Origin: Obrimoposthia wandeli | Lineage: Eukaryota | Assembly (NCBI GenBank): GCA_977020255.1 | Contig: CDROCS010000206.1 | Location: 1 to 64,000 of the forward strand | Direction of reading: 5' to 3' | Length of the DNA: 64,000 nt | In this document: positions 1 to 64,000 of the stretch, piece by piece | Layout: the number at the start of each line of letters is the position of its first letter | Position numbering within the stretch: the stretch's first letter is position 1 | Notes under the pieces: model-generated | What the model saw: the letters and a program-made list of their open reading frames with translations, nothing else | The model's database searches: none | Told to the model about the DNA's origin: nothing | Translations under genes and position numbers: made by a program

Positions 1-3000
1 TTTTTTGGGAGCTCACGGTAACATGGCTTCCCTTCTAAGTTGACTGGTGGGTGCAGTTGTGGGAACACTTGCTGTCCGGTAGTTCAAGAGTTGAAGGAGT
101 TTCGGCCCAAACCAATGTAGTTAACCTGTACATTGCCATAAATGATCATCGAGGAAAGAAAAGTCAAAAATGTTTACAGATTAAAACATTTATTTAGTTT
201 CTTTTTTTTAAAATGTATGTTTAGATATTCAAATATGCCTATATCGTATTCTCCCAAGATAAATGAGGATAAATTATGCTGCGTGAATAATATTTTTATT
301 TTCAAAAATGTATATATAGTCTAAATGCGTTAGCATATCACAGAAATGTCTCGGTGGAACGTTACTGAAGTCACACGATTTAATACCAATATTTATAAGG
401 CAGAATTAGCGATATGGGAATGAGCAAACATTCAGTTATGATGCCATGCTTCGCCCTACATATATAATGTTGATATATTTCATGTCAGAATAGTTTCAAT
501 GTTCAGCTAGTGAGTAATATAACAGAACAAACCAAAAAACATTATTATTTTTATCAAAATCCATTAAAAACAGAACATACAATTTATCTCATATACGTAA
601 TTTAAGGACACATGCATGCTTTTTTGTTAATGTAGTACAACACTAAAAATTCCCAATGCATTTTGATACAAATTACAGCTTCTTATTGAATTTGATATTC
701 CGGCTCCACGAGATAATTAGTTGAAAGAAGGTTCATAATTTCTGAGTCACATACAAAAACAGCGCTTGGTTAAACGGCTTCTGCATCTTGGCAACCGTAT
801 TATCTTCATTTCTGGAAGAGGCCACTCACCGAAAAGATAAAGATTGAACCAAAAAGTGTGAAACGATGAGCTTTTTGATCTCAAAGCTAGACACTGTTCT
901 TCCCAGAGGTACTGGACTTAGACATAGTTGTAAAACAAATGAATGAGGGAAATTAAAATTGATTACACAGAACATCTTTTGTAAGAATCACATACATTAA
1001 AAAACAATAAATTTTAAACAAACACGACATTGATTGATCACTTCTGAATCTTATAATGCGCGACGAGTTTAATTATATTGTAATTTATATTTTCAAAGGA
1101 TATTATCTAAAATAAATCATTGTGAATCGTTTCTACTGAACACTTTGGGAGTTAATTTAGCGCCCAGCATTCATTTATGAGCTACATGCAATTTTTTGGA
1201 GTACAAAGGCGACTTACATAATTGATTGCGTTATGATTTCGGTTACAATTGATTCATTTTCACATACAATTATTGCCTTTACTTCAGTCTCAAGTTTATT
1301 TAGATATGTTGTTTTTGCTTTGTGGCTTTTTACTGTATTTAATTGACTGTTACTTTCTTTGATATCTAAATAAATCAGGATTTGTTTTACAAATTTTTAT
1401 ATCTTGCTAAAACTTAAAAAATATGGCGAATTTGGCAGTGGTGAATTAAAAGTTTTTGTATTTTTACAAAGCATTTATTGGGGACAGCAAAATAATGGCG
1501 AATTAACCGAGTTTCACACTGTTGAGAGGAACCACACGTTAAAATTACTTTCAATTTGATTCATTAGTATCATAAATTTAAGTTTATATGATAAAGAACT
1601 GCTTGCTATAAGATTGAAACACATTTCAATTAATTTGTTCTTTTATGTCACACTAAATATTGATATTTGGATCACAGCATCAACTACCTTATCTGGATAT
1701 TGATGTAATGAAATATGATAGAAGTGTATTTGTAAAATCTAATCTTACCTTGCATTTAAATAGCTGTGATTGGCTTTATCAAGTAGTCCTCCACTTTGGG
1801 GAAACGTCCTAAATGTACAAGTCAATGTCCAAAAGTAAACAAAATTCTTACATCCACTTCATCCGTAATCATAAATCGTATTCATGTCTACCTATTCTTC
1901 GCTTTGGTAAATTCCTCCGCCCCCTTTGCAGATCGCATGATCGAAGGCTTCCTAGATACCATCGAGTCAATATCAAAATAATAGCATGTTTGTGTTATTT
2001 ATTTTTGACACGGAAATTCATGTGATGGTTAAGTTTCGTAATATTCTTTCATTCTCTGTTTATAGAGTATAATTGACAGAAATATTAACATTTGTTGATA
2101 TAAATCTTTTTTTAAAAATAAAATTAATTTATTCTTTTACAATTTATAGAATTTGTTTTATTATGTTTGATTAGAACTTCTCCTACATAACTTTTGCTAT
2201 TAAATTTAGGGATAGTTGGTGTGAAGAATCACTCACGTCAAGAAGTCAATGCAGCTCTCCAGATCCGGAAACTTTCCATCCTCTCCTACACATTTAGTAG
2301 ATTTTAAGCAAACTGCTTGCAAAATCACAGGCAAAAAACATCAATAATAATAAATATCTTAATAAAATATCTATGATCAAACAATTATACCAATAAAATG
2401 TTGACTAAGACTAATAATTTTGTTAAATATATTTCAGACTGTTCCTCTTTTGAAATTATACGTGGTTTCCAAACTTATGTCAGTTAAAAAATGAGATTTT
2501 CGGAATTTCAAAAGATATAGGTAGACAGGCAAAAGACAGCCGACCTAATTGTTCCTTCATAGATCATAGATTGAGAGGTACAGCTTGCATTTCTAAGATT
2601 GTTTTAAATCAGCCAGAGTGGCCAGAAAGTCAGATATCTTGCGTTTTGAGTAAATAATTGCCCTCGTACAATACAGCGCGACTGTCCGGGTGATCCTTTA
2701 CAGACCGGTATACACTTAGTACGTGGATCCTGTAATGTAAGAATGACAGTTAAACATTTAAAATGTTAAGTAAATATTTATTGAATAAGCTGTTGTCTAA
2801 ATAGATCAAAATAATGACGCTTAGTTTCTCCAAATCCGGGGAAGAGACTTTAGCATTTTCTTTGACATCTTTGAAGGCTGAGCCTCTGCTCCTATCAAGT
2901 CCTGTAGGGCCTCCTGTCGCTCTGCAATGCTGTCAGGGTCACAGAGAGGACTAGAGATCCACTGGATGAGCTCGACCTACAAACAAAATAAACAGGTACC

Positions 3001-6000
3001 ACTGTTAGTTTTAAATTATCTTCTGAAATAATTGTGAAAACTTTCAAATACAATTGCTTTAACCACATGATGATCAGAATTTTGAAGTTTTCATACCTAC
3101 ATACCTTTTTCATATGTTATCGAGACTAACTAATCCGAATTATCCACCAACTACTAGAATTGAACAATCTGGTTTCCCAAAGATTTGTGTATAAAATAGT
3201 TGTAAATTCATGCAGTTACAACTAAAAATGTCTAGCTGTGTAATGATAGAAATGCAATTGGACTAATTTTCTTAATTAAGAGTAGCGTATTGTCGAGAAA
3301 ACGATGTAACTTCACTGAAGTAACCGTTCTTTTATTATTTAGAGTTTAGGTGAAAAGTAAAATTAATTCAATGTTTTTTGTAATTCAAACCTTAACATTT
3401 TAAGAGTCACTTACTGTCAGCTATGATTTTGGAATATTTATTTAACAATGATATCTAAGGATTTTATATATTTCTCAAATTTTATTTAATAATACCAGAA
3501 AAGCACTATCTTTCATCTTTTAAAGTGGCTTTTAACATTTTTAAAAGCTTTTTTATATATTTTTCGATTAAAAATCGCTTCTGATGGTTTTCGGAATAGT
3601 AATATGATTTTATTTTTTTATGCCGCTTTAAAGGTTTGAGATATTTATTTTTATTCATTTTCTGAGATAAGTATATAGTTGATTGTGACTCTAAACAAAC
3701 ATATAATCCTAAGAAAGTAAAAATTGTAGATAAATAGAAATCTAATAATCTATTTGACTATTTAATCGTTTCAAAAAGTATGTATGTATTGCTGACTTTG
3801 TTATCTTTCAAAATAAATTAATTTGTCAAATTGCATATCACAACTATGACCCATTCTTCAAGCTTCGCACCACTTCAAATTCCGTGCACAGATTAAGCGC
3901 TTTCAGCAATGCGGCGCAAAGTAAATCATACAAAGTGTAAATTTGCTTTTTACTAACATATATCATACTGTAAAGCTTCAGCCATATAATACTACACACG
4001 ATATTATCAAAAATCATAAGGGAAAGCAGAGGTAAATATGTTTCATTTAATGGCCATGTGTTTCATTTTCAATATGTTTGAAATTTTAATTTTAAAAACA
4101 AGGTTGTTGGAGTGCGAAAGTCCAAAGTCGTTCAAGCAATGTTCCCTCCAATTCCTCAGTGTTACTATTTTAATCAGATCTCCGAGTTCAACGCTGGCTT
4201 GCTGTCTTCGAGTATCTGAACAAGTTTAAACATGTTTTTTTCAATAATCGAAATTTGATTCTCAACGAAGACAATAGACCCAACTTTACCATTGAATGTT
4301 GATGTTGCTTATGCTCCTAAGATTTTTGCCTTTGATTGAATACCTGCGTTGAAATTAAATGGGATGAGTGTATCTCAAACTCTTGAAAGATACGAGGAGA
4401 AGCGGTCGATAAGGCATTTTAATGAATGAAAATCGGCCCCCCAGACTGCTGACGGCAAGACTAAACTCTGTGCTTTGGCCGTTCTGACAGGGGTGTGCAA
4501 AGATGAACAAAGAACAAAAATAGATGGTTAAGCAGCTAACTAAACAATATAGATGTCCTTAAATTTTTAAAAGAGATAAATGAGGCAAAGCTATCTATCA
4601 CTTTTTTATAACACTTTAAGTTGATAAATGTCAAAATATAGAAGGCATAGGGTATTTTTGAATTATAAAGAGTTAGGTACTAATGATCATTATCTTAGTC
4701 ATAACAATTGGAATTGAACTTACTTCAGAGTTTATTTTCTAAAGTATAGCAAGACAGCAAAAGATGAAGATGAATATTCGATCTATTATTTCTGAAAGAA
4801 ACAATAAAGTTTCGCTTTGCGTGGATTATTTTGAAAGGTTTGTGTTCAGAATAAAACAGAGTTTATTCCAGCAGCATTTGAGAAAAAAAACCACTCAATT
4901 TGTACATTTCCAACTAGATGGCGACTCAAAATTTTTTTTTTTAACAAATGTGAAAACAAGATCGCTCAATCGACTAGCCTCGCAGATGCGGTTCAAATCT
5001 TACATACCCTGCCAGGCTCAGATTATTATAAAGAGACTAGCACTATACACTAAGCTAGAAAAGACCCGAAGATCAATGGTTTTCAGATGATGGTAATTAG
5101 CTCTATACCGAATGATACTGATCAAAACAATATATATTTTTTGAAATGCTTGAGAAAGGAATATTTTCTGTTATATGAATTATTTTACTTATATATTGAG
5201 CTTTTGTTCTGAACAGACAAAACTGCACTCACTTTTTGCTCAGGATAACAGGGATTCAGACCTAAATGGAAGCCCGTACGATGACAGCTTTGCAGCAGGT
5301 GTGTCAAGAAAGTAGTTATTTCCAGTAACTTTGACCAATGTTCCTTCACTATCTGAAAACTTTGCTTCTTTTGAGTTAGTCCTTCTTTCTTTACCGCTGC
5401 CAATTTGGTACTGAAGACAATTGTGTTTTCTTTGGAGCAGGTTTCCTTTCTTTCGTAAAAAGAATCTGTTAATACAAAATAACTTAATGTATTGTAAATT
5501 TATGCATTTAGTAATAAATATTTTCTTTGAAAAATATATACATATGTATTTACAAATATCATACTTTAAGTATTAAATATTTATTATTTTAAAGTAAGAA
5601 TATCTAAGTATATATTCATTTTCAACTGTTTTTATACATAAAATGAAACTTAGAAACACTGCATAACAAAATTAAAAAATATATTTTTTATAGAAGTGGT
5701 CTAGATTTTGACATACAAAAACACATATACCAATTGAATATTTAATTTTTAAAATACTATGTTTACTAAGTTTTACATTTGTTTTGAGAGCTAAGTATTT
5801 TTATAATTACTAGAAGGTTATATACTAAGCCTTCGGTAGAGTTTGAGCAGTTGCTACTTCTGGGCGTAATCTTCTAAAATATCTCCGACTTCTTGTAAAT
5901 GGTTTTAATTTTACTAAAGAGTTGACAGATGAAATCTACGATTATTAATATTAGTGGCATCAAAATTAAATTCATGATGATTTCAAAGGGAGATGATGCA

Positions 6001-9000
6001 TGCTGTGGTATGGCTGAAGAAGAACGATGTAAGCCCTGCAGATCAGGGTTATATACCAGAAAGTCTACTAATAGACAAGGATGCTGCAGCTAGAATCAAC
6101 CGTGTTGGCCAAGTCATGGACAGAACCAAAGAGCTAACACCGACTCTCACCTTGTTGCAACCACCAAATGTAGCATCATGCATCCTTTAAAAAGTTTATG
6201 TTCGAATTCAGTACCAGTGAATGGCAGAGTGGACAATCCCTGACCACCACTTTCAGAGTACAAACAGTCAGTTATTGACATAACTATACAGTGAGTAAAG
6301 TTGTATGAGATAAGATTGACCCATATATCATCAATAACTCATTTCTTCGCAGTTATCAGTAAAGTCATGGATGGCATTAGACGATTTTTTATAGAATAAG
6401 CCTTCCACCAGAAACATTACCACAGACGGTCATGATATAACCGTTAATAGACCAAAGTATTGTTGTGAAAGATGCATGAAGAAGAATTTGTATTATTGTG
6501 ACGATAATTTATATGTTCATGTTGGTTTTTTGGCTTTGTTCAAGACCGTTTAAAGGAAGCAAAAGTTGTTAATGTTTAATATAAAAATTACAACTAGCTT
6601 TAACATTTCAGGAATTTAGCGTCATGATGATTTTAATATTCTTTGACAGACATACAAATTCAACATCATCTTATGTTTGAGCTAATCGGATAACTCGAAT
6701 ATGACGAAAAATACAACTATGTGAATTCTTCTTTTTTATAGCGATATAGAGTGTACCTTTCTTTATATATTTAAGATTTTGTATGTTTGATGATTTTGAG
6801 AAATTACATTTTGAAAAGTAAATGTTGAATTTTCGGGGAGAAAATGAAACTTATCATAAAAAACCTGTGACGCAGCTTAAAAAGTTTAGTAAATTTAAAA
6901 ACTGCCCAGCATAAAATGGAAATCCAAATTTAAAATGTCCCAATTAAAAAGGAAATAAATAAACTATCAACGTGACATACATATTAGATATAAAATATAA
7001 AGTTTTCCTTGATAAATTCATAAAAACAAAATTATAAATGTTAAAAAGTATCAAATAATGTACCATTTTATGTAACTTGATATAAATAATATAAAAAATG
7101 GAAAACTACTTTAAAATCACGCATAACCAAAACTTACTTCAGAGGCGGAAATTTGGATAAAAGAGTCTTGAATCAGGGGAACGGTGATTGTCATCGAAAT
7201 TGAGATAGCTGAAATTTAAATGAAACTTTGATAATTAACACAAGAAAGTTAAAGCTTATAATTTTGAAAACAATCAGTAAAAATTCATATATTTACGACA
7301 TTTTTTATAACTTAACGAAGTAGATATAATTATATTTCAAAATGTAGGATGAGAAATACATCCCTGGTAATTAAAAAATATCATGAAAGGAGTATGCTGA
7401 AATATATTAAAATAATTTTACCTTTCTAAACAACTTTTACTTTTTAAAATAAATTTTTTGATTAAAATGTTAACTTATTAAGAGAAATTTTATTTAAAAA
7501 AATCGGGATTGAGATATTATTTTGTAATGAAAAACAAATTTTTACACAAGTTAAAAACAATTTATTATTAGTACCATCAATTATGAAATCAGTTTCTGTA
7601 GAATATCTTGCTGCACAAGAATTTCAACTACTCATTTACTTGAAATCTCTTACGAAGTCATTTAAATTACTAGTTTCTCAGCCATTGACATTTCAAAATT
7701 TGTGACCATATTTGTATCAAGTTTCATAATAGTCTTCAGTATCGACCGCCAATATGATTTAAACAAATTATAATGATCTTTAATGATATTTAATTGTTTT
7801 AAGGATAATGATAAAAAATTCTTTTATAACGTGAGCAGTGCGATTGATTTGTCGTAACCAAGATGAAAAAACTATTACGCCCACAATTAATGTTCATTAA
7901 AGAGGAAAACTTTCAAGATTATTATGCTACATTGAAATCTCACCGTAAATTTGCCGTTGCTGTATTAACAAACTACTCCGATCTGGTGGTATAACGATTG
8001 GTCAAAAGATTCACCGTGAGGGAAATTCACGGGCTCTTCTTTAACAATTGCATCAACTGTATCCGTAGAAGACATGACATGACGGCTCCAGATTCCCACA
8101 TTGATTTGACGACACGACTCATTCCGTAAACTGAAAGTTCTTGTGCCAGGAATCAAAACTTGACGAACTTCCCGTCGAACAATCTTGTCCTTCGAACTCA
8201 TTTTTTCAATTCTTTCTGACATTGCATCGACCGTTTCCGTTTGCTCTACTCTGACTACTTTGCTAGTAGAAAAGAAGAGATAATCCAATAATACATGCTA
8301 AATTAATTAAAAGTTTGTAAAAGTTCCATTAATCGATTAAATTAAGGTGAACTTGAATTTTAAAAAAAAATTGTTTAGCTCTAAGATGATTTTAACATTA
8401 ATACCGATATGATTAACTATCATTCCTTCATCTGTTTTGTAATGTGGAAACTTCATAATATTGTTTTTGAACACAAATTATAGTAACTTAATCTTTAAAT
8501 TTTGGACATTTTACATACGTGTCAATAATATCAAGCTGACACAATTTTTAAACAGTAATTATGACACTCAAACTTCGCATTTCATTTCAATTGTTACTTA
8601 CAAAGAAAAATTTCATATTGACAGAAATACCAATTTATGGCAAAAATATTTGGGATTTTGCGTTTCACTCCAATTTAACTGACAATTTGATACTTATTGG
8701 CGGCTCAATTTATTTATTATTATAAAATAGAATGTCTTACTGAACCTAACAAATCTATTAGAGATCAAAAAAATCTAAATGTACAAACGCAGATGCATAT
8801 TGAAAGAATTGTTATAAATTTCGCTTATTTTCATTTTGCCCTGTAGTAATTAAGTAATTACTATAACATACTTTAATTTCTTAGAGCATCTAAATCTAGT
8901 TAGTATGACTACTAGAGAGCGCTCAAAATTAGAAATTTATTATTTTTTGGCTTTCTCAACCGAGGAACTTCACTGGCATATTTTATTACTAAATTTTTAT

Positions 9001-11672
9001 GTTATTGATTTTTCTGTTTAATTATACAACTCGAAAATAAAAACTTGAAAATAATTTGATGTTCACTCTTAAAAATATTATTAATTTTTTTTTTATAGTT
9101 AAATCCGCTAATATGGGTATTGAAGGTGGTTAGATTTGCAGTTATATTTTTAACATTTTTTCAATTTTTATGAGAACATAAATGATCTTTTTCGCCAGAC
9201 AGCCAATAAAATAAGTCATAAATTTGGTTTTTCGTTGGCATTGATTGCTGTAGACATTTGTTGATTCGAATCTTTATTTTGTCATACATTTTAATTTGAT
9301 ATCTAACTTAAAACCTATACACAAATACTTAAAATTACCTTGAGAACCAATTGAGTCGCCATTTTAGCGAAGGCTATCTCTGGAAATCCAGAGTGTGCAT
9401 AGCTGCCCACATAAACACGTAAGACCCTGAATTCATTGACACAAATAACAGCGTCCATATGATAAGTTTCATAAAGGTACCCTACTTTGAAGAAAATAAT
9501 TATTTTGCATGTTACCTCGGACGATAATCACCATTGTTTCATACTTTTTTTTTGAGTGTTAATTTTGCCCCTGAATGTGATTGTTGTAAAAAATTGAGGG
9601 ATTATATAACAAGTGAAGATTTAGTTTGTAAATAATTACAGTAAAGAAAAGCCAGTTTGAATTTGAAATCATTAAAGACAGTAATGTGAACCCGTGTCTT
9701 TAAATTTCAGATTCAGAAGTTCATGTGTTAGGCAATAAGAATTATAGAGTAAAGGTGGTTAAAATAAATAAGGAAATTAATTTAGTACTTTTACATTTAA
9801 TTGAGAAAACAAAAGTTTTTAAAAATTTCTTATATTAAAGATCATTTCAAGGAGCTTTTAAAACTAATAAAGATAAGTAAGAAAGAAACATATTCATAGT
9901 AATAAGTAAGAAAGATGTCTTCTGCTTTATGTAGGACAGTTAAGTCTACGACTGCATTTCTGAGTATTTTCTAAGTATTGGAAAGGTAAATATTGGCATT
10001 TTCTGTTATTTCAGTACTAACCCACGGAACAAACTAAAACTGATATTATTTCATAAAGAAACGCGTCCATGTTTGTCAAAGCATGTCAATGCATTGCTCT
10101 CCTTTGTAGTTCAAAGCACCTTAAATACACATATGAATTAAGGGATCTCTTCAAGGCATCTGGTGGGTAAGAAGTTTGAATGTTTTAATGAGAGCATTCT
10201 TGTAAAAAACATAGGTACTTTGAAGTTGAAAATCATTTTACTTTATTACGTTGACTTCAGATGCTTTATTTAACTATGTACCAACGATTCCCAAAATGGG
10301 AACATGATTTAAAATCCATATAAATCTACACCATCATTTTTGATGTGTGATTGGGTGTTATAAGTTGAAGCAGGTTACTGTGGCACATTGTTGCATAAAT
10401 ATGAGCCCCTATATAACTATATGGTTTTATATTTGAGAACAAAAATAATATTAATGATTTTTTATAATTGAATTTGTGTTTACAACAGGATTTATAGTTT
10501 TATATGGATAAATATTATATATTACAATGTAAATAACCCAACTTTACATGCAATTTCTTTTTGTAATAAGATATATGTAAAGGGAATTAATATATAAGTT
10601 TTTCTAATATGACCATTGACTATGCCCTGTAGTCCCCCAACGTTCCCATTTTGGTTACTGAAATAATATGAAAACGACGAATTTTTTGAAAAAATAATTA
10701 CATAAGAGTCTTAGTTGGGTCAAAAATACACATAATATAAGGGAAATTTGAAAGTTTTTCAAATACTATTTTTATGTCGGTCCTTAAAGGTTAATAAAAT
10801 ACTTAATTTTAAAATATAGTCAATAAATTTTTTAGCAATACATAAAAAATTTAGAAAAATCTTACCATAAATGTCTCAGGAATTAGTAGCGTCGAGTCAT
10901 CATAATCTATGATCAGACATTGCACAGCCTCGATGCATTCAGCTTTGAAAATTGAATGATAAGTGATCAAAATTCATCATTTGTTCACAGCTGTCATTAT
11001 AAATAGGTACTTCTTTTTTGTTTTCTCTTAAGTATCCATTTTTATTTGAAAATCTTGATAAAAATGATTTGGTTTTGATTGATTCTTTTTGATTTATCTT
11101 CTTTTTTATTCACTGTTGCATTACAGATATTTAGTTCCTTTTGGCCTGTGACTTTACCAAAGGACTGGATGATTCATTTTTAGAATTTGAATTAACAAAC
11201 TGAAAGAGTTTCTTTATTCACAGTTAGTTTTAAATTTGAGGAGTTCTGGTAGCTAAAATTAAATTATAGAAAGTATAATTATTGTATTATATACCTTATC
11301 ACTACTGCCATCGTCAATTTTCATTTTTCACAAAAAAGTTAAGTAAACATTTGAAGTTACCTTTGGTTTTGGGATATTTTCTAAAAAGTTTAAAAAATAA
11401 ATTACGATTTATAAATCTACTATCTTCTTCATCGTCAAGAATCATCAACAAAGAGAAGTCTTTTATAGTTTGGCTTCGGTGAAGGTGTTGCGGTTTTTCA
11501 ACTTTTTCTTAGCGTAGAATCTACCTGTAAAGTTCTAATATTCAAAATCTAATTATTATATATAAATATACAGTTACCTTCGATGCTGGAGTTGTCTTCA
11601 ACAAGACTATTATCATTATTTTTCTTTCTTCTTTTTCCGAATTACTTTAAAAAAGTTTGATATTTTCGACAT
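1..11672 (-). CDS. MSH6: DNA mismatch repair protein MSH6, multi-exon, frameshifted in this sequence; 3' part lies beyond the left edge
   Basis: Manually translated minus-strand exons, in MSH6 order and mostly with GT/AG ends: MSKISNFFK (ATG 11672); DYDDSTLLIPETFM (~10866-10910); YETYHMDAVICV...AHSGFPEIAF (~9339-9480); KVVRVEQTET...KIVRREVRQVLIPGTRTFS (~7970-8300); FKTLLSKFPP (7138-7208); KEGL..KKQF (5233-5465); LAVSSLGA/LKCLID (~4350-4460); EGTLLERL (~4130); LIQWISSPLCDPDSIAERQEALQDL (~2830-2976); DHPDSRAVLYE..YSKRKISDFL (~2580-2729); GKFPDL (2237-2285); VNYIGLGRNSF/LELP (1-125). Most exons need a frameshift to stay in frame. Confidence 0.9.
5950..6400 (+). mobile_element. Degenerate pogo/Tigger-like (DDE_1) transposase remnant in an MSH6 intron
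   Basis: Fragments SLLIDK, LTLLQPPNV..KVYVRIQY and (W)DKIDPYIINNSFLR..ISKVMDG resemble the pogo C-terminal LQPLDV...KPFK and W..I....I.KSF..CGIS..MDG motifs; many stops and frameshifts. Confidence 0.5.
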
Positions 11673-12599
11673 CTTATGGTGAATCTTTTTTTTTATTGTT
11701 GAAGACACAAAAAATTATATTTAACACAAATCATATAGATTAACTATTCCAAATTTTGCAAATATAACAATTAAATTTTGGATTCTGAGCATTTCTTTTT
11801 TATTTAAATTAGCTGCCTAAATTTTGTATATTATTATTTCTTCCCAAGTTCTGCGTTAACTTATTTATCTAGAGAATTTTTTTTTTACTAAATGCTAGAA
11901 AAGCTAAATAAAATTATTAGAGAAAAAGGTAAATTTTAAATGGGAATTTTAAAGGGAAACTAAATACAAAAGTACGGGGTGTAATTAGTGAACAATTTAT
12001 AAGAATGATTTAGGAATTATCAGTGAAAGATTTAAATAATAAACAATAAAACATTATTAAAGTTTATAGTAAAAGAAGTTATTTAACCAAAATAGCCTTT
12101 TTCTGGATAATAAATGATAAATATATAAATATATTTTTTAAATATTAAGATGACGACTTCGCAGAAGAAGCATTACGAAAATTTTCAGCATTTAGTTTAA
12201 GTTACATAAAGTTTTTTGTATCATCAAGGAGTTTTCAGTGTCAGGAGTTTCTGTAAAAATAATATTTAGATTGAACTTTGCAGATATCAGATTCCAGAGC
12301 TATATAAATATATTTTACATTAACTTATGATTGTGAAAATTATAAAAAGTGATTACAGTGATACTGCAGGAAGGTTGCTAATCTGGAGGAACTCTTCTTG
12401 CACGATGAAAATGTTTTCCTCGAAAAAATGTGTGTTGAATACAGAAAATTGCATGCAGAAACCAATAAGTTTATATTATTTACAATACGGGATGCAAAAC
12501 TTTTGTTCGATTGGTGATGCAAAAATGTTTGCGACAGTAGATATAGAACCGAAACTTATTACCAGGCAGATCTAAAAAATCAGTGTGTCGTATAAAACT

Positions 12600-13600
12600 G
12601 CCTTCAGTACAAAATTAGATCAAAATTGAAGATTTAAATCAGTTGCTAGAGTCCGATGCATAAAATATTGGATGGTTTGCAGTTCAAAGAAACATTTGTA
12701 TACACCTGGATGATATCTTGTTTATAGTAACATCAAAGAACATCATAAATTGTTACTGGAGAGTACTTAAAAAATTGCCGTTGCAGACCTCAAATAAACC
12801 ACAATAAATGTTACATTGAACAGAAACAGTTAAAATTTCAGATTTCATACCATAACACAGAGAAATACATACAAATCAGTAGAAGTCGAAATTCAACGAA
12901 ATTACAAATTTCAAAGAACCAGAATCTAACGAAAACTACGATCATTTTAGAATGACAGAAAGAAGCTATTATGTCGAGGATTTATTAAAGATTATTCAAA
13001 ATTAAAAGCTCAACTTTATGCAGTGGAGTTCGGAGATAAGAAGTCAATACAATGATCCCCAGATTGTTAGTCAAATTTTCACTCCTTAAATAAAAATTAA
13101 CAACAGCTTCCATATAAAACATCAACCGAAATAAAAAAATTTAATTAATACAGTTGCAAGCGTTCGTGCGATTGGATTGTATTGAGCCAAGTGAAATGAG
13201 GCGAAGCAATAAAAGTGATTATATATGCTTCAAGACGTGCATTTGATTTCACAAGAGAAAGGATATTATGTTACTGAAAAAAAACTTGCAACGGTATGCA
13301 ATTTATTATGCATTTCAAACAATATTTATATGGGATTTTTAACAGGAGCAGTCCATAAAAGCATTATTAATGTGTTTTTTTAAAGAACGACGAACAAAAC
13401 AATCACACTCCTTTCCATTTAACATAGTTGACAAATTTATCAATTTTAAGTTACCAGAACATCATCAAAGTGATCATGTAATCCCAATGGCATGTATCAG
13501 ATTGAATGTAAGCATTCAATTTCTTGAGTGTGAAACTAAACATAAAGACGCACAGAAGAGAGATCTAAATACGATATATTCACTCACTAATTGAAGACAA
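12600..13600 (+). mobile_element. Degenerate Ty3/Gypsy pol remnant (RT and RNase H)
   Basis: HKILDGLQFKETFV then YLDDIL (~12700, frameshifted), CRGFIKDYSK (~12975) and KVIIYASR (~13215); heavily interrupted. Confidence 0.65.
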
Positions 13601-15946
13601 CTTCTTGAGTAAATGAGGAAAATACAACAAGAAGATATTCAGGTAAAAAGAAATGAAACTTTTTCCAACTGGAAGGCTAAGGAGAATTTAACAGAAGAAT
13701 GCAAAAATATTGGATTTATCAAATTAAAAAAAAACTTAAACTCTACGATGATAACACGCTATTGAACAATATTTTACAGATTTAATTGCTACTTTCATGC
13801 TTACATAGAACGTTAATGAAATCCCCAAATATCTTTATAACTTGCAAGATACTGGGTTTATTACTATATGAAAGATAATTTCTTTTTGAAAAAGAATATT
13901 TCCAAGAAATAAAAAATGCGTAATAAAAGCGTTATTGTGTGCCAAAAGAAAAATAAGAAACAAGCAGAACAAAATAAATATGTCTTTATATAGTCCCAAA
14001 GACACAGATCAAATTTGTTGTCAATTGAAGTCAACACAAAGTAAGAGGAAAATCCTAAAAATTAAATACCAGTTGATAGTAAACGATCGATTTGGCGGCA
14101 AAATTGATATCTCAACAACTACAAACAAAGATGAAATGACAATTAAATTTAAGAAACCTAGATCAAAAAAAACGTAACTATTATTATATTGATTCAGTTC
14201 TTTGGCGTCTTACAGAAAAAATCTAAAAGCTAGATCTTGTCATTTTTCTATTGTAAAACATCAAAAAATCAAAATACTTTACACTGTGATACAGAAATTT
14301 TGAAGTCGGACTGCTAGTTTTCCTCTCACATTACAAAAATATAACAATTGGTTTTTAATAAATATTTGAAATTAGAGTTGAAACACTTCTTATGGAAGTC
14401 TCAGGTACATAATTCCTTTAGAGTGATAGCACTTGTTTGTATGGCCTATCCTTTATGTCTCCAAAACCCATCTGAAGATTAATCTATATATTAGCATGCC
14501 TCAATTTGTTTTAAATTGTTTTGCTTAACTGAGGGTTTGTGTGTATATATGTGTGTGATTGGATAAAATCATGTGGCTCATTTCGATGCCTAGAAGTATG
14601 CAGAAAAAAGTCTAATTCAAAATGATTTTAATTAAAATAATACTGCTATTTAATATAAATATAGCAAGAATGATAACTTAAAATAAATAAAACACGTAAA
14701 TATAAACTTTAAGTCAAAAAATACTAAAAACTTTAAAAGGGGTTGTGTGTAAAATGTGTCCTCTAACCTATGCTGATCCAGATGTTTCTGACTAAACAGA
14801 CTGGTTTTTTGTCGGCTGATTTATTTAAAAAACAAACAGGAAGGTTTCAGTTCATAAAGAGCTGGGTCCTAATTCAGGTTTAGCAGAATTTTGCAGAGTT
14901 TATTCTGACTAAGAGAAACGAGTCACGCTACAAGATAAATAAATATATACAATTGATTACAAAAATTAGTTTTTAATTTTAATGATCAACTATGCGCCGT
15001 GGTGAAATCGATACTCTTGTTATAACGTTGTCTTCCTTTGCGAGCTTGTCCTCCTTTAAGCGAACTTGTTCTCCTTTGCCGATTTTGTGTTTCTCGAGGT
15101 GCTCGTTACTTCTTCATTTTTTCCACATGTTGTTCTAGCGAGGTTTGACTTACATTGATTATGATATTCTTTTAATATATCAATTCTCTCGTCCAAACAG
15201 CCACACGATTAAATTTTGGATTTTCATTCGAAAAATTAAAATCCGCTGCTACTAAAATTCACTTTCCCTGTGTTGTGATGCTCAGATAACTCTATGTTAC
15301 TGAGTCAGCAGTCAACTGATATAAATTAGGCCCTAATTTTCTTTTGAGAAATAACTTCTGCACGTTCCTTTTTTCCATTTAATTTTAATTAAAAAATTTA
15401 ATATTCAGGGTTCTAAAATGACCTTGGCCGGGACTATAAATAAAGCCATTTTATTTGATTTATTTTCAGTAAACTCGTGCGTTTCTGGACCTCAACAAAA
15501 ATATTCTGTAACTAACAATAGTCGGGTTCCTCAAAAATCTGTCCACGAGCTTCAGTTTACGCAACATGTTCCACTGAAATTTAATCCAGGATCCATCATT
15601 TGAAAATCGAAACCAATACTTATGCCCAGCCAGCAGGTAGAAATGTCTGGAAATCGCGCTGTAAAAACTAAGAAAGATGATATTACATGGTGTTATTTCA
15701 CGTTATCAGTAGATATGTAGATTTAATAACCAAAAAGAAAAAAAAGAAAACTGTTAATAGGTAACTACTGAAAAGACAAAATTTGAGCAGGTATAAACAC
15801 TTATGTATGGTTAATAATGAACATAACAAATGTCTCATTTTGGTCGAATAATGAAGACGTGTTTAAAACAATTAGAAAATTTCATTCAGAAATTGACAAA
15901 AATGAAATAATGGTGATAGAGACTGCAAAAGAAAAAAAAAAATTGA

Positions 15947-16865
15947 ATTCTATAAAATATCTTTCTTTAATCACTAACTTTAGATTTATGAAGATGATGA
16001 GATTAATGTTCTATAAAGACACAAAACAATCTATAATAAACTTTTAAATATAAAATTTCTCTAAAAATACACATTTGTAACTGAAATTTTTCCTTAACAC
16101 TTCAAATTTATAAAAGAAATTATTTTAAAAGATATATTTTTTAAATGGTATTACATTTCAGTATTATAAATATTATTCAATTAAAATTGTAGATTATCAT
16201 TTAAAATTTTTAGTTGCTAAACGCTACTAATTAGAAAATTAAATTAGAAAAATTAAACTCAAATTTTAATTGTATATAAATCATTTAATCATATGACTGG
16301 ATTGTTTAATTTCGCTTTGTTCCTCGACGTTGACACACAACTAAATATAAATTTAAAATGTTGTATGTAGTAAAGACCACTAAAACATTGTTATTATGGT
16401 GCATCATTACATTTAGAGATCTATAAAATATCACTTTCTTTAATCTAACTTTACTAGATTTATGAAGATGATGGTAATGTTCTTTAAAGAACTTCAAAAC
16501 AATCTATAATAAACTTTTAAATATAAAATTTTTCTAAAAACATTTGTAACTGAAATTTTTCCTTAACACTTCAAATTATAAAGAAATTTAAAAGATATAT
16601 TTTTAAATGGTATTAATTTGTTTCAATTAAATATTATTCAATTAAAATTGTAGTTATCATTTAAAATTTTTAGTTGAAGCACAAACGCTACTAATTAGAA
16701 AATTAGGAGTAGAAATTAAACTCAATTTTGGTGTATAAATCATTATTAATCATGACTGGATTGTTTAATTTCCTTTGTTTACCTCGACGTTTTGACTTTT
16801 CTATCAACTAAATATAAATTTAAAATGTTATGTATAAAAGACTAACTAAACTGCATTGTTATTAT
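15947..16865. repeat. Tandem duplication of a ~470-bp unit (two copies, differing by many small indels)
   Basis: 15947-16418 recurs at ~16420-16865, e.g. agatttatgaagatgatg, aaacaatctataataaacttttaaatataaaattt and ctcgacgtt each occur twice about 470 bp apart. Confidence 0.9.
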
Positions 16866-18066
16866 GTATGTGTGTTACAAATCAAATTTAAATTTTTTTT
16901 TTTATAGTAAATGGGAGGCATGCCAAATTTTTAAATAGAAAAATTGAATGTCATGCTACTAACTGAATAAATAAAAAATGTTAATACAACAAGAAATAAT
17001 TTTTATATCGAAAATAATAACTACACAAAACGTCAAACTATGGTGAGATAATACTGTTATTAAAGAGTTGCTAGAGTAATGGACGAGGAATTACTAAATC
17101 GATCGTTTACTATCAACATATAATTAATTTTAGATTTTCCTTCATTTGTGTAGACTAAATCGACAACAATTTGAACAAAATTGATTTTGAATATATAAAG
17201 ATATATTTATTTTGTTCTGCCTGTTTCTATTTTTCTTTTGGCCCAATAAACGCTTTTTGACATGCATTATTTATTTCTTGAAATATTCCTTTCAAATAGA
17301 AATTATCTTTCATATAGTTATAAATTTGTAGCATTCTGTGTGACAAAATATATTTGTGAATTTCATTAGTTCTTCGGAGGTATGACCAGCCAAATCTGTA
17401 AAATATTGTTCAAAATAAAAGAGAGTTTAAGGGGAGTATAAGGGGAACTCTACAAAGTAGAGACAAGTCATAACTAGTCTTGGAGAGCGCCAGTCTTTGT
17501 AATGTTACTCGTTGTAGCTGCCGCCAGTCAGATAACACAGGATGATTTGGATCAATGTTATAGGGAAATGAATTAGTATTTCCTCCCACAAGCCGTACGT
17601 GGATGTCCACTTCAATGGACCCATATATTGTTTGTGATCAATGATGTTGACATAGACTCTTCCAAGATCTGATTTTCGACTTAGATTCATCCTACTGAGT
17701 TCCAAATTTGCCTTCTTGCTGTTGTCATATGTAGACTTTAATCAGTTTGATATCAACAATCTCGTTCTTGTATCGACCTCACGAGAACTGCGATCAGTTG
17801 TTGGTGATCGAGACAGGGATATGGATTTGGAAAGAGAGAAAAAATTGTCAGGCCGACTAGGAATGGGTTGTTGTTGTCCGCTTGTAGCAATTTGATTGGG
17901 CCGCGCCGAGATGTTGCCTCTATGGATGATGGAGGAGGATGATAGAGGAGATATGGTGGAGGATGACCAATTCTGCTAGTCAGAAGAGCTGAGTGGAAAA
18001 ATTCCAGCGAGATTAAAGCACTTCTTTATTTCCGCTCTGCCTATCAAAACATATATTTATTCTGCC

Positions 18067-18119
18067 GACTTCTTGACGAGACTGGAAAGGTGAAACTGGG
18101 TTTTTACCCCGTCGGAGGC
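18067..18119 (+). ncRNA. Degenerate type I hammerhead ribozyme (copy A)
   Basis: gacttc-TTGACGA-gactggaaaggt-GAAA-ctgggtttttaccccGTC-ggaggc. Same layout as the copy at 24029-24078, but the core C3 is T and stems I-III carry mismatches. Confidence 0.55.
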
Positions 18120-18412
18120 TGATGAAAGTTACCTCCACGATTGTTAGCATTTCGGTAATTTTAATTAAATTTCAATTTAAATTGACTAAAATCTTATTTA
18201 AATTAATTATTTATTTGACAAAACAAAACTTATCCTAGCTTTATTCAAAATTAGGATGTGCAATCTCATGTTGTTTTTGTATACAACACTTTATTACTGT
18301 CCACAGTTGCGTAACTATAAAAACTTTACAGAAAATTGTTCGGTGAAGGAAGTGAAGAAGGTGAAGAATGTGAAGGAAACGATGGTGATATTGTTAAATC
18401 AATTGTCATTGT

Positions 18413-18916
18413 TCATTTGTTCTGCTCCTCCAGGAATTGAGCCACCTGGTCCAAGGGCAGTATCGGGAAGCTGGGGAATCCCAGTAGAACTGCTGCGGCT
18501 GCTGGACCACGCCGAGGTGGGTATATATCAAAAGATTGGAACGCTGCGATTCTGTGGGTTGGGTCGATCTTGGGTGGCAAGCCATAACTCTCTAGCACGT
18601 CATATAGAGTGTCGGTCCCAACTGGAACGCCATACTTCCCGGGCTCGGTGCTGTGCGTTGCGACGACGCATTTGGCAGGTGGAACACTTACAGTGTTCTC
18701 CACCGATGCAGCTCGCGGTTGAACGTCTCCCCACCATTTAGCCTCAAACAGAGATTGTCTAATGGTTGAAGGAAGTTCGACACATTGGACAGGTTGGGGG
18801 GTATCTGGCCGTGATCTGGCCCAAATTTACAAGCACCGCTCGTGAAACCGGTGTGTGCAGTATTGGGGTACCACTGTCTGGCCTCGAAGACGTTTGAGGC
18901 AGATTGTTCAGGTCAT
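18413..18916 (-). pseudogene. RING-H2 finger ORF (interrupted) with C-terminal extension
   Basis: MT*TICLKRLRGQTVVPQYCTHRFHERCL*IWARSRPDTP then, after a frameshift in a C run, TCPMCRTSF. This gives C-x2-C...C-x-H-x-F-H-x2-C-x3-W...CPxCR if the first stop was Cys. The RING start frame continues into track ORF 18413..18703. Confidence 0.7.
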
Positions 18917-19000
18917 TCTGCATGAATATATTTGTTGTTTATGGGTTTAGTTTTTCCGTATGTTTATCATTTAAGTGTATATGATTAAAATCCTAGTATT

Positions 19001-19230
19001 TTAACTTATACTACTCGATTCAGGTTTGATTTTGATGTATTTGGTGAATTGTCTTCTGCATACAGGGCAACGAATATATCTTGGAGTGGGTTGATTGGCA
19101 TATGTTTTTATCCATTGCGAAAGACATTCCTCGTGGTATAAGTTATCGCAGGTATTGGGGTCTTGCTCTTTTAATCAATATCCCGTCAACATATTGTTTA
19201 TTCCTCAGGCATTCTAAATATATGACTACA
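19001..19230 (-). pseudogene. Second RING-H2-like finger ORF (interrupted)
   Basis: C(fs)VIYLECL...TCDNLYHEECLSQWIKTYANQPTPRYIRCPVCRRQF; two ligand positions altered and two frameshifts needed. Confidence 0.65.
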
Positions 19231-19518
19231 AATTAATTTAAACATTTTTTTAAAACATTATTTCTACTAATCGAGATTTCAGATCCAGTGGGATTGTTTC
19301 TTTCACTTTTTTTCTCTCGATGATCACACTTTGGTTTCTTTGTGTGGGTTTTCTAGATCTGATCTTGTTCCTTTTGACAGGTTGCCTAGATTTAATTTTG
19401 ATACCTATTCCATTGAACCTGCTCGTATTGTAGTTCAAATTTAGGAATTGTCAGTCAGATTTGCAGCTTGTGTGTTGAGTCAGTATTACTGATGCTGGTG
19501 TGCACAGTGTGTCATCTG

Positions 19519-22500
19519 TGTAACAACTATATTACGTAATCAAGTAATCCTATATAAGAGTGTGTAGATGTTACTTTAGTTTTGTCGTGTTTTATAATGT
19601 ATTTTCGTCTCGTATTGATTCGGTCTTACAAGCTATGCAGGAAAATAAAGAATATTGAAACGATGGCTTATAGAAAAACAGTAGTGGAGATCATGAAAAA
19701 GTATAATGGATCACAGAACATTATGGATTGGTTCCATAAATTCGAAATAATTTGCGATATGCAAAATGTGAAAGATAGAGCTTCTATATTATCAGTGATT
19801 TTTATTCATGAGGCCTTTACTGTATATAAAGAAGTTCTAGCATCAAGTAATGAATTATATGATCTGATAAAGAACAAATTTATTAAAATGTATGGTCTAA
19901 GAAATCAAGATCCAATTTAAAAATATTAAACAAACGGCTAATAAAAGAACAGAATAATGATGAACATGTATGTCATATGAAAATGCTATAATATAGCAGC
20001 TATATGAATCATCTGGTGATGTATTATTGCAACTATTTTTCACTAACCTTCCTGAAAATATTTTTAATGATTTACGCAGTCAAGATCCCAATACATTAGA
20101 AGAAGCAGTTAATATGGCTAGAGTACTTAATACAAATTCAAACCAGCTGCTTGGAACAATATCAATGCAACAAGAGTTGAGAAGAGATTATTTTTTATAT
20201 GCAACGATTCGAATCATATTGCTCATCTTTGTCCAAGCAAGAAAAATATAAAGTAATAAATTCTGACATCAATCAAAATATTGTAACGAAGTAGGGAATA
20301 TGCATACTGTGGACTCGTGTATGTTCCCAAAAACAATGTAAAATGAGGCTCTTGCAGGTAAACAATAAAGTTAGTAAATGTTTAATTGATTCGAGTTGTT
20401 CAATTACTATGGTACGTTGTCAAAGTATCAATGATAATGTTAAAATTACAATGATGAATGACTCTACTATAACTGCTAGTAAAAATACCACGACGATTGA
20501 GGTAATTAATATTGTTGTTATAATAGATTGTGTTATAACACCATAGGTATTATGAAATTATGAAATTATGATGCTATTCTAGGTATGAATGCTATTAATG
20601 TGTTAGGTGGAGTTGAGATATTTGAGTCAGCTGTTTTTGATTGTGAAAAAGAATCAAATTCCCTTTGCGTATTGGGACAAAATGTGGAATGTATTAATTG
20701 AACAAACTTCGTTGCTTAATTCGACGATTTTTATTTAAGTGTGGAATGGAAATGGAGTGATGAATCGCCTCAAAATATAAATGGAAGATGGTCTCGTTTC
20801 AATTCACAAAACCCTAAAGATAGTAAAGTTATAGGTATCATATATTAATGGATCGAAAAGAAATGGTTAGTAGCGTAGGACGATTCTAGCATTGTATAAT
20901 CGATAGGAACGATCCCGATTTTTGTAGTGATTCAACAAAACAAAGACAACCTCAGACCGGTTTTTGATTTTCATAGACTAAATGAATAAATTGATATTTA
21001 TACGGGTAAAGCTGCTGTATGCAGAAAAACTGAGAAAGTGGCGAGCAGCAACATCAAACTTCGCAATATAACTGCTAGTAAAAATACCACGACGATTGAG
21101 GTAATTAATATTGTTGTTATAATAGATTGTGTTATAACACCATAGGTATTATGAAATTATGAAATTATGATGCTATTCTAGGTATGAATGCTATTAATGT
21201 GTTAGGTGGAGTTGAGATATTTGAGTCAGCTGTTTTTGATTGTGAAAAATCAAATTCCTTTATTGGGACAAAAATGTGGAATGTTAATTGAAGACAAACT
21301 TCGTTGCTTGACGATTTTTATTTAAGTGTGGAATGGAAATGGAGTGATGAATCAAAATATAAATGGAAGATGGTCTCGTTTCAATTCACAAATAAAGATA
21401 GTAAAAGGGTATCATATATTAATGGATCAAAAGAAATGGTTAGTAGCTTTCTAGCACAGCGATTGGTTTAGTGATTCAACAAACAAAGACAACCTCAGTT
21501 TTTGATTTTCATAGACTAAATGAATAAATTGATATTTATACGGGTAAAGCTGCTGTATGCAGAAAGCTGAGAAAGTGGCGAGCAGCAACATAAACTTCGT
21601 CAGTGAAAATATCAAATTGTAAGTTACTTATTATCAAAAACTTCGATAATGAAAAGGCATACTGATTCGTATATTGATGACATTTTTGTCAACGAAGATT
21701 TTATTTCTGCAGAATTGGTTGAGAAACATATGAATCTACTTGGTATCAAAACAAAATCTATTGAGAGATCTACAAAATCTGATGCTCGTTTCCTTGGATT
21801 AAATGTCATGAAAGTTGAAACTGGATTGATTTGGAGGAGAGCACAAACTATTCAATTATGCGATAAGTATGAGCACGTTACTACATGAGAGCTTTATTCT
21901 ATATGTGATAAATTGATTGGAATATACACAGTTTTTTCATGGCTACGAATCTATTGCTCATATATTAAAAAATGTACAACGGGCCAATGGAGTGACCCCG
22001 TGTCAAGTTAAGTATGTCAAATGTTAACCGAAATGAAATTAAGTGAAACAAAATGATCCCGCTTTTGGTTTGTGGAGTACAAATGGAGTTCAAGAAGCCA
22101 CATTATGGTGTGATGGAAGTAACCTAGCATTGGGGGTCGTTTTAGAAGTAAACAGGAGTGTAATCGAAGATGCAACGTGGCTACGTAAACATGAGGACGA
22201 AAGGCATATCAACCTTGTAGAGTTATAGGCGGTCGTGAAAGAATCAAATTTAGCTTTAAATTGGAAATTTTCAAAGGTTAATGTTATATGAAATAGTCAA
22301 TCAGTCGTGTGTTGGGTTAAAGGCGTAATTTCATACGATCAAAAGGTTCATGTAAAATCAACGAGTGAAGTTTTTATCAAGAGGAGATTTTCGATTATTA
22401 GCGATATGATGAGCGAGTATGATTTGCAATTGTATATTACTTATGTTCCTTCCGCACGAAATAAAGCAGATATATTAACTATAATACCGGAAAGTTTGAA

Positions 22501-22735
22501 GTCGAAAGTCAAGATCCAAGGTGTATATAGCTCGGCGGTTCAATACAATGAAAAATTAGTTAAGAACATATCCATAATATGTGTCATGTTGGTACAAAGA
22601 AAACGAAGTATTTAGATGATAGTATGAATATTCCTTACAACGATAATGAAATCAGCGGAATAATAAGTTCTTGTAATATATGTCAATCAACAGATCCCAC
22701 TTCAAAAAAGTGGGAAAAAGTGTTCGTCCGTTAGT
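19519..22735 (+). mobile_element. Degenerate Ty3/Gypsy LTR retrotransposon (gag-pro-RT-RNaseH-partial integrase), 3'-truncated
   Basis: gag MDWFHKFEIICD and zinc knuckle ICNDSNHIAHLCP (~20200); protease LIDSSCSIT (20343); RT IPIFVV..LRPVFDFHRLNE and YIDDIFV (21660); RNase H WCDGSNLALGVVLE..HINLVEL (22043-22228); integrase HHCC-like CNICQS (~22670). Possible short 5' LTR TGTAAC...TTACA at 19519-19630 (tentative). Confidence 0.9.
20468..21599. repeat. Internal tandem duplication (~600-bp unit) in the Gypsy remnant
   Basis: 20468-21063 recurs at 21067-21599; the second copy has many 1-5 nt deletions and one larger one. Confidence 0.9.
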
Positions 22736-24028
22736 ACAATAATCACGGTGGATGTCTGTCTAGCATCATTGGGTTTTTTTACATGTCCATTCTGTCTTGT
22801 ATGTTTGATTCATAACTTTGGCTTCTGCTGTTTGTTGATTTCCGCTGTTTACATTGAGGCAAGCGACAGCTGCTGGATCAGTATTCAGTAACCTGAAATA
22901 TATGGTAATGAAATTCCATACGGTTTCAAGTTGTCTGTTCGTGACTATAATTTTGTCAAAAGTTTCCACATGCGTTCATCATCAGGTATTATTGTAGTCC
23001 TTGTTATGGTAATATGGATGATTCGTCTCCATTTGTATATGGCGATTCGGAGATGTAAGATATTTTCGTGATCTCGCATGATAAGTCGGTAGTATGGTGA
23101 GTGTTTTGGGATTTTCACCTTGATGTTACGTATAACGTATAATTCCAAGTCGGCATCTTCAATCTCTGAAGTCTGTAAGTGAATGTTTGCCAGATAATAT
23201 TTTTAGTCTGGGTATTTTCATGTATATAGCACGTATTTCCGCTTATCTTCATTAGTTTATAATGATCTCGTAACTGGCTTTAATTGTTCTAGCTTGCATG
23301 ACCAGTACAATGCCTATTATTTTACGTTTCATGACTTCTTTTTCTTCTGTCGGGTATCCTAAACTTCCGATAAAGTAAGGTCTTTCCTCGATACGTTCGT
23401 ATACTATCGGTTGATATATCGGTGCTGGCTTGTTCAAGAATGATGGTATTAGTAGATGTGTTTAGAATTTCTGTAGGTTCATTTGATCTGGTCGTCTTGA
23501 AGAATCTTGATGTTTCTTTTTCAATTTTACCTCGATTTTTGAACAAACCTCAAGATGAGAAATACCAATATTATACATCTGATAATCATGGATATAATCG
23601 GATTAGCTGATTCCGGCATACCATACACTATCACTTATTTTCCTCTACTCTTGATGGTATGTCTTGAATTTATGCGTGCTCTGGTACTTTACTCAGAAAC
23701 TTTATCAAACTTTACTTTGTCCATATGCGTATCCGTCGCATTTGACGATGTTAAAGTCATAATGTCCATTTATGAAGTCATTTTCGTTGCTGGTATTATG
23801 CACATCCGCCCTGTGCACTTGTTGGAAGTAGGGCGATATATCCGGTCTAACCCCCAACCGGGGGTACCACTGTCCATTAAAACCATGCATATGTGTGGAT
23901 TGAAATTTCACGCATGTGTGTTCAGTCTTAATGTTGGGTAATTAATTAAAATAATTAATTTTTGTCAATTTAATTTGACATTTAAAAATAATCTAAAATG
24001 CCCACAATTAGGGAGGTTTTCAAATTCA

Positions 24029-24078
24029 GCCTCCGACGGGGTGGTCCCGTTTCGCCTTGCCAGGCTCATCAGGAAGGC
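24029..24078 (-). ncRNA. Type I hammerhead ribozyme with intact catalytic core (copy B)
   Basis: Minus strand: GCCTTC (stem I) CTGATGA GCC-TGGCAA-GGC (stem II) GAAA CGGG-ACCAC-CCCG (stem III) TC, cleavage, GGAGGC (stem I'). All conserved core nucleotides are present; predicted cut after GUC, between 24035 and 24034. Confidence 0.85.
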
Positions 24079-25420
24079 GGCATGATAACAAGATGAAACA
24101 ATGTTTTTCCGCCCAGCAATAGCAGCAGATGCGGCGGCGGTCAACCCTTTCTCGGCCGGCGACGGGTCTGGTCCAGCTCTTCCGCCATCCTTCTCCACCG
24201 TCCTTCCCCGTGTTCCCCGTCATCCTAGTCGGCAGGCTGCAGATGACAATCTTCTTGATCGAAGAAAATCTACTGTGACTGTGTGTGCGGAGAAGAGTGC
24301 CCCAGTCCTGATGGTGGGCTCCTCCGAGAGCAGCAAGTCTCAGTGATGCTCAGGGCTGTGTGTGTGATCGAAACTGATCATGTGTCCCGCTACTTTGTTT
24401 TGTCACAGACTCTATGGATGGGACTACCATACAAGCCGGCCTTTGTGTGCGACACAGCCACTGCCCAGATTTGTTTCCCCTCTGCCCGCTGTCGTTACAA
24501 GGAAGAAATCAAAGAATATTGCATTCTATTGACAGGACGCGCTCACCTCCCCATCGATACTACCATACCCGGACCTCCCAGCAGAGCTGTTTATCTCTCT
24601 ACATTCGGAGATAACAAGCCATCATCCACAGCTGAAATTCCCCTGTCGCTATGGACTGCAGTATCTGCCACATACCAGATCGGACGGACCAGGATTCATT
24701 CCATTTCTTCCCCATAATCACTCTCTATCTCCCTCTGTCTATAGCACAAACAACTGCTGCATGACTGGTCTCTCTTTGACCACCGACGCTGTCTCCCTGT
24801 CGTATCTCAGTTAGTGTGGCCAGGCAACAATAACAGCGCTTATGCCACACTGCCTACCGTTTATCCAGCCGCTCCGATATCCGTGCACCTACCAAAGCCT
24901 GCTGTTGATGCTGACGCTCTTACGCCCATGTGTGTGTTCATGGTACCCGGTCCATCCAATAGCATCATCTACCTCTGTTGCAATCGGATGCAGCACCAAC
25001 ATAAGTTTTCCCCTCTCATCTAACAACGGAAGACTTCTTTCTTTTTCAATGTCGCCTATTCTGTCTGCATGTCGTAAACTTCTGCTCTCGTGTACAGCTA
25101 ACGCCATCTTTCTCCACGCTGCTGTCGCTCTCTTGCACTCTTTCAATAACATATTCCCTATGTCCTTCCTCTCAGACACAATCCGTGTGTGTCTGTGTTC
25201 ACTGACATTGATTGTGTGTGTATGTGTTTTTTGTGCTGCCTCAATGTGGTCAGAGAGACTGACGGGAGATGCACAAATGTCAAATTGACAAATGGATTTA
25301 CATTTAAATGCAGTTTTGTGAAAGAGATTTTCAGTGATTTCTACAAGAATAATTACTTCAACTAATTGAAAATTGTGAAATCTATTTGGAAAGATATTAA
25401 AATCTATATAAAAGCTATAA

Positions 25421-25650
25421 CTACAATTTACATTTATGCCAATTTGAACTATTTATGAAACTACAATTTACATTTATGCCAATTTGAACTATTTATGAAA
25501 CTACAATTTACATTTATGCCAATTTGAACTATTTATGAAACTACAATTTACATTTATGCCAATTTGAACTATTTATGAAACTACAATTTACATTTATGCC
25601 AATTTGATTCTATTTATGAAAATACAATTTATATTTGTACCAATTTGAAC
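25421..25650. repeat. 40-bp minisatellite, ~5.5 copies
   Basis: ctacaatttacatttatgccaatttgaactatttatgaaa at 25421, 25461, 25501, 25541, 25581 (1-2 mismatches) plus a degenerate copy at 25621; no spacers. Confidence 0.95.
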
Positions 25651-26219
25651 GACTGATCTTATTTATTAAAAACAATTTACGTTTGCAAAATATATAACAT
25701 TAATACCAAAAATATTTCGCCCCTTTTTTATATGAAATTAAAATTTTGTTTTTATATCTTCTTAAATTCATTGAGACGTTTACTCTTCCAGGATAACTTG
25801 TGTTTTTGATTGACTCAGAAAACAAGTACTGTATTTATTAACGTTTGATTTAAAATTTATTTATTTTAGAGTATAGTGGGGATTTGTCAACATAATTTCA
25901 TTATAAAAGCTAGAGACTCGTCGTCAACCACTAAATAAGAAAAATACTGCTCTCAGAGTGGTATGTTTAAAGTTCTTGTTTAAAACCATGTTTCGTTTGT
26001 TATTATACTTTTGTTAATCGTGTGTTTTTAGTTGACTATTTACAGAAATACCGTCGTTTTGGTACCATTGATTCAAGGGCATTTTCCCACAGGTCAGTAT
26101 AGTATTTTAATTTTCGAAAGATATTTACCATATTTCAATTCTTCTAGATCCACTTTTTTAGCTATAAATTTCCAGAAAATATCAACACTCTTTTCTGAAT
26201 GTGACACACATCTCAGTGG

Positions 26220-26512
26220 ATGTCGAAAAGAGCCAATCCAGATTTAGCTAAGACCAATGAGAATGTGAGACAGATCACACCAGCAAAAAAGAAGATCTGT
26301 CACAGTATGGAGCAGAGTGGCAATATTACTATGTCGCCAGATGCAGCAATGAGGCTGGGATCCGTGCTGGAATTGTGGTTGGGGCTGAGTATCGCGGTGG
26401 CTGTATTCGGGTTCGGCGCCAATGTTGTCTTTGGTGTTATGACGCGGTTAACGGTGCGCTTGTGGCGCCGTACGACTTACATGTTGCTGATAACGGTTAT
26501 GCTCGCCGACAG
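26220..26512 (+). CDS. Class A (rhodopsin-like) GPCR, exon 1 (N-terminus, TM1, start of TM2)
   Basis: LSIAVAVFGFGANVVF (TM1 G..AN) and RRTTYMLLITVMLAD (TM2 L..D), then donor AG|GTATGG at 26512/26513 (phase 2). Confidence 0.75.
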
Positions 26513-26969
26513 GTATGGGCTACTAATTGTAACGTGAAAAGCTGTTCTGATAGCGCAACTAACTAAGTTCTCGTTACGTTTCTATTACGATTTCTATCTT
26601 TATCTTCAAATACTCTTACCTGTACATGTCCACAGTCTAAATTTAGTACACTAAAAGAAACCGTATTAAAATATCAAAAATGTAAAAACCATATTATATA
26701 TTTGATTTTTAATGTTAAATTAGGGTTTTCTTCCTTAAATATATGAAAAAATATAAATTAAATTTATTTGTTTTAAAACATAGCTATGAAAAAAGTCTGA
26801 GTAAATTATTAATAAACTGAGCATTAATGGGTTAACCACAAATGTATTTGATACGATTCAAATAAACTAAAGCTTTGATATTTTCTTGACTAACTCTACA
26901 TAAATATAATATTAAAATTAAATTTAAACAATGTCAAATAGTCTATTTTGACTTTTAAAAACTGGCTTT

Positions 26970-27572
26970 AGTAGTATATAGTGTCGGTACTAAACCAAAG
27001 AAACCTACCCCCTGGGAAGGCTAGGTTCCTTTGATTTAGTCGTTAAAATGTCTAAAAATTGTTTAAATTGGCTTAAAATGACTCAAAATGACTCAAATAT
27101 TTTCCTACAACTCCAAGTCAGGTCTGGTGTTGTATGCAGAATTTTGAGACTTGACAAATCACGCATACTACGCCAACGGTAATAGGTCCCCTCCATGGGG
27201 GGTACTTTTACTGCAAAACCATATTAGTGTTGTATGCAGGATTTCGAGACTTGACCTACATTTGGTCTGAAAATCACGCATACTACACCAACGATAATAG
27301 GTACCTTTACTGCAAAACTATTTTGGTGTTGAAAGTGTGATTTCAAGACCATTTTCAAATATCGCGCTAAATATCTTGTCGTTTAAAACAAAAGTATATT
27401 AAGTAGATTTTAAGCGGCCAAAGTCTCTCCTGCAGAGCCTCCTAAGAGGGGAGCCCTGCAAGACTTGGCAGCACCTTTGGCAAAGATTATATATATATAT
27501 ATATATATATTACTTTTGTTTATAGTTAACCTTTAAAGAATAATAAAATGAATAATCATTTATTCATATGAT
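26970..27572. repeat. Left TIR of Polinton-2 (~600 bp)
   Basis: Reverse complement of 32689-33222 apart from indels. Confidence 0.95.
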
Positions 27573-27728
27573 AAATAACATAAAACTTTCTTATGTCCCT
27601 CAGTAATTCTCCAAATAGGCTTCTGTCTCCCGAGTCTATCAACTTTGAATCCTTGAATTTGAATAAATAAAATCCAATATTTGCTTTTGGGAAATTCTTC
27701 TTCAGAGTAAGTATATATTCCTTTAAAC
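27560..27728 (-). pseudogene. Polinton-2 gene X, 3' half (split by the hAT insertion)
   Basis: FKGIYTYSEEEFPKSKYWILFIQIQGFKVDRLGRQKPIWRITEGHKKVLCYLSYE* continues in frame from 29097-29295 when the hAT is removed; matches ISIQGYKIKRDGCLKPIWKFTEG in ORF 61428..61955. Confidence 0.85.
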
Positions 27729-29096
27729 CAGGGGTGGGCAAACTACGGCCCGCGGGCCGCATGCGGCCCACCAAGTTATATACGCATGTTATTTTGGGAC
27801 AAAAAGAAATTGTGAAGAAATTGAATAAATGATGATCTTGAGATTTTTTATTTTTGAAAAATCTTTAATGTTATAAACTGTTTTCTTTTAACTTTTATTG
27901 AAATTTAAATTTATGTTAAAATAATTTAAATTGACATTGACATTTCATTTGTTTATATAAACAAAATTTGAATTGATGTTAAAATAATTTAAATTGAAAT
28001 ATACATTTATAAACTTTACCCAAAATGAGTTATTCGAATCTATCTAAGAAGCGAAAAATTGTAGACGAATGCAGTGTTTTTAACAAAGAGTGGAGTGAAA
28101 TGTATTTCTTTACTGACATTGGAGTTAAAGCTGTATGTTTGATTTGTCATGAAACAGTTGCTGTGTTCAAGGAATACAATTTGAAACGGCACTTTCAAAC
28201 GAAGCACGCTAGCTTTGGACAAAATTTATCAAAGCAAGAACTGCAAAAGAAAGCAACTGATCTGGAAAAAAGTTTGAAGCAACAGCAAACATTGTTTAAG
28301 AAAACATTATCTTCACAAAGTAATGCGACAAAGGCAAGTTTTATGTTGGCCAATAAAATTGCAAAGCAAAACAAGTCATTTGCAGAAGCAGAATTTATTA
28401 AAGATTGCATGGTTGATGCTGTCCGTGTTGTGTGTCCTGAAGTTAAGTCAAAAATAGAAGCTATATATCTGTCTCGAAGAACAATTGTTCGTCGCATAGA
28501 TGCAATTGCAGTGAAGATTCAAGAACAGCTGTTAACAGCCAGTGATAGTTTCCAGTGGTTTTATATTGCTTTAGATGAGAGTACTGATATTCAGGATACT
28601 GCTCAGTTACTCATTTACATCAGAGGAATTGGCAAAAACTTTGAGATTACAGAGGAATTGTTATCTATGGAGTCACTCAAAGACACAGTTACTGGAAAAG
28701 ATATGTACACCAGTGTCATTAACAGTCTAATCAGGTCTGGATTAAGCCAGTATAAACTAGCAAGTATTACAACTGATGGTGCTCCTTCACTCACACGTAA
28801 ACATTCTGGCCTTGTAAAGTTGATGAATTATAAAATCAAAGAAGATTTTCCACTGCACAGTGCGTTGTCTTTTCATTGTATTATACATCAAGAAAACCTC
28901 TGTAAGTCTTCTTTAAAACTAAAACATGTTATGGATCCAGTGGTGCATGCAGTGAATTCAATAAGAGCGCGGGGACTGAAACACAGGCAATTCCGAAGTT
29001 TCTTGGAAGACAACGAGGCAGATTTTACTGATGTGCTGTACCACACAAATGTCCGCTGGTTAAGCATGGGAAAGGTACTAAAGAGGGTGTGTTAAA
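27729..29096 (+). mobile_element. hAT (Buster/SPIN-Charlie type) DNA transposon, 5' half only
   Basis: Left end CAGGGGTGGGCAAACTACGGCCCGCGGGCCGCATGCGGCCC, preceded by CTTTAAAC (nnnTAnnn, the Buster-type target). No right TIR; TTTAAAC recurs at the right junction (29098-29104). Confidence 0.9.
28025..29095 (+). CDS. hAT transposase (GTF2IRD2/SPIN-like), C-terminally truncated, 356 aa
   Basis: N-terminal zinc finger CLIC...KRHFQTKH, first catalytic motif ALDESTDIQDTAQL, ITTDGAP, FHCIIHQE and VRWLS; stops at the junction with Polinton DNA. Confidence 0.92.
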   Translation: MSYSNLSKKRKIVDECSVFNKEWSEMYFFTDIGVKAVCLICHETVAVFKEYNLKRHFQTKHASFGQNLSKQELQKKATDLEKSLKQQQTLFKKTLSSQSNATKASFMLANKIAKQNKSFAEAEFIKDCMVDAVRVVCPEVKSKIEAIYLSRRTIVRRIDAIAVKIQEQLLTASDSFQWFYIALDESTDIQDTAQLLIYIRGIGKNFEITEELLSMESLKDTVTGKDMYTSVINSLIRSGLSQYKLASITTDGAPSLTRKHSGLVKLMNYKIKEDFPLHSALSFHCIIHQENLCKSSLKLKHVMDPVVHAVNSIRARGLKHRQFRSFLEDNEADFTDVLYHTNVRWLSMGKVLKRVC

Positions 29097-29295
29097 GTTT
29101 AAACAGATGTTCATCAGCTTTAATAAAAGCACTAAAGTTTTCAATTTTGATATCTAATTTCATTCTTCTGAAAATATAATGGATATTATTAACATCATTT
29201 TGATGGATCCTCGAGATGACATAGTCAAACTTGGACTTTGTTAGCATAACAGGGTATTTTAATCCAAAGGTAACAGGCATCTTGAGAAAATTCAT
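29097..29295 (-). pseudogene. Polinton-2 gene X, 5' half
   Basis: MNFLKMPV...VMLTKSKFDYVIS...IKADEHLFK; homologous to ORFs 61428..61955 and 50262..50648. The frame is open a further ~70 nt upstream. Confidence 0.85.
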
Positions 29296-29382
29296 TGTAT
29301 AACTGAAATAATATTCTTTGAATAGTTCTTCTGTTTCTTCATTAAAAATATCCTGTTTGACAACGATTTCAATAGTACAGAT

Positions 29383-29866
29383 TTGAATGCATTAGTTAAA
29401 TACGTTATATCTAAATGTAATCATATTTTTAGCATGTTTTATATTGAAAAAGATAAAATCATTAAATTCAAGTTAAAATCTAATATTTCAAGTATAATGT
29501 TTAATAACCGTATAGCATTTGTACTGGGTCTTAATAAAACAGAATTTACAGGTGACGGTAAAGGTATTCCTCAATTAATATGTGAGTTTGATCACATGAA
29601 CCTGTATACCAATTTGATAGAGTCTATAAATGTTTGTGGTGTAAAAGTACCATTGTTAAAATCCATTTGGTTCGATAAAAACAAAAAATATGGTGATACC
29701 GCAAATAATAAATCATTAGACTAATGTATCTTCCTGTAATATCAACATATATTTCCAATATTGAAGTAGATATTCGTAATAATAGTGGAACACCGATAAA
29801 CTTTGATCATAACACAAAAACTAGTTTAACACTACATTTCCGAAAAGTTATGTATAAACAAAATTA
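29383..29866 (+). pseudogene. Polinton-2 minor capsid (penton-like) protein, C-terminal fragment
   Basis: LYTNLIESINVCGVKVPLLKSIW then (fs) MYLPV..NIEVDIRNNSG..TSLTLHFRK; aligns with the C-terminus of ORF 53454..54467. The N-terminus is missing. Confidence 0.85.
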
Positions 29867-29886
29867 AACAATGTTAATCGTTAATA

Positions 29887-30270
29887 ATGTCTCTATTTGA
29901 TGTGTATAGTACAACTCAAACAGGTGGTGAACTACCTTACTTTGTGGGAAAACAATATGGTTCAGGTTGGTTGAAAGTTTTGGAGCGAATTGCGTTTCCT
30001 ATTCTATCACGTTTAGGACGAATTGGTGCAAAAACACTTACAAATGTAGTAATGAACGATAAACCAATTTTAAGACAACTAAAATCTAATGCAATGAGTG
30101 AAGTACCAGGTTTGTTGCCTGAAGCAACAAAAGCTGCTACTCAACTAATGACTGCAATAAAGAAAAGTCGAAAACGACCAGCACAAATTCCTGTTGAAAT
30201 GAAAGAAGAAGTACAGAAAGGTAGTGGTAGTATAAACAAACGTAGAAAAATAGGAACCATATTTGAGTAA
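29887..30270 (+). CDS. Polinton-2 PZ-like conserved small protein
   Basis: QTGGELPYFVGKQYGSGWLKVLERIAFP; homologous to 54505 and 35588. Confidence 0.8.
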   Translation: MSLFDVYSTTQTGGELPYFVGKQYGSGWLKVLERIAFPILSRLGRIGAKTLTNVVMNDKPILRQLKSNAMSEVPGLLPEATKAATQLMTAIKKSRKRPAQIPVEMKEEVQKGSGSINKRRKIGTIFE

Positions 30271-30273
30271 GAA

Positions 30274-31513
30274 ATGGCATGTGCAAAATCTGAACTGTGT
30301 TTATTTGATCGTCCACTACCTCAAATTGCTATAGAAAATGAATGTTTTGAGAATATTTACCCGGTTAATAATATTACCGGAAGTAATATTAATACAATCG
30401 AGTTTAATATCCATTTGAGTGAAACAGAATATTTAGATTTGAATGATTCTCTATTATATTTGAAAATAAAGTTTTAAAAAATAATGGAACAAACAGTTAT
30501 ATTGACATGGTGGAAGCAGATAAATTTATACCAACAAATTTCTTTTTCCATAGACTATTTAAAGATGTGCAAATTCACCTGAATAATACTAGTATTGAAG
30601 GAGAAAATGGTAATTATGCTCACAAGGCTTTGATTGAATGTATGCTTAATTATAGCAAAGATACGAAAGTGGTTCATTAGATGGAATTGGTTATGATAGT
30701 AATGAGAATGTACGAAAAGGGTGGATTGAAAAATCTAGTGATTTTGAGTTGTGCAGTTCAATTCGATCGGATTTTCTTGAACAACCCAAATATATGCTCC
30801 CCGGTATGAATGTCAGTATAAAATTGATTATTTCCAATGCAAACATGACACTAAAAACAGGTACAACTCATTTTAGAATAAAATTTTTAGATACTAAAAT
30901 GAAAGTTAGACTTGTACGAGTTGAACCATCAGTTTTGATCGCTCATAATGTTGGTTTGAAAACTCAAAATGCGGTTTATCCATATAGACGTGGAAAAGTG
31001 GTACATTATTCACTACCTAAAGGCTCTACAACATTTTATAAATCACCTATTTTTGATGATGAGCAATTACCGAAATTTGTTTTGATTACATTTCAACATA
31101 ATCTTAAAATTGACGGGTCTAGTGAAACAGACACTTCAGAATTTGATCATTGTAATGTCAGTTCAATTTCCCTTAGTAGAAACACTGATTTTGTTGAAAC
31201 GTACACTGCAAACTTTGAAAAAGATGAATACATGTTTGCGTATATTCAATCACTGGTTAGAAACATGGGATTATTGGATAAGAATATAAACATAGATATA
31301 AAATCTGAAGATTTTAAGGAACGTTACCCAATTTTTAAATTCGTATTGGACCCTGACTTTGATATAAATCAACATCAATTACCGAGACAAGGTAATCTAA
31401 GACTTGACGTAAAGTTTCTCAAAGGATTGGCACAGCCGTCAAACATTATAATTTACGGTGTTTTCGATACTGAAATTCAAGTAACTAAAGGCAAACGTGC
31501 AATTGTTGGATGA
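30274..31513 (+). pseudogene. Polinton-2 major capsid protein (double jelly-roll), frameshifted
   Basis: KSELCLFDRPLPQ N-terminal motif, IRSDFLEQPKYMLPG, QNAVYP, LPKFVLI and GNLRLDVKF; frameshifts near 30475 and 30680. Confidence 0.92.
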
Positions 31514-31584
31514 AGTAAGTGTTTATTGATCTTAATAATAATTGATGTAGTTCTAAACAGGTTAATACTGCGGGAATTGAATTA

Positions 31585-31887
31585 TTGGAACATAAATTCA
31601 AAGGAGTGTTTCCTATGGATAAAATACCAACTCTAAAACCTGGCAGATATGTTGTAAATACTCATACAAGTAATTTAACTGGTGAACACTGGATTGCGCT
31701 ATTCGTGAGACGTGATAGTGTACACGTATTCGATCCTATAGGAATTTATTATCCATCAGCACTCATCAGACATGTGGAAACTCAAGGGAAACGTCATGTA
31801 TTCTATAATAAAACTCGTATGCAAAACCCACTAACTACTAATTGTGGTCCTTTATGTCTTTTATGGTTGTTTCATCAAGTTTCTTAA
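31585..31887 (+). CDS. Polinton-2 adenain-like cysteine protease
   Basis: VNTHTSNLTGEHWIA (His), VFDP (Asp), MQNPLTTNCG (Gln/Cys). Confidence 0.9.
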   Translation: MEHKFKGVFPMDKIPTLKPGRYVVNTHTSNLTGEHWIALFVRRDSVHVFDPIGIYYPSALIRHVETQGKRHVFYNKTRMQNPLTTNCGPLCLLWLFHQVS

Positions 31888-32119
31888 TACATTTTAAGAT
31901 TTTAAACGACTTATTTTATAAAAGTTAGATTTAGATTTTTTTTTTCAATTTTTCTTACATTTTTAGAATCTGATATTTATTTAGAAATATAAAATATTTA
32001 AACTTATAATTTGATAATTTAGAATCGTTAGAATTTTACAAAACGATTCTAAATAATTTAAAAAATTTTTACACTTGCAAATAAATTTGTTATTTCCAAA
32101 GACATGAAAATAATAGCAA

Positions 32120-32229
32120 ACAATACCATCAGCTTTACCTCTAAAGTTGCTTTAAAATGTTTTGACGATAAAAGGAAATGGGTTAGTAAGAATAAAAGCC
32201 TTGTTTACGGTCATTTTAATTTAACTTAA
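32120..32229 (+). pseudogene. Polinton-2 pPolB C-terminal remnant
   Basis: YHQLY (fs) SKVALKCFDDKRKWVSKNKSLVYGH matches NHQLYT..KTALSSSDDKRYWIEKNRSRAYG at the end of Polinton-1 pPolB. Confidence 0.75.
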
Positions 32230-32688
32230 TAATTTTTAAATAAGATATATAGTTTTGTTATTGTTGTTATTGTTATTTTAATATCATCATCATTTGTACA
32301 CACACTCATTCACTTGTATATATTAATACAACTTTTATGTTTAATCGCTTTATTTATTATATAAGATTATTTTGATTAGTTGACCAATTATATTGAAGTT
32401 AGGTTTTTATGTAATCGAAACACTTTAGTTTTAAAATCATTTCATCATTATGACTCTAAGTACTTTAGACATGTTATGTGCTCTTCAGATCAACCTTAAA
32501 AAAACATTTTTAAACTATATACATCTCAATATTTTTCATTATATTGTGCTCCAGAACATTTCGAATTAAGGATAATGGAACTTTACTAATATCATCAACG
32601 TAAGATTTTTATTTTTAAAAATATTTAATGTACATTTAAAAGTTATGGGAGATATTCAATACTACTATCATCATGAGACGCCGAGTTG

Positions 32689-33222
32689 TAATCATATGAA
32701 TAAATGATTAATTGATTTTATTATTATTTAAAGGTTAACTATAAACAAAAGTAATATATATATAATCTTTGCCAAAGGTGCTGTGCGGTCTAGCAGGGCT
32801 CCCCTCTTAGGAGGCTCTGCAAGGGAGACTTTGGCCGCTTAAAATTTACTTAATATACTTTTGTTTTAAACGACAAGATATTTAGCGCGATATTTGAAAA
32901 TGGTCTTGAAATCACGCTTTCAACGTCAAAATAGTTTTGCAGTAAAGGTACCTATTACCGTTGGCGTAGTATGCGTGATTTGTCAAGTCTCAAAATCCTG
33001 CATACAACACCAGACCTGACTTGGAGTTGTAGGAAAATATTTGAGTCATTTTGAGTCATTTTAAGCCAATTTGAACAATTTTTAGACATTTTAACGACAT
33101 TCTGTCTAAAAAATGACTATATATAGACATTTTAAGCCACTATAGTGTTGGGACTAAATCAAAGGAACCTAGCCTCCCCGGGGGTAGATTTCTTTGGTTT
33201 AGTACCGACACTACATACTACT
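32689..33222. repeat. Right TIR of Polinton-2
   Basis: Reverse complement of 26970-27572. Confidence 0.95.
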
Positions 33223-33949
33223 GGCTTTTGGTTCAAAAATATTTTTCATTTTACTATCAATTTACTATTCATTAAAATTGGTGCATGGATATTTTGAACT
33301 AGGAAGTTTCGAACTGTCCTTTTTAAAATCAGGTCGTTTTGGATTTTCCAGATTTTTGGTAGAGATTGGTGTTCTTTCTAATACGTTGAAAGGGTCAATT
33401 TATAAGAAATAGTTAGTTTAAAAAAAAAGTTTTTTAGAAAATGGTATTCGTTCTAATAGATATTTTTGGATCAATTTACAACAAAAATATTTAAGTCAAT
33501 TTATAAAAAAAAAGATTTTAATAAATTTTAGCCACAACTTGATAGTTAGACAGCCAAACATCTAAGTCTGATTGATTAAATGATTGCTGTAAATATTGTT
33601 AATAAATAAATGATTGAAATGTGAGATTTTGTTTGAATATTTTCTTAGAATCGAACTATTTTTTATAAAATGACCCAAGAAAACTATTAAAATGAATACC
33701 ATTTTTACTAAACTATTTTTAAAAACCAAATTTTTTCTTATAAATTGTATATTCTTATAAAGACCTAATAGAAAGAACCCCAATTTCTACAAAAAAACTA
33801 GAATTCGAAACGTCCTACATTCATTAAAATATGAAAAAATCTTTAAATTTATATAAAATTATAATTTATATAGTTATGTAATCAGAAACTAGAAATATCC
33901 TACTTGTAATAATTTGTTTATGAATAAGTATTTAACATGTATAATATAG

Positions 33950-36900
33950 AGCTATTAAAATCATGTTTGCTAATATTATACCTGAAAATATGCAAACTGA
34001 CGAAGGTAAAGAATTTTACAACTCTCACGTAAAGTTTTTATCAAACAATGTAAATCATTATTCCATATTTTCTAGTTGAAAAATTTAATAGAACTCTAAG
34101 AGATCGATTAATAAAGTAATTTTCAAAACAAAGTAATAAACAGTGGGTTGATGTTTTACCGAAAATAATTTATACATACAATCATTCTATGCATTCTAGC
34201 TTAGATGGCAAAATACCTGTTTATATTTCGAGTAAAAATGCAATAGAAATTTGGATGATTATAAATATAAAAGAAACCATCAAAAAACCAAAATATAAAG
34301 TTGGTGATTATGTTCAAATATCTAAAATTAGTATAACACCATCTGTTAAAAATATTAAGCAAAATTGGAGTGATGAGGATTTTCAAATACATGAAATTAA
34401 TAACAAACAAAATTAAAATATTGAAAGTTTTATGTGATGATAATGACAAAGTTTACAAGGTAAATTGTATCATCAGGAAATATAAGTGATTGATTAACCT
34501 ACCTTATAAAGAATTCAAGATATTTTAGAGAGCTAGGGGCACTGAAAGAATAAACCCTATCTAGTAAAAGGGCATGGGTATATTAAACCAGATTGGATTT
34601 TAACAACACAAATAGAATGGAAGATTTTTACATGGTAATACCCAGTTCTCTAAATTCTAGATCTGATAATAATGATAGCAAGTTTATGGTTGATTTGGAA
34701 AATCCAATAGAATTACCTTGAAATTGGGAAATGGATGTAACTGAATTCACTATTAATTATTCTCCAATATCTATTCAAAGTAAAATTAAATTTTAGTATT
34801 TTGAAAAAAGAATTTTAGATACTCCGATTAATGTAACTTTGAAACTTATATATGGAGAGTTTAGTATTGAAGAAATAACTCCCGGCCATGATTTCACTGT
34901 TGGATTGACTGATGAATATAAAATCCGAATAACACAAAATGAAAAGGCTTATAAAAACAATGAATTTAAAATATTTGTATCAAACATAGTATTGCTGATT
35001 TATATGGTATGCCCAATGTTGAAGTCGAGGATGGAATATATCTTGAAAAAACTGCCAACAAATATTTAAATTTAGCTGTTTTAAAGTTTAAAATATTTTT
35101 TAAGGTCAAGAGAGACGTATCATCTGATTATATTTTGGAAAGTGATTATTGATTTCCAATGTTCACTCATTATGCACACATTTCTACTAAATGAGTTATT
35201 TGTATTTGAATTAAAACTTAAAATTACAAATATTATTATAGACAAATCATTAGCAATAATTATTTGGTTTTCAGATAATGTATTTGAAAAAATTGACGAC
35301 TTTAAAGCATCTACTGTACCAAAGTTATCAAATGCGTGTAATGAAATTTATATATATATACTGGTTTAATAGAACTGATACTTGTTGGTGGTATTCGAGT
35401 TCCTTTGTTTAAGTTTATTTGGGCATAAATATAGCGATAATATACATATCCCAATTGATCAACCAATGTATTTGCATGTTTCTTCGTAATTTATAAACAA
35501 TATAGAATTTAATATTAGAGATGATTCTAGAAAACTAGTCAGATTTGTATACGGATCTAAAACAAGTCTAACTATATATTTTAAGCAATGGACTTATATA
35601 TAGTTGAAACATTTAGCAAAAGTCAGCAGGGAGGTGAACTTCTATATTTCACGGATAATAAATATGGTGGTGGCGGTTGGTATTCAATGATTCGTAAAAT
35701 AGCTTTTCCCATGGTTAAAAAACTTTTTATTAAAGATTCAAAAAGTGCTGCGAATGGTGCAAATAAAACATTAGCTAGTGCTGCGGGTTCTGCAATCCAA
35801 TCGCTAAAGCGAAATAAATGCTACCTTGATTGAGATATGATGATGTACGGAGTTTGCAACATCTTAATAAACAAATAAATAAAAATTCAAGACAGTCAAA
35901 CAAACGTAACAGCTTGGTAATGGACTTAAACTTAAACACGGTAAATGAGTATAAACAAACGCTTCAAGAGAACCCTATTTGACTAATTATGGCTTGTGGA
36001 TAAAGTGAGTTGTGTATTTTTGATAGGGCGTTGCTTCAGGGTGTTGTTGAAAACGGTGCGTTTGAAAAGATTTTTCCTGTAAATTCAATTACTGGTAGCA
36101 ATTTAGTTGATTCAGAATTTAATATTCAAGATTGTGATGATAGTTATTTAGATTTGAATGATACGTTGCTATATGTAAAAGTTAAAGCCACTACAGCCAA
36201 AAGTAGTAGTTTGGAAAAAATTGACGTAAGAGCCAATAATTATATGTTTCATACTCTTTTTAAAGATGTATTACTAAGTTTGAATAATGTGAAGATTGAA
36301 GGTGGTCAAAACACATATTGTTAATAGGCAATACTCGATACTCTTTTGAAATTTAGCCCTGATACGAAAAAGATAAACCTACACGGTATTGGTTATAATT
36401 TGACATACTCGTAAAGGATATATGGCAAAGTCTTAAGCTTTTGAAATGTATAGTTCTTTGCGATTAGAATTTTTGACCAACTGAAATATCTTCTACCTGG
36501 AGTTAATATTAATTTACGGATGCTAAGAAATGATGCTGTTCATTCATTAATTACAAATGTTACTAATAATAAACCAATATTGCAAATTTTAGATGCTAGA
36601 TTATATGTTAGACATACAAAGGTTGAAAACTTTGTATTTATTGGTCATCAGATATGTTTACAAACTCAGAATGCAATTCGTAAAACTCGATTTGTTAATT
36701 ATTCAATTCCAATTGGCGCCATTTCATTGTTTAAAGATCAGCTATTTGGAGATTATGCATTACCAAAATCCATTGTTGTATGTTTTCAAACAACATCTGA
36801 ATTATATGGGATTTTTAATACTGATGCATGAACCTTTTACCACTTTAAAGTTTATGATATAATTTTAACAAAAAATAATGATTATTGAGAAGCATACACT

Positions 36901-38640
36901 AATGATTTTGAAGGTGATGATTATTGTGCTGCAGATACAAATTTAATAATGGGTATTTTAGATAAAAATTTTAATAATGGAATAACTTTTTCTGATTTTA
37001 AATCGTATTATTCTCTGTTTACTTTTGTTTTGCCTGCTGACTTTGATATAAACACTACTGAGTTACCAAATAATGGTAATTTAAAACTTGAAATAAAATT
37101 TTCTGAAGCGTTTGCTGGTTTTACAAGTGTTTTGCTTTACGAAAAATTTGATTATGAGATTCAGATTACAAGAAATAAAACAGTCATTATATGAAGTAAG
37201 TTTTCGTTTTAAGGGTTATTCATTTATTTTTTTAGTACTCAAGAGATTTTAAAGTTTAGAAAAATTTTGCTTGATGATGAATTTATTGGAGTTTTCTCTT
37301 TGGATAAAATTTAAAATTTATGTGATGGTGGTTATGTTATCAATACGCATACGATAAATCTTCCTTGTGAACATTGGATTGCCATACATGTCGATGAAAA
37401 ATACATTAATGTGTTTGATCCTTTGAATTTTCAACTATCCTCCAAAACTAGTGTCTACAGCAGTGTTTCCCAATCTTTTTTTAATAACGACACACTTTTT
37501 TTTTTCGCGATATGTCGCGACACATCAAATTTAAAATTTTAAGAAACTAAACCAGTTACAAATGGATATAAATGCTAAATAAATAAAAAATGGATTATTA
37601 AATAATTCGTCACTTTATTATTCGCTTTAATAATATTTGTAACAAAATCGATAAAGTTTTACAGTTTCCATAAAAGAGTTTCTTTTTCTCCCTCCTCACC
37701 AAAAAAAATGCAACCACTGTCCGAATAACCTAAAATTAAATAACAAAATCATTCTGAATAACAAAATGTAATACGTACGTTTAAAAATCAATTAATGCGA
37801 AATATGTGCTTGTTTTTCTGCACACAAACGTTCAATTCTGGGATTTAATTTATAGCAATTTAAAAATTTTCGCGACACACTTATATATGCTTGGCGACAC
37901 ACTAGTGTGTCGCGACGCATAGATTGGGAATCACTGGTCTACAGTATCAAGTCAAGGTCGCCGAGTACATTATAATACTGAAAAATGTCAAAATCCATTG
38001 AAAATTAATGTGGTCCTTCGTGTTTGTTATGGTTAAAATTACAAATGTTTTAAATAAAACTGTTTTTACTTCATTTTAAAAAAAAATAGTATTAAATACT
38101 AATACTATTAAAAAACGTTTTGCAAAATTAGATCCTCAAGTAGAAAAAGAATTTGTGCAGATGAATATGTATAGTGCAGCAGAAGTTTTAATTGAAGCTT
38201 TAAACAAGTTCATTGAGGCTAATAAATATTTATTAAATGGCATTTATTGATTTCGAATATTTTGTAACTTGTAATGGAAATTTAATTATTAAGGATTTAT
38301 GCTTATTATATACGGATAATATTTTGAAACCTTATCATTTTATATTAAAAGTTCCGTGTATGTGGATTGATTTAGAAGAATATGTTCGAGAGAAATCTCA
38401 ATCTTACAAATTATCATCATAAATTACACTGGTACGATAGAAATGATTTGATACCAATTATTAAAGATTTTGAAAAAATATATTATGTCATAGATCAGAA
38501 AAAAGTATTAAAGGATATTTCTCAATTTGAAGTTTACAAAATTCGAAATATTGAGTATCCTAGAAACATAAGATGCCCATTTCGTGAACATGGTCTAGAA
38601 TATGCTTATTTAAAGTGTTAAAATATGTTTGCCTATTTTT
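33950..38640 (+). mobile_element. Polinton-3: decayed remnant (integrase, minor capsid, PZ-like, major capsid, protease, DEDD-like)
   Basis: Same gene order as Polinton-1: QTDEGKEFYN/VEKFNRTL (~33990-34100), minor capsid from ATG 34617, QQGGELLYF (35588), KSELCIFD and the rest of the major capsid (35989-37194), INTHT..EHWIA (~37340), MAFIDFEYF (38237). Many stops and frameshifts; no TIRs found. Confidence 0.9.
37461..37936. mobile_element. hAT (Buster-type) MITE, 476 bp, inserted in the Polinton-3 protease gene
   Basis: TIRs CAGTGTTTCCCAATC / GATTGGGAATCACTG; perfect 8-bp TSD GTCTACAG (37453-37460 and 37937-37944). Removing it restores VSTVSSQGRRVHYNTEKCQNPL. Confidence 0.95.
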
Positions 38641-40091
38641 TATCTAATAAATAATTTTTAATTCTGTCTTATATCTTATCGAAATTCTAGCAAATTTCAA
38701 AAGAAAATGTTAAAATAAGTTTAAAAATAGTTCATTATATAAACACTATAAAACATAGAAATAACGAAAATCTCCTTTTATTATTATCTGAATATTTTAT
38801 AGTTAATAAATTTGTAAAATATAACTTTATTTTATAATTTATAACAAATTTATTCTAAATTTGATTAAAAATGTGTTAAAATTTCTACTGTTTGAATCAG
38901 ATTTTTGAAAGAATGCACATCAGTTTTATTAATTACAGAATATTTTTTGTTATACATTTTTAAAATATAATTTCATAAATATTTAAAAAACTATTATGTG
39001 AATAATTAACTGATAATAATAGATATGTATATAAAGTTTGTTTGGTCTTTAAAACAAAATAAAAATAAATTACATTTATTTGATTATCAGACTCTCCTGA
39101 CATCTGGTAAAGAAGTTCCCATGATGTCGTTTGATCCAAATGATAACTGTCTTGATTATTAATAAGTTGATGATTGAGAGAAACATGTCTGGCAATTGAT
39201 ATCTGAGAGAAAATATTAGGAATGAATATTATAGGACATATTTATAATTAACTTACATTATATGTTTGACCAAGATTCACTGAGGAAGCTGTGGATCTGT
39301 TGCAGAGACTACCTATAATGTTGAATAAATTTATAAAGAAATAAAATTACAATTTCCTGACATATTATCAACTGCTATAATATGCTTTTGTACTGGTTGT
39401 TGCTGTTGTTTTCTCTATTGTGAATAACAATAAAAAATAGTAAAGCTTACCATATGCTTTCTTCCATTGACGTGAGACATGAATGAATACTCATTTAACT
39501 CCTTTTTGGCTATAATTATATTTAAACATTTAAAATTATAAATTGAATGACAAATAGTTAGCTTTATATACTTGAGTGTTATGTAATATTTTGTAGAAAA
39601 GAAAGTACGTTCAGTGTGGTGGAGGTGTGGGGATATGTCCTTAAATGGTAAATGTTGTGACCTAAATATTGTGTAAATAAATTCAGTGTAAAGTCGCAGA
39701 AGGACTTTGTCGGAGTGTACTGTCTTGATCATCGCTCGCCGATAGACTTTGGTAGATGGACTTTGTCGGGGTGGGGAGGATTGCCCCCTGTCCTAGAGTC
39801 CTCATATCCACCTACTTAAGTATATTTCTTCATGAATGATATTCGAAGTCTCACCTTAGCAAATCTATCACCTTTCTTAAGATATAGATTTTCACATACA
39901 TACATATACCTTTTTATGTGTTGTGTTGATTGAAAGGTAGTTAAATGATCGTTAAAGTAATTTATAATATATTATGTTGTAGTTTTCTTAACCGAATTCC
40001 TCGCCAAATTCACATACTTGGTGATCATTTTCGCTGTCTTGGATGGGCTAATAGTGACCACTTCAGTCTCCCAAACTTCCACATCATGCAG

Positions 40092-40283
40092 TATAACCAA
40101 TCTAGCGTGCGTGCCATTTGAGACGGTGCAGACGTACGTGTGGTTGCGGTACCGCAAAGTACTGGGATCAGACCCTATTTGCATGGTGGAGGCGGGTTTC
40201 TTCATCCAACTGCTGTCAGTGTCTAATCTCGGCCAAACACAAGTAGCGCTGTGTCAGCTGGCCGCTGTCTTCTGTCCAATTTG
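40092..40283 (+). CDS. Class A GPCR, exon 2 (TM2 end, ECL1, TM3)
   Basis: Acceptor tgcag|T joins exon 1 in phase 2 to give MLADSITNLACVPFE...DPICMVEAGFF...QLAAVFCPIW; donor TG|GTACAC; 192 nt keeps the frame. Confidence 0.7.
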
Positions 40284-40726
40284 GTACACTTTTAATTACT
40301 AAATTTCTCTCATATACATACTGTTTACATACATATTCACACCTACTGTCAACCAATACCAGTGACCGCTACACTAGAATGGTTCTTGAAATATGTGTTA
40401 CTTTGATGTGCAAAAGTTTACCACAATTAAAACACCATAATAAAGAGGTATGTAACGTTCTAAATTCGTCTAAAAATGATGTAATATTAATACATCATGG
40501 AGAATGTGAGTATTAATTTATTAGATGAGAGATTTTAAAAGTTTGTCTCTGTTAAAACTCAGGCATTAAGTAAGTTTTATAGGAAATTATCAATGGTATA
40601 TATTATAAATCATATGAAATGCTGGATGATAATGGGTGTAAAAGGTTTATTACAGTTAAAATAATAAATTAATATGGGCAGATGAATGTGATCAAGAATC
40701 AGAATATTTGAAAATGAAATTATCAT

Positions 40727-40860
40727 TTTCCGATTATTATAAACCCTTTATTTTAGATACGAATGCAAGTTAAGATAGAAGAGTAGAAATTTTATCGCAA
40801 TTAGATGAAAATGGTAAAGCTAGAGTTAACAGTTATAGTTCGAGAAAATTGCACAAACAC
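40727..40860 (+). mobile_element. Gypsy RNase H fossil
   Basis: FPDYYKPFILDTNAS*...LSQLDENGKARVNSYSSRKL resembles the Gypsy PD..KPF.L.TDAS...LSQ...VIAYASRKL motif. Confidence 0.65.
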
Positions 40861-41710
40861 AAAATAGGCTACATGAAAGGAATTATCAGAAGCACTCCCT
40901 CTGCAAAAAATATTTAGGTTACAACCCAATCATACGGCAATAACGATTATAATTAAAACTAAAATAACTGTAACGTCCGAATTTTAGACATGAATAAGTC
41001 ATCTGCGTTCGTTAAAATATGAAAAACACATTAATGACATATTCACTATAGTTGAGCAGATATGTTAGACGTGATTGTGATCAATATACACGCACGTTTG
41101 AAAATATTTTACTAAAAATAGAAGTTTAAAGACCATAAGTCATCAATGTGTAAGAATTGGAGAACAAAGGATACACACCTACAGAATTACAGCACAAAGA
41201 ACATAGAGTCGTTCATAATTTAAGAATAGCTACATTTGAATTCGCGCTCACTGAAATTGAAGCATTTAAACAAAACTACAAAATAACACAATAATTACAG
41301 TGACCGATCCAAGACGATGGATTGGGTGGCTAGCACCCACCTCCACATATCCAAAAAAAAATCATATCACAATATTTAATACATTTTAACTATTTGTATT
41401 TCTGTTCATATGTTCTACGATTTTAAACAGTTTGTTTTACTGACAAACGAAAGATATTCAATTTTAATATAATTTTCCGACTCGTTGGGTTGCATATTCG
41501 TACTGTCATTATCGTGATGATATCTTTCCTTGACGTTCTCGTCAGTGAACTAAAATGTTCTTACAAAGAATTACGTTCCCTACTTTCCGAAGTAATTTTC
41601 CAGAAAACGAGAGATTCCTTTCTACTATTGGAAAAAAGGTCCGTGTAACAACTAGTACCATGTATTACCATTATCATCAGCACTTGAAAGTGAAATGTTG
41701 TGATGGTAGC

Positions 41711-41863
41711 GTAAAGTGTCGTTTCTCGTTTATCAGCTCAACAGACACCTTTCTGAGTTCGACCTAAAACAGGTCGAGCTCAGATGCAAAGTCCATTTCT
41801 ACCTGTTTTAGGCCGAACTCAGAGGAGATCTGCTGAGCTGATGAATGAGAACCGATACTTTAC
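41711..41863. repeat. Imperfect foldback/palindrome (~63-bp arms, ~26-nt loop)
   Basis: gtaaagtgtcgtttctcgtttatcagctcaacagacacctttctgagttcgacctaaaacaggt pairs with acctgttttaggccgaactcagaggagatctgctgagctgatgaatgagaaccgatactttac. Confidence 0.85.
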
Positions 41864-41946
41864 ATTATTTGCGATGGTTTAGCCACAGGAAAACCAAAGT
41901 CACCAGCCCCATCTGTATCACCAATCCTACCTGACCATGTTAACAA

Positions 41947-42085
41947 TTTCAGAGATCTCCTCAAGATCCTAGCTACTTTGTCAATCGGCAGCATTGAAGC
42001 ACAAAAATACTTTTTTGTGTCAAAAGGACACAAAACTGGCTGAGGACAATAATGAGAATTGAATGACTGTCTTATCTAGTCGAAA
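41947..42085 (+). mobile_element. hAT C-terminal dimerisation domain fossil
   Basis: FRDLLKILATLSIGSIEAQ...KRT..WLRTIM resembles L.ILATLP..S..AERSFS.LKR.KT.LR.TM. Confidence 0.6.
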
Positions 42086-42708
42086 TAGCCTTGAATGTAA
42101 CTAGTATACTCAAGCCCGTACAAATATGCCTGGGTCAGGAAAGACCCCTAAAAATACTTGACAATCCGTTTTAGTTTCATTCTTTTACAAGTGTATTTAG
42201 TGTAGTTATTATATTGCTGAGAATATTATGTAGCCAATAATGTTCGTTAAATAAAGACATTTGTGTTTCTTCAACACTTAAAATAAAGCAAAATTAGAAA
42301 TAGTATCAAATAAAATTATTAAAAAATTAGTACTTTTGAAAATAGGACCCTTTAATTTTTATAAGCCTCTGGCCACCCTGTCCTCCAATCTGGCCTAAGC
42401 AGACCAGTGACTTCAGAAGATATTTGTTAACCTTTTACGCCAATTTTTCTATGACGACCTTCTTCAGTTATTGAAAATTATACTTAACATGTTACATGTA
42501 TTTACTTGTACACTAGTAAAGCCTTAAACAATTTATTGTTTTAAAAATATTAGTTGTCTTATTATAGGTCTACTTATAAATTTCAGTCGTGTTTATAACT
42601 TTAAGCCGCCTTTCCCACAATTTTAGATTCGCTAGCGAATTACTTCTTCATGATAAGGGATCTGTCTATCAGAAAAATTTCTGAAAGCTTTAAACAATCA
42701 ATTTTCAG

Positions 42709-42811
42709 GTTCAAACGTCATCTGCAGACAGGACGTGCAGTGGCAGTGTTCTACTGCATTGGTGTTCTGTGGCCTGTAGCTATCTTCTTTTACGGCGGAC
42801 TTGGTTGGCTG
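42709..42811 (+). CDS. Class A GPCR, exon 3 (ICL2, TM4)
   Basis: Acceptor ttttcag|G completes Trp in phase 2: PIWFKRHLQTGRAVAVFYCIGVLWPVAIFFYGGLGWL; donor CTG|GTAGGT. Confidence 0.7.
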
Positions 42812-43099
42812 GTAGGTGTCATTTCACAATGAATTCACTAGGGTTTCCGTTTTTAATCTATACAGGCTTCAGTTGTTGTGAGGTTATAAATTATTCTAAA
42901 AAATCAATATTTTATAAATAAGAACAATTTTTAACCTAAAAACTGAAACTTTCGACTTTTTTGTCTACACTTTTGACTTATTTTGACCTAATGACTTGTA
43001 GTTATTTTTATATATAAAAAAATCAAAAATATGCATACAAATTTATTTATAGTGACAAATGGCAATCGTATAATCATTTAAATGTCAAAGAAATTTTCA

Positions 43100-43740
43100 A
43101 TTATTTATTAACAGTTTTTAATCGATAAAAGCTTCTTTCTGCAGCACATGATGTAAATTGGTATTAATAACTTGTAAATTTCGGGAAATATGAATTTTTC
43201 AATAGTTATATACTTTTATCATCATTATTATACATATTTTTAATACATACTATTTTATTTTACACGAATCATACTCAAAATTAATAGCTAAATCTCCAGC
43301 AGGTTGAGTGACATAATATGAAGCATTTTCCTTTTATAATTAAATTATACAAAGTTTCATATTCTACTATAACTTTAAGAACTTTAGCTAAACCATCAGT
43401 ATTCTTGGCTTCCTCTCATCTAGAATACCATTTCCTTAAAAATTATTTACAATTTCTTTTACTGCTGGGAAATTTCTAAAATACCAAAAGGGAACATTCA
43501 GCTAAGTTCCCCATCTGATAATAATTGGCTGTTGTGGTTAACCTGTTTCATTAATTTTTTACCTTCTCGTAGAATTTTAACTGTTACAACTTTAAAGAAG
43601 AAATTAAATCATTTAGTGATAAAAAATTTGATTTAATTGTCATAGTACATTTGATATGGAACATCTCTGCATACATAACTTTGAGATTTTTACGTACAAG
43701 CATCATATATATATGGCAGCATCAGAAATAAATAAAGTTA
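43100..43740 (-). mobile_element. DUF659-type hAT-like transposase fossil
   Basis: LFISDAA.YM...LKVMY..MFHIKC (~43660-43735), PIIIRWGT*LN (~43500) and SCAAERSF (~43130). Confidence 0.7.
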
Positions 43741-45037
43741 AATTGTGCATATTTGTTTGTAAATATTTCAATAAATCAACAATTGCTTACGTAACTATTT
43801 CATTATTACTATTTCCTTATCAGTGATAATCAAGAAATTATTTCAAGATTTAATAGAAGAATAACAAGAATTTATTTATTATCAACAATTTTTTTTAAAA
43901 TAATTTTGTAATTTTCTTTTTTTTATTCTCACCAATTGCAGATTTTGGGATATTATGTACATTAGTATCATGTATCATGTACATTACAAGTAACTGATTG
44001 AATAAATTTCAACTGGTTTTCTCATAATACACATTTTTAAAATTTAAATACTGTAATTGTAATTGGCTATTAACATTTTGTCATTAAACACACAATAAAA
44101 TACGCTGATTTATTTAAAATTGTGTACCAAAATAAAACAGAAACTACAAAGGAACATTTTTGTTACTTTTCTTTTAAAATTATTGAAATAATATTTTTTT
44201 CTAATGTTTTGAATACAGTTATTTTATAACAATTTAAACCCATCAGTGACTTTATAATTATACCAGATTGATATTGTTAAGTTCATCATAACCATGAATT
44301 GAACATCATGTCTTACTATTTGTAAGTCATGCATTCTAGCACTGAACCATCGCAACTTGTAATCTCTCCTGATAACCTAAGTAAAACTTTCTGTATGGGA
44401 AGTTACAATTGTTTGGTAGCTGAATTTGTCAATTTTTTATTCTAACGTATCATTTGTCATCAATTTAAAAGCTTATTTAGAGTCCGAATTTTGAAACCAC
44501 CAAGTATTAGCTTCACAAGAAAATTAGTCGTCACAATCGAGAATTACTTACAAGTTGTACATAATTTCACTGAACCAAAAGCTGTTTAAATCTTGATAAA
44601 ATTATAAATTTTACAAACAATTTCCTCACAAACATCAATTTTCAAAAGAATAAATTAAATCACAATAATTATGCTATTAATCAAAACTTCAAATACCTTA
44701 AAACATTAATTACATAGACAATTTTTCAATGTTAATTATTTTAAATAGCGACGTGGTATTTTTTAAAATTCTTATAAAAAGTTTTTCAAAAAACTATAAT
44801 AAGTCACATAAATAATGTTTCATTATTAATATTGTGCGTGAAATTCTGAATAAGTACCGAAATTCCTTTTTGGTTCGCTCATAAAAGTTTTTTTTGAACT
44901 ATTAAATGAAATTGTAACACGCAATAAGATATTAAAGATATATTTGTGCCAAACATCATTACTCAGCATACTATTTATATTACATCGGATTACACAATAT
45001 ACAACTCAATGCTACATCCAGTGACTCATTGATCCCA

Positions 45038-45969
45038 AGTAGGTAGAAAGATGGAGTCTAAGCCACTTGACCCCCACTGTGTGCGCACACCAAGTTAAAG
45101 GGTGTCACACCATAAGGGTGTCACACCATAAGGGTATATGTTGCCTCACCATAGGGGTGTCTTGCCACACCATAAGGGTCTGGCTCAGAAAGGTTATGAA
45201 GGTTTGAAGGTATGGTCGTGATCGTCTATGGTCGGCCAACATACCCAAGGGGTTGTGGTCATCCATAGATGAAAGGGTCGGGGTCAGTTTTGACTTGAAG
45301 GTTTGAAGGTATGGTCGTGACGGTCTATGGTCGGCCAACATACCCAAGGGGTTGTGGTCGTCCATAGATGAAAGGGTCGGACTCAGTTTTGACTTGAAAC
45401 TTTGAAGGTATAATTAAGGTCAACTATGGTTGGTCATCACATCTAAAGGGTCATGGTCGTCCATAGGTGAAAGGGTCGGGCTAAAAACAAAGTCAAGTTT
45501 AAAATATCAAGGTTTTAGTACATGGTTGTAATCATCTTTAGAAGGTGAATTCAGTCATAAAGTATGACTGTCCATAAATCAAAGGGTCGAGATATAGACC
45601 AAATCAAGTTTTAAATGTCAAGGTTTGAATACATGGTTGTAATCATCTTTAGAAGACGAATTCATCCATATAGGTATGGTCGTCCATAGATGAAGGGTTA
45701 AAAAAAAGTTGGAATTTCATAGTTTCAAGTACATGGTTGTATTCGTCAACATATTACGAGTTTATTCATGTAAAAATTTTATGGTCGTTCACAAGTTAAG
45801 GGTTAGATTTGGCATAAATTAAGAAATTATATAGTATTCAATCAATTATTCTATGTGAAAGTTCACTCTTAAAAGTTAAGGAATGTATTACGTAATCATA
45901 CACACACTATTCTATGTGAAAATTTAGATCAAAGTTTGTTTTTTTTCCTAGGCTTATGCATCTAAAGAA
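45038..45969. repeat. Left TIR of Polinton-1 (~930 bp, with internal ~16-bp, ~99-bp and ~79-bp tandem units)
   Basis: Inverted match to 57065-57545 plus 63410-64000. Confidence 0.95.
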
Positions 45970-46044
45970 TTATGTTAAAATTTATATTAAATCAAAAATA
46001 AATAAGAAAGAAGTCAGAGAATAATACAAAATTAAACACATTTA

Positions 46045-49000
46045 TTATGTAATTTCATAATTTCCATAAGCGCGGCTTCTATTTTTCTCGATCCAATAGC
46101 GTTTGTCATCTGATGAGCTGAGAGCAGTCTTTTGTGTTATGATTGTGTATAGTTGATGATTTATTGTTCCAAAATTCTTTTGTGGTATAGTATATGCATT
46201 ACCGTTTTCATACACGTCTAAAGATGTTTGATGTACAACCGTTGATCCCTTAAGATTTACTCCTTTTGCTTTATTATTTTCAAAGTCATCTTCAAACTTA
46301 AGTGAATAACATTTACAAAGTAAGAAAATCCATTCTTTATACATTCTTCCTTCCGATTCATTTTTAAATAAACCTATTTTACTATTAAATTTATTAGAAT
46401 ATAATGGATCATTCACATTATAATTTGACGTATCTAATAATCCATCTGCAATCATTTTTGGTAACAACTGTTTTCTTAAATTAACGTTTTTACATTCCAA
46501 AAAGAATGAGTCGGTATCACTGGCAACTATATTAATTGAACAATTGAATAAATTACGATATATTTGCAAATCATGATACTGAAGAGTATACATTCGTAAT
46601 TTGCTAAGGTCTAGTACAGCTTGGCCTATATAATTTGGTCGATCGAGACAAATAAAGTCTTTTCTTAATAAAACAGCTATTAAATTATCATGAATTTCAA
46701 TTGTTCGTTGAAACATAGGTTTGCTAGTATATGTAATTAATTTTGTAGAACTAGTGCAGATGCGAAGATTCAACCGTTTCTTAACATTTTCAACGGTCTT
46801 TCCATACAAACTAACATTTTTAAGTTTATAAAAATCTTTGTCACATTTATTCGTTGCTTGTGATCTCATTTATGAATTATATTCTATATATTCTGCGAAT
46901 ATCTTAGCCTGAGAGAATTTTACTGCTCGATGAATAATTGTTACCACTGCTCCTAAACTAACATACATCTGCAATAATCTCCAATGAATAACATAATGAC
47001 TTTTTGGCGAATGCGTCATTAAAAGTTTTTCAACTTTTTTACCAGGTGAACATTTCTTTTCTGGAGCTATAGGAAGATCATCTAAAAAGTCATGAAGGTT
47101 TTCTGGTATTACCAAGTCTACTTCCATAACATAACCATATTCAATATGTTCCATGTTCACATTTTTTATTTCATGCAATATTTCGTTTAATTTTATATCA
47201 TCAAGAATCCATTCAAAATCTCCTTTTGGTAAAGGTTGATTAAGAGCCCATCCATATAAATTATTAACATCTATATATAAAAGACTTGTTTCTTCATCAG
47301 CGACTACATGATGCTTATTGACAAATGTCATTCCTCCTCGTATATCCGAAGAAATCATGTTGTACGTTTCAGGATCCTGCATCAGTTCAACCTTATGTTT
47401 TAACATTTTTAGAGCACTTGCCCAACTCAACCCAGGAATGCTAAAAAAGTTAAGTGGTTCTAAACCATCTTCACTGAGAGCTTTTCTTCTGAATGTTTGA
47501 AACACGTCAGCTAATAAATATACGTCAGTCTTTAAGTAAACTAACATATAATTCAACATATTTCTACAATTGGTTATTTTCCAAACATCTTGTGCTTTTT
47601 GATATTCAGTGTCTGTGATTTTATCATTCCATTTTACTGGTAAACTTAACTTATTCTGGAGGACATTTAATGATGTAGCAAAATCATATGGGAATATTCC
47701 TTTGCCATCAATAAGTTTAGATGGAAAAACTGATCTTGTTAATGGAATAGTTGGTAATTTACCGGCTAAATTTTCTAAAGATGATTGCAAAAATTGCAAA
47801 GAATCTATAAATTTCAGAGTTATTTTACCTAATCTTACAATCATGGCTTGAAACTTTTCCGTTGATTGTGGTATAATATTTATATCCCAGTCAGTAAATT
47901 TAATCAATGCATGTTTTAAAATATGATGTAAATCATAACCTCTGAGATTATGAAACACAATAGGTAAAGTTGGACGAAGTTTTCTTGATAAATTACATTC
48001 ATTGCATGCAGGACCTAGATACTTGCCAGTAAAGTGATCATGATCTTTAACATATTTTTCAGATGATTCGTGACATAAATAACATTCATCGGCATTGCTA
48101 AATGTATGAATCTCTGCATTTGTTAAGGGAATCATTACGTTTTTAAGAGCATCTAAATACCATGGCAAAACCTTTTCTTTAGCCAAGTTCTCTATTGACT
48201 GAAGAAATTTAACTATGCAGTCATCACCAACATTATGTTGATACTGGGTTTCAATTTCATCTGTACTCATAAATAACATACCAGATGCGACAGGCATATG
48301 CTTTTGATGATAACTCTCATCTGGTACTAATACAGATTCAAAATCAGCGTAAACGACATATTTCGGTGATATAGTTTTTGACCAATCGTTGAATTTAACG
48401 TACTTATTCTTAGGCATAGTATACATTGTAGTGCTTTCTTGATTATAGTCACATAAAACTTTATGCTTTTCTAATGACAAATCGGTTTTGAAACCATGTA
48501 AACACTTTTCACACCATTTTCTGCTAATTCTAGTCGTTCCAGTTCGAATATTTAATAGCCGGTTAAGACAACTTATTCCTATATAATGAAACCGTTCCTT
48601 GGATTCTAGTAACAATAAATTAACTATAGTTCCTTCCTTCATTTTTAATTTGTATGCAACATCGATATAAGGATTCTTGATAACATCAGTTTTTGATTCT
48701 TTTTCACTTACCTCGTTGAATATGAATACATTTATTATTATACCAGGATTTTGCCGTTCAAATTTTGATATATTTGATATTTTCATAGGCATGTCTTCGG
48801 AATTATATACAAAATCATTTAAAAATCTTTCATAGTTGCTTGGTCTATTTCTATGTGATTCTATTTCATTATATTTAAGTATTGACAATATTGCATAAAT
48901 AAAGCAAAGATTATCAGAGTTTAGAATATTTATGACTGCTTTAGATTTTGTAAGAGAATTTGGTGATTTAATATATGAATGACCTGACAATGCACAAATT

Positions 49001-49737
49001 TGACTATATTTAGTAGCAATAAATGCATATTCAAGTATATTCATCAATTTCCAACCACTACCTTTTTCTGAATATTCTTCAACTTTATTTTCCATTGTAT
49101 CTTCCATTTCTGAAATTATAGCATGTGAAAAAATCATTGCTTGATGCGAAGCATACCATTCTTTAGTTTCTCCATCATTCTTTTCAAATCTCATTCTAAT
49201 GATGTATTGTATCTTTGCATTTCCCATTAATTGCACTATTCTTTCTAGTTCGTTTAATAATGAAACTGGAACCTTAAGACTTACAAGATTGAGATGATCT
49301 ACTTTCATGGATATCATTGAATAACTATTTTCTAACGATGTTTTAGTCTGTATATTGTCATTTATTTTACGTTTTCGTGACGGAGTAGGAGCTGAAATTA
49401 CTATGTTTGATGGTTCATTAATTATATCAGTTCTTTTGCTTAAAGCCGGTACTTTAAATAATGTTTTCTTACTATCATTTTTATATTCTTTTAAATGACT
49501 AACATGTCGACTATAAAATAAGTTGTAATCAACATTTTCAGTGCTTAAACATTGTGGACATATGAAATAATTTATCCTTTTGTATGAATAACGATAATAA
49601 TTTTTCATGATATCATGACAGACTTGAGGATTAAAATGTGTTTCCGATGAACAATAATTTGAATAAGTTTTACATATACTCATCTGATGATATGATTGGT
49701 ATTGAGACATTGATTGATTTGATTGGACTTGAGACAT
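46045..49737 (-). CDS. polB: Protein-primed family B DNA polymerase (pPolB), one in-frame TAA at 46870-46872
   Basis: EKGSGWKL and NSDNLCF in the N-terminal region; exonuclease YADFES and FHNLRGYDLHHI; endonuclease VII-like insert CYLC..DHDHFTGKYLGPACNECNL; polymerase motifs YIDVNNLYG, KLKNVSLYGK and SDTDS. The 955-aa and 274-aa ORFs are in the same frame, separated by one stop. Confidence 0.97.
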
Positions 49738-49806
49738 TTTGTTCTAAAATAAAAAAAAAAATATATATATATATATAAATACAATAATTTAATTATTTTA
49801 CTTACA

Positions 49807-50337
49807 ATGTTAACAAATATTAATTATAAAGGAATTTGCTTAGATGATGTATCCAAATTAAAATTTCGAACACGACCAGAACAATACGTTTATAAAGCCA
49901 AAGATTATACAATACTTATTTTTAGAAATAAGAAATGCAGGATTATGGGATGTAAGGTACCTATTAAAAATATTTCTTACCCTTTAAGAATAAATATACT
50001 TGGTATTCAATCAATTACGGTATGTGAAAATTTAGATCAAAGTATCAATCTATTTAAATTATGGAATGTGTTACGTAATACATGTTCATTTGACCCTGAG
50101 GTTTTCCCAGGCTTAAGATTAAATATTTTCAATCCATTGTGTGTAAATATTTTAGGTCTTAGAAATTTAGATTTTCAAAATCAAGTTAACGATATCATGA
50201 CATACATTAAAAAAAATTATATAAATACGAAACAATTTCTAATTAAATCATTCAATTTTAAATGTCTTATAAAGCCGTTCAAAAGTATTACGAGTATGAT
50301 ATGTTCTTCTTGGCATCTGCATGGATTCATCCAATGA
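49807..50337 (+). CDS. TATA-box-binding-protein-like (TBP fold) ORF inside Polinton-1
   Basis: TILIFRNKKCRIMGCK vs TBP TALIFSSGKMVCTGAK; IQSITVCENLDQSINLFKL vs IQNMVGSCDVKFPIRLEGL; SFDPEVFPGLRL vs SYEPELFPGLIY. The last strand (LIFxSGKVV) is missing; the tail after ~aa 135 may be read-through. Confidence 0.8.
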   Translation: MLTNINYKGICLDDVSKLKFRTRPEQYVYKAKDYTILIFRNKKCRIMGCKVPIKNISYPLRINILGIQSITVCENLDQSINLFKLWNVLRNTCSFDPEVFPGLRLNIFNPLCVNILGLRNLDFQNQVNDIMTYIKKNYINTKQFLIKSFNFKCLIKPFKSITSMICSSWHLHGFIQ

Positions 50338-50648
50338 CTATGCCAGTGACATTATCGAAAACTTCGTACAATTACCGAGTCTCTGATTTTGACGACAAAG
50401 ACATTCAACAATTCAATGAAGTCGTCAAATATTTGAAAATTGACATTGAACTTGAGAATGAGGGTATATTTATGCGCGGAGATAAGTGCAAATTTTATGA
50501 TTGTTCCGGAACAAAGATTTCGGATATTCAAGAAGATGGAAGAAGTTGGATGCTCGAAATAAAAATTCTCGGATATAAAATAAATAAAAAGAATGAAACA
50601 ACTCTCATCTGGAGGATTCACACAGCGACCGAATATTTTGATGTTTAA
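50262..50648 (+). CDS. Polinton-1 gene X, unknown function (128 aa)
   Basis: PVTLSKTSYNY..SD....DIQQFN and LEIKILGYKI...LIWRI align with the gene X copies at 27560-29295 and 61428-61955. Confidence 0.75.
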   Translation: MSYKAVQKYYEYDMFFLASAWIHPMTMPVTLSKTSYNYRVSDFDDKDIQQFNEVVKYLKIDIELENEGIFMRGDKCKFYDCSGTKISDIQEDGRSWMLEIKILGYKINKKNETTLIWRIHTATEYFDV

Positions 50649-50728
50649 TAAATATTTAATAAAATGTTGTATTGTTATAAACATTTACTTATTCTGATAT
50701 ATTTATTTTATATTAATATTTATATATA

Positions 50729-51358
50729 ATGTTATTAACAAACAATTCGACTTTTCAAGTAGTAGGACCAAGTGGTAGTGGAAAAACTTTATTTGTTTGT
50801 AAATTATTAAATTCAAAAATGTTTAAAAATAAATTTAATAAAATATATTGGCATCAAGTTGGTGACGGAGAAGCCGGTTTAACAAACCAAGAATTTAATA
50901 AAATAAAAAACATTAAGATTATTAACGGTTTTGATGAAAATTGGACGACAAGACTCGTAAAAGGTGATGTAATTGTTATTGATGACTTATATCAAGAGGC
51001 TAACAAAGAATCTGATTTTAATGATTTATTTACAAAAATTGCAAGACATAGAGAAGTTACTGTAATTTTTATAACCCAAAATTTATTTCATCAAGGAGGA
51101 AATCATCGTACTCGTAATCTTAATGTACATTATTTGATTTTATTCAAAAATCCTAGAGATCAAACAGTGATAGATTTTATTGCTCGTCAAGCATTTCCTC
51201 ATAACAAGAGTTATTTAATTGATGCGTTTCATGATGCTACATCTTTACCTCATGGTTATTTATTTTTAAATTTTACTCAATCATGTCCTGATGATTTAAG
51301 AATTGTTACTGATATATTTAACCGTAATGGTATTACAGTCTATAAACAAAATAAATAA
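50729..51358 (+). CDS. A32/FtsK-like genome packaging ATPase
   Basis: Walker A VVGPSGSGKT, Walker B IVIDD, then ARH..V..IFITQNLF and RTRNLNVHYLILFKNPRD; intact 209 aa. Confidence 0.95.
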   Translation: MLLTNNSTFQVVGPSGSGKTLFVCKLLNSKMFKNKFNKIYWHQVGDGEAGLTNQEFNKIKNIKIINGFDENWTTRLVKGDVIVIDDLYQEANKESDFNDLFTKIARHREVTVIFITQNLFHQGGNHRTRNLNVHYLILFKNPRDQTVIDFIARQAFPHNKSYLIDAFHDATSLPHGYLFLNFTQSCPDDLRIVTDIFNRNGITVYKQNK

Positions 51359-51378
51359 TAATAATGTTTTAAAATAAA

Positions 51379-51789
51379 ATGAATTTTAAAAAGAGTATTC
51401 TTAAACATAGTAAAAGGACAGATAAAGATGAAGTTAAAAAATTAATAAACACTGTATTATATGATCGTAATAATATTGAATTTAAAAAAAGTTTACCTTA
51501 TTTTAAAACCTTAATTGACGTATCAAAAACGAATAAAATGAAAATGTTGAAATCATTTCCAATTTATGTAGTTGATGATTTAATAAAAATTTTAAATAAA
51601 ATAATTTATGGTAAAATTAAACCTGATCCTAATATTTTAAAATATAAAAATTCATTAATAAATTTAGCAAATTCACGTGGTAAAATTAATAAAAGAAACA
51701 TTATTTACAATCAAAATGGCGGATTCCTATTGGCCATACTGCCCGCTATAGCATCAGTAATAGCTGGTCTTATAACTTCAAGAAGTTAG
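51379..51789 (+). CDS. Conserved small Polinton protein with a C-terminal Q-x-GG-F-L amphipathic helix (PW-type)
   Basis: Basic 136-aa ORF ending NQNGGFLLAILPAIASVIAGLIT, next to the ATPase; the xGG motif resembles adenain cleavage sites (inference). Confidence 0.7.
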   Translation: MNFKKSILKHSKRTDKDEVKKLINTVLYDRNNIEFKKSLPYFKTLIDVSKTNKMKMLKSFPIYVVDDLIKILNKIIYGKIKPDPNILKYKNSLINLANSRGKINKRNIIYNQNGGFLLAILPAIASVIAGLITSRS

Positions 51790-51815
51790 AAGTTTAAAAA
51801 AAAAAAATTATAAAA

Positions 51816-52131
51816 TTATATAAGAGTCTTACAAAGTAACATTAATAAGAAACTTACATTAAATGTTGAAGTAGATTCTCCCGATGTACCAGGAATCATT
51901 GTTGTTGATGCTGATGTAGGAATCATTACCGCGGCTGCTAGTCTAAAAACAATATTAAAATTAATTTTAAAAAGAAAAAAAAAATTACTTTTTATGTTTC
52001 TTACTCTGCATATGAGCATCCATTGAATATTTATTATTCATTGGTCCTGTTTGACATATTTGGCAATTAAATATAAATATAAATCATAATTAAAAAATAT
52101 ATATATATATATAATAAACTCACGTATTCAT
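51816..52131 (-). CDS. Spliced micro-gene encoding a U1/matrin-type C2H2 zinc finger
   Basis: Exons 52131-52124 (ATGAATAC|gtgagt), 52066-51989, 51942-51858 and 51827-51816 splice in frame to MNTCQICQTGPMNNKYSMDAHMQSKKHKKLAAAVMIPTSASTTMIPGTSGESTSTFNTLI*. Introns are 57, 46 and 30 nt; the intron 1 acceptor reads AA instead of AG. Confidence 0.65.
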
Positions 52132-52429
52132 TTTGAGTCTTGATTTATTTAAATTAAAGAAAAATAACAAAATAGTAAATTATATATCCTATTATGTAAT
52201 TTCAATTATTGATAATAATATAATTATCTCAATTGTTACAATTGAATTGTGCCTATTTAATTATGATAGTTGCCTTAATAACGAAAATTATAATAATATT
52301 AAATAATTACATTCTTTCGTTTTATACAAACATATAAACAGATTAAAATATATTTAACTTTTATAATAATGGGGATAAACAATACAAAGTTGTCTAACAT
52401 ATTTATAATTTTTAATTCTTCATGCTGCA

Positions 52430-53454
52430 ATGGAAAAGATTTGGAACAATCCAGAAGATCCAGAGGGTATACAGGGTTAGAAAAATTGACAAAAAGAGTC
52501 AAACAATCAAAAACAAACACACAAAAATGGTTAAGAAATGAATTATCATATAGTTTGAATAAACCTTTAAGACGTAAATTTCCTACTAGATCATATAAAA
52601 CTAATGGTATTAATTCCTTATGACAGATGGATTTAATGGAAATGATACCTTATTCTTCAGTAAATAACGGATTCAAGTATATTTTAACTTGTATTGATGT
52701 ATTTAGTCGTTTTGCAAGGGCAGTTGGTATTAAATCAAAATCGGGTATTGATTTATTACATGCAATAGAATCTTTAATTGTTGATGATGTACCAGTAAAT
52801 ATCCAAACCGATGAAGGTAAAGAATTTTTTAATTCACATGTTAAGAAATTATTTAAAACTGAAAATATCAATCATTATTCAGTATATTCTCAATATAAAG
52901 CTGCAGTAGTTGAAAGATTTAATAGAACGTTAAGAGAACGGTTAAAGAAATATTTTACTAAACAAGGTAATAAGAAATGGGTGAATGTATTACCAAAAAT
53001 TATTTATGCTTATAATAATTCTAAACATAGAGGTTTAGATGGTTTAAAACCTGTAGATGTAAATAATAAAAATGAATTTGATATTTTGTTGAAACAAAAT
53101 CCAAAAGAAAAGAAAGTTAAATCTAAATATAAAATTGATGATTATGTTCGAATATCAAAAATAAGTACAAGTCCATTTATTAAAAATTTTAATCAAAATT
53201 GGAGTGATGAGGTTTTTCAAATTCATGATATTAATTATAAACAAAATCCAATAATGTATATTTTAAAAGATATTGATAACGTCATCATCAAAGGAAAATT
53301 TTATAAACAAGAGTTACAATTAATTGATAAACCTAAACTATATCGAATACAAGAAATTTTAGAAACTAAAGGTCGTGGTAAGAATAAACAATATTACGTA
53401 AACTGGCACGGATACTCTGAACCTTCTTGGATATTTGCTTCTCAAATTGAATAA
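52430..53454 (+). CDS. Retroviral-like (DDE) integrase with a C-terminal chromodomain-like tail; one frameshift (~52460) and one TGA (52621-52623)
   Basis: MEKIWNNPEDP(fs)GYTG..., L*QMDL (normally LWQxDL), LTCIDVFSR, QTDEGKEF, VVERFNRTL and YYVNWHGYSEPSWI. Confidence 0.95.
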
Positions 53455-54467
53455 TGTCAAAATATATTATTTTACCTAGTAATAGTTGTCCAAGTACTCA
53501 ACCTAACAATACAGCCAATCAATTTACTGTAGATTGGGAAAACTCTCTAAATTTAGATGGTGAATGGGAGGTTGCCTTGACTGAATTTGTATTTAATTAT
53601 ACTCCTTTAACAATACAAACTAATTCAAAAATACTTTATAAAACAGAAAAGATAGAAATGAAAACTTTCGATGTATCTTTTGCAATTTTAAATGGATTAA
53701 TTTTTAATAATTTAAATAATGTTTTCAATTTCAAAATTACAAAGAATCAAAAATTAGAAATAAGTACAATTAACAGTATTCATCGAATGTTGTTAAAATT
53801 CGAATCTTTAGAAAAATCAAAAATTATAGGTTTTAATGAAATACAAAAAATTTCTAGTCATGTTATAACAAGTGATGAAATTGTTGACATAAATAAAAAT
53901 ATTCATGCTAAAATGAGAATTACAATTTATTCTTTAGCTGAATATGAATACGAAATAAAATTTAATCAAAATTATTTGATACAAGATAGTTCTTCATTAT
54001 GTAATATTATAGCCAGTAAATGTAATGCGATTTTTAAAAGCTGTAATATAGATTCAAACGGATTATTTGATATTTTAATAAAGAAAAATGTAAAATCAGT
54101 TTTATTTGACGAAAAACTTGCATCTTTATTAGGTTTAAATAATGTTTTCTTTGAGAAACGAATTAAAGGTTTTCAAGAACCAACACTTTCTAGCTCATAT
54201 AATCAAATGTATATTTATACTAGTTTAACAGATTCTGTCTTAGTAGGATCTGATTATGTTCCACTGTTAAAGTCTATTTGGTTAAAATCATTAAAATATC
54301 GATATGGAGATGTAGTAAATGTTAAAATTGATAATCCAATGTACTTGAAAATGAGAGATTCAAGTATTAATAGAATCGAGGTAAATATACGTGATGATTC
54401 TGGTAATTTAATTCCATTTTCATATGGAGCAAAAACTAGTTTAACTCTTCATTTACGTAAAGTATAA
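53454..54467 (+). CDS. Minor capsid (penton-like, single jelly-roll) protein
   Basis: ILPSNS..QPNNTANQFTV..ENSLNLDGEWEVALTE at the N-terminus and MYIYTSL..PLLKSI..IEVNIRDDSG.LIPF at the C-terminus; intact 337 aa. Confidence 0.9.
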   Translation: MSKYIILPSNSCPSTQPNNTANQFTVDWENSLNLDGEWEVALTEFVFNYTPLTIQTNSKILYKTEKIEMKTFDVSFAILNGLIFNNLNNVFNFKITKNQKLEISTINSIHRMLLKFESLEKSKIIGFNEIQKISSHVITSDEIVDINKNIHAKMRITIYSLAEYEYEIKFNQNYLIQDSSSLCNIIASKCNAIFKSCNIDSNGLFDILIKKNVKSVLFDEKLASLLGLNNVFFEKRIKGFQEPTLSSSYNQMYIYTSLTDSVLVGSDYVPLLKSIWLKSLKYRYGDVVNVKIDNPMYLKMRDSSINRIEVNIRDDSGNLIPFSYGAKTSLTLHLRKV

Positions 54468-54504
54468 ACAATATAAATATATTTAAAATATAAAAATATA
54501 AAAA

Positions 54505-54905
54505 ATGAATACATCAATTATAAAATTTTATAGCAAAAGTCAACAGGGCGGTGAATTTCCCTATTTCATTGGTAAGCAATATGGATCTGGTTGGTTTCAA
54601 ACTATTTCTAGATTAGCTATTCCATTTATTAAAAAAGCTGGTTTATCAGCAGCTACAAGTGCTGCCAATGCAATTGGCGAAACGGTAGGAACTGCGTTAA
54701 CAAATCCAAAAACTTAATTTCATCTCTCAAAGAAAATACAATCAAAGAAGTCAAAACTTTGATTCCAAAATTAAAAAATAATGCTGTTGAGAGTTTAAAT
54801 AAAGTCGCAAATTGTGTTGAACAAAATGGAAAGGGTCTTAAACGTAAAAGAAATCATTTAAATAGTATAAACAAACGTCTTAAAGGTACTATTTTCCAAA
54901 AATGA
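54505..54905 (+). CDS. PZ-like conserved protein, one frameshift at ~54715
   Basis: QQGGEFPYFIGKQYGSGWFQTISRLAIP; the shifted frame continues to a TGA overlapping the capsid ATG. Confidence 0.8.
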
Positions 54906-56121
54906 CTAGTATAAAATCTGAATTGTGTATTTTCGATAGACCACTACCTCAAGTAGTGATTGAAAATTCAAGTTTTGAAGAAATATTTCCAATCAATTCA
55001 ATTACTGGTGGAAATTTAAATGACATAGAATTTAATATTCATGCATCTGAAGAAGATTATCTGGATTTGAATGATACTTTGTTAAATATTAAATTAAAAG
55101 TTGTAAATGAAGATGGTACTGATTTAATGAAAGATAACGATGTAACTCCAGAGAATTACATGTTTCAAACTTTGTTTAGAGATGTTATTCCAACACTTAA
55201 TAATGTAAAGGTTGAAGGAGGAAATGGAACGTATACTCATAAGGCTATATTCGATACTCTTTTGAATTTTAGTAGTGATACCAAGTATACTAACCTTGAA
55301 TGTTCCGGGTATGATGATGATGCAAAAAAACGTAAACAATGGATTAGTGAATCTAAAATATTTTCATTGTGTAATTCAATTAGATTAGATTTCTTTGATC
55401 AACCAAAATATTTGATTCCAGGGATTAATGTTCATTTGAGATTTATGAGAAATCAGCATAATCTTTCGCTCTATTCAGAAACTTCAAAACCAATTATTCA
55501 AATTCTAGATGCTAGATTGTATGTTAGAAGAGTAAAAGTTGATTCTTCAGTAATGATTGGACATCAGTTAGGTTTGTGAAGTCAGAATGCAGTTTACCCA
55601 ATTAGAAAAACTCAGTTAGTAACATATTCAATTCCTCAGGGTTCTTTGGAACTTAATAAAGATCAAATATTCGGAGACTATCGTTTACCCAAGTTCATTT
55701 TGATTGCTTTCAAAGATACACCTCAGGGTGGTAAGGAATACAAAGTTAAATCTTCTACGTTCAATACATTTAATGTTTCAACAATATCATTAGCTAGAAA
55801 TACAGATTATCGAGAAACTTATAATTTAGATAATAACAATTTTTCATTAGCATATATGCAGTCAATTATTCGAAATATGAATATTTTAGATAAAAACTTG
55901 AATAATGGTATCAGATTTTCTGATTTTAAATCAGGAAGTTCGATTTTCACTTTTATATTAGCACCAGATTTTGATATAAACACTACTCAAGTGCCTAAAA
56001 CTGGTAATTTAAGACTTGAAATTAGATTTAATTCTCCTTTGGTTGTTCCAACAATGTTTGGATTTACGGAATATTTGATTCCGAAATTCAGATTACGAAA
56101 AATAAAACTGTGATTGTATGA
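54902..56121 (+). CDS. Major capsid protein (double jelly-roll); one TGA (55577-55579) and one -1 frameshift (~56053)
   Basis: KSELCIFDRPLPQ, IRLDFFDQPKYLIPG, QNAVYP, LPKFILI, GNLRLEIRF, and restored end VWIYGIFDSEIQITKNKTVIV*. Confidence 0.95.
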
Positions 56122-56194
56122 AGTAAGCTTATTGTATATTATATTCTTTATTTAAATTAGTACTTTAGAAATTTATAAATCCGGAAAAATATTT

Positions 56195-56494
56195 TTGAAT
56201 AACAAATTTAATGGAGTATATTCATTGGATAAAATTCCATCATTAAAACCCGGAGGCTACATTATCAATACTCATACTTCAAATTTACCAGGCGAACATT
56301 GGATAGCAATATTTGTTGACAGATTCGAGATTCGAGTGTTTGATCCTTTTGGATTCTATTGTCCTTCAAAGTTGGTGTCTACACTTGAAAAAGAAAACAT
56401 TCCACTCTACTATAATCGAGTTAAATGTCAGAATCCATTAACTAAAAACTGCGGACCTCTGAGTCTTTTATGGTTGAAACTTCAACACAAATAA
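56195..56494 (+). CDS. Adenain-like cysteine protease
   Basis: INTHTSNLPGEHWIA, VFDP, CQNPLTKNCG; the start codon is uncertain (TTG in the track). Confidence 0.92.
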   Translation: MNNKFNGVYSLDKIPSLKPGGYIINTHTSNLPGEHWIAIFVDRFEIRVFDPFGFYCPSKLVSTLEKENIPLYYNRVKCQNPLTKNCGPLSLLWLKLQHK

Positions 56495-56545
56495 TTTTAA
56501 GTATAAACAAATATATCAATATAGTATTTCATTTTATTTTTTCAA

Positions 56546-56998
56546 ATGGCTTTTATTGATTTAGAATGTTTTATTGATAATAATGGAGAATATATTCCAA
56601 AGGAATTATGTATAATGTATGTGAATGATATGACTTGTCCATTTCATTACGTGTTTAAAAATCAAATACCATGGAGTAGTTTATCATTTACAGTTAAAAG
56701 AAAAAATCTATATTTGATAAATCATCATCATCAGTTATCCTGGTTTGAAGGTGAAAGCTCTGATATTCATATTGATGATGTTGAAACAATATTCTATGTT
56801 ATGGATTCTATTGATGGAAAGAAAATTAATTTAGTGAAACGAATGTTTCCAAATTTGAGAATTGTGAATTATAATAAAAGTTTCAAAAATTTAAAGAAAA
56901 TGCCAAAAAATATTCGATGTCCGTTTAGAAAACACGGAAAACATTCGGCTTATTTGAAATGTTTTTCTCTATGTATTGATTATGTAAATTGTATATAA
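56546..56998 (+). CDS. Conserved Polinton accessory ORF with a DEDD-exonuclease-like N-terminal D-x-E motif
   Basis: MAFIDLECF..PKELC and C-terminal CPFRKH..YLKC; homologue MAFIDFEYF..IKDLC/CPFREH..YLKC at 38237-38621. The nuclease assignment is inference. Confidence 0.6.
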   Translation: MAFIDLECFIDNNGEYIPKELCIMYVNDMTCPFHYVFKNQIPWSSLSFTVKRKNLYLINHHHQLSWFEGESSDIHIDDVETIFYVMDSIDGKKINLVKRMFPNLRIVNYNKSFKNLKKMPKNIRCPFRKHGKHSAYLKCFSLCIDYVNCI

Positions 56999-57064
56999 AT
57001 ATATTTATTAAGGATATTTTATTTTAATATATAATTTATGTTATTTAAATAAATTTTACCATAT

Positions 57065-57545
57065 TTCTTTAGATGCATAAGCCTAGGAAAAAAAAACTTT
57101 GATCTAAATTTTCACATAGAATAGTGTGTGTGTATGATTACGTAATACATTCCTTAACTGATAAGAGTGAACTTAAGCTTAAATTTTCACATAGAATAGT
57201 GTGTGTGTTATTAAAAACCACATTCCTTAACTGATAAGAAGGAACTTTAGCCTAAATTTTCACATAGAATAGTGTGTGTATGATTACGTCATACATTCCT
57301 TAACTGATAAGAGTGAACTTTCACATATAATAATTGTTTGAATACTATATAATTTCTTAATTTATGCCAAATCTGACCCTTAACTTGTGGACGACCATAA
57401 AATTTTTACATGAATAAACTCGTAATATGTTGACGAATACAACCATGTACTTGAAACTATGAAATTCCAACTTTTTTTAACCCTTCATCTATGGACGACC
57501 ATACCTATATGGATGAATTTGACTTCTAAAGATGATTACAACCAT
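57065..57545. repeat. Right TIR of Polinton-1, inner part
   Basis: Reverse complement of ~45633-45969 with extra ~79-bp units; ends at TSD AACCAT (57540-57545). Confidence 0.95.
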
Positions 57546-57879
57546 AGTAGTGGGATGTGAGGTCTCAAGCACAAAGTAGGTCAAGGTCAACCCCCCCCCT
57601 GCTGAAGTGATTTTTTTTTATGTGAGGTCTCAAGCACAAAGTAGGTCAAGGTCAAACCCCCCTGTTTTGTTTTACTGAAGTGATTTTTGAATTTTTGTTT
57701 TACTGAAGTTATTTTTTGAAATTTGAATTTTTGTTTTACTAAACTGATTTTTGAAATTTGAATTTTTGATTATTTTTTTTTTAAAAACTTGTGTTTTTAA
57801 AATAATTTGTAGGTTATTATTTCTCATGTGAATTTTATAATATTCATATAGGTCAACAAATTATTTAATATTTATTTTC

Positions 57880-58040
57880 GAAAAAGTTTAAACTTTATTT
57901 TTCAAAAAGTTGTAATTTTATTTTTCGAAAAGTTGTAATTTCATTTTTCAAAAAGTTGTAATTTCATTTTTCGAAAAGTTGTAATTTCATTTTTCGAAAA
58001 GTTGTAATTTCATTTTTCGAAAAGTTGAATTTTTCAAAAA
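57880..58040. repeat. ~19-bp tandem array (tttttcgaaaagttgtaat-like) in the nested element
   Basis: About 7-8 near-identical consecutive units. Confidence 0.9.
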
Positions 58041-58799
58041 GTTGATATTGAAATTAATTTTTCATGTTTGAAGGTGCAAGTTTGCTTTACATTATTTGAA
58101 AAAAGTATAGTAAGTGGATGTACATCCTATTTAACTCCAATAAGTTATATAAGTTAAATAATAGATATTGTTTGTATTTTCTGGAGTTTAAACTCACGGA
58201 GTTTACGAACTCCCGGAAGACTAACCTTCCGTTGATCGCATACACTTGATAACAAGGAAGATCGTATTTCACTCTCCAGCATGACTAAATGCCGAGGAAG
58301 CCAAGGAAAAATAAACAATATCTTATATATTACTTGAATAACTTACTGAAGTCTACATTGTAAATATAACTGAACCCTCTTAATTCTAATCCTAAAATAA
58401 TATATGTATGGAATGTAGGATGGGAAAAGGGATGTGAGGGTAAATCAAAAAGAAAATAGAGAACCAGAGATTAACAGAGAACCAGCCCTCTTAGGGGTTA
58501 TCACATATGGGGCCCCTTGAAAAAATAATAGATAGGGAAATAGGGAATGCTGATCTATCTCCTGAAGATCTATCTCCCGATGAAATCAGTCCCGATGAAT
58601 TCACTCTCGATGAAGTCACTTCTGATGACGCTGCCAGGAAATGATAATTATTCCCAAGAAGTCACTCCTTTGTAAAAAATATACTCCCCTAACCCAATAA
58701 TTGATCCCAAAAAATCGATCCTTTGAGAGAAATATGCGTCCCTGACCCCAATTTCCCAATAATTGTTGAGTATGAACACACTAAAGATGATAAAGTTAC

Positions 58800-58950
58800 T
58801 CCCAATAAATGTTAATTATTCCCAATGAATGTTAATTATTCCCAATAAATGTTAATTATTCCCAAGAAATGATAATTATTCCCAATAAATGTTAATTGTT
58901 CCCAAAAAGTAATAAGTGTTCCCAATAAATGTTAATTATTCCCAAGAAGG
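58800..58950. repeat. 20-bp tandem array (cccaataaatgttaattatt) in the nested element
   Basis: About 7 consecutive units at 20-bp spacing from 58801. Confidence 0.9.
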
Positions 58951-61427
58951 CACTCCTTTATGAAAAATATGTTCCCCTAACCCTCAACCCAAATAAATAA
59001 TTAACATACCTAAAAATATATCCATAATTCTTCTATAGCAGAGCTACCTGAAGTGGGCATATCACTTCTCTTGCTCGTAGATGCTAAACTAAATCTTCTA
59101 TAAATAGTTTGCAGGCTACCTTTTGAATATCTGAACAATTATATATATATATATTTCTGTACCTACCTCGTCTGCCTTCCATTCATCTTCGCAGATAATT
59201 TCTTCTGTATTTCATCATAGTGAACAATTTGAGGCTAAAGATATATATTACAAAATTATCAATAAAAAATATACCTTTTTAGAATATTCCTTTTTCCATA
59301 AATATATTTTAATAAAAGCGGCATAGAATATGTTGATGCTATTAAATTAAAACAATTCTTTATGCAATTTAGACCATGAAAATATTTAAAATTACTAAAG
59401 AAATGATAAATATTTTTTGGAATTACTTATTAATTTTCATTCAAGTTTTACTTAAGTTTAATTAATATGTAAATATCTATGTATGTAAACTAATAATTAA
59501 TATAGGTTCTCCAGTAAATAAGGAGTACATAGGGAGAATTTACGTGGTATTGGGTAGTTAATAATTAATGATTATTGGTGTACACAGTCTATTTTGTTAT
59601 TCATTTAGGGAAAATTTACATGGTCTTAGGAAATAAATGTTCAAAGTATAATGATATTAATTTTAATAATATTTTCATGGTCTAAGGAAATAAATGTTCT
59701 AAATTTGATATTTTGATGTATACAGTATAATTTGTTATTCATTTATGGTAAATTTACATGGTCTCTGAATTTCAATGTTCAATAATTTACTAATTTGGTG
59801 TACACAGAGTAATTTGATGGTCATTTACGTGGTCTAAGGAAATAAATGTTCAATAACTTGCTATTATTGGTGTACGCAGACTATTTTTATATTAATTTGG
59901 TGTACATAGAGTATTATGAGATTAATTTGGTATATATTTACATGGTCTTTGGGTTCAATGTTGGACCATTCTATAATATTTGTGTACTCAGAGTATTAAT
60001 TTGGGAAATATTACACGGTCTTAGGAAAATTATCGATAGTGTACGCCGATAATTTACGTGGTCTTTAGATAATTAATGTCGCATAAGAAGAGAATATTGA
60101 TGTACGTACACTATTATGGAAATTTTCTATGGTTTTAGGAAATTATTGAAATTATGGATATTTACTGAATGTTTAGGAAATTATTGATATTATGGATATT
60201 TTCTATGGTTTTAGGAAATTATTGATGTACGCAGACTATTATGATATAATTTAGGGATATTTACTGAATGTTTAGGAAATTTTTGGTGTATACTAACTAT
60301 TATGAGAATAATATTAATTAAGTTACGGTGTCTTTCAGATAGTTAATATTGGTGTACAGACTATCATGAAATTAAGTTTCAATATTTTTCAAACAGTTAA
60401 TAACAATTAATTTACGATGTCTTTCAGATAGTTAGCAATATTAGTGTGGAGACTTTAATGAAATTATTTTACAATGTCTTTCAGATAGTTAATAATTTGG
60501 AAATATTGGTGTACAGACTATCATATTGACTTATATCCAGTTGACTTTGAACGAATATAGTTTAAATAATATCAATTAAGCAAAGTGGAACGGTATTCTA
60601 TGCATTCACAGTACAGTGAGAATTCTGTTACCGTTTCTAAAGCTAGTCTTAGAGCCAGAGGCCGAAGGTAAAATAGAGCTAGTCAGAACCTGATGGTGAA
60701 GCCATATAATAATAATAGGGAACACTCACATCAATATCTTAACTCGAAGCTTCATAAAATATAAGGCAGAATAATAAATAATTAGAGAATATCAATGTAC
60801 GCTGAATAATTTAGGTGATTAATATTGAATAATTAAGGAATATTGGTGTACAGACAAAGTTATGCTGTCTTTCAGACATATTTAATAATTCAGGAATACG
60901 TTGGTGTACGTAGACTAATATGATATTCATAGAGGTTCTCAGGTAATTTACGGATATCGATGTACGTTGACTAATAAGTATAGTAATTTTGATTCAATTA
61001 GGGGAAATATCATTTATAGAGCAACTTTATGGGATATTTTATAAAAACTGATAGGTCGAATTCCCAGATTTGACCGTGAAAACTCATCTCTTAATACTTT
61101 TTGGATATCGATGTTTTATTAGTATTTTAGGGTGACGGGGGAATATATGTTAGTGTTAATGGGAAATATAAGAAACCTTATCATCATCCTATTGAGACAA
61201 AGTATAATGGTTTCAATCGTCGAGTTGCTCTGTCGAGTTGCTCGAAAGCAATTGAAGAAGCAGAGTTTGATATTTTTCGTCATTGTTCATATTTCCCCGA
61301 ACCTGTTTGAATATTCACTTGAATATACCCTCATCTGATTGGTCAATCACTTTAAATCCCTAAATTAATAAAGACCATCTATCCCTGAAGCATTAAAAAT
61401 ATGTGGTAGAATAGAAATTTTATTATT

Positions 61428-61955
61428 TTACGACATAATAGTTCCTTCTGTAAATTTCCAAATTGGTTTTAAACATCCATCTCGTTTTATCTTGTATCCT
61501 TGAATTGAAATTGAGATATAGCATTTTTCTTGGTTAGCTTGATAGTATTCAGTAAAAATCCTTTCATCTGCTCGCATCATCATTGAATTAGTATGGATCT
61601 TATACTCAGTACCTGATTCATGTAAGATATGATTGAGTTGTTCAATATCTTGTTCACTAATATCATTGATTATATAATCGAATTTTGACTTTGATAACTT
61701 GACAGAATCGGATAATAGATATATTACAGGACTCTTGAGAAAATTCATCTCCCATCCCAAATATTGATAACTTGGTTGATATTCGGGTTTCTCTAGTTCC
61801 TTCAATACAATTTCTGGTTTCAAGTTAATATTCGATACATCGGGAAATAGTTGTTTGCTAATATTCTTCTTGTTTCTTGCTAATGTTGGAGCAGCTTTTT
61901 CAGGGATGTTCTTGGAGATTTTAATATTTGTCATCGTTGATATATGACTAAACAT
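61428..61955 (-). CDS. Gene X homologue (175 aa) in the nested element
   Basis: Intact ORF; MNFLKSPV..VKLSKSKFDYII and ISIQGYKIKRDGCLKPIWKFTEG match Polinton-2 gene X more closely than Polinton-1 gene X. Confidence 0.85.
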   Translation of the reverse strand: MFSHISTMTNIKISKNIPEKAAPTLARNKKNISKQLFPDVSNINLKPEIVLKELEKPEYQPSYQYLGWEMNFLKSPVIYLLSDSVKLSKSKFDYIINDISEQDIEQLNHILHESGTEYKIHTNSMMMRADERIFTEYYQANQEKCYISISIQGYKIKRDGCLKPIWKFTEGTIMS

Positions 61956-62859
61956 CTTTAGTTTATATCAAACCTAGTATCTGATTGGTTATCTCACTAC
62001 ATTTATGGGTCCTGGATGAGCTCTGGTGTCAGAGACTAGTGTCGGAGAAGAGATTGATTCCAGTGAAGAGGATTCTGTTGAATAAGAAATATCTTCCCCC
62101 AAACCCTAATTATCTCTAACATATTTCCATACTATGTTCCCCCAAACCCTAATTCAATCATCAAATGTATTCATATTTGTTAAAATTATTCATATAATCG
62201 TGGAAATTATTCATATAATCGTCAAAATGATTCATATTTGTCAAAATACTAATATAATTTATTACCCATGTTAACCCAACCTTAATTTCTCCATATAATC
62301 ATGAAAAGTATGAATATTGTATAGCTGAAATGACCGTGGAATGACCCACTTTCAATAACTTATTTATTGATCCGTATATTGAAAAGAATAATAGATTTCA
62401 TGTTAGTCAAAGTTGATCACTCCTTTATTACAAATGACTCTAAGTTATTTCCATAATATACTCACCTCTTTCCCCTAATCTCAATAATTTAGTACCGTAA
62501 CCCGATTTTTTCTCTATAATATGTTTCCCTAACCCTAATCCTAATCCTCAATTTCCTCTATCATATTAACCCTAACTCAGAAAATATATGTTTTTAAAAG
62601 CATTCAATCATATCACTTCTATAGAATTCAATGATGTCAGTATACGGAAACCTGTCCGAGAACACATTGATAGAATAATCAACAAAGACAGGAAGCCTAA
62701 AGTCCATCAAAAAGAGAATCTTCGGCGTATAGACACCAGTTCCGGACTCGAGATTCATAGACTCATAGGTCCAATCCAAATTCAGTCTTGGAGCTTGTTA
62801 TTGAGTCAAAATAACTTCATCGAAGAAAGAACAATCTGAAGATCAGCAAGTCACTGCGG

Positions 62860-63110
62860 GGAATTAATATGGATTAACATATTTTGATTTTCAATCGAAT
62901 GATTGAATTCTGAAATTAATATGGATTAACATATTTGAATTTTAATCGAGTGATTGAGTCCTGTAATTAATAAAGAATAACATATTTTGATTAATATTGA
63001 GTGATTGAGTTCTAGAATTAATATGGATTAACATATTTTGACTAAAGTTGAGTTATTGAGTTCTGGATTTAATAAAGATTAACACATTTTGATTAATATC
63101 AAGTGATTGA
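62860..63110. repeat. ~50-bp subterminal tandem array in the nested element
   Basis: attaatatggattaacatattttga...gtgattgagttct repeated about 5 times. Confidence 0.85.
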
Positions 63111-63409
63111 GTTCTAGTGTTATAGTATGTTTTGAAATTTGCGGGCATAAAAATTGATGTGTTTAAACAAAAACATCTAATTTTAGAGTAAAATCCGCCT
63201 AAAACAGAAGTATTATAGTATAAAGTGACATAAATATAAATTTAACCCTCAAAAATCATGTGTACTATAACAAAATTTGACCTACTTTTCACATTGACCT
63301 TAGAAAAATTAAATATTATAATATGTATTTAAAATTTCCGCCCAAAAAAAAAAAAAATCTCGGTTTTCGCTAGGGGGGGGGTGGCCGGAACTGGACACAT
63401 CTATCTACT

Positions 63410-64000
63410 AACCATGTATTCAAACTTTGACATTTAAAACTTGATTTGGTCTATATCCCGACCCCTTCATATATGACCGACCATACTTTATGACTGAATT
63501 CACATTCTAAAGATGATTCCAACCATGTACTAAAACCTTGATATTTTAAACTTGACTTTGTTTTTAGCCCGACCCTTTCACCTTAGGACGACCACAACCC
63601 TTTAGATGTGATGGCCAACCATAGTTGACCTTAATTATACCTTCAAAGTTTCAAGTCAAAACTGACCTTGACCCTTTGAATTATGGACGTCCATGACCCT
63701 TTAGATGTGTTGGTCAACCATAGTTGACCTTAATTATACCTTCAAAGTTTCAAGTCAAAACTGAGTCCGACCCTTTGACCTATGGACGACCACAACCCTT
63801 TAGATGTGATGGCCAACCATAGTTGACCTTAATTATACCTTCAAAGTTTCAAGTCAAAACTGAGTCCGACCCTTTGATTTATGGACGACCACAACCCCTT
63901 GGGTATGTTGGCCGACCATAGGCGGTCATGACCATACCTTCAAACCTTCATAACCTTTCTGAGCCAGACCCTTATGGTGTGGCAAGACACCCCTATGGTG
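63410..64000. repeat. Right TIR of Polinton-1, outer part (runs off the window)
   Basis: Reverse complement of ~45147-45638, with more ~99-bp units than the left TIR. Confidence 0.95.

Follow-up and report, generated by a model that had tools for sequence, protein, structure and literature searches.

A type I hammerhead ribozyme in an apparently abundant repeat module of Obrimoposthia wandeli, possibly the end of a Penelope-like retroelement family

We analyzed one 64-kb stretch of Obrimoposthia wandeli DNA (hereafter the window), which carries a type I hammerhead motif with a perfect core, recognized by sequence inspection, on its minus strand at 24078-24029. The motif lies in a 150-bp module that appears very abundant in the genome, judging from short contigs of one sample. 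We give an about even chance to the reading that this module is the ribozyme-bearing end (pseudo-LTR, pLTR) of an abundant Penelope-like retroelement (PLE) family, most copies of which are short and without a reverse transcriptase (RT) of their own. The locus in the window is an old, nested, decayed site.

The hammerhead motif and its predicted cut site

The earlier note on this DNA had placed a hammerhead at 24029..24078, and descriptor, folding and covariance model all recovered an intact type I motif there, on the minus strand. The conserved core elements (CUGANGA, GAAA and NUH) are all present in 24078-24029, and the minimum-energy structure of this 50-mer is exactly a type I hammerhead (-19.4 kcal/mol), with three helices of which helix I is open-ended. 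Stem I has 6 bp including one G-U, stem II is predicted to have 4 bp and a 4-nt loop (pair probabilities 0.98-1.0), and stem III is predicted to have 5 bp and a 5-nt loop, with the core unpaired; in the covariance-model alignment all pairs are standard. Stems I and III are as first described, down to the single G-U, while stem II has 4 bp, not 3. C17 falls at 24035, so that the cut is predicted between 24035 and 24034, matching the RNA ends at 24034/24035 that had been proposed. One unusual point is the 5-bp helix III, which would suit the ribozyme to cleavage as a monomer.

The type I descriptor matched one site in 64 kb and none in 200 block-shuffled windows. A covariance model built from 18 phage and bacterial motifs scored the site at 47.3 bits (E 1.2e-11); among its 24 matches, 18064-18122 scored 22.3 bits and the remaining 22 reached at most 14.4 bits, the score of the best unrelated match. 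The motifs for this model were fetched by a pattern made of the core and stem III letters, which returned 23 viral and 26 genome matches. Training kept 17 viral motifs (six identical or near-identical ones were left out) and one genome match, and excluded the other 25 genome matches, most of which were without stems I or II. Since the pattern was taken from the motif's own core and stem III, only stems I and II are independent and the rest of the score is circular. These two stems covary strongly in the training set, with double changes at 9 of 15 pairs.

Rfam gave no match at the gathering score anywhere in the 64-kb window. Relaxing the threshold to E<=10 within 23800-24300 gave six matches, including a partial Hammerhead_3 (20.6 bits against a cut-off of 48.5, E 0.083). 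Hammerhead_1, the model by which the earlier note had proposed to check the motif, appeared neither among these six nor at the gathering score. Folding z-scores of the motif region were non-significant (-0.80, -0.86 and -0.37), and the predicted probability of stem I fell to 0.02 with 30 nt of downstream sequence added, or to 0.0 with 60 nt upstream, as other folds won. The hammerhead motif is real.

The same stem geometry occurs in type I hammerheads of phage gene blocks, and 22 of the 23 viral pattern matches have 5-6 stem I pairs. The phage loci share no flank homology with the module (of 69 loci, nhmmer matched one, and only in its core, and tblastn none), and by sequence the likeness to phage hammerheads is likely convergence. 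Long-helix-III type I hammerheads occur in phage contigs and one bacterial bin, several of them closely followed by ATG.

The module, its inverted twin and its abundance

Blastn and the covariance model revealed a second, inverted copy of the motif that the earlier note had missed. Module copy 1 (23939..24088, minus strand, delimited by blastn and contigs) consists of the hammerhead and 96 nt past the cut, made up of a hairpin followed by AT-rich palindromes. With the ribozyme region as query, blastn found one other copy in the window, copy 2 (18057..18209, plus strand, 74.7% over 158 nt), which is inverted and faces copy 1, the two pointing inward, toward each other. Copy 2 contains a decayed hammerhead (18067..18119, plus strand), identified by folding and by the covariance model (22.3 bits, E 4e-4), in which core position 3 is changed, stems I and II have one mismatch each and stem III has a bulge; from its sequence it is probably inactive. 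Homology between the copies stops 96 nt past the cut-site position in both.

Folding and copy comparison place a 5-bp hairpin with a 13-nt loop directly after the cut site (24012..24034, minus strand), its arms kept and its loop changed in copy 2 compared with copy 1. This hairpin is predicted to compete with stem I by capturing the stem I 3' strand. Folding of the 285 nt that follow the cut is more favorable than in shuffled sequences (z about -3, 30 shuffles). Loop 3 is variable: copies 1 and 2 differ in it, and a variant contig end from run X2, at 24040, combines a retained stem III with yet another loop.

No tandem array of the module occurs within the 64-kb window, as the earlier note had stated. 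At the tested flanks of this old locus, whose boundaries are uncertain, we found no direct repeat of at least 8 bp that might be a target-site duplication. There is no run of telomeric repeats behind the ribozyme, the hexamer presumed to be the telomeric unit occurring once in copy 1 and not in copy 2. Of the loci matched by a pattern drawn from the shared 3' half (18 from metagenomes, 2 viral), none contained a hammerhead core.

To gauge depth, contigs from four public runs of one sample, which may be the source sample, were aligned on 17000-26900 at 80% likeness, with the bins at 25937-26598 as baseline (in run X4 one of the two bins was used, the other being 0.01). Relative to this single-copy baseline, the ribozyme bin (23951-24281) reached 5691, 3504, 4128 and 3379 in the four runs, the next bin downstream 631, 723, 473 and 401, the second bin downstream 828, 216, 597 and 583, and the bin of a downstream RING-H2 remnant (RING1) 2079, 707, 1811 and 1649, values that we read only as "very abundant", as summed contig depth is not copy number and is inflated by fragmentation. 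In run X1, dividing by the baseline gave about 10-27-fold for the upstream flank of copy 1 and 3-26-fold for the rest of the cassette between the modules.

The family boundary lies close to the ribozyme on its upstream side. Among the best 24 of 2,499 loose contig ends, ends gather at 24081, three bases before helix I, with 28, 31 and 12 contigs in three of the four runs, and the sequence beyond 24081 is dissimilar among family contigs (agreement 0.54-0.60). One module subfamily reaches upstream to 24159, and the deep stretch spans about 23620-24159. The fall in depth from thousands-fold to about 10-27-fold indicates that most copies share no upstream block. This divergence at 24081 and the drop upstream speak against the proposal that the hammerhead separates co-transcribed multi-ORF blocks.

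The upstream flank of copy 1 (24089..25936) is about 10-27-fold deep in contigs and gave no family match in profile searches; it is GC-rich to 25290 and stop-poor on the plus strand, with one 187-codon frame on the minus strand. Its least-stopped frame is opposite in strand to the ribozyme and contains 5 stops over 400 codons, a count as low as in 14 of 2000 shuffles; this lends no support to co-transcription. The upstream flank of copy 2 (17400..18056) is also stop-poor on the strand opposite its ribozyme (59 of 2000 shuffles as low). DNA likeness between the two flanks is weak (11 of 1000 shuffles as high), and the two outward frames have no protein similarity (E 0.46). Near the outer end of the copy 1 flank is a 40-bp tandem repeat (25419-25650, 5.8 copies), and 48 bp inside the 187-codon minus frame (25013-25060, a multiple of three) are skipped by contigs in all four runs. 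Beyond the copy 2 flank, the bin at 17000-17330 is about 1,000-fold deep and represents a separate abundant repeat, with an inverted repeat pair at 13891-13995 and 17189-17292.

The cassette between the modules and other content of the window

The decayed cassette between the modules measures 2,454 bp without a nested insertion. Its right half (22721..23938, minus strand), directly downstream of the intact ribozyme, contains short broken frames without family match; paralogues of this half are about 83% identical in contigs, and the bins at 23289-23950 stand at 200-830-fold. The left half (18210..19445, minus strand) is joined to the right half in contigs, where, among the best 15 of 168 joints, 19341-19445 connects to 22721-22742 in at least two of the four runs, with differing fillers. 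These joints bypass 19446-22720 and show that interval to be a later insertion. It is a decayed fragment of an LTR-type retrotransposon that splits the cassette (19446..22720, plus strand; DUF7047 E 3e-8, weak SCAN, contig joints) and lies outside the hammerhead family. By eye, its translation includes what we take to be an RNase H and an integrase zinc finger. Within the fragment, 183 bp are duplicated with 100% identity (20468/21067), and a right-hand end is missing.

The cassette's only recognizable coding content is two RING-H2 remnants on the minus strand, each frameshifted and with stops. Remnant 1 (19050..19213; zf-RING_2 E 1.9e-5, 25.3 bits) lies in the bin at 700-2,100-fold and remnant 2 (18780..18915; zf-RING_2 E 1.4e-5, 25.7 bits) has low depth, both matches falling just below the curated cut-off of 27.3 bits. 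Both remnants point the same way as the intact ribozyme and, discounting the nested element, follow it at a distance of 1.4-1.9 kb. After remnant 2 is a 137-codon open frame (18413..18826, minus strand) with no family and no usable fold, of which contigs contain a diverged paralogue. Apart from the RING remnants, ORFs flanking the ribozyme had no family match. A homologue search with three frames, in databases of longer proteins, gave nothing at E<=0.001, and Atlas searches gave no usable match. PHROGs returned a weak match of unknown function for 1 of 20 frames, and a PDB sequence search gave weak RING matches only, or none. Single-sequence folds were poor (pLDDT 34.9 and 57.4), with no fold-search match at E<=0.001, and relatives were likewise absent from two peptide scans of viral contigs. 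Whether the cassette travels with the module is about evenly balanced.

Several candidate features in and around the cassette were rejected. A match among representative proteins, to a 6,841-aa repeat protein, was spurious, with no tblastn match to the region. A third RING near 23860 was suggested by a 14-bp identity with remnant 2 that proved non-significant (126 of 500 shuffles). The stretch near 22750-22920 resembles what we assume to be the RT-endonuclease linker of Penelope elements; we do not claim it, as no minus frame there has a Pfam match. Sequence comparison ruled out that the two halves of the cassette form an inverted duplication.

The earlier note had reported no RT nearby, and RT and GIY-YIG went undetected in the frames that we searched. 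Six frames of 17000-25500 contained no RT, GIY-YIG or PLE-type domain, and neither RT nor GIY-YIG was found in 48 short read-through pieces, in 211 frames of at least 48 aa elsewhere or in 36 ORFs; 45100-57600 was searched for RT through its long ORFs only. The RT of the nested LTR-type element escaped these scans too, which shows how insensitive they are to decayed genes and leaves the RT negative weak. RT-less type I hammerheads, lone or on opposite strands, are usual in truncated Penelope-like copies (PMC4209133), and the absent RT is thus no pointer to a new polycistronic element.

The rest of the window (about 30% G+C overall) contains other genes and mobile elements. Exons of a MutS-family gene extend over 7 kb on the minus strand (2824-9527; MutS_I E 5.9e-8, MutS_III E 1.4e-5); this gene is presumably MSH6-like and marks the host as an intron-bearing eukaryote, probably an invertebrate. 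A Polinton/Maverick-like element (45147-57545 and 63410-64000) has terminal inverted repeats of 99-bp units, and its long ORFs include a packaging-type ATPase, an integrase with a chromo-like end, an endonuclease VII domain in a 955-aa ORF and a TBP-like match. A short Polinton-like unit (26970-33222) has 94-98% terminal inverted repeats and an adenain-like protease remnant, with a hAT-type (Spin-doc zinc finger) ORF inserted at 28013-29095, and a third paralogous block lies at about 34000-37500.

Interpretation of the module

We favor, with the even chance given above, the reading of the module as the end of a Penelope-like family. In a minus-strand transcript, the ribozyme would cut at 24035/24034 as a monomer, by means of its 5-bp helix III, during transcription. 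Cleavage would precede the capture of the stem I 3' strand by the downstream hairpin, which would then act as a shut-off. Cutting would trim or release the element RNA, and this RNA would be copied in trans by a Penelope-type RT whose gene lies at another place in the genome, with a start about 100 nt beyond the cut. The job of the ribozyme would accordingly be end-processing of element RNA, not the cutting of a message between two gene blocks.

This reading draws on the extreme depth of the module in all four runs of one sample, the loose ends three bases before helix I, a loop 3 that varies while stem III is kept, in the X2 variant and in copy 2, and a shared sequence that stops 96 nt past the cut in both copies. 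A type I hammerhead thus sits inside an abundant, dispersed terminal repeat, abundance here being contig depth in one sample. In the available text of PMC4209133 and PMC11167929, hammerheads of PLE pLTRs are likewise of type I, very abundant, variable and mostly single motifs, with opposite-strand pairs, and their shared sequence also ends about 100 nt past the cut. For the anole Poseidon element, the available part of PMC11167929 places the start of reverse transcription at 111-118 nt of the ORF and the cut at +26, which by subtraction puts the starts 85-92 nt past the cut. Truncated PLEs are described as leaving single motifs genome-wide and pairs on opposite strands with spacings of 100-700 bp, with much variation in sequence (PMC4209133, available text). 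For Adineta, palindromes within pLTRs, solo copies of pLTRs and the capture of host genes or unrelated DNA between them have been reported (PMC3846280, available text).

Other features fit a Penelope-like family less well. The frames searched yielded no RT or GIY-YIG and the tested flanks no target-site duplication of at least 8 bp. Inverted repeats of PLEs are mostly head-to-head (PMC3846280, as far as its available text goes), unlike the inward-facing pair seen here; neither a direct partial tandem nor a head-to-head inverted arrangement occurs at the one locus in the window. Helix III has 5 bp and a variable loop, while metazoan PLE hammerheads are minimal or have a small palindromic helix III, large and monomer-active ones being described in fungal and protist PLEs (PMC4209133, available text). 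A helix III that is missing or a palindrome of 1-2 bp, the dimer-dependent minimal type of metazoan PLEs, was not what we found; the 6-bp helix I and 5-bp helix III of the module instead resemble the fungal and protist PLE and phage variants. In the one PLE tested in vitro, cleavage was dispensable for insertion, according to the available part of PMC11167929. The family evidence, moreover, comes entirely from short contigs of one sample and their best-supported alignments. The module works like a pLTR, but differs from PLE pLTRs in that no RT or GIY-YIG ORF was found with it and the pair faces inward, and it is a candidate rather than an established PLE member.

Another close parallel is offered by Penelope-mobilized host genes of Adineta vaga, which, in the available text of PMC3846280, also comprise RT-less coding DNA between terminal-repeat modules, with several paralogues. 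There, two direct pLTRs enclose the gene, accompanied by an additional inverted pLTR and an 8-bp target-site duplication, whereas here we see two inward-facing modules only, 75% alike, with no duplication found. The word "RING" has no occurrences in the main text of PMC3846280.

An alternative that overlaps with the Penelope-end reading, tentative and in our view rather improbable, is that the module stands at the head of, or punctuates, a long Terminon-like element with several ORFs and RING-H2 cargo, in which the ribozyme would cut ahead of the cassette and the uncapped product might be translated; this narrows the proposal of the earlier note. In its favor, the RING remnants follow the ribozyme in its orientation at 1.4-1.9 kb, and depth stays high behind the ribozyme (bins at 400-720-fold and 200-830-fold) and in the RING1 bin (700-2,100-fold). 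Contigs also link the two halves of the cassette without the nested element, through fillers of differing length, which implies several paralogues with the cassette unbroken. Terminons, the giant Athena elements of bdelloids, combine hammerheads with several co-oriented accessory ORFs (PMC6431247 and PMC5072296, available text), and hammerhead cleavage has led to low-level cap-independent translation in reporters (PMC13725137, available text). A weak further likeness is that a long predicted helix upstream could be equivalent to the Terminon coiled-coil ORF. Yet no contig among the alignments listed bridges ribozyme and RING, most of the cassette is only 3-26-fold deep, and the upstream flank is not common to most copies. 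We found no Athena RT, no run of telomeric repeats and no head-to-tail chain in the window, and the second module is oppositely oriented. The reverse-complement telomeric repeats that directly follow Terminon hammerheads were not seen behind either copy (one presumed hexamer in copy 1, none in copy 2), and RING cargo falls outside the Terminon ORF list in the reviewed text of PMC6431247 and PMC5072296.

A polycistronic element RNA, as the earlier note had proposed, is a claim of which one part holds: the motif does belong to a mobile-element family with co-oriented RING-H2 remnants downstream, whereas cutting between gene blocks is not borne out. Cutting of a polycistronic RNA is supported only in part, since most copies share no upstream block.

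It is unlikely that the module is instead part of a dispersed non-LTR retrozyme monomer, with tandem masters elsewhere that give rise to small circular RNAs and with the RING cassette as an unrelated neighbor. In size the deep stretch (about 23620-24159) matches a retrozyme, its G+C is low, and the 285-nt segment past the cut is more stably folded than its shuffled versions (z about -3). Animal non-LTR retrozymes are similarly low-G+C, very abundant, protein-less repeats with a non-minimal type I motif; in the available texts, canonical animal type I hammerheads are mostly found in such repeats (PMC7229834), and monomers are dispersed genome-wide (bioRxiv 10.64898/2026.07.22.740005). Unlike retrozymes, the module is non-tandem in the window, where no head-to-tail hammerhead units were seen, has a long helix III and is followed by coding remnants. 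No go-back joint falls at the module among the best 15 of 168 joints, and upstream sequences are diverse among family contigs. A stable helix III would also remove the need for dimers, which counts against a retrozyme.

We consider it very improbable that the opposite-strand ribozymes are what is left of an ambisense circular RNA replicon that integrated and fossilized, or that they mark the ends of some unknown inverted-repeat element. Such an origin would account for hammerheads on both strands, for the opposite-strand frames with few stops that run outward from each ribozyme (as few in 14 and 59 of 2000 shuffles) and for the weak resemblance between the upstream flanks as DNA (11 of 1000). 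It fits poorly with outward frames that are dissimilar as proteins (E 0.46), with the lack of any polymerase or capsid match in the searched frames, and with a module that is far deeper than either flank and has no target-site duplication that we could find. The least probable reading is a chance match or assembly artefact, to which the missing Rfam gathering match, the non-significant folding z-scores and the alternative folds in longer contexts might point, and which has against it the absence of descriptor matches in 200 shuffled windows, the 47.3 bits from a separately trained model, the homologous second copy and the presence of the stretch in public runs (which may be from the source sample).

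Abundant type I hammerheads in animal repeats are already known, and the motif alone is ordinary. A long helix III in a probable animal, a conserved competing hairpin, an inward pair and abundant RING-H2 neighbors were not found in print, and the literature searched, which left most subscription journals uncovered, likewise held no ribozyme-headed RING-H2 ubiquitin-ligase retroelement. We regard as doubtful, though worth stating, the more specific proposal of an abundant RT-less family in which a monomer-type, long-helix-III hammerhead with a shut-off hairpin heads a RING-H2 E3 cassette, trans-amplified to hundreds or thousands of copies and possibly translated from its 5'-OH end.

The role of hammerheads in PLEs is described as an open question in the available text of PMC8557442 and PMC11167929. 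If confirmed, a monomer-type ribozyme with a competing hairpin and many natural variants would make this role testable by covariation and cleavage assays. If the RING-H2 cassette travels with the module, this would be a case of ribozyme-linked retro-amplification of ubiquitin-ligase genes, and RING-H2 amplification, if true, would be a way for gene families to expand or for host defence to be interfered with.

Follow-up and report, generated by a model that had tools for sequence, protein, structure and literature searches.

Polintons (Mavericks), treated as adintoviruses by Starrett 2021 (PMC8502044), are the described group to which the element reported here belongs; it carries the hallmarks of the group: terminal inverted repeats (TIRs), a 6-bp target-site duplication (TSD), a protein-primed DNA polymerase B (pPolB), an rve integrase, an A32 ATPase, adenain and a double-jelly-roll (DJR) major capsid protein (MCP). 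One figure of that paper (Fig. 5) labels a "TBP" gene in MELD viruses with an adintovirus-like PolB; the extracted text of its Fig. S2 adintovirus maps carries no TBP label, and the text passages covered do not analyse the gene or its residues, nor do they deal with a promoter word. Term look-ups found no TBP/TATA text in the accessible parts of PMC11131425, PMC11161782, 10.64898/2026.06.19.733378, 10.64898/2026.10.13.758929, 10.1101/2023.08.22.554363 and 10.1101/2025.02.07.637071. In the literature covered, only the Starrett legend label links TBP to Polintons, and subscription papers, Repbase, figures and supplements may name the gene; an earlier, sequence-only reading of this locus, which knew of no such description, holds apart from that label. 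Some polintoviruses encode a VLTF3-like late transcription factor, a precedent for a Polinton-type element with its own putative late factor, which belongs to an unrelated protein family without a TBP fold (PMC11131425).

Viral TBPs are better described elsewhere. The vTBP of beta- and gammaherpesviruses (KSHV ORF24) is a TBP mimic that serves late genes through a noncanonical TATA-like word and host Pol II; it is a 752-aa multidomain protein of a six-protein complex, has all four intercalating phenylalanines and lacks the TFIIB-contact Glu, with a predicted clash with TFIIB (PMC12529657). In the TBP-like proteins of Nucleocytoviricota the fold is again two-lobed and the regulatory surface of the N-lobe has diverged; a viral TFIIB is the usual partner, as it is for most viral TBPs, and the stirrup acids are poorly conserved, at about 40% (PMC7221094). 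The gene described here specifies, in contrast, a lone minimal domain with an invariant TFIIB-contact Glu, in an element without a TFIIB match.

The element and its TBP-like gene

The window is the whole stretch of DNA analysed, 64,000 nt of an Obrimoposthia wandeli contig. A Polinton spans 45038 to contig position 64169, its sibling copies being about 13 kb long, and its gene order is pPolB (minus strand), TBP-like gene, orf128, A32 ATPase, orf136, rve integrase, putative minor capsid, orf134, DJR MCP, adenain and orf150. Its features are as follows.

45032..45037, no strand: left TSD ATCCCA, 6 bp, repeated past the right end (contig position 64169)
45038..46003, no strand: left TIR, about 1 kb, beginning AGTAGGTAG
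46045..49737, minus strand: pPolB with endonuclease VII (HNH) domain; in-frame stop near 46870
49762..49781, plus strand: canonical TATAWAWR TATA box between pPolB and the TBP-like gene, its last start 33 nt upstream of the latter's ATG
49807..50337, plus strand: TBP-like gene (mini-TBP), ORF of 176 aa
50148..50149, plus strand: junction of a 24-nt deletion relative to siblings, placed to within a few nt
50262..50648, plus strand: orf128, predicted T7 gp2.5/Enc34-type single-stranded DNA-binding protein (SSB)
50729..51358, plus strand: A32-like packaging ATPase, PF04665 above cut-off
51379..51789, plus strand: orf136, conserved Polinton gene
52369..53454, plus strand: rve integrase with chromodomain (rve 40.1 bits); 5' part out of frame, start approximate
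53454..54467, plus strand: putative minor capsid protein
54505..54905, plus strand: orf134, conserved small gene, frameshifted here
54902..56113, plus strand: DJR MCP (Atlas 0.98, PF21738 clusters); stop at 55579, later frameshift
56156..56494, plus strand: adenain-like protease, no ATG-started ORF here
56546..56998, plus strand: orf150, conserved gene
57044..64000, no strand: right TIR, split by an insertion (57550-63405) and ending 169 nt beyond the window

This copy is decayed, with stops in pPolB and MCP and frameshifts in the integrase, orf134 and MCP; 6-bp TSDs also occur in 3 of 3 other inspected copies. The putative label of 53454..54467 was given chiefly from its position, no tool having matched it, the MCP profile matched neither PDB sequences nor PHROGs, and the protease reaches Peptidase_C5 only at E 0.003, below cut-off. 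PF03175 was matched on sibling polymerases, and the endonuclease VII domain of the window pPolB, the one point of comparison, resembles the pPolB2 description (10.1101/2023.08.22.554363). For orf128, a frequent neighbour of the TBP-like gene, Atlas returned no usable match, and its model has T7-type SSB structures as the top four of 48,161 chains (Z 7.0-7.5, middling); this predicted SSB fold rules it out as a TFIIB/TFIIA-like partner. The TFIIB profile PF00382 matched none of 11 element proteins or 19 window ORFs, and the element yielded no gene for TFIIB or for an RNA polymerase.

Further Polinton material surrounds these genes. The 5.85-kb insertion in the right TIR is rich in tandem repeats and carries an SSB paralogue (61428-61955, minus strand), and a small internally deleted Polinton at 26970-33222, with TIRs, TSD GGCTTT and capsid and protease remnants, has a hAT-like ORF inserted at 28025-29095 that bears a Spin-doc zinc finger, and shows no TBP-family match. 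In one window-family copy (L126-L127, G000:C144) the polymerase gene is only 76% identical, against 97% elsewhere, an apparent polymerase swap between families.

The sequence-only reading had recognized a TBP-like ORF starting right after a gap shared divergently with pPolB, and both observations are borne out. The start at 49807 lies 69 nt from that of pPolB at 49737, and the ORF scores 25.7 bits against Pfam PF00352 (cut-off 22.9), with 45.8 bits for the natural sibling copy L003; the window ORF also matches an archaeal TBP at E 3e-6 (phmmer). From its sequence, the TATA box at 49762..49781 would be a promoter for host TBP. A search of the own genome (1.35 Gb) matched the gene in 150 of 150 scored candidates at 96-100% identity, a lower bound on copy number, and 17 of the 150 have stops. 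The final TBP strand, whose absence had been put down to a possible in-frame deletion in this copy, is indeed removed by such a deletion: 24 nt are the sole difference between the window gene and L003. Of the 29 further copies fetched, 28 retain the strand in a product of 184 aa, and the remaining one has a different deletion of 9 nt. Since the 24 nt include the last intercalating Phe, lost together with its beta-hairpin to leave two Phe, the window mini-TBP is probably non-functional. This stretch has been lost repeatedly, and one deleted form has spread. Four copies (L234-L237) share another in-frame deletion of 24 nt, situated a little upstream of the one in the window, and L002 has one of 9 nt. 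Beyond residue ~150, the protein ends in a non-conserved, family-specific, low-confidence tail of ~30 residues that overlaps the next gene.

Predicted fold and conserved residues

The AF2 model of L003 (pLDDT 80.8; residues 158-184 below 50) retrieves TBP from the PDB at E 1.7e-8, and every listed one of its 44 Foldseek matches at E <= 0.001 contains TBP. Residues 1-147 superpose on both lobes of human TBP 164-337 (VIA-align Z 12.9, rmsd 2.9), the next unrelated fold reaching Z 6.3; viral TBP-like models (BFVD) match L003 too, with scores no better than those of cellular TBP. As modelled, the 49807-50337 family is a member of the TBP superfamily with a two-lobed saddle. The claim that both half-repeats are recognizable stands for the LIF and EVF phenylalanines, which align with canonical intercalating Phe, and for the match of both lobes, but the N-terminal half is partial: no helix of at least 4 residues precedes residue 82, leaving an N-lobe of strands only, and the first Phe is missing.

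For the residue analysis, 63 near-full-length family sequences (L003 and 62 of 159, picked by eye) were aligned with nine canonical TBPs, on whose motifs the yeast labels were placed where we presume they belong. The labels themselves come from PMC12529657 Table 1 and PMC1636458. In family numbering, F39, F100, F116, E98, M47 and N114 are invariant (63/63), R45 is found in 62, and D/E96 and N4 in 61 each. In yeast numbering, F116, F190, F207 and E188 are kept in all 63 sequences, N69 in 61, P191 in 56 and the acid two residues before E188 in 61, so that the acidic C-lobe TFIIB stirrup appears to be kept; three of the four intercalating Phe are invariant, and there is no conserved aromatic at F99. 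The N-lobe helix H2 is lost in the core clade (about 14 residues missing in the alignment), and a more distant subgroup (L042, P0112, P0120) retains part of it. Its basic patch is described as the site for TFIIA, TAF1, Brf1/2 and Mot1 (PMC7221094, section 12).

Compared with cellular TBP (PF00352; PDB 7egb_P, 1cdw, 1ytb), to which it is about 22% identical, the mini-TBP shares the two-lobed saddle, the conserved F116, F190, F207, N69 and P191, the E188 stirrup and intact C-lobe helices, but its core is about 145-150 aa instead of about 180, H1 and H2 are absent in the core clade, and the F99 equivalent is gone. With the acidic stirrup but neither the four Phe nor H2, it would lie, by alignment, outside canonical TBP. 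Eight canonical sites are replaced by other conserved residues: V71N (55/63), V122R (62/63), T124M (63/63), N159S (56/63), V161T (49/63), I194R (50/63), V203C (53/63) and L205N (63/63). Changes at I194, V203 and L205 re-specify yeast TBP (PMC1636458), and V122, T124, V161 and L205 are polar in KSHV ORF24 as in the mini-TBP (PMC12529657 Table 1). Because the DNA face is conserved but altered, a different DNA target is suggested.

Family, spread and selection

At E <= 1e-30 a profile search of 1.84 billion representatives returned 53 proteins; at 1e-10 there were 725, with ordinary TBPs in the tail. A second family search gave 113 matches, none virus-named, and a cluster look-up of 10 family proteins showed nothing beyond automatic "TBP" names. 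Family proteins are mostly 144-176 aa long and single-domain. Among 80 metagenome loci, Polinton genes stand beside the match in 11, namely 10 of the 12 best-scoring loci and L057; the other two of the 12 are 1-kb contigs, and the remaining 67 loci, which are unannotated, show no Polinton genes. At the most distant metagenome Polinton locus, L042, pPolB, ATPase, integrase and MCP are all present, with identities of 27-41%. Several further families in the same genome (G000) carry the TBP-like gene at 40-57% identity and in differing positions; it adjoins pPolB and SSB in the window family and in a second one. Searching this genome with the L042 ATPase recovered only a TBP-carrying family (12/12 loci). 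Viral contig scans with TBP, ATPase and MCP found no relative, hence no independent TBP-less Polintons there, and the genome contig scan gave one 3-kb contig.

The gene is under purifying selection, to judge from dN/dS of 0.13-0.19 in 24/24 cross-family pairs, which amount to one contrast between two families 78% alike, and from pS > pN in 36/36 pairs among nine distant ORFs. A quick IQ-TREE of 86 selected rows sets 43 family rows and one unlabelled row apart from all cellular TBPs, the host's included, on a long branch with SH-aLRT 99; the tree contains no labelled giant-virus TBP. The earlier description of a captured, highly diverged factor is upheld as to divergence, to which selection can be added, but the long branch of this quick tree speaks against a recent capture from the host. 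That reading had also staked its proposal on a TBP fold and on the gene's presence beyond one copy; the fold is matched, and the gene occurs in at least 150 copies and in other families, under selection.

In sister families, a 38-71-nt GT..AG stretch interrupts the gene at the same Gly codon and is absent from intronless relatives, among them the window's own family. Its carriers are L145, L150, L153, L154, L156, L177, L222 and L231 of G000 and the metagenome locus L040, all in phase 1. The stretch reads as a spliceosomal intron, which points to nuclear transcription by host Pol II. Because gene callers meet this intron, many database entries begin at a downstream Met.

TBP and TFIIB genes are also present in the host itself. 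Two of its TBP genes are of canonical type and lie back to back, and two others are divergent paralogues that have no introns and lack some of the Phe (G000:C238, L130 and L131; C60, L133; C1092, L134; C968, L132 and L135). Several BRF-like copies occur in the same genome, and pieces of an Alpha-type Polinton lie between exons of a BRF-like TFIIB-family gene at G000:C1245 (L163, L166) and C5487 (L167).

A putative promoter word before morphogenesis and integrase genes

We compared the 110 nt before each locatable start in 20 element stretches, near-duplicates removed. The 6-mer ATAAAC, mostly within TATAAACA, stands before 52/55 genes of the ATPase, integrase, capsid, protease, orf134, orf136 and orf150 classes, in most cases at a distance of 30-45 nt, against 3/28 TBP-like, SSB and pPolB genes and 0/17 TBP-like genes, a grouping made after the aligned upstream regions had been viewed. 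Canonical TATAWAWR runs the opposite way (6/55 versus 17/28), and most of the TBP-like genes have such an ordinary TATA box. Fisher P values for such counts overstate the evidence, because the elements are related and the counts not independent. ATAAAC is the top-ranked 6-mer in the upstream windows; shuffles give a mean of 6.1 and a maximum of 12 in 200, and the reverse strand gives 2/55. The base before it is T in 39, C in 8, A in 3 and G in 2 cases, and the base after it is A in 47/52. The next base after TATAAA is C in 42/50 cases versus 8/91 in host flank. The window element carries the word at these places.

50676..50683, plus strand: TATAAACA, 52 nt before the ATPase start
51341..51348, plus strand: TATAAACA, within the end of the ATPase coding sequence, 37 nt upstream of orf136
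52333..52340, plus strand: TATAAACA, before the integrase gene
53383..53390, plus strand: variant AATAAACA, in the integrase coding end, 70 nt before the putative minor capsid gene
54463..54470, plus strand: TATAAACA, 41 nt before orf134
54866..54873, plus strand: TATAAACA, 35 nt before the MCP gene, inside orf134
56502..56509, plus strand: TATAAACA, 43 nt before orf150

No ATAAAC lies close upstream of the window protease, the nearest being at 55976. In the window at 33900-38650, a decayed integrase-capsid-protease-orf150 module of another Polinton family also has ATAAAC before some genes.

Counted by junction, the word stands at 55/70 junctions into a late gene, a class assigned from gene function, versus 15/41 other gene ends; 13/33 gene ends without a known next gene have it as well. 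It is found at 0/9 orf150 ends but 8/8 protease-orf150 junctions. In the integrase and minor-capsid genes the sites are still within the coding sequence, 65-106 nt from its end, and separate AATAAA signals adjoin the word before the ATPase. Inside coding sequence the word biases codon choice, with Ile-Asn written as ATA AAC in 13/35 cases near ORF ends versus 14/112 elsewhere. The split is imperfect: the SSB gene of two related families is preceded by TATATAAACC, one pPolB has the word, and the protease is mostly without it (2/10 MCP-protease junctions). Two later-fetched elements have the word before ATPase, orf136, MCP, orf134 and orf150, before SSB and before only 1/3 proteases; it is absent before their TBP-like gene. 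No initiator-like signal was seen downstream of the word.

The gap at 49740-49806 and the AT-rich ends, which had been put forward as targets of the factor, do not fit: ATAAAC is missing from the gap, whose TATA box is of the ordinary kind, and each TIR contributes a single GAATAAACTC site, which does not match. Because the conserved word precedes the morphogenesis and integrase genes, the likely target is there and not in the gap or TIRs. As a TBP-less control, an Alpha-type Polinton of the same genome (G000:C2184 63275-78332, L212-L214; 15 kb, 410-nt TIRs, no TBP-family match, integrase fused to a PLA2-like domain) has the word before 0/15 ORFs, and two partial relatives have it before 0/17 and 2/11, the latter both internal; this control is one distant lineage, no close TBP-less relative having been found. 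A PF03175 search gave mostly window-type polymerase, and the control lineage came from a different fragment.

Discussion

We favor, with somewhat better than even confidence, the reading that the Polinton mini-TBP is a late-gene promoter factor, made early, that reads TATAAACA and recruits host TFIIB and Pol II. Host TBP and Pol II would read the ordinary TATA boxes of the TBP-like gene, pPolB and SSB, and so express early genes. The mini-TBP would then bind (T/C)ATAAACA some 30-45 nt upstream of the genes for ATPase, capsid, integrase and accessory proteins. Its C-lobe, with the Phe pair kept, would kink the upstream half of the word, and its rebuilt N-lobe (first Phe lost; V71N, V122R, T124M) would read the downstream half with the C. 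This orientation is suggested by yeast TBP, in which the C-lobe contacts the second base pair, which would leave the C-containing half to the rebuilt N-lobe. The acidic stirrup, which the protein has kept, would recruit host TFIIB, hence Pol II, and without helix H2 the protein may escape control by TFIIA, TAF1, Brf1 and Mot1. The early suggestion that such a factor redirects Pol II to element promoters is upheld as its likely role. By analogy only, the mini-TBP would work like herpesvirus vTBP, sharing a distinct TATA-like word at promoters called late from gene function; it is not a member of that family, and it has neither the N-terminal domain by which vTBP binds Pol II nor the additional DNA-binding domain at the C-terminus, nor the partner activators.

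As a counterpoint, PDB 1qn3 is, by its title, a crystal structure of wild-type TBP on a C(-25) variant of the TATA box, so that host TBP might read the word unaided. In that case the word could be a weak TATA variant for host TBP, and the mini-TBP could act as a decoy, tying up TFIIB or sitting on host TATA boxes and so lowering host transcription, an account to which the invariant acidic stirrup and the loss of one Phe and both N-lobe helices, which could weaken DNA binding, also lend themselves. We consider it unlikely: it leaves unexplained the strict C, the free first base, the absence of the word before 17/17 TBP-like genes and the new invariant DNA-face residues, and a general inhibitor would probably be costly to a family present in at least 150 copies. 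Distinctly less credible is that the mini-TBP binds TATAAACA but represses, blocking host TBP at late promoters and keeping the integrated element quiet. Motif and residue data fit this equally, and the lost TFIIA surface could yield a nonproductive complex, but the TFIIB-contact Glu is kept in 63/63 sequences, and the promoter of the TBP-like gene, being without the word, gives no sign of a feedback loop.

The word might instead belong to the upstream gene, as a poly(A)-signal variant (NATAAA) unrelated to a mini-TBP with another job. TATAAA, CATAAA and GATAAA are known poly(A) variants, and many sites do lie near stop codons, including the 13/33 ends that lack a known next gene. To our knowledge, however, a fixed C is not a poly(A) feature, and the sites 65-106 nt inside coding ends, the contrast between orf150 ends and protease-orf150 junctions, and the separate AATAAA signals before the ATPase make this, too, a poor prospect. 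We give slightly less credit still to the idea that the protein bends DNA at the AT-rich ends or in the divergent gap to aid replication, integration or packaging; the neighbourhood of pPolB and SSB in two families would suit such a role, but gene position differs among families, the TIRs hold one nonmatching site each, and bending would not need a conserved TFIIB stirrup. That the gene is an incidental, unselected capture of a host TBP fragment could be read from the deleted window copy and from the independent deletions of other copies in the same stretch, but it is effectively refuted by the dN/dS values, the six invariant columns in 63 sequences, the many families and metagenome Polintons that carry the gene, and the long branch from host TBP.

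There is about an even chance that 13-kb animal Polintons of a widespread lineage run a two-stage, virus-like transcription programme in which a single protein is the switch, namely the smallest TBP-type factor, re-specified to TATAAACA, insulated from host regulators and plugged into host TFIIB. Such a system would be an orthogonal TBP-promoter pair that evolved independently of herpesvirus vTBP, and direct evidence for a regulated late, virion-building phase in these "transposons". As a natural structure-function experiment, the mini-TBP has dropped its regulatory N-lobe surface and one Phe while selection stays. Together with its 8-bp word, it is testable with one small protein and short oligos; if orthogonal to host TBP, the two would form a compact Pol II promoter-factor pair. 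The word is also usable to annotate gene starts in these elements. How elements with few genes time the expression of capsid and integrase bears on whether Polintons behave as viruses.

Follow-up and report, generated by a model that had tools for sequence, protein, structure and literature searches.

The window, i.e. the whole 64,000-nucleotide stretch analysed, contains a Polinton (Polinton-1) whose right TIR is interrupted by a second, chimeric element, referred to here as the A-B element, with the left end of one Polinton family (A) and the right end of another (B). The features of the locus are as follows.

45038..64000 in the window, no strand assigned: host Polinton-1, ending at G000:C206:64169; target-site duplication (TSD) ATCCCA
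57540..57545, + strand: left TSD of the A-B element, AACCAT, present as a single copy at the empty site (45633..45638)
57546..63409, no strand assigned: whole A-B chimeric element, 5,864 bp, starting with AGTAG and ending with CTACT
57546..57947, + strand: left end, the TIR of autonomous Polinton-A (88% over approximately 400 bp), then a 23-bp array to 58032
58060..59566, no strand assigned: non-coding segment with 15- and 20-bp arrays
59567..62848, no strand assigned: X module, consisting of 30-, 38-, 92- and 21-bp arrays and gene X
61428..61955, - strand: gene X, 175 aa, intact in the window copy; predicted OB-fold protein, likely ssDNA-binding
62849..63116, no strand assigned: 51-bp array, beginning at the junction (62848/62849) common to the A-B family
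63117..63409, - strand: right end, matching the TIR of family B, in which polB is the only core gene (88–93%)
63410..63415, + strand: right TSD of the A-B element, AACCAT

The left TIR of the host carries one AACCAT at the matching position, and the boundaries, the duplication and the empty site in the opposite TIR, all of which had been recognized in an earlier sequence-only reading, were confirmed. That reading had also described an element of tandem arrays with one intact gene and with no integrase, polymerase, capsid or long TIR, and this description held. Gene X is the sole ORF of at least 100 aa within the element, and the two ends are alike only at AGTAGnnnGATGTG, approximately 14 imperfect bases; no end-to-end inverted repeat was found in the window element or in 19 other A-B copies (n = 20). 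The duplex formed by the terminal 30 nt was estimated at -10 kcal/mol for the A-B element versus -29 to -39 kcal/mol for elements with true TIRs (raw energies, with no shuffle control). Polintons/Mavericks encode pPolB and an RVE integrase and have TIRs of 100–1500 bp and TSDs of 5–8 bp (10.1101/2023.08.22.554363, PMC8097293). The A-B element shares with them the AG...CT termini and the 6-bp TSD, and both its ends and its gene are Polinton-derived, but it lacks polB, integrase, ATPase, protease, capsid and a long TIR, and its ends come from different families; it is thus not an autonomous Polinton/Maverick. No tblastn match to the RVE integrase or morphogenesis genes was obtained in the 20 A-B copies. 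The protein-primed polB is absent from the window copy and is represented among the 20 copies only by 3' remnants of the Polinton-A polB, which in seven copies wholly or partly take the place of the segment corresponding to 58060–59566.

Searches of the same genome returned 669 candidates for the left end and 1,569 for the right end. Polinton-A is a 16-kb element that carries polB, protease, both capsid, integrase and ATPase genes between A ends on both sides; the copies at C1057 and C2743 are flanked by exact TSDs and have split genes. Family B, which is present in high copy number, contains a full-length polB region with no other core gene between symmetric B-B ends, in sizes of 6.7–7.3 kb or as palindromes of 12–13 kb, with exact TSDs. 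The AGTAGnnnGATG motif, which forms the core of the A and B ends, is also present in several further end families of this genome. Among the 20 sampled polB-B loci (13 of which were extended), none proved to be a B-ended element that combines integrase and capsid genes with a TSD of its own, and an autonomous partner with the same end was thus identified for the A end (C1057 and C2743) and for the B end in none of these 20 loci. A single autonomous parent bearing both end types, which the earlier reading had suggested looking for, was found among neither the 18 polB-A nor the 20 polB-B loci. The X module is approximately 97–99% alike to the arms of palindromic A-A derivatives of approximately 14 kb, which carry RT or IAP cargo and lack polB, and is missing from Polinton-A itself. 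Because the ends derive from A and B and the middle is common to the A-A palindromes, the element is a mosaic of at least three sources. The possibility, raised beforehand as fatal to a satellite family, that each end belongs to a different long-TIR Polinton is therefore partly realized: A is autonomous, and B is a symmetric, polB-only element.

A search with the internal junction yielded 1,086 candidates, of which the best 39 were scored, and 30 loci were examined together with the window element (31 in total); because approximately 40 best candidates are scored per search, the copy counts are lower bounds biased towards close copies. The same junction letters occur in 29 of the 31 loci. An A left end together with a B right end was found in 23 loci, and one or both ends are missing in the other eight. 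Among the 23 two-ended loci, 17 are flanked by exact 6-bp TSDs (two of these copies have a partly degenerate end that was read by eye) and three by TSDs with one mismatch, with all flanks being different, whereas the chance of a 6-bp match is approximately 5e-4 each. The remaining three are fused to another element, and in two of these composites the outer ends are flanked by an exact TSD. The A-B element therefore inserts as one unit, with the signature of Polintons and with no enzymes of its own, and many copies reside at independent sites without a recombinase of their own. As at least 17 similar copies with exact 6-bp scars lie at different sites, the copies likely move with borrowed enzymes, and the family is likely a non-autonomous recombinant Polinton integrated in trans; a dependence on helpers is suggested by the absence of genes from the copies. 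The proposed multi-copy, putatively helper-dependent family with mismatched ends was thus borne out as a real mobile family, but not as an independent lineage, since its left end is a Polinton-A TIR and its right end a family B TIR.

The interiors of A-B copies are approximately 1% apart, indicating a young burst, and the terminal segments are 3–15% apart, a range possibly inflated by mis-paired tandem units. Two variants of the B end occur both in family B and in the A-B family, with either allele of gene X, which points to continued exchange. The internal junction is bridged in short-read contigs of one sample and is therefore not an artefact of this assembly alone; these runs may come from the source sample and add no independent biology. 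In these contigs, the depth at the junction is approximately one-fifth to one-quarter of that of gene X, contig depths being a poor measure.

Besides the A-B family, at least four further, independent mismatched-end architectures with exact TSDs were found (C3326, C2289, C3802 and C4044), and ends with the AGTAGnnnGATG core thus look interchangeable in this genome. In C2289, a B left end is nested inside the element, which provides a plausible route to mismatched-end chimeras. Two end-to-end fusions (C3802 and C1715) are each integrated within a single TSD, as is expected if free linear ends exist. A second type of A-B junction gave three matches: C3326 and C2742, which have a flank in common and represent one insertion, and C180, which has no recognizable ends. 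A 690-bp mini element (C457) is a single case, with 28 end-motif matches versus 41 for the control. Some A-A palindromes have inverted flanks, and rearrangements therefore do occur.

Gene X shares 40% identity with a broken homologue in Polinton-2 over 70 residues (65–134), 41–43% with a polB-B-linked homologue, 33% with that of Polinton-A and 26% with that of the host; it is thus closer to Polinton-2 than to the host, as the sequence-only reading had noted. A profile search identified 96 unnamed relatives, and Pfam, word-based homologue, ESM Atlas and PDB sequence searches with X yielded nothing useful. The structural model (mean pLDDT 83, core mostly >90) aligned mostly with OB-folds at Z scores below 8 throughout. 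The longest alignments, which are not the top-ranked ones, were with ASFV CP312R (Z 6.1, rmsd 3.7, 118 aligned), T7 gp2.5 (Z 5.7, rmsd 3.2, 101 aligned) and the Enc34 SSB (Z 5.9, rmsd 3.1, 98 aligned); the top row was SilF, a metal-binding OB protein (Z 7.2, rmsd 2.8, 74 aligned). CP312R binds ssDNA. In the Foldseek PDB search, SSBs occupied the top rows at E values of 0.2 or more, and a viral structure library gave two matches at E ≤ 0.001, both uncharacterized. These models suggest that gene X likely encodes an OB-fold protein, with SSB as its predicted function. Of the 20 copies, 7 have an intact gene, 11 have a 7-bp deletion in common near codon 28, 1 has another deletion and 1 lacks the gene, so that 13 show either a frameshift or no gene X. 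A shortened product might nevertheless be made from an in-frame ATG at codon 70. The purifying selection anticipated for gene X was not detected among A-B copies: in 46 copies or pieces, pN/pS was 0.98 among singletons and 0.71 among shared variants, not significant (p = 0.57 for the shared variants). Given the 13 copies with a defective or missing gene and a pN/pS near 1, X is not needed in cis.

The A-B family, in which a common junction, borrowed ends, distinct TSDs, mosaic interiors and an absent target preference (see below) were observed directly, is in our judgement probably a non-autonomous recombinant Polinton derivative with A left and B right ends, whose many insertions as a complete unit are likely the work of an integrase of Polinton origin that acts in trans and requires no more of either end than the short AGTAGnnnGATG core. 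The presence of mismatched ends on multiple copies with distinct 6-bp TSDs means that short shared ends suffice for insertion, as had been suggested from the window copy alone, and that insertion of the Polinton type can proceed without long matching TIRs. A single recombination event joining the arm of an A-A element to a B-ended molecule may have created the junction. Like retroviral integrase, which tolerates dissimilar ends, the helper integrase would act on any pair of ends that have the AGTAGnnnGATG core. The copies may then multiply as free linear DNA, with the protein-primed polB of a helper copying from both ends, and would continue to swap their termini and arms with those of the A and B pools; gene X is presumably carried along as a passenger. 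Copying in the manner of phi29, whose terminal repeat is 6 nt long and whose replication starts at both ends (PMC4974454), is proposed because the A-B ends cannot form a panhandle, the structure that serves as a model for single-end initiation (PMC11886824). Replicons of the phi29 type, which are linear DNA with few matching terminal bases, copied from both ends with the use of an SSB (PMC4974454), would resemble such free A-B copies; they belong to a phage with its own polymerase and may serve as a mechanistic analogy only. Replication of free molecules would be in keeping with the palindromes and the end-to-end fusions. Tentatively, a modular swarm of defective interfering Polintons might be envisaged, a possibility to which we give considerably less weight: ends with the AGTAGnnnGATG core would act as interchangeable origins and attachment sites, B replicons would supply the polymerase, X-bearing A-A and A-B elements the SSB, and Polinton-A the integrase and capsid, with the panhandle-less A-B element replicating as free linear DNA from both ends. 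If true, the Polintons of this genome would together form a quasi-multipartite system, and the assumption that a TIR panhandle is indispensable to Polintons would be overturned.

It is unlikely that the same chimera spreads by cut-and-paste, i.e. by integrase-mediated excision, reinsertion and gap repair of the donor, in the manner of a chimeric MITE and with no extrachromosomal replication. The inability of the A-B ends to form a panhandle agrees with such a route, and so does the nearest precedent for A-B, the chimeric-ended non-autonomous hAT families hobo-N14/N15_AC of Anolis, inter-family recombinants that took their 5' end from one group and their 3' end from a second and were then amplified in trans (PMC3014272). 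These families use a cut-and-paste transposase and have TIR groups that differ only slightly (PMC3014272), whereas the whole 300–400-bp TIRs of A-B are unrelated beyond the core and the Polinton system is thought to be self-synthesizing. The giant A-A and B-B palindromes, the end-to-end fusions and the end exchange better fit, albeit indirectly, strand-displacement replication of free molecules.

The sequence-only reading had instead proposed a satellite or hyperparasite of other Polintons whose insertion may also cripple the replication origin of the host; in its full form, such a dedicated parasite would target Polintons and benefit from its own gene X. The multiple copies, the putative helper dependence, the position of the window copy in a TIR and its intact gene X accord with this proposal, which is nevertheless largely refuted and now appears highly improbable. 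A-B insertions lie in Polinton DNA at 4 of 20 sites versus 127 of 500 background tiles (Fisher p = 0.79) and in a TIR at only 1 of 20, and single ends are not enriched there either (A, 6 of 29; B, 10 of 29). The background tiles were taken from 20 random stretches of large contigs and given the same test; because the reference set consists of the Polintons met in this analysis and the tiles are clustered, both fractions are rough lower bounds. The A-B family thus has no preference for Polintons or TIRs as targets, in a genome about one quarter of which, as a rough lower bound, is Polinton-derived. The decay of gene X described above also speaks against this proposal, as does the state of the host: the terminus of Polinton-1 is undamaged, the insertion being 760 bp inward of it, and the host is broken independently of the insertion, with an in-frame stop in polB (46870–46872) and a split major capsid gene. 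Least credible of all is that the copies are not mobile units but arose one by one, through rearrangement after insertion (A and B elements nested in one another, combined with a deletion) or as assembly chimeras, for which the great abundance of both ends, the large share of Polinton DNA in the genome and the inverted flanks of some A-A palindromes might speak. This reading is countered by the identical junction in 29 loci and its bridging in short-read contigs, and the exact TSDs at the outer ends, seen at 17 different sites, refute it for most copies.

As a recombinant Polinton derivative probably mobilized in trans, the A-B family can be compared with other reduced elements. Polinton variants of butterflies, in which 2-kb TIRs contain genes and LINEs are carried as cargo, resemble the A-A derivatives in their arm-duplicated genes, RT cargo and lack of polB, but have symmetric ends, and section 12 of that report describes no mismatched-end family (10.1101/2025.02.07.637071). 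Tlr1 and transpovirons are likewise reduced, Polinton-derived elements, sometimes termed non-autonomous Polintons, but keep symmetric inverted repeats and a helicase, which A-B lacks (PMC5499653). Annotation pipelines detect Polintons by inverted repeats and core genes (PMC8097293, 10.1101/2023.08.22.554363) and would therefore miss mismatched-end families without these genes. In the literature searched, which lacked most subscription papers and the founding papers, neither a Polinton family with mismatched ends nor a Polinton SSB was found to be described.

To our knowledge, Polinton transposition has never been shown experimentally. The twenty natural insertions define a minimal end of approximately 14 bases and would allow a direct biochemical test of recognition by the Polinton integrase and pPolB. 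The predicted SSB would be the first likely function for a conserved, unnamed Polinton gene family with 96 relatives, and in a genome of which roughly one quarter is Polinton-derived, the swapping of ends can be counted.

The Polinton-related elements and genes located in the window, in other contigs (C) of the same assembly and in retrieved stretches (L) were as follows.

Window 26970-33222: Polinton-2, 6.25 kb, TSD GGCTTT
Window 49807-50337: TBP-like protein gene (Pfam TBP) of the host Polinton
L171:2558-3349: dual-specificity phosphatase gene of Polinton-A
C2097:42298-55750 (L093/L094), L178, L190 and L191/L254: family B elements
C851:271180-285230, C629:65957-80251, C305, C4282 and C473: A-A derivatives
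C457:355950-356639 (L150/L096): 690-bp element bounded by a B end on one side and a cryptic end on the other

Polinton-2 retains capsid and protease remnants, without an integrase or a full polB, and is broken near 27730-29095 by a zf-C2H2/BED transposase-like insertion.

The A-A derivatives, bounded by the TIR type of Polinton-A, are approximately 14 kb long, with inverted arms of approximately 5 kb that each contain gene X (encoding a predicted OB-fold protein) and a centre occupied by cargo, which encodes either a reverse transcriptase (RVT_1) or an inhibitor of apoptosis with BIR and RING domains. Inverted gene X pairs numbered 21 among the 146 matches listed. In the palindromic A-A copies at C242, C4282, C2824, C31 and C402, the flanks are likewise mutually inverted copies, which may reflect snap-back of a larger unit or an assembly effect.

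Family B comprises a polB-only form of 6.7-7.3 kb and a giant palindromic form of 12-13 kb that carries polB in each arm, and exact TSDs flank both. The 5' region of its polB yielded 961 candidates, the best 40 of which showed 99-100% identity. The 690-bp element, a single copy with an exact TSD, has about 7-9 matching bases at its cryptic end.

End-to-end fusions of two elements were observed at C3802 (L111/L224) and C1715 (L220/L125); in both, three terminal bases are lost and one outer TSD surrounds the integrated pair. C2281 (L183/L238) is a further A/B mosaic, in which a B end and B polB are followed by a protease-capsid-integrase-ATPase block sharing 93-95% identity with that of Polinton-A.

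Polinton DNA or protein matches were found in 127 of the 500 400-bp tiles from 20 random stretches of the assembly (L198-L217), 17 of which contained such tiles. Judging from these matches, obtained with a limited Polinton library and non-independent tiles on large contigs only, approximately one-quarter of the 1.35-Gb genome appears to be Polinton-derived.
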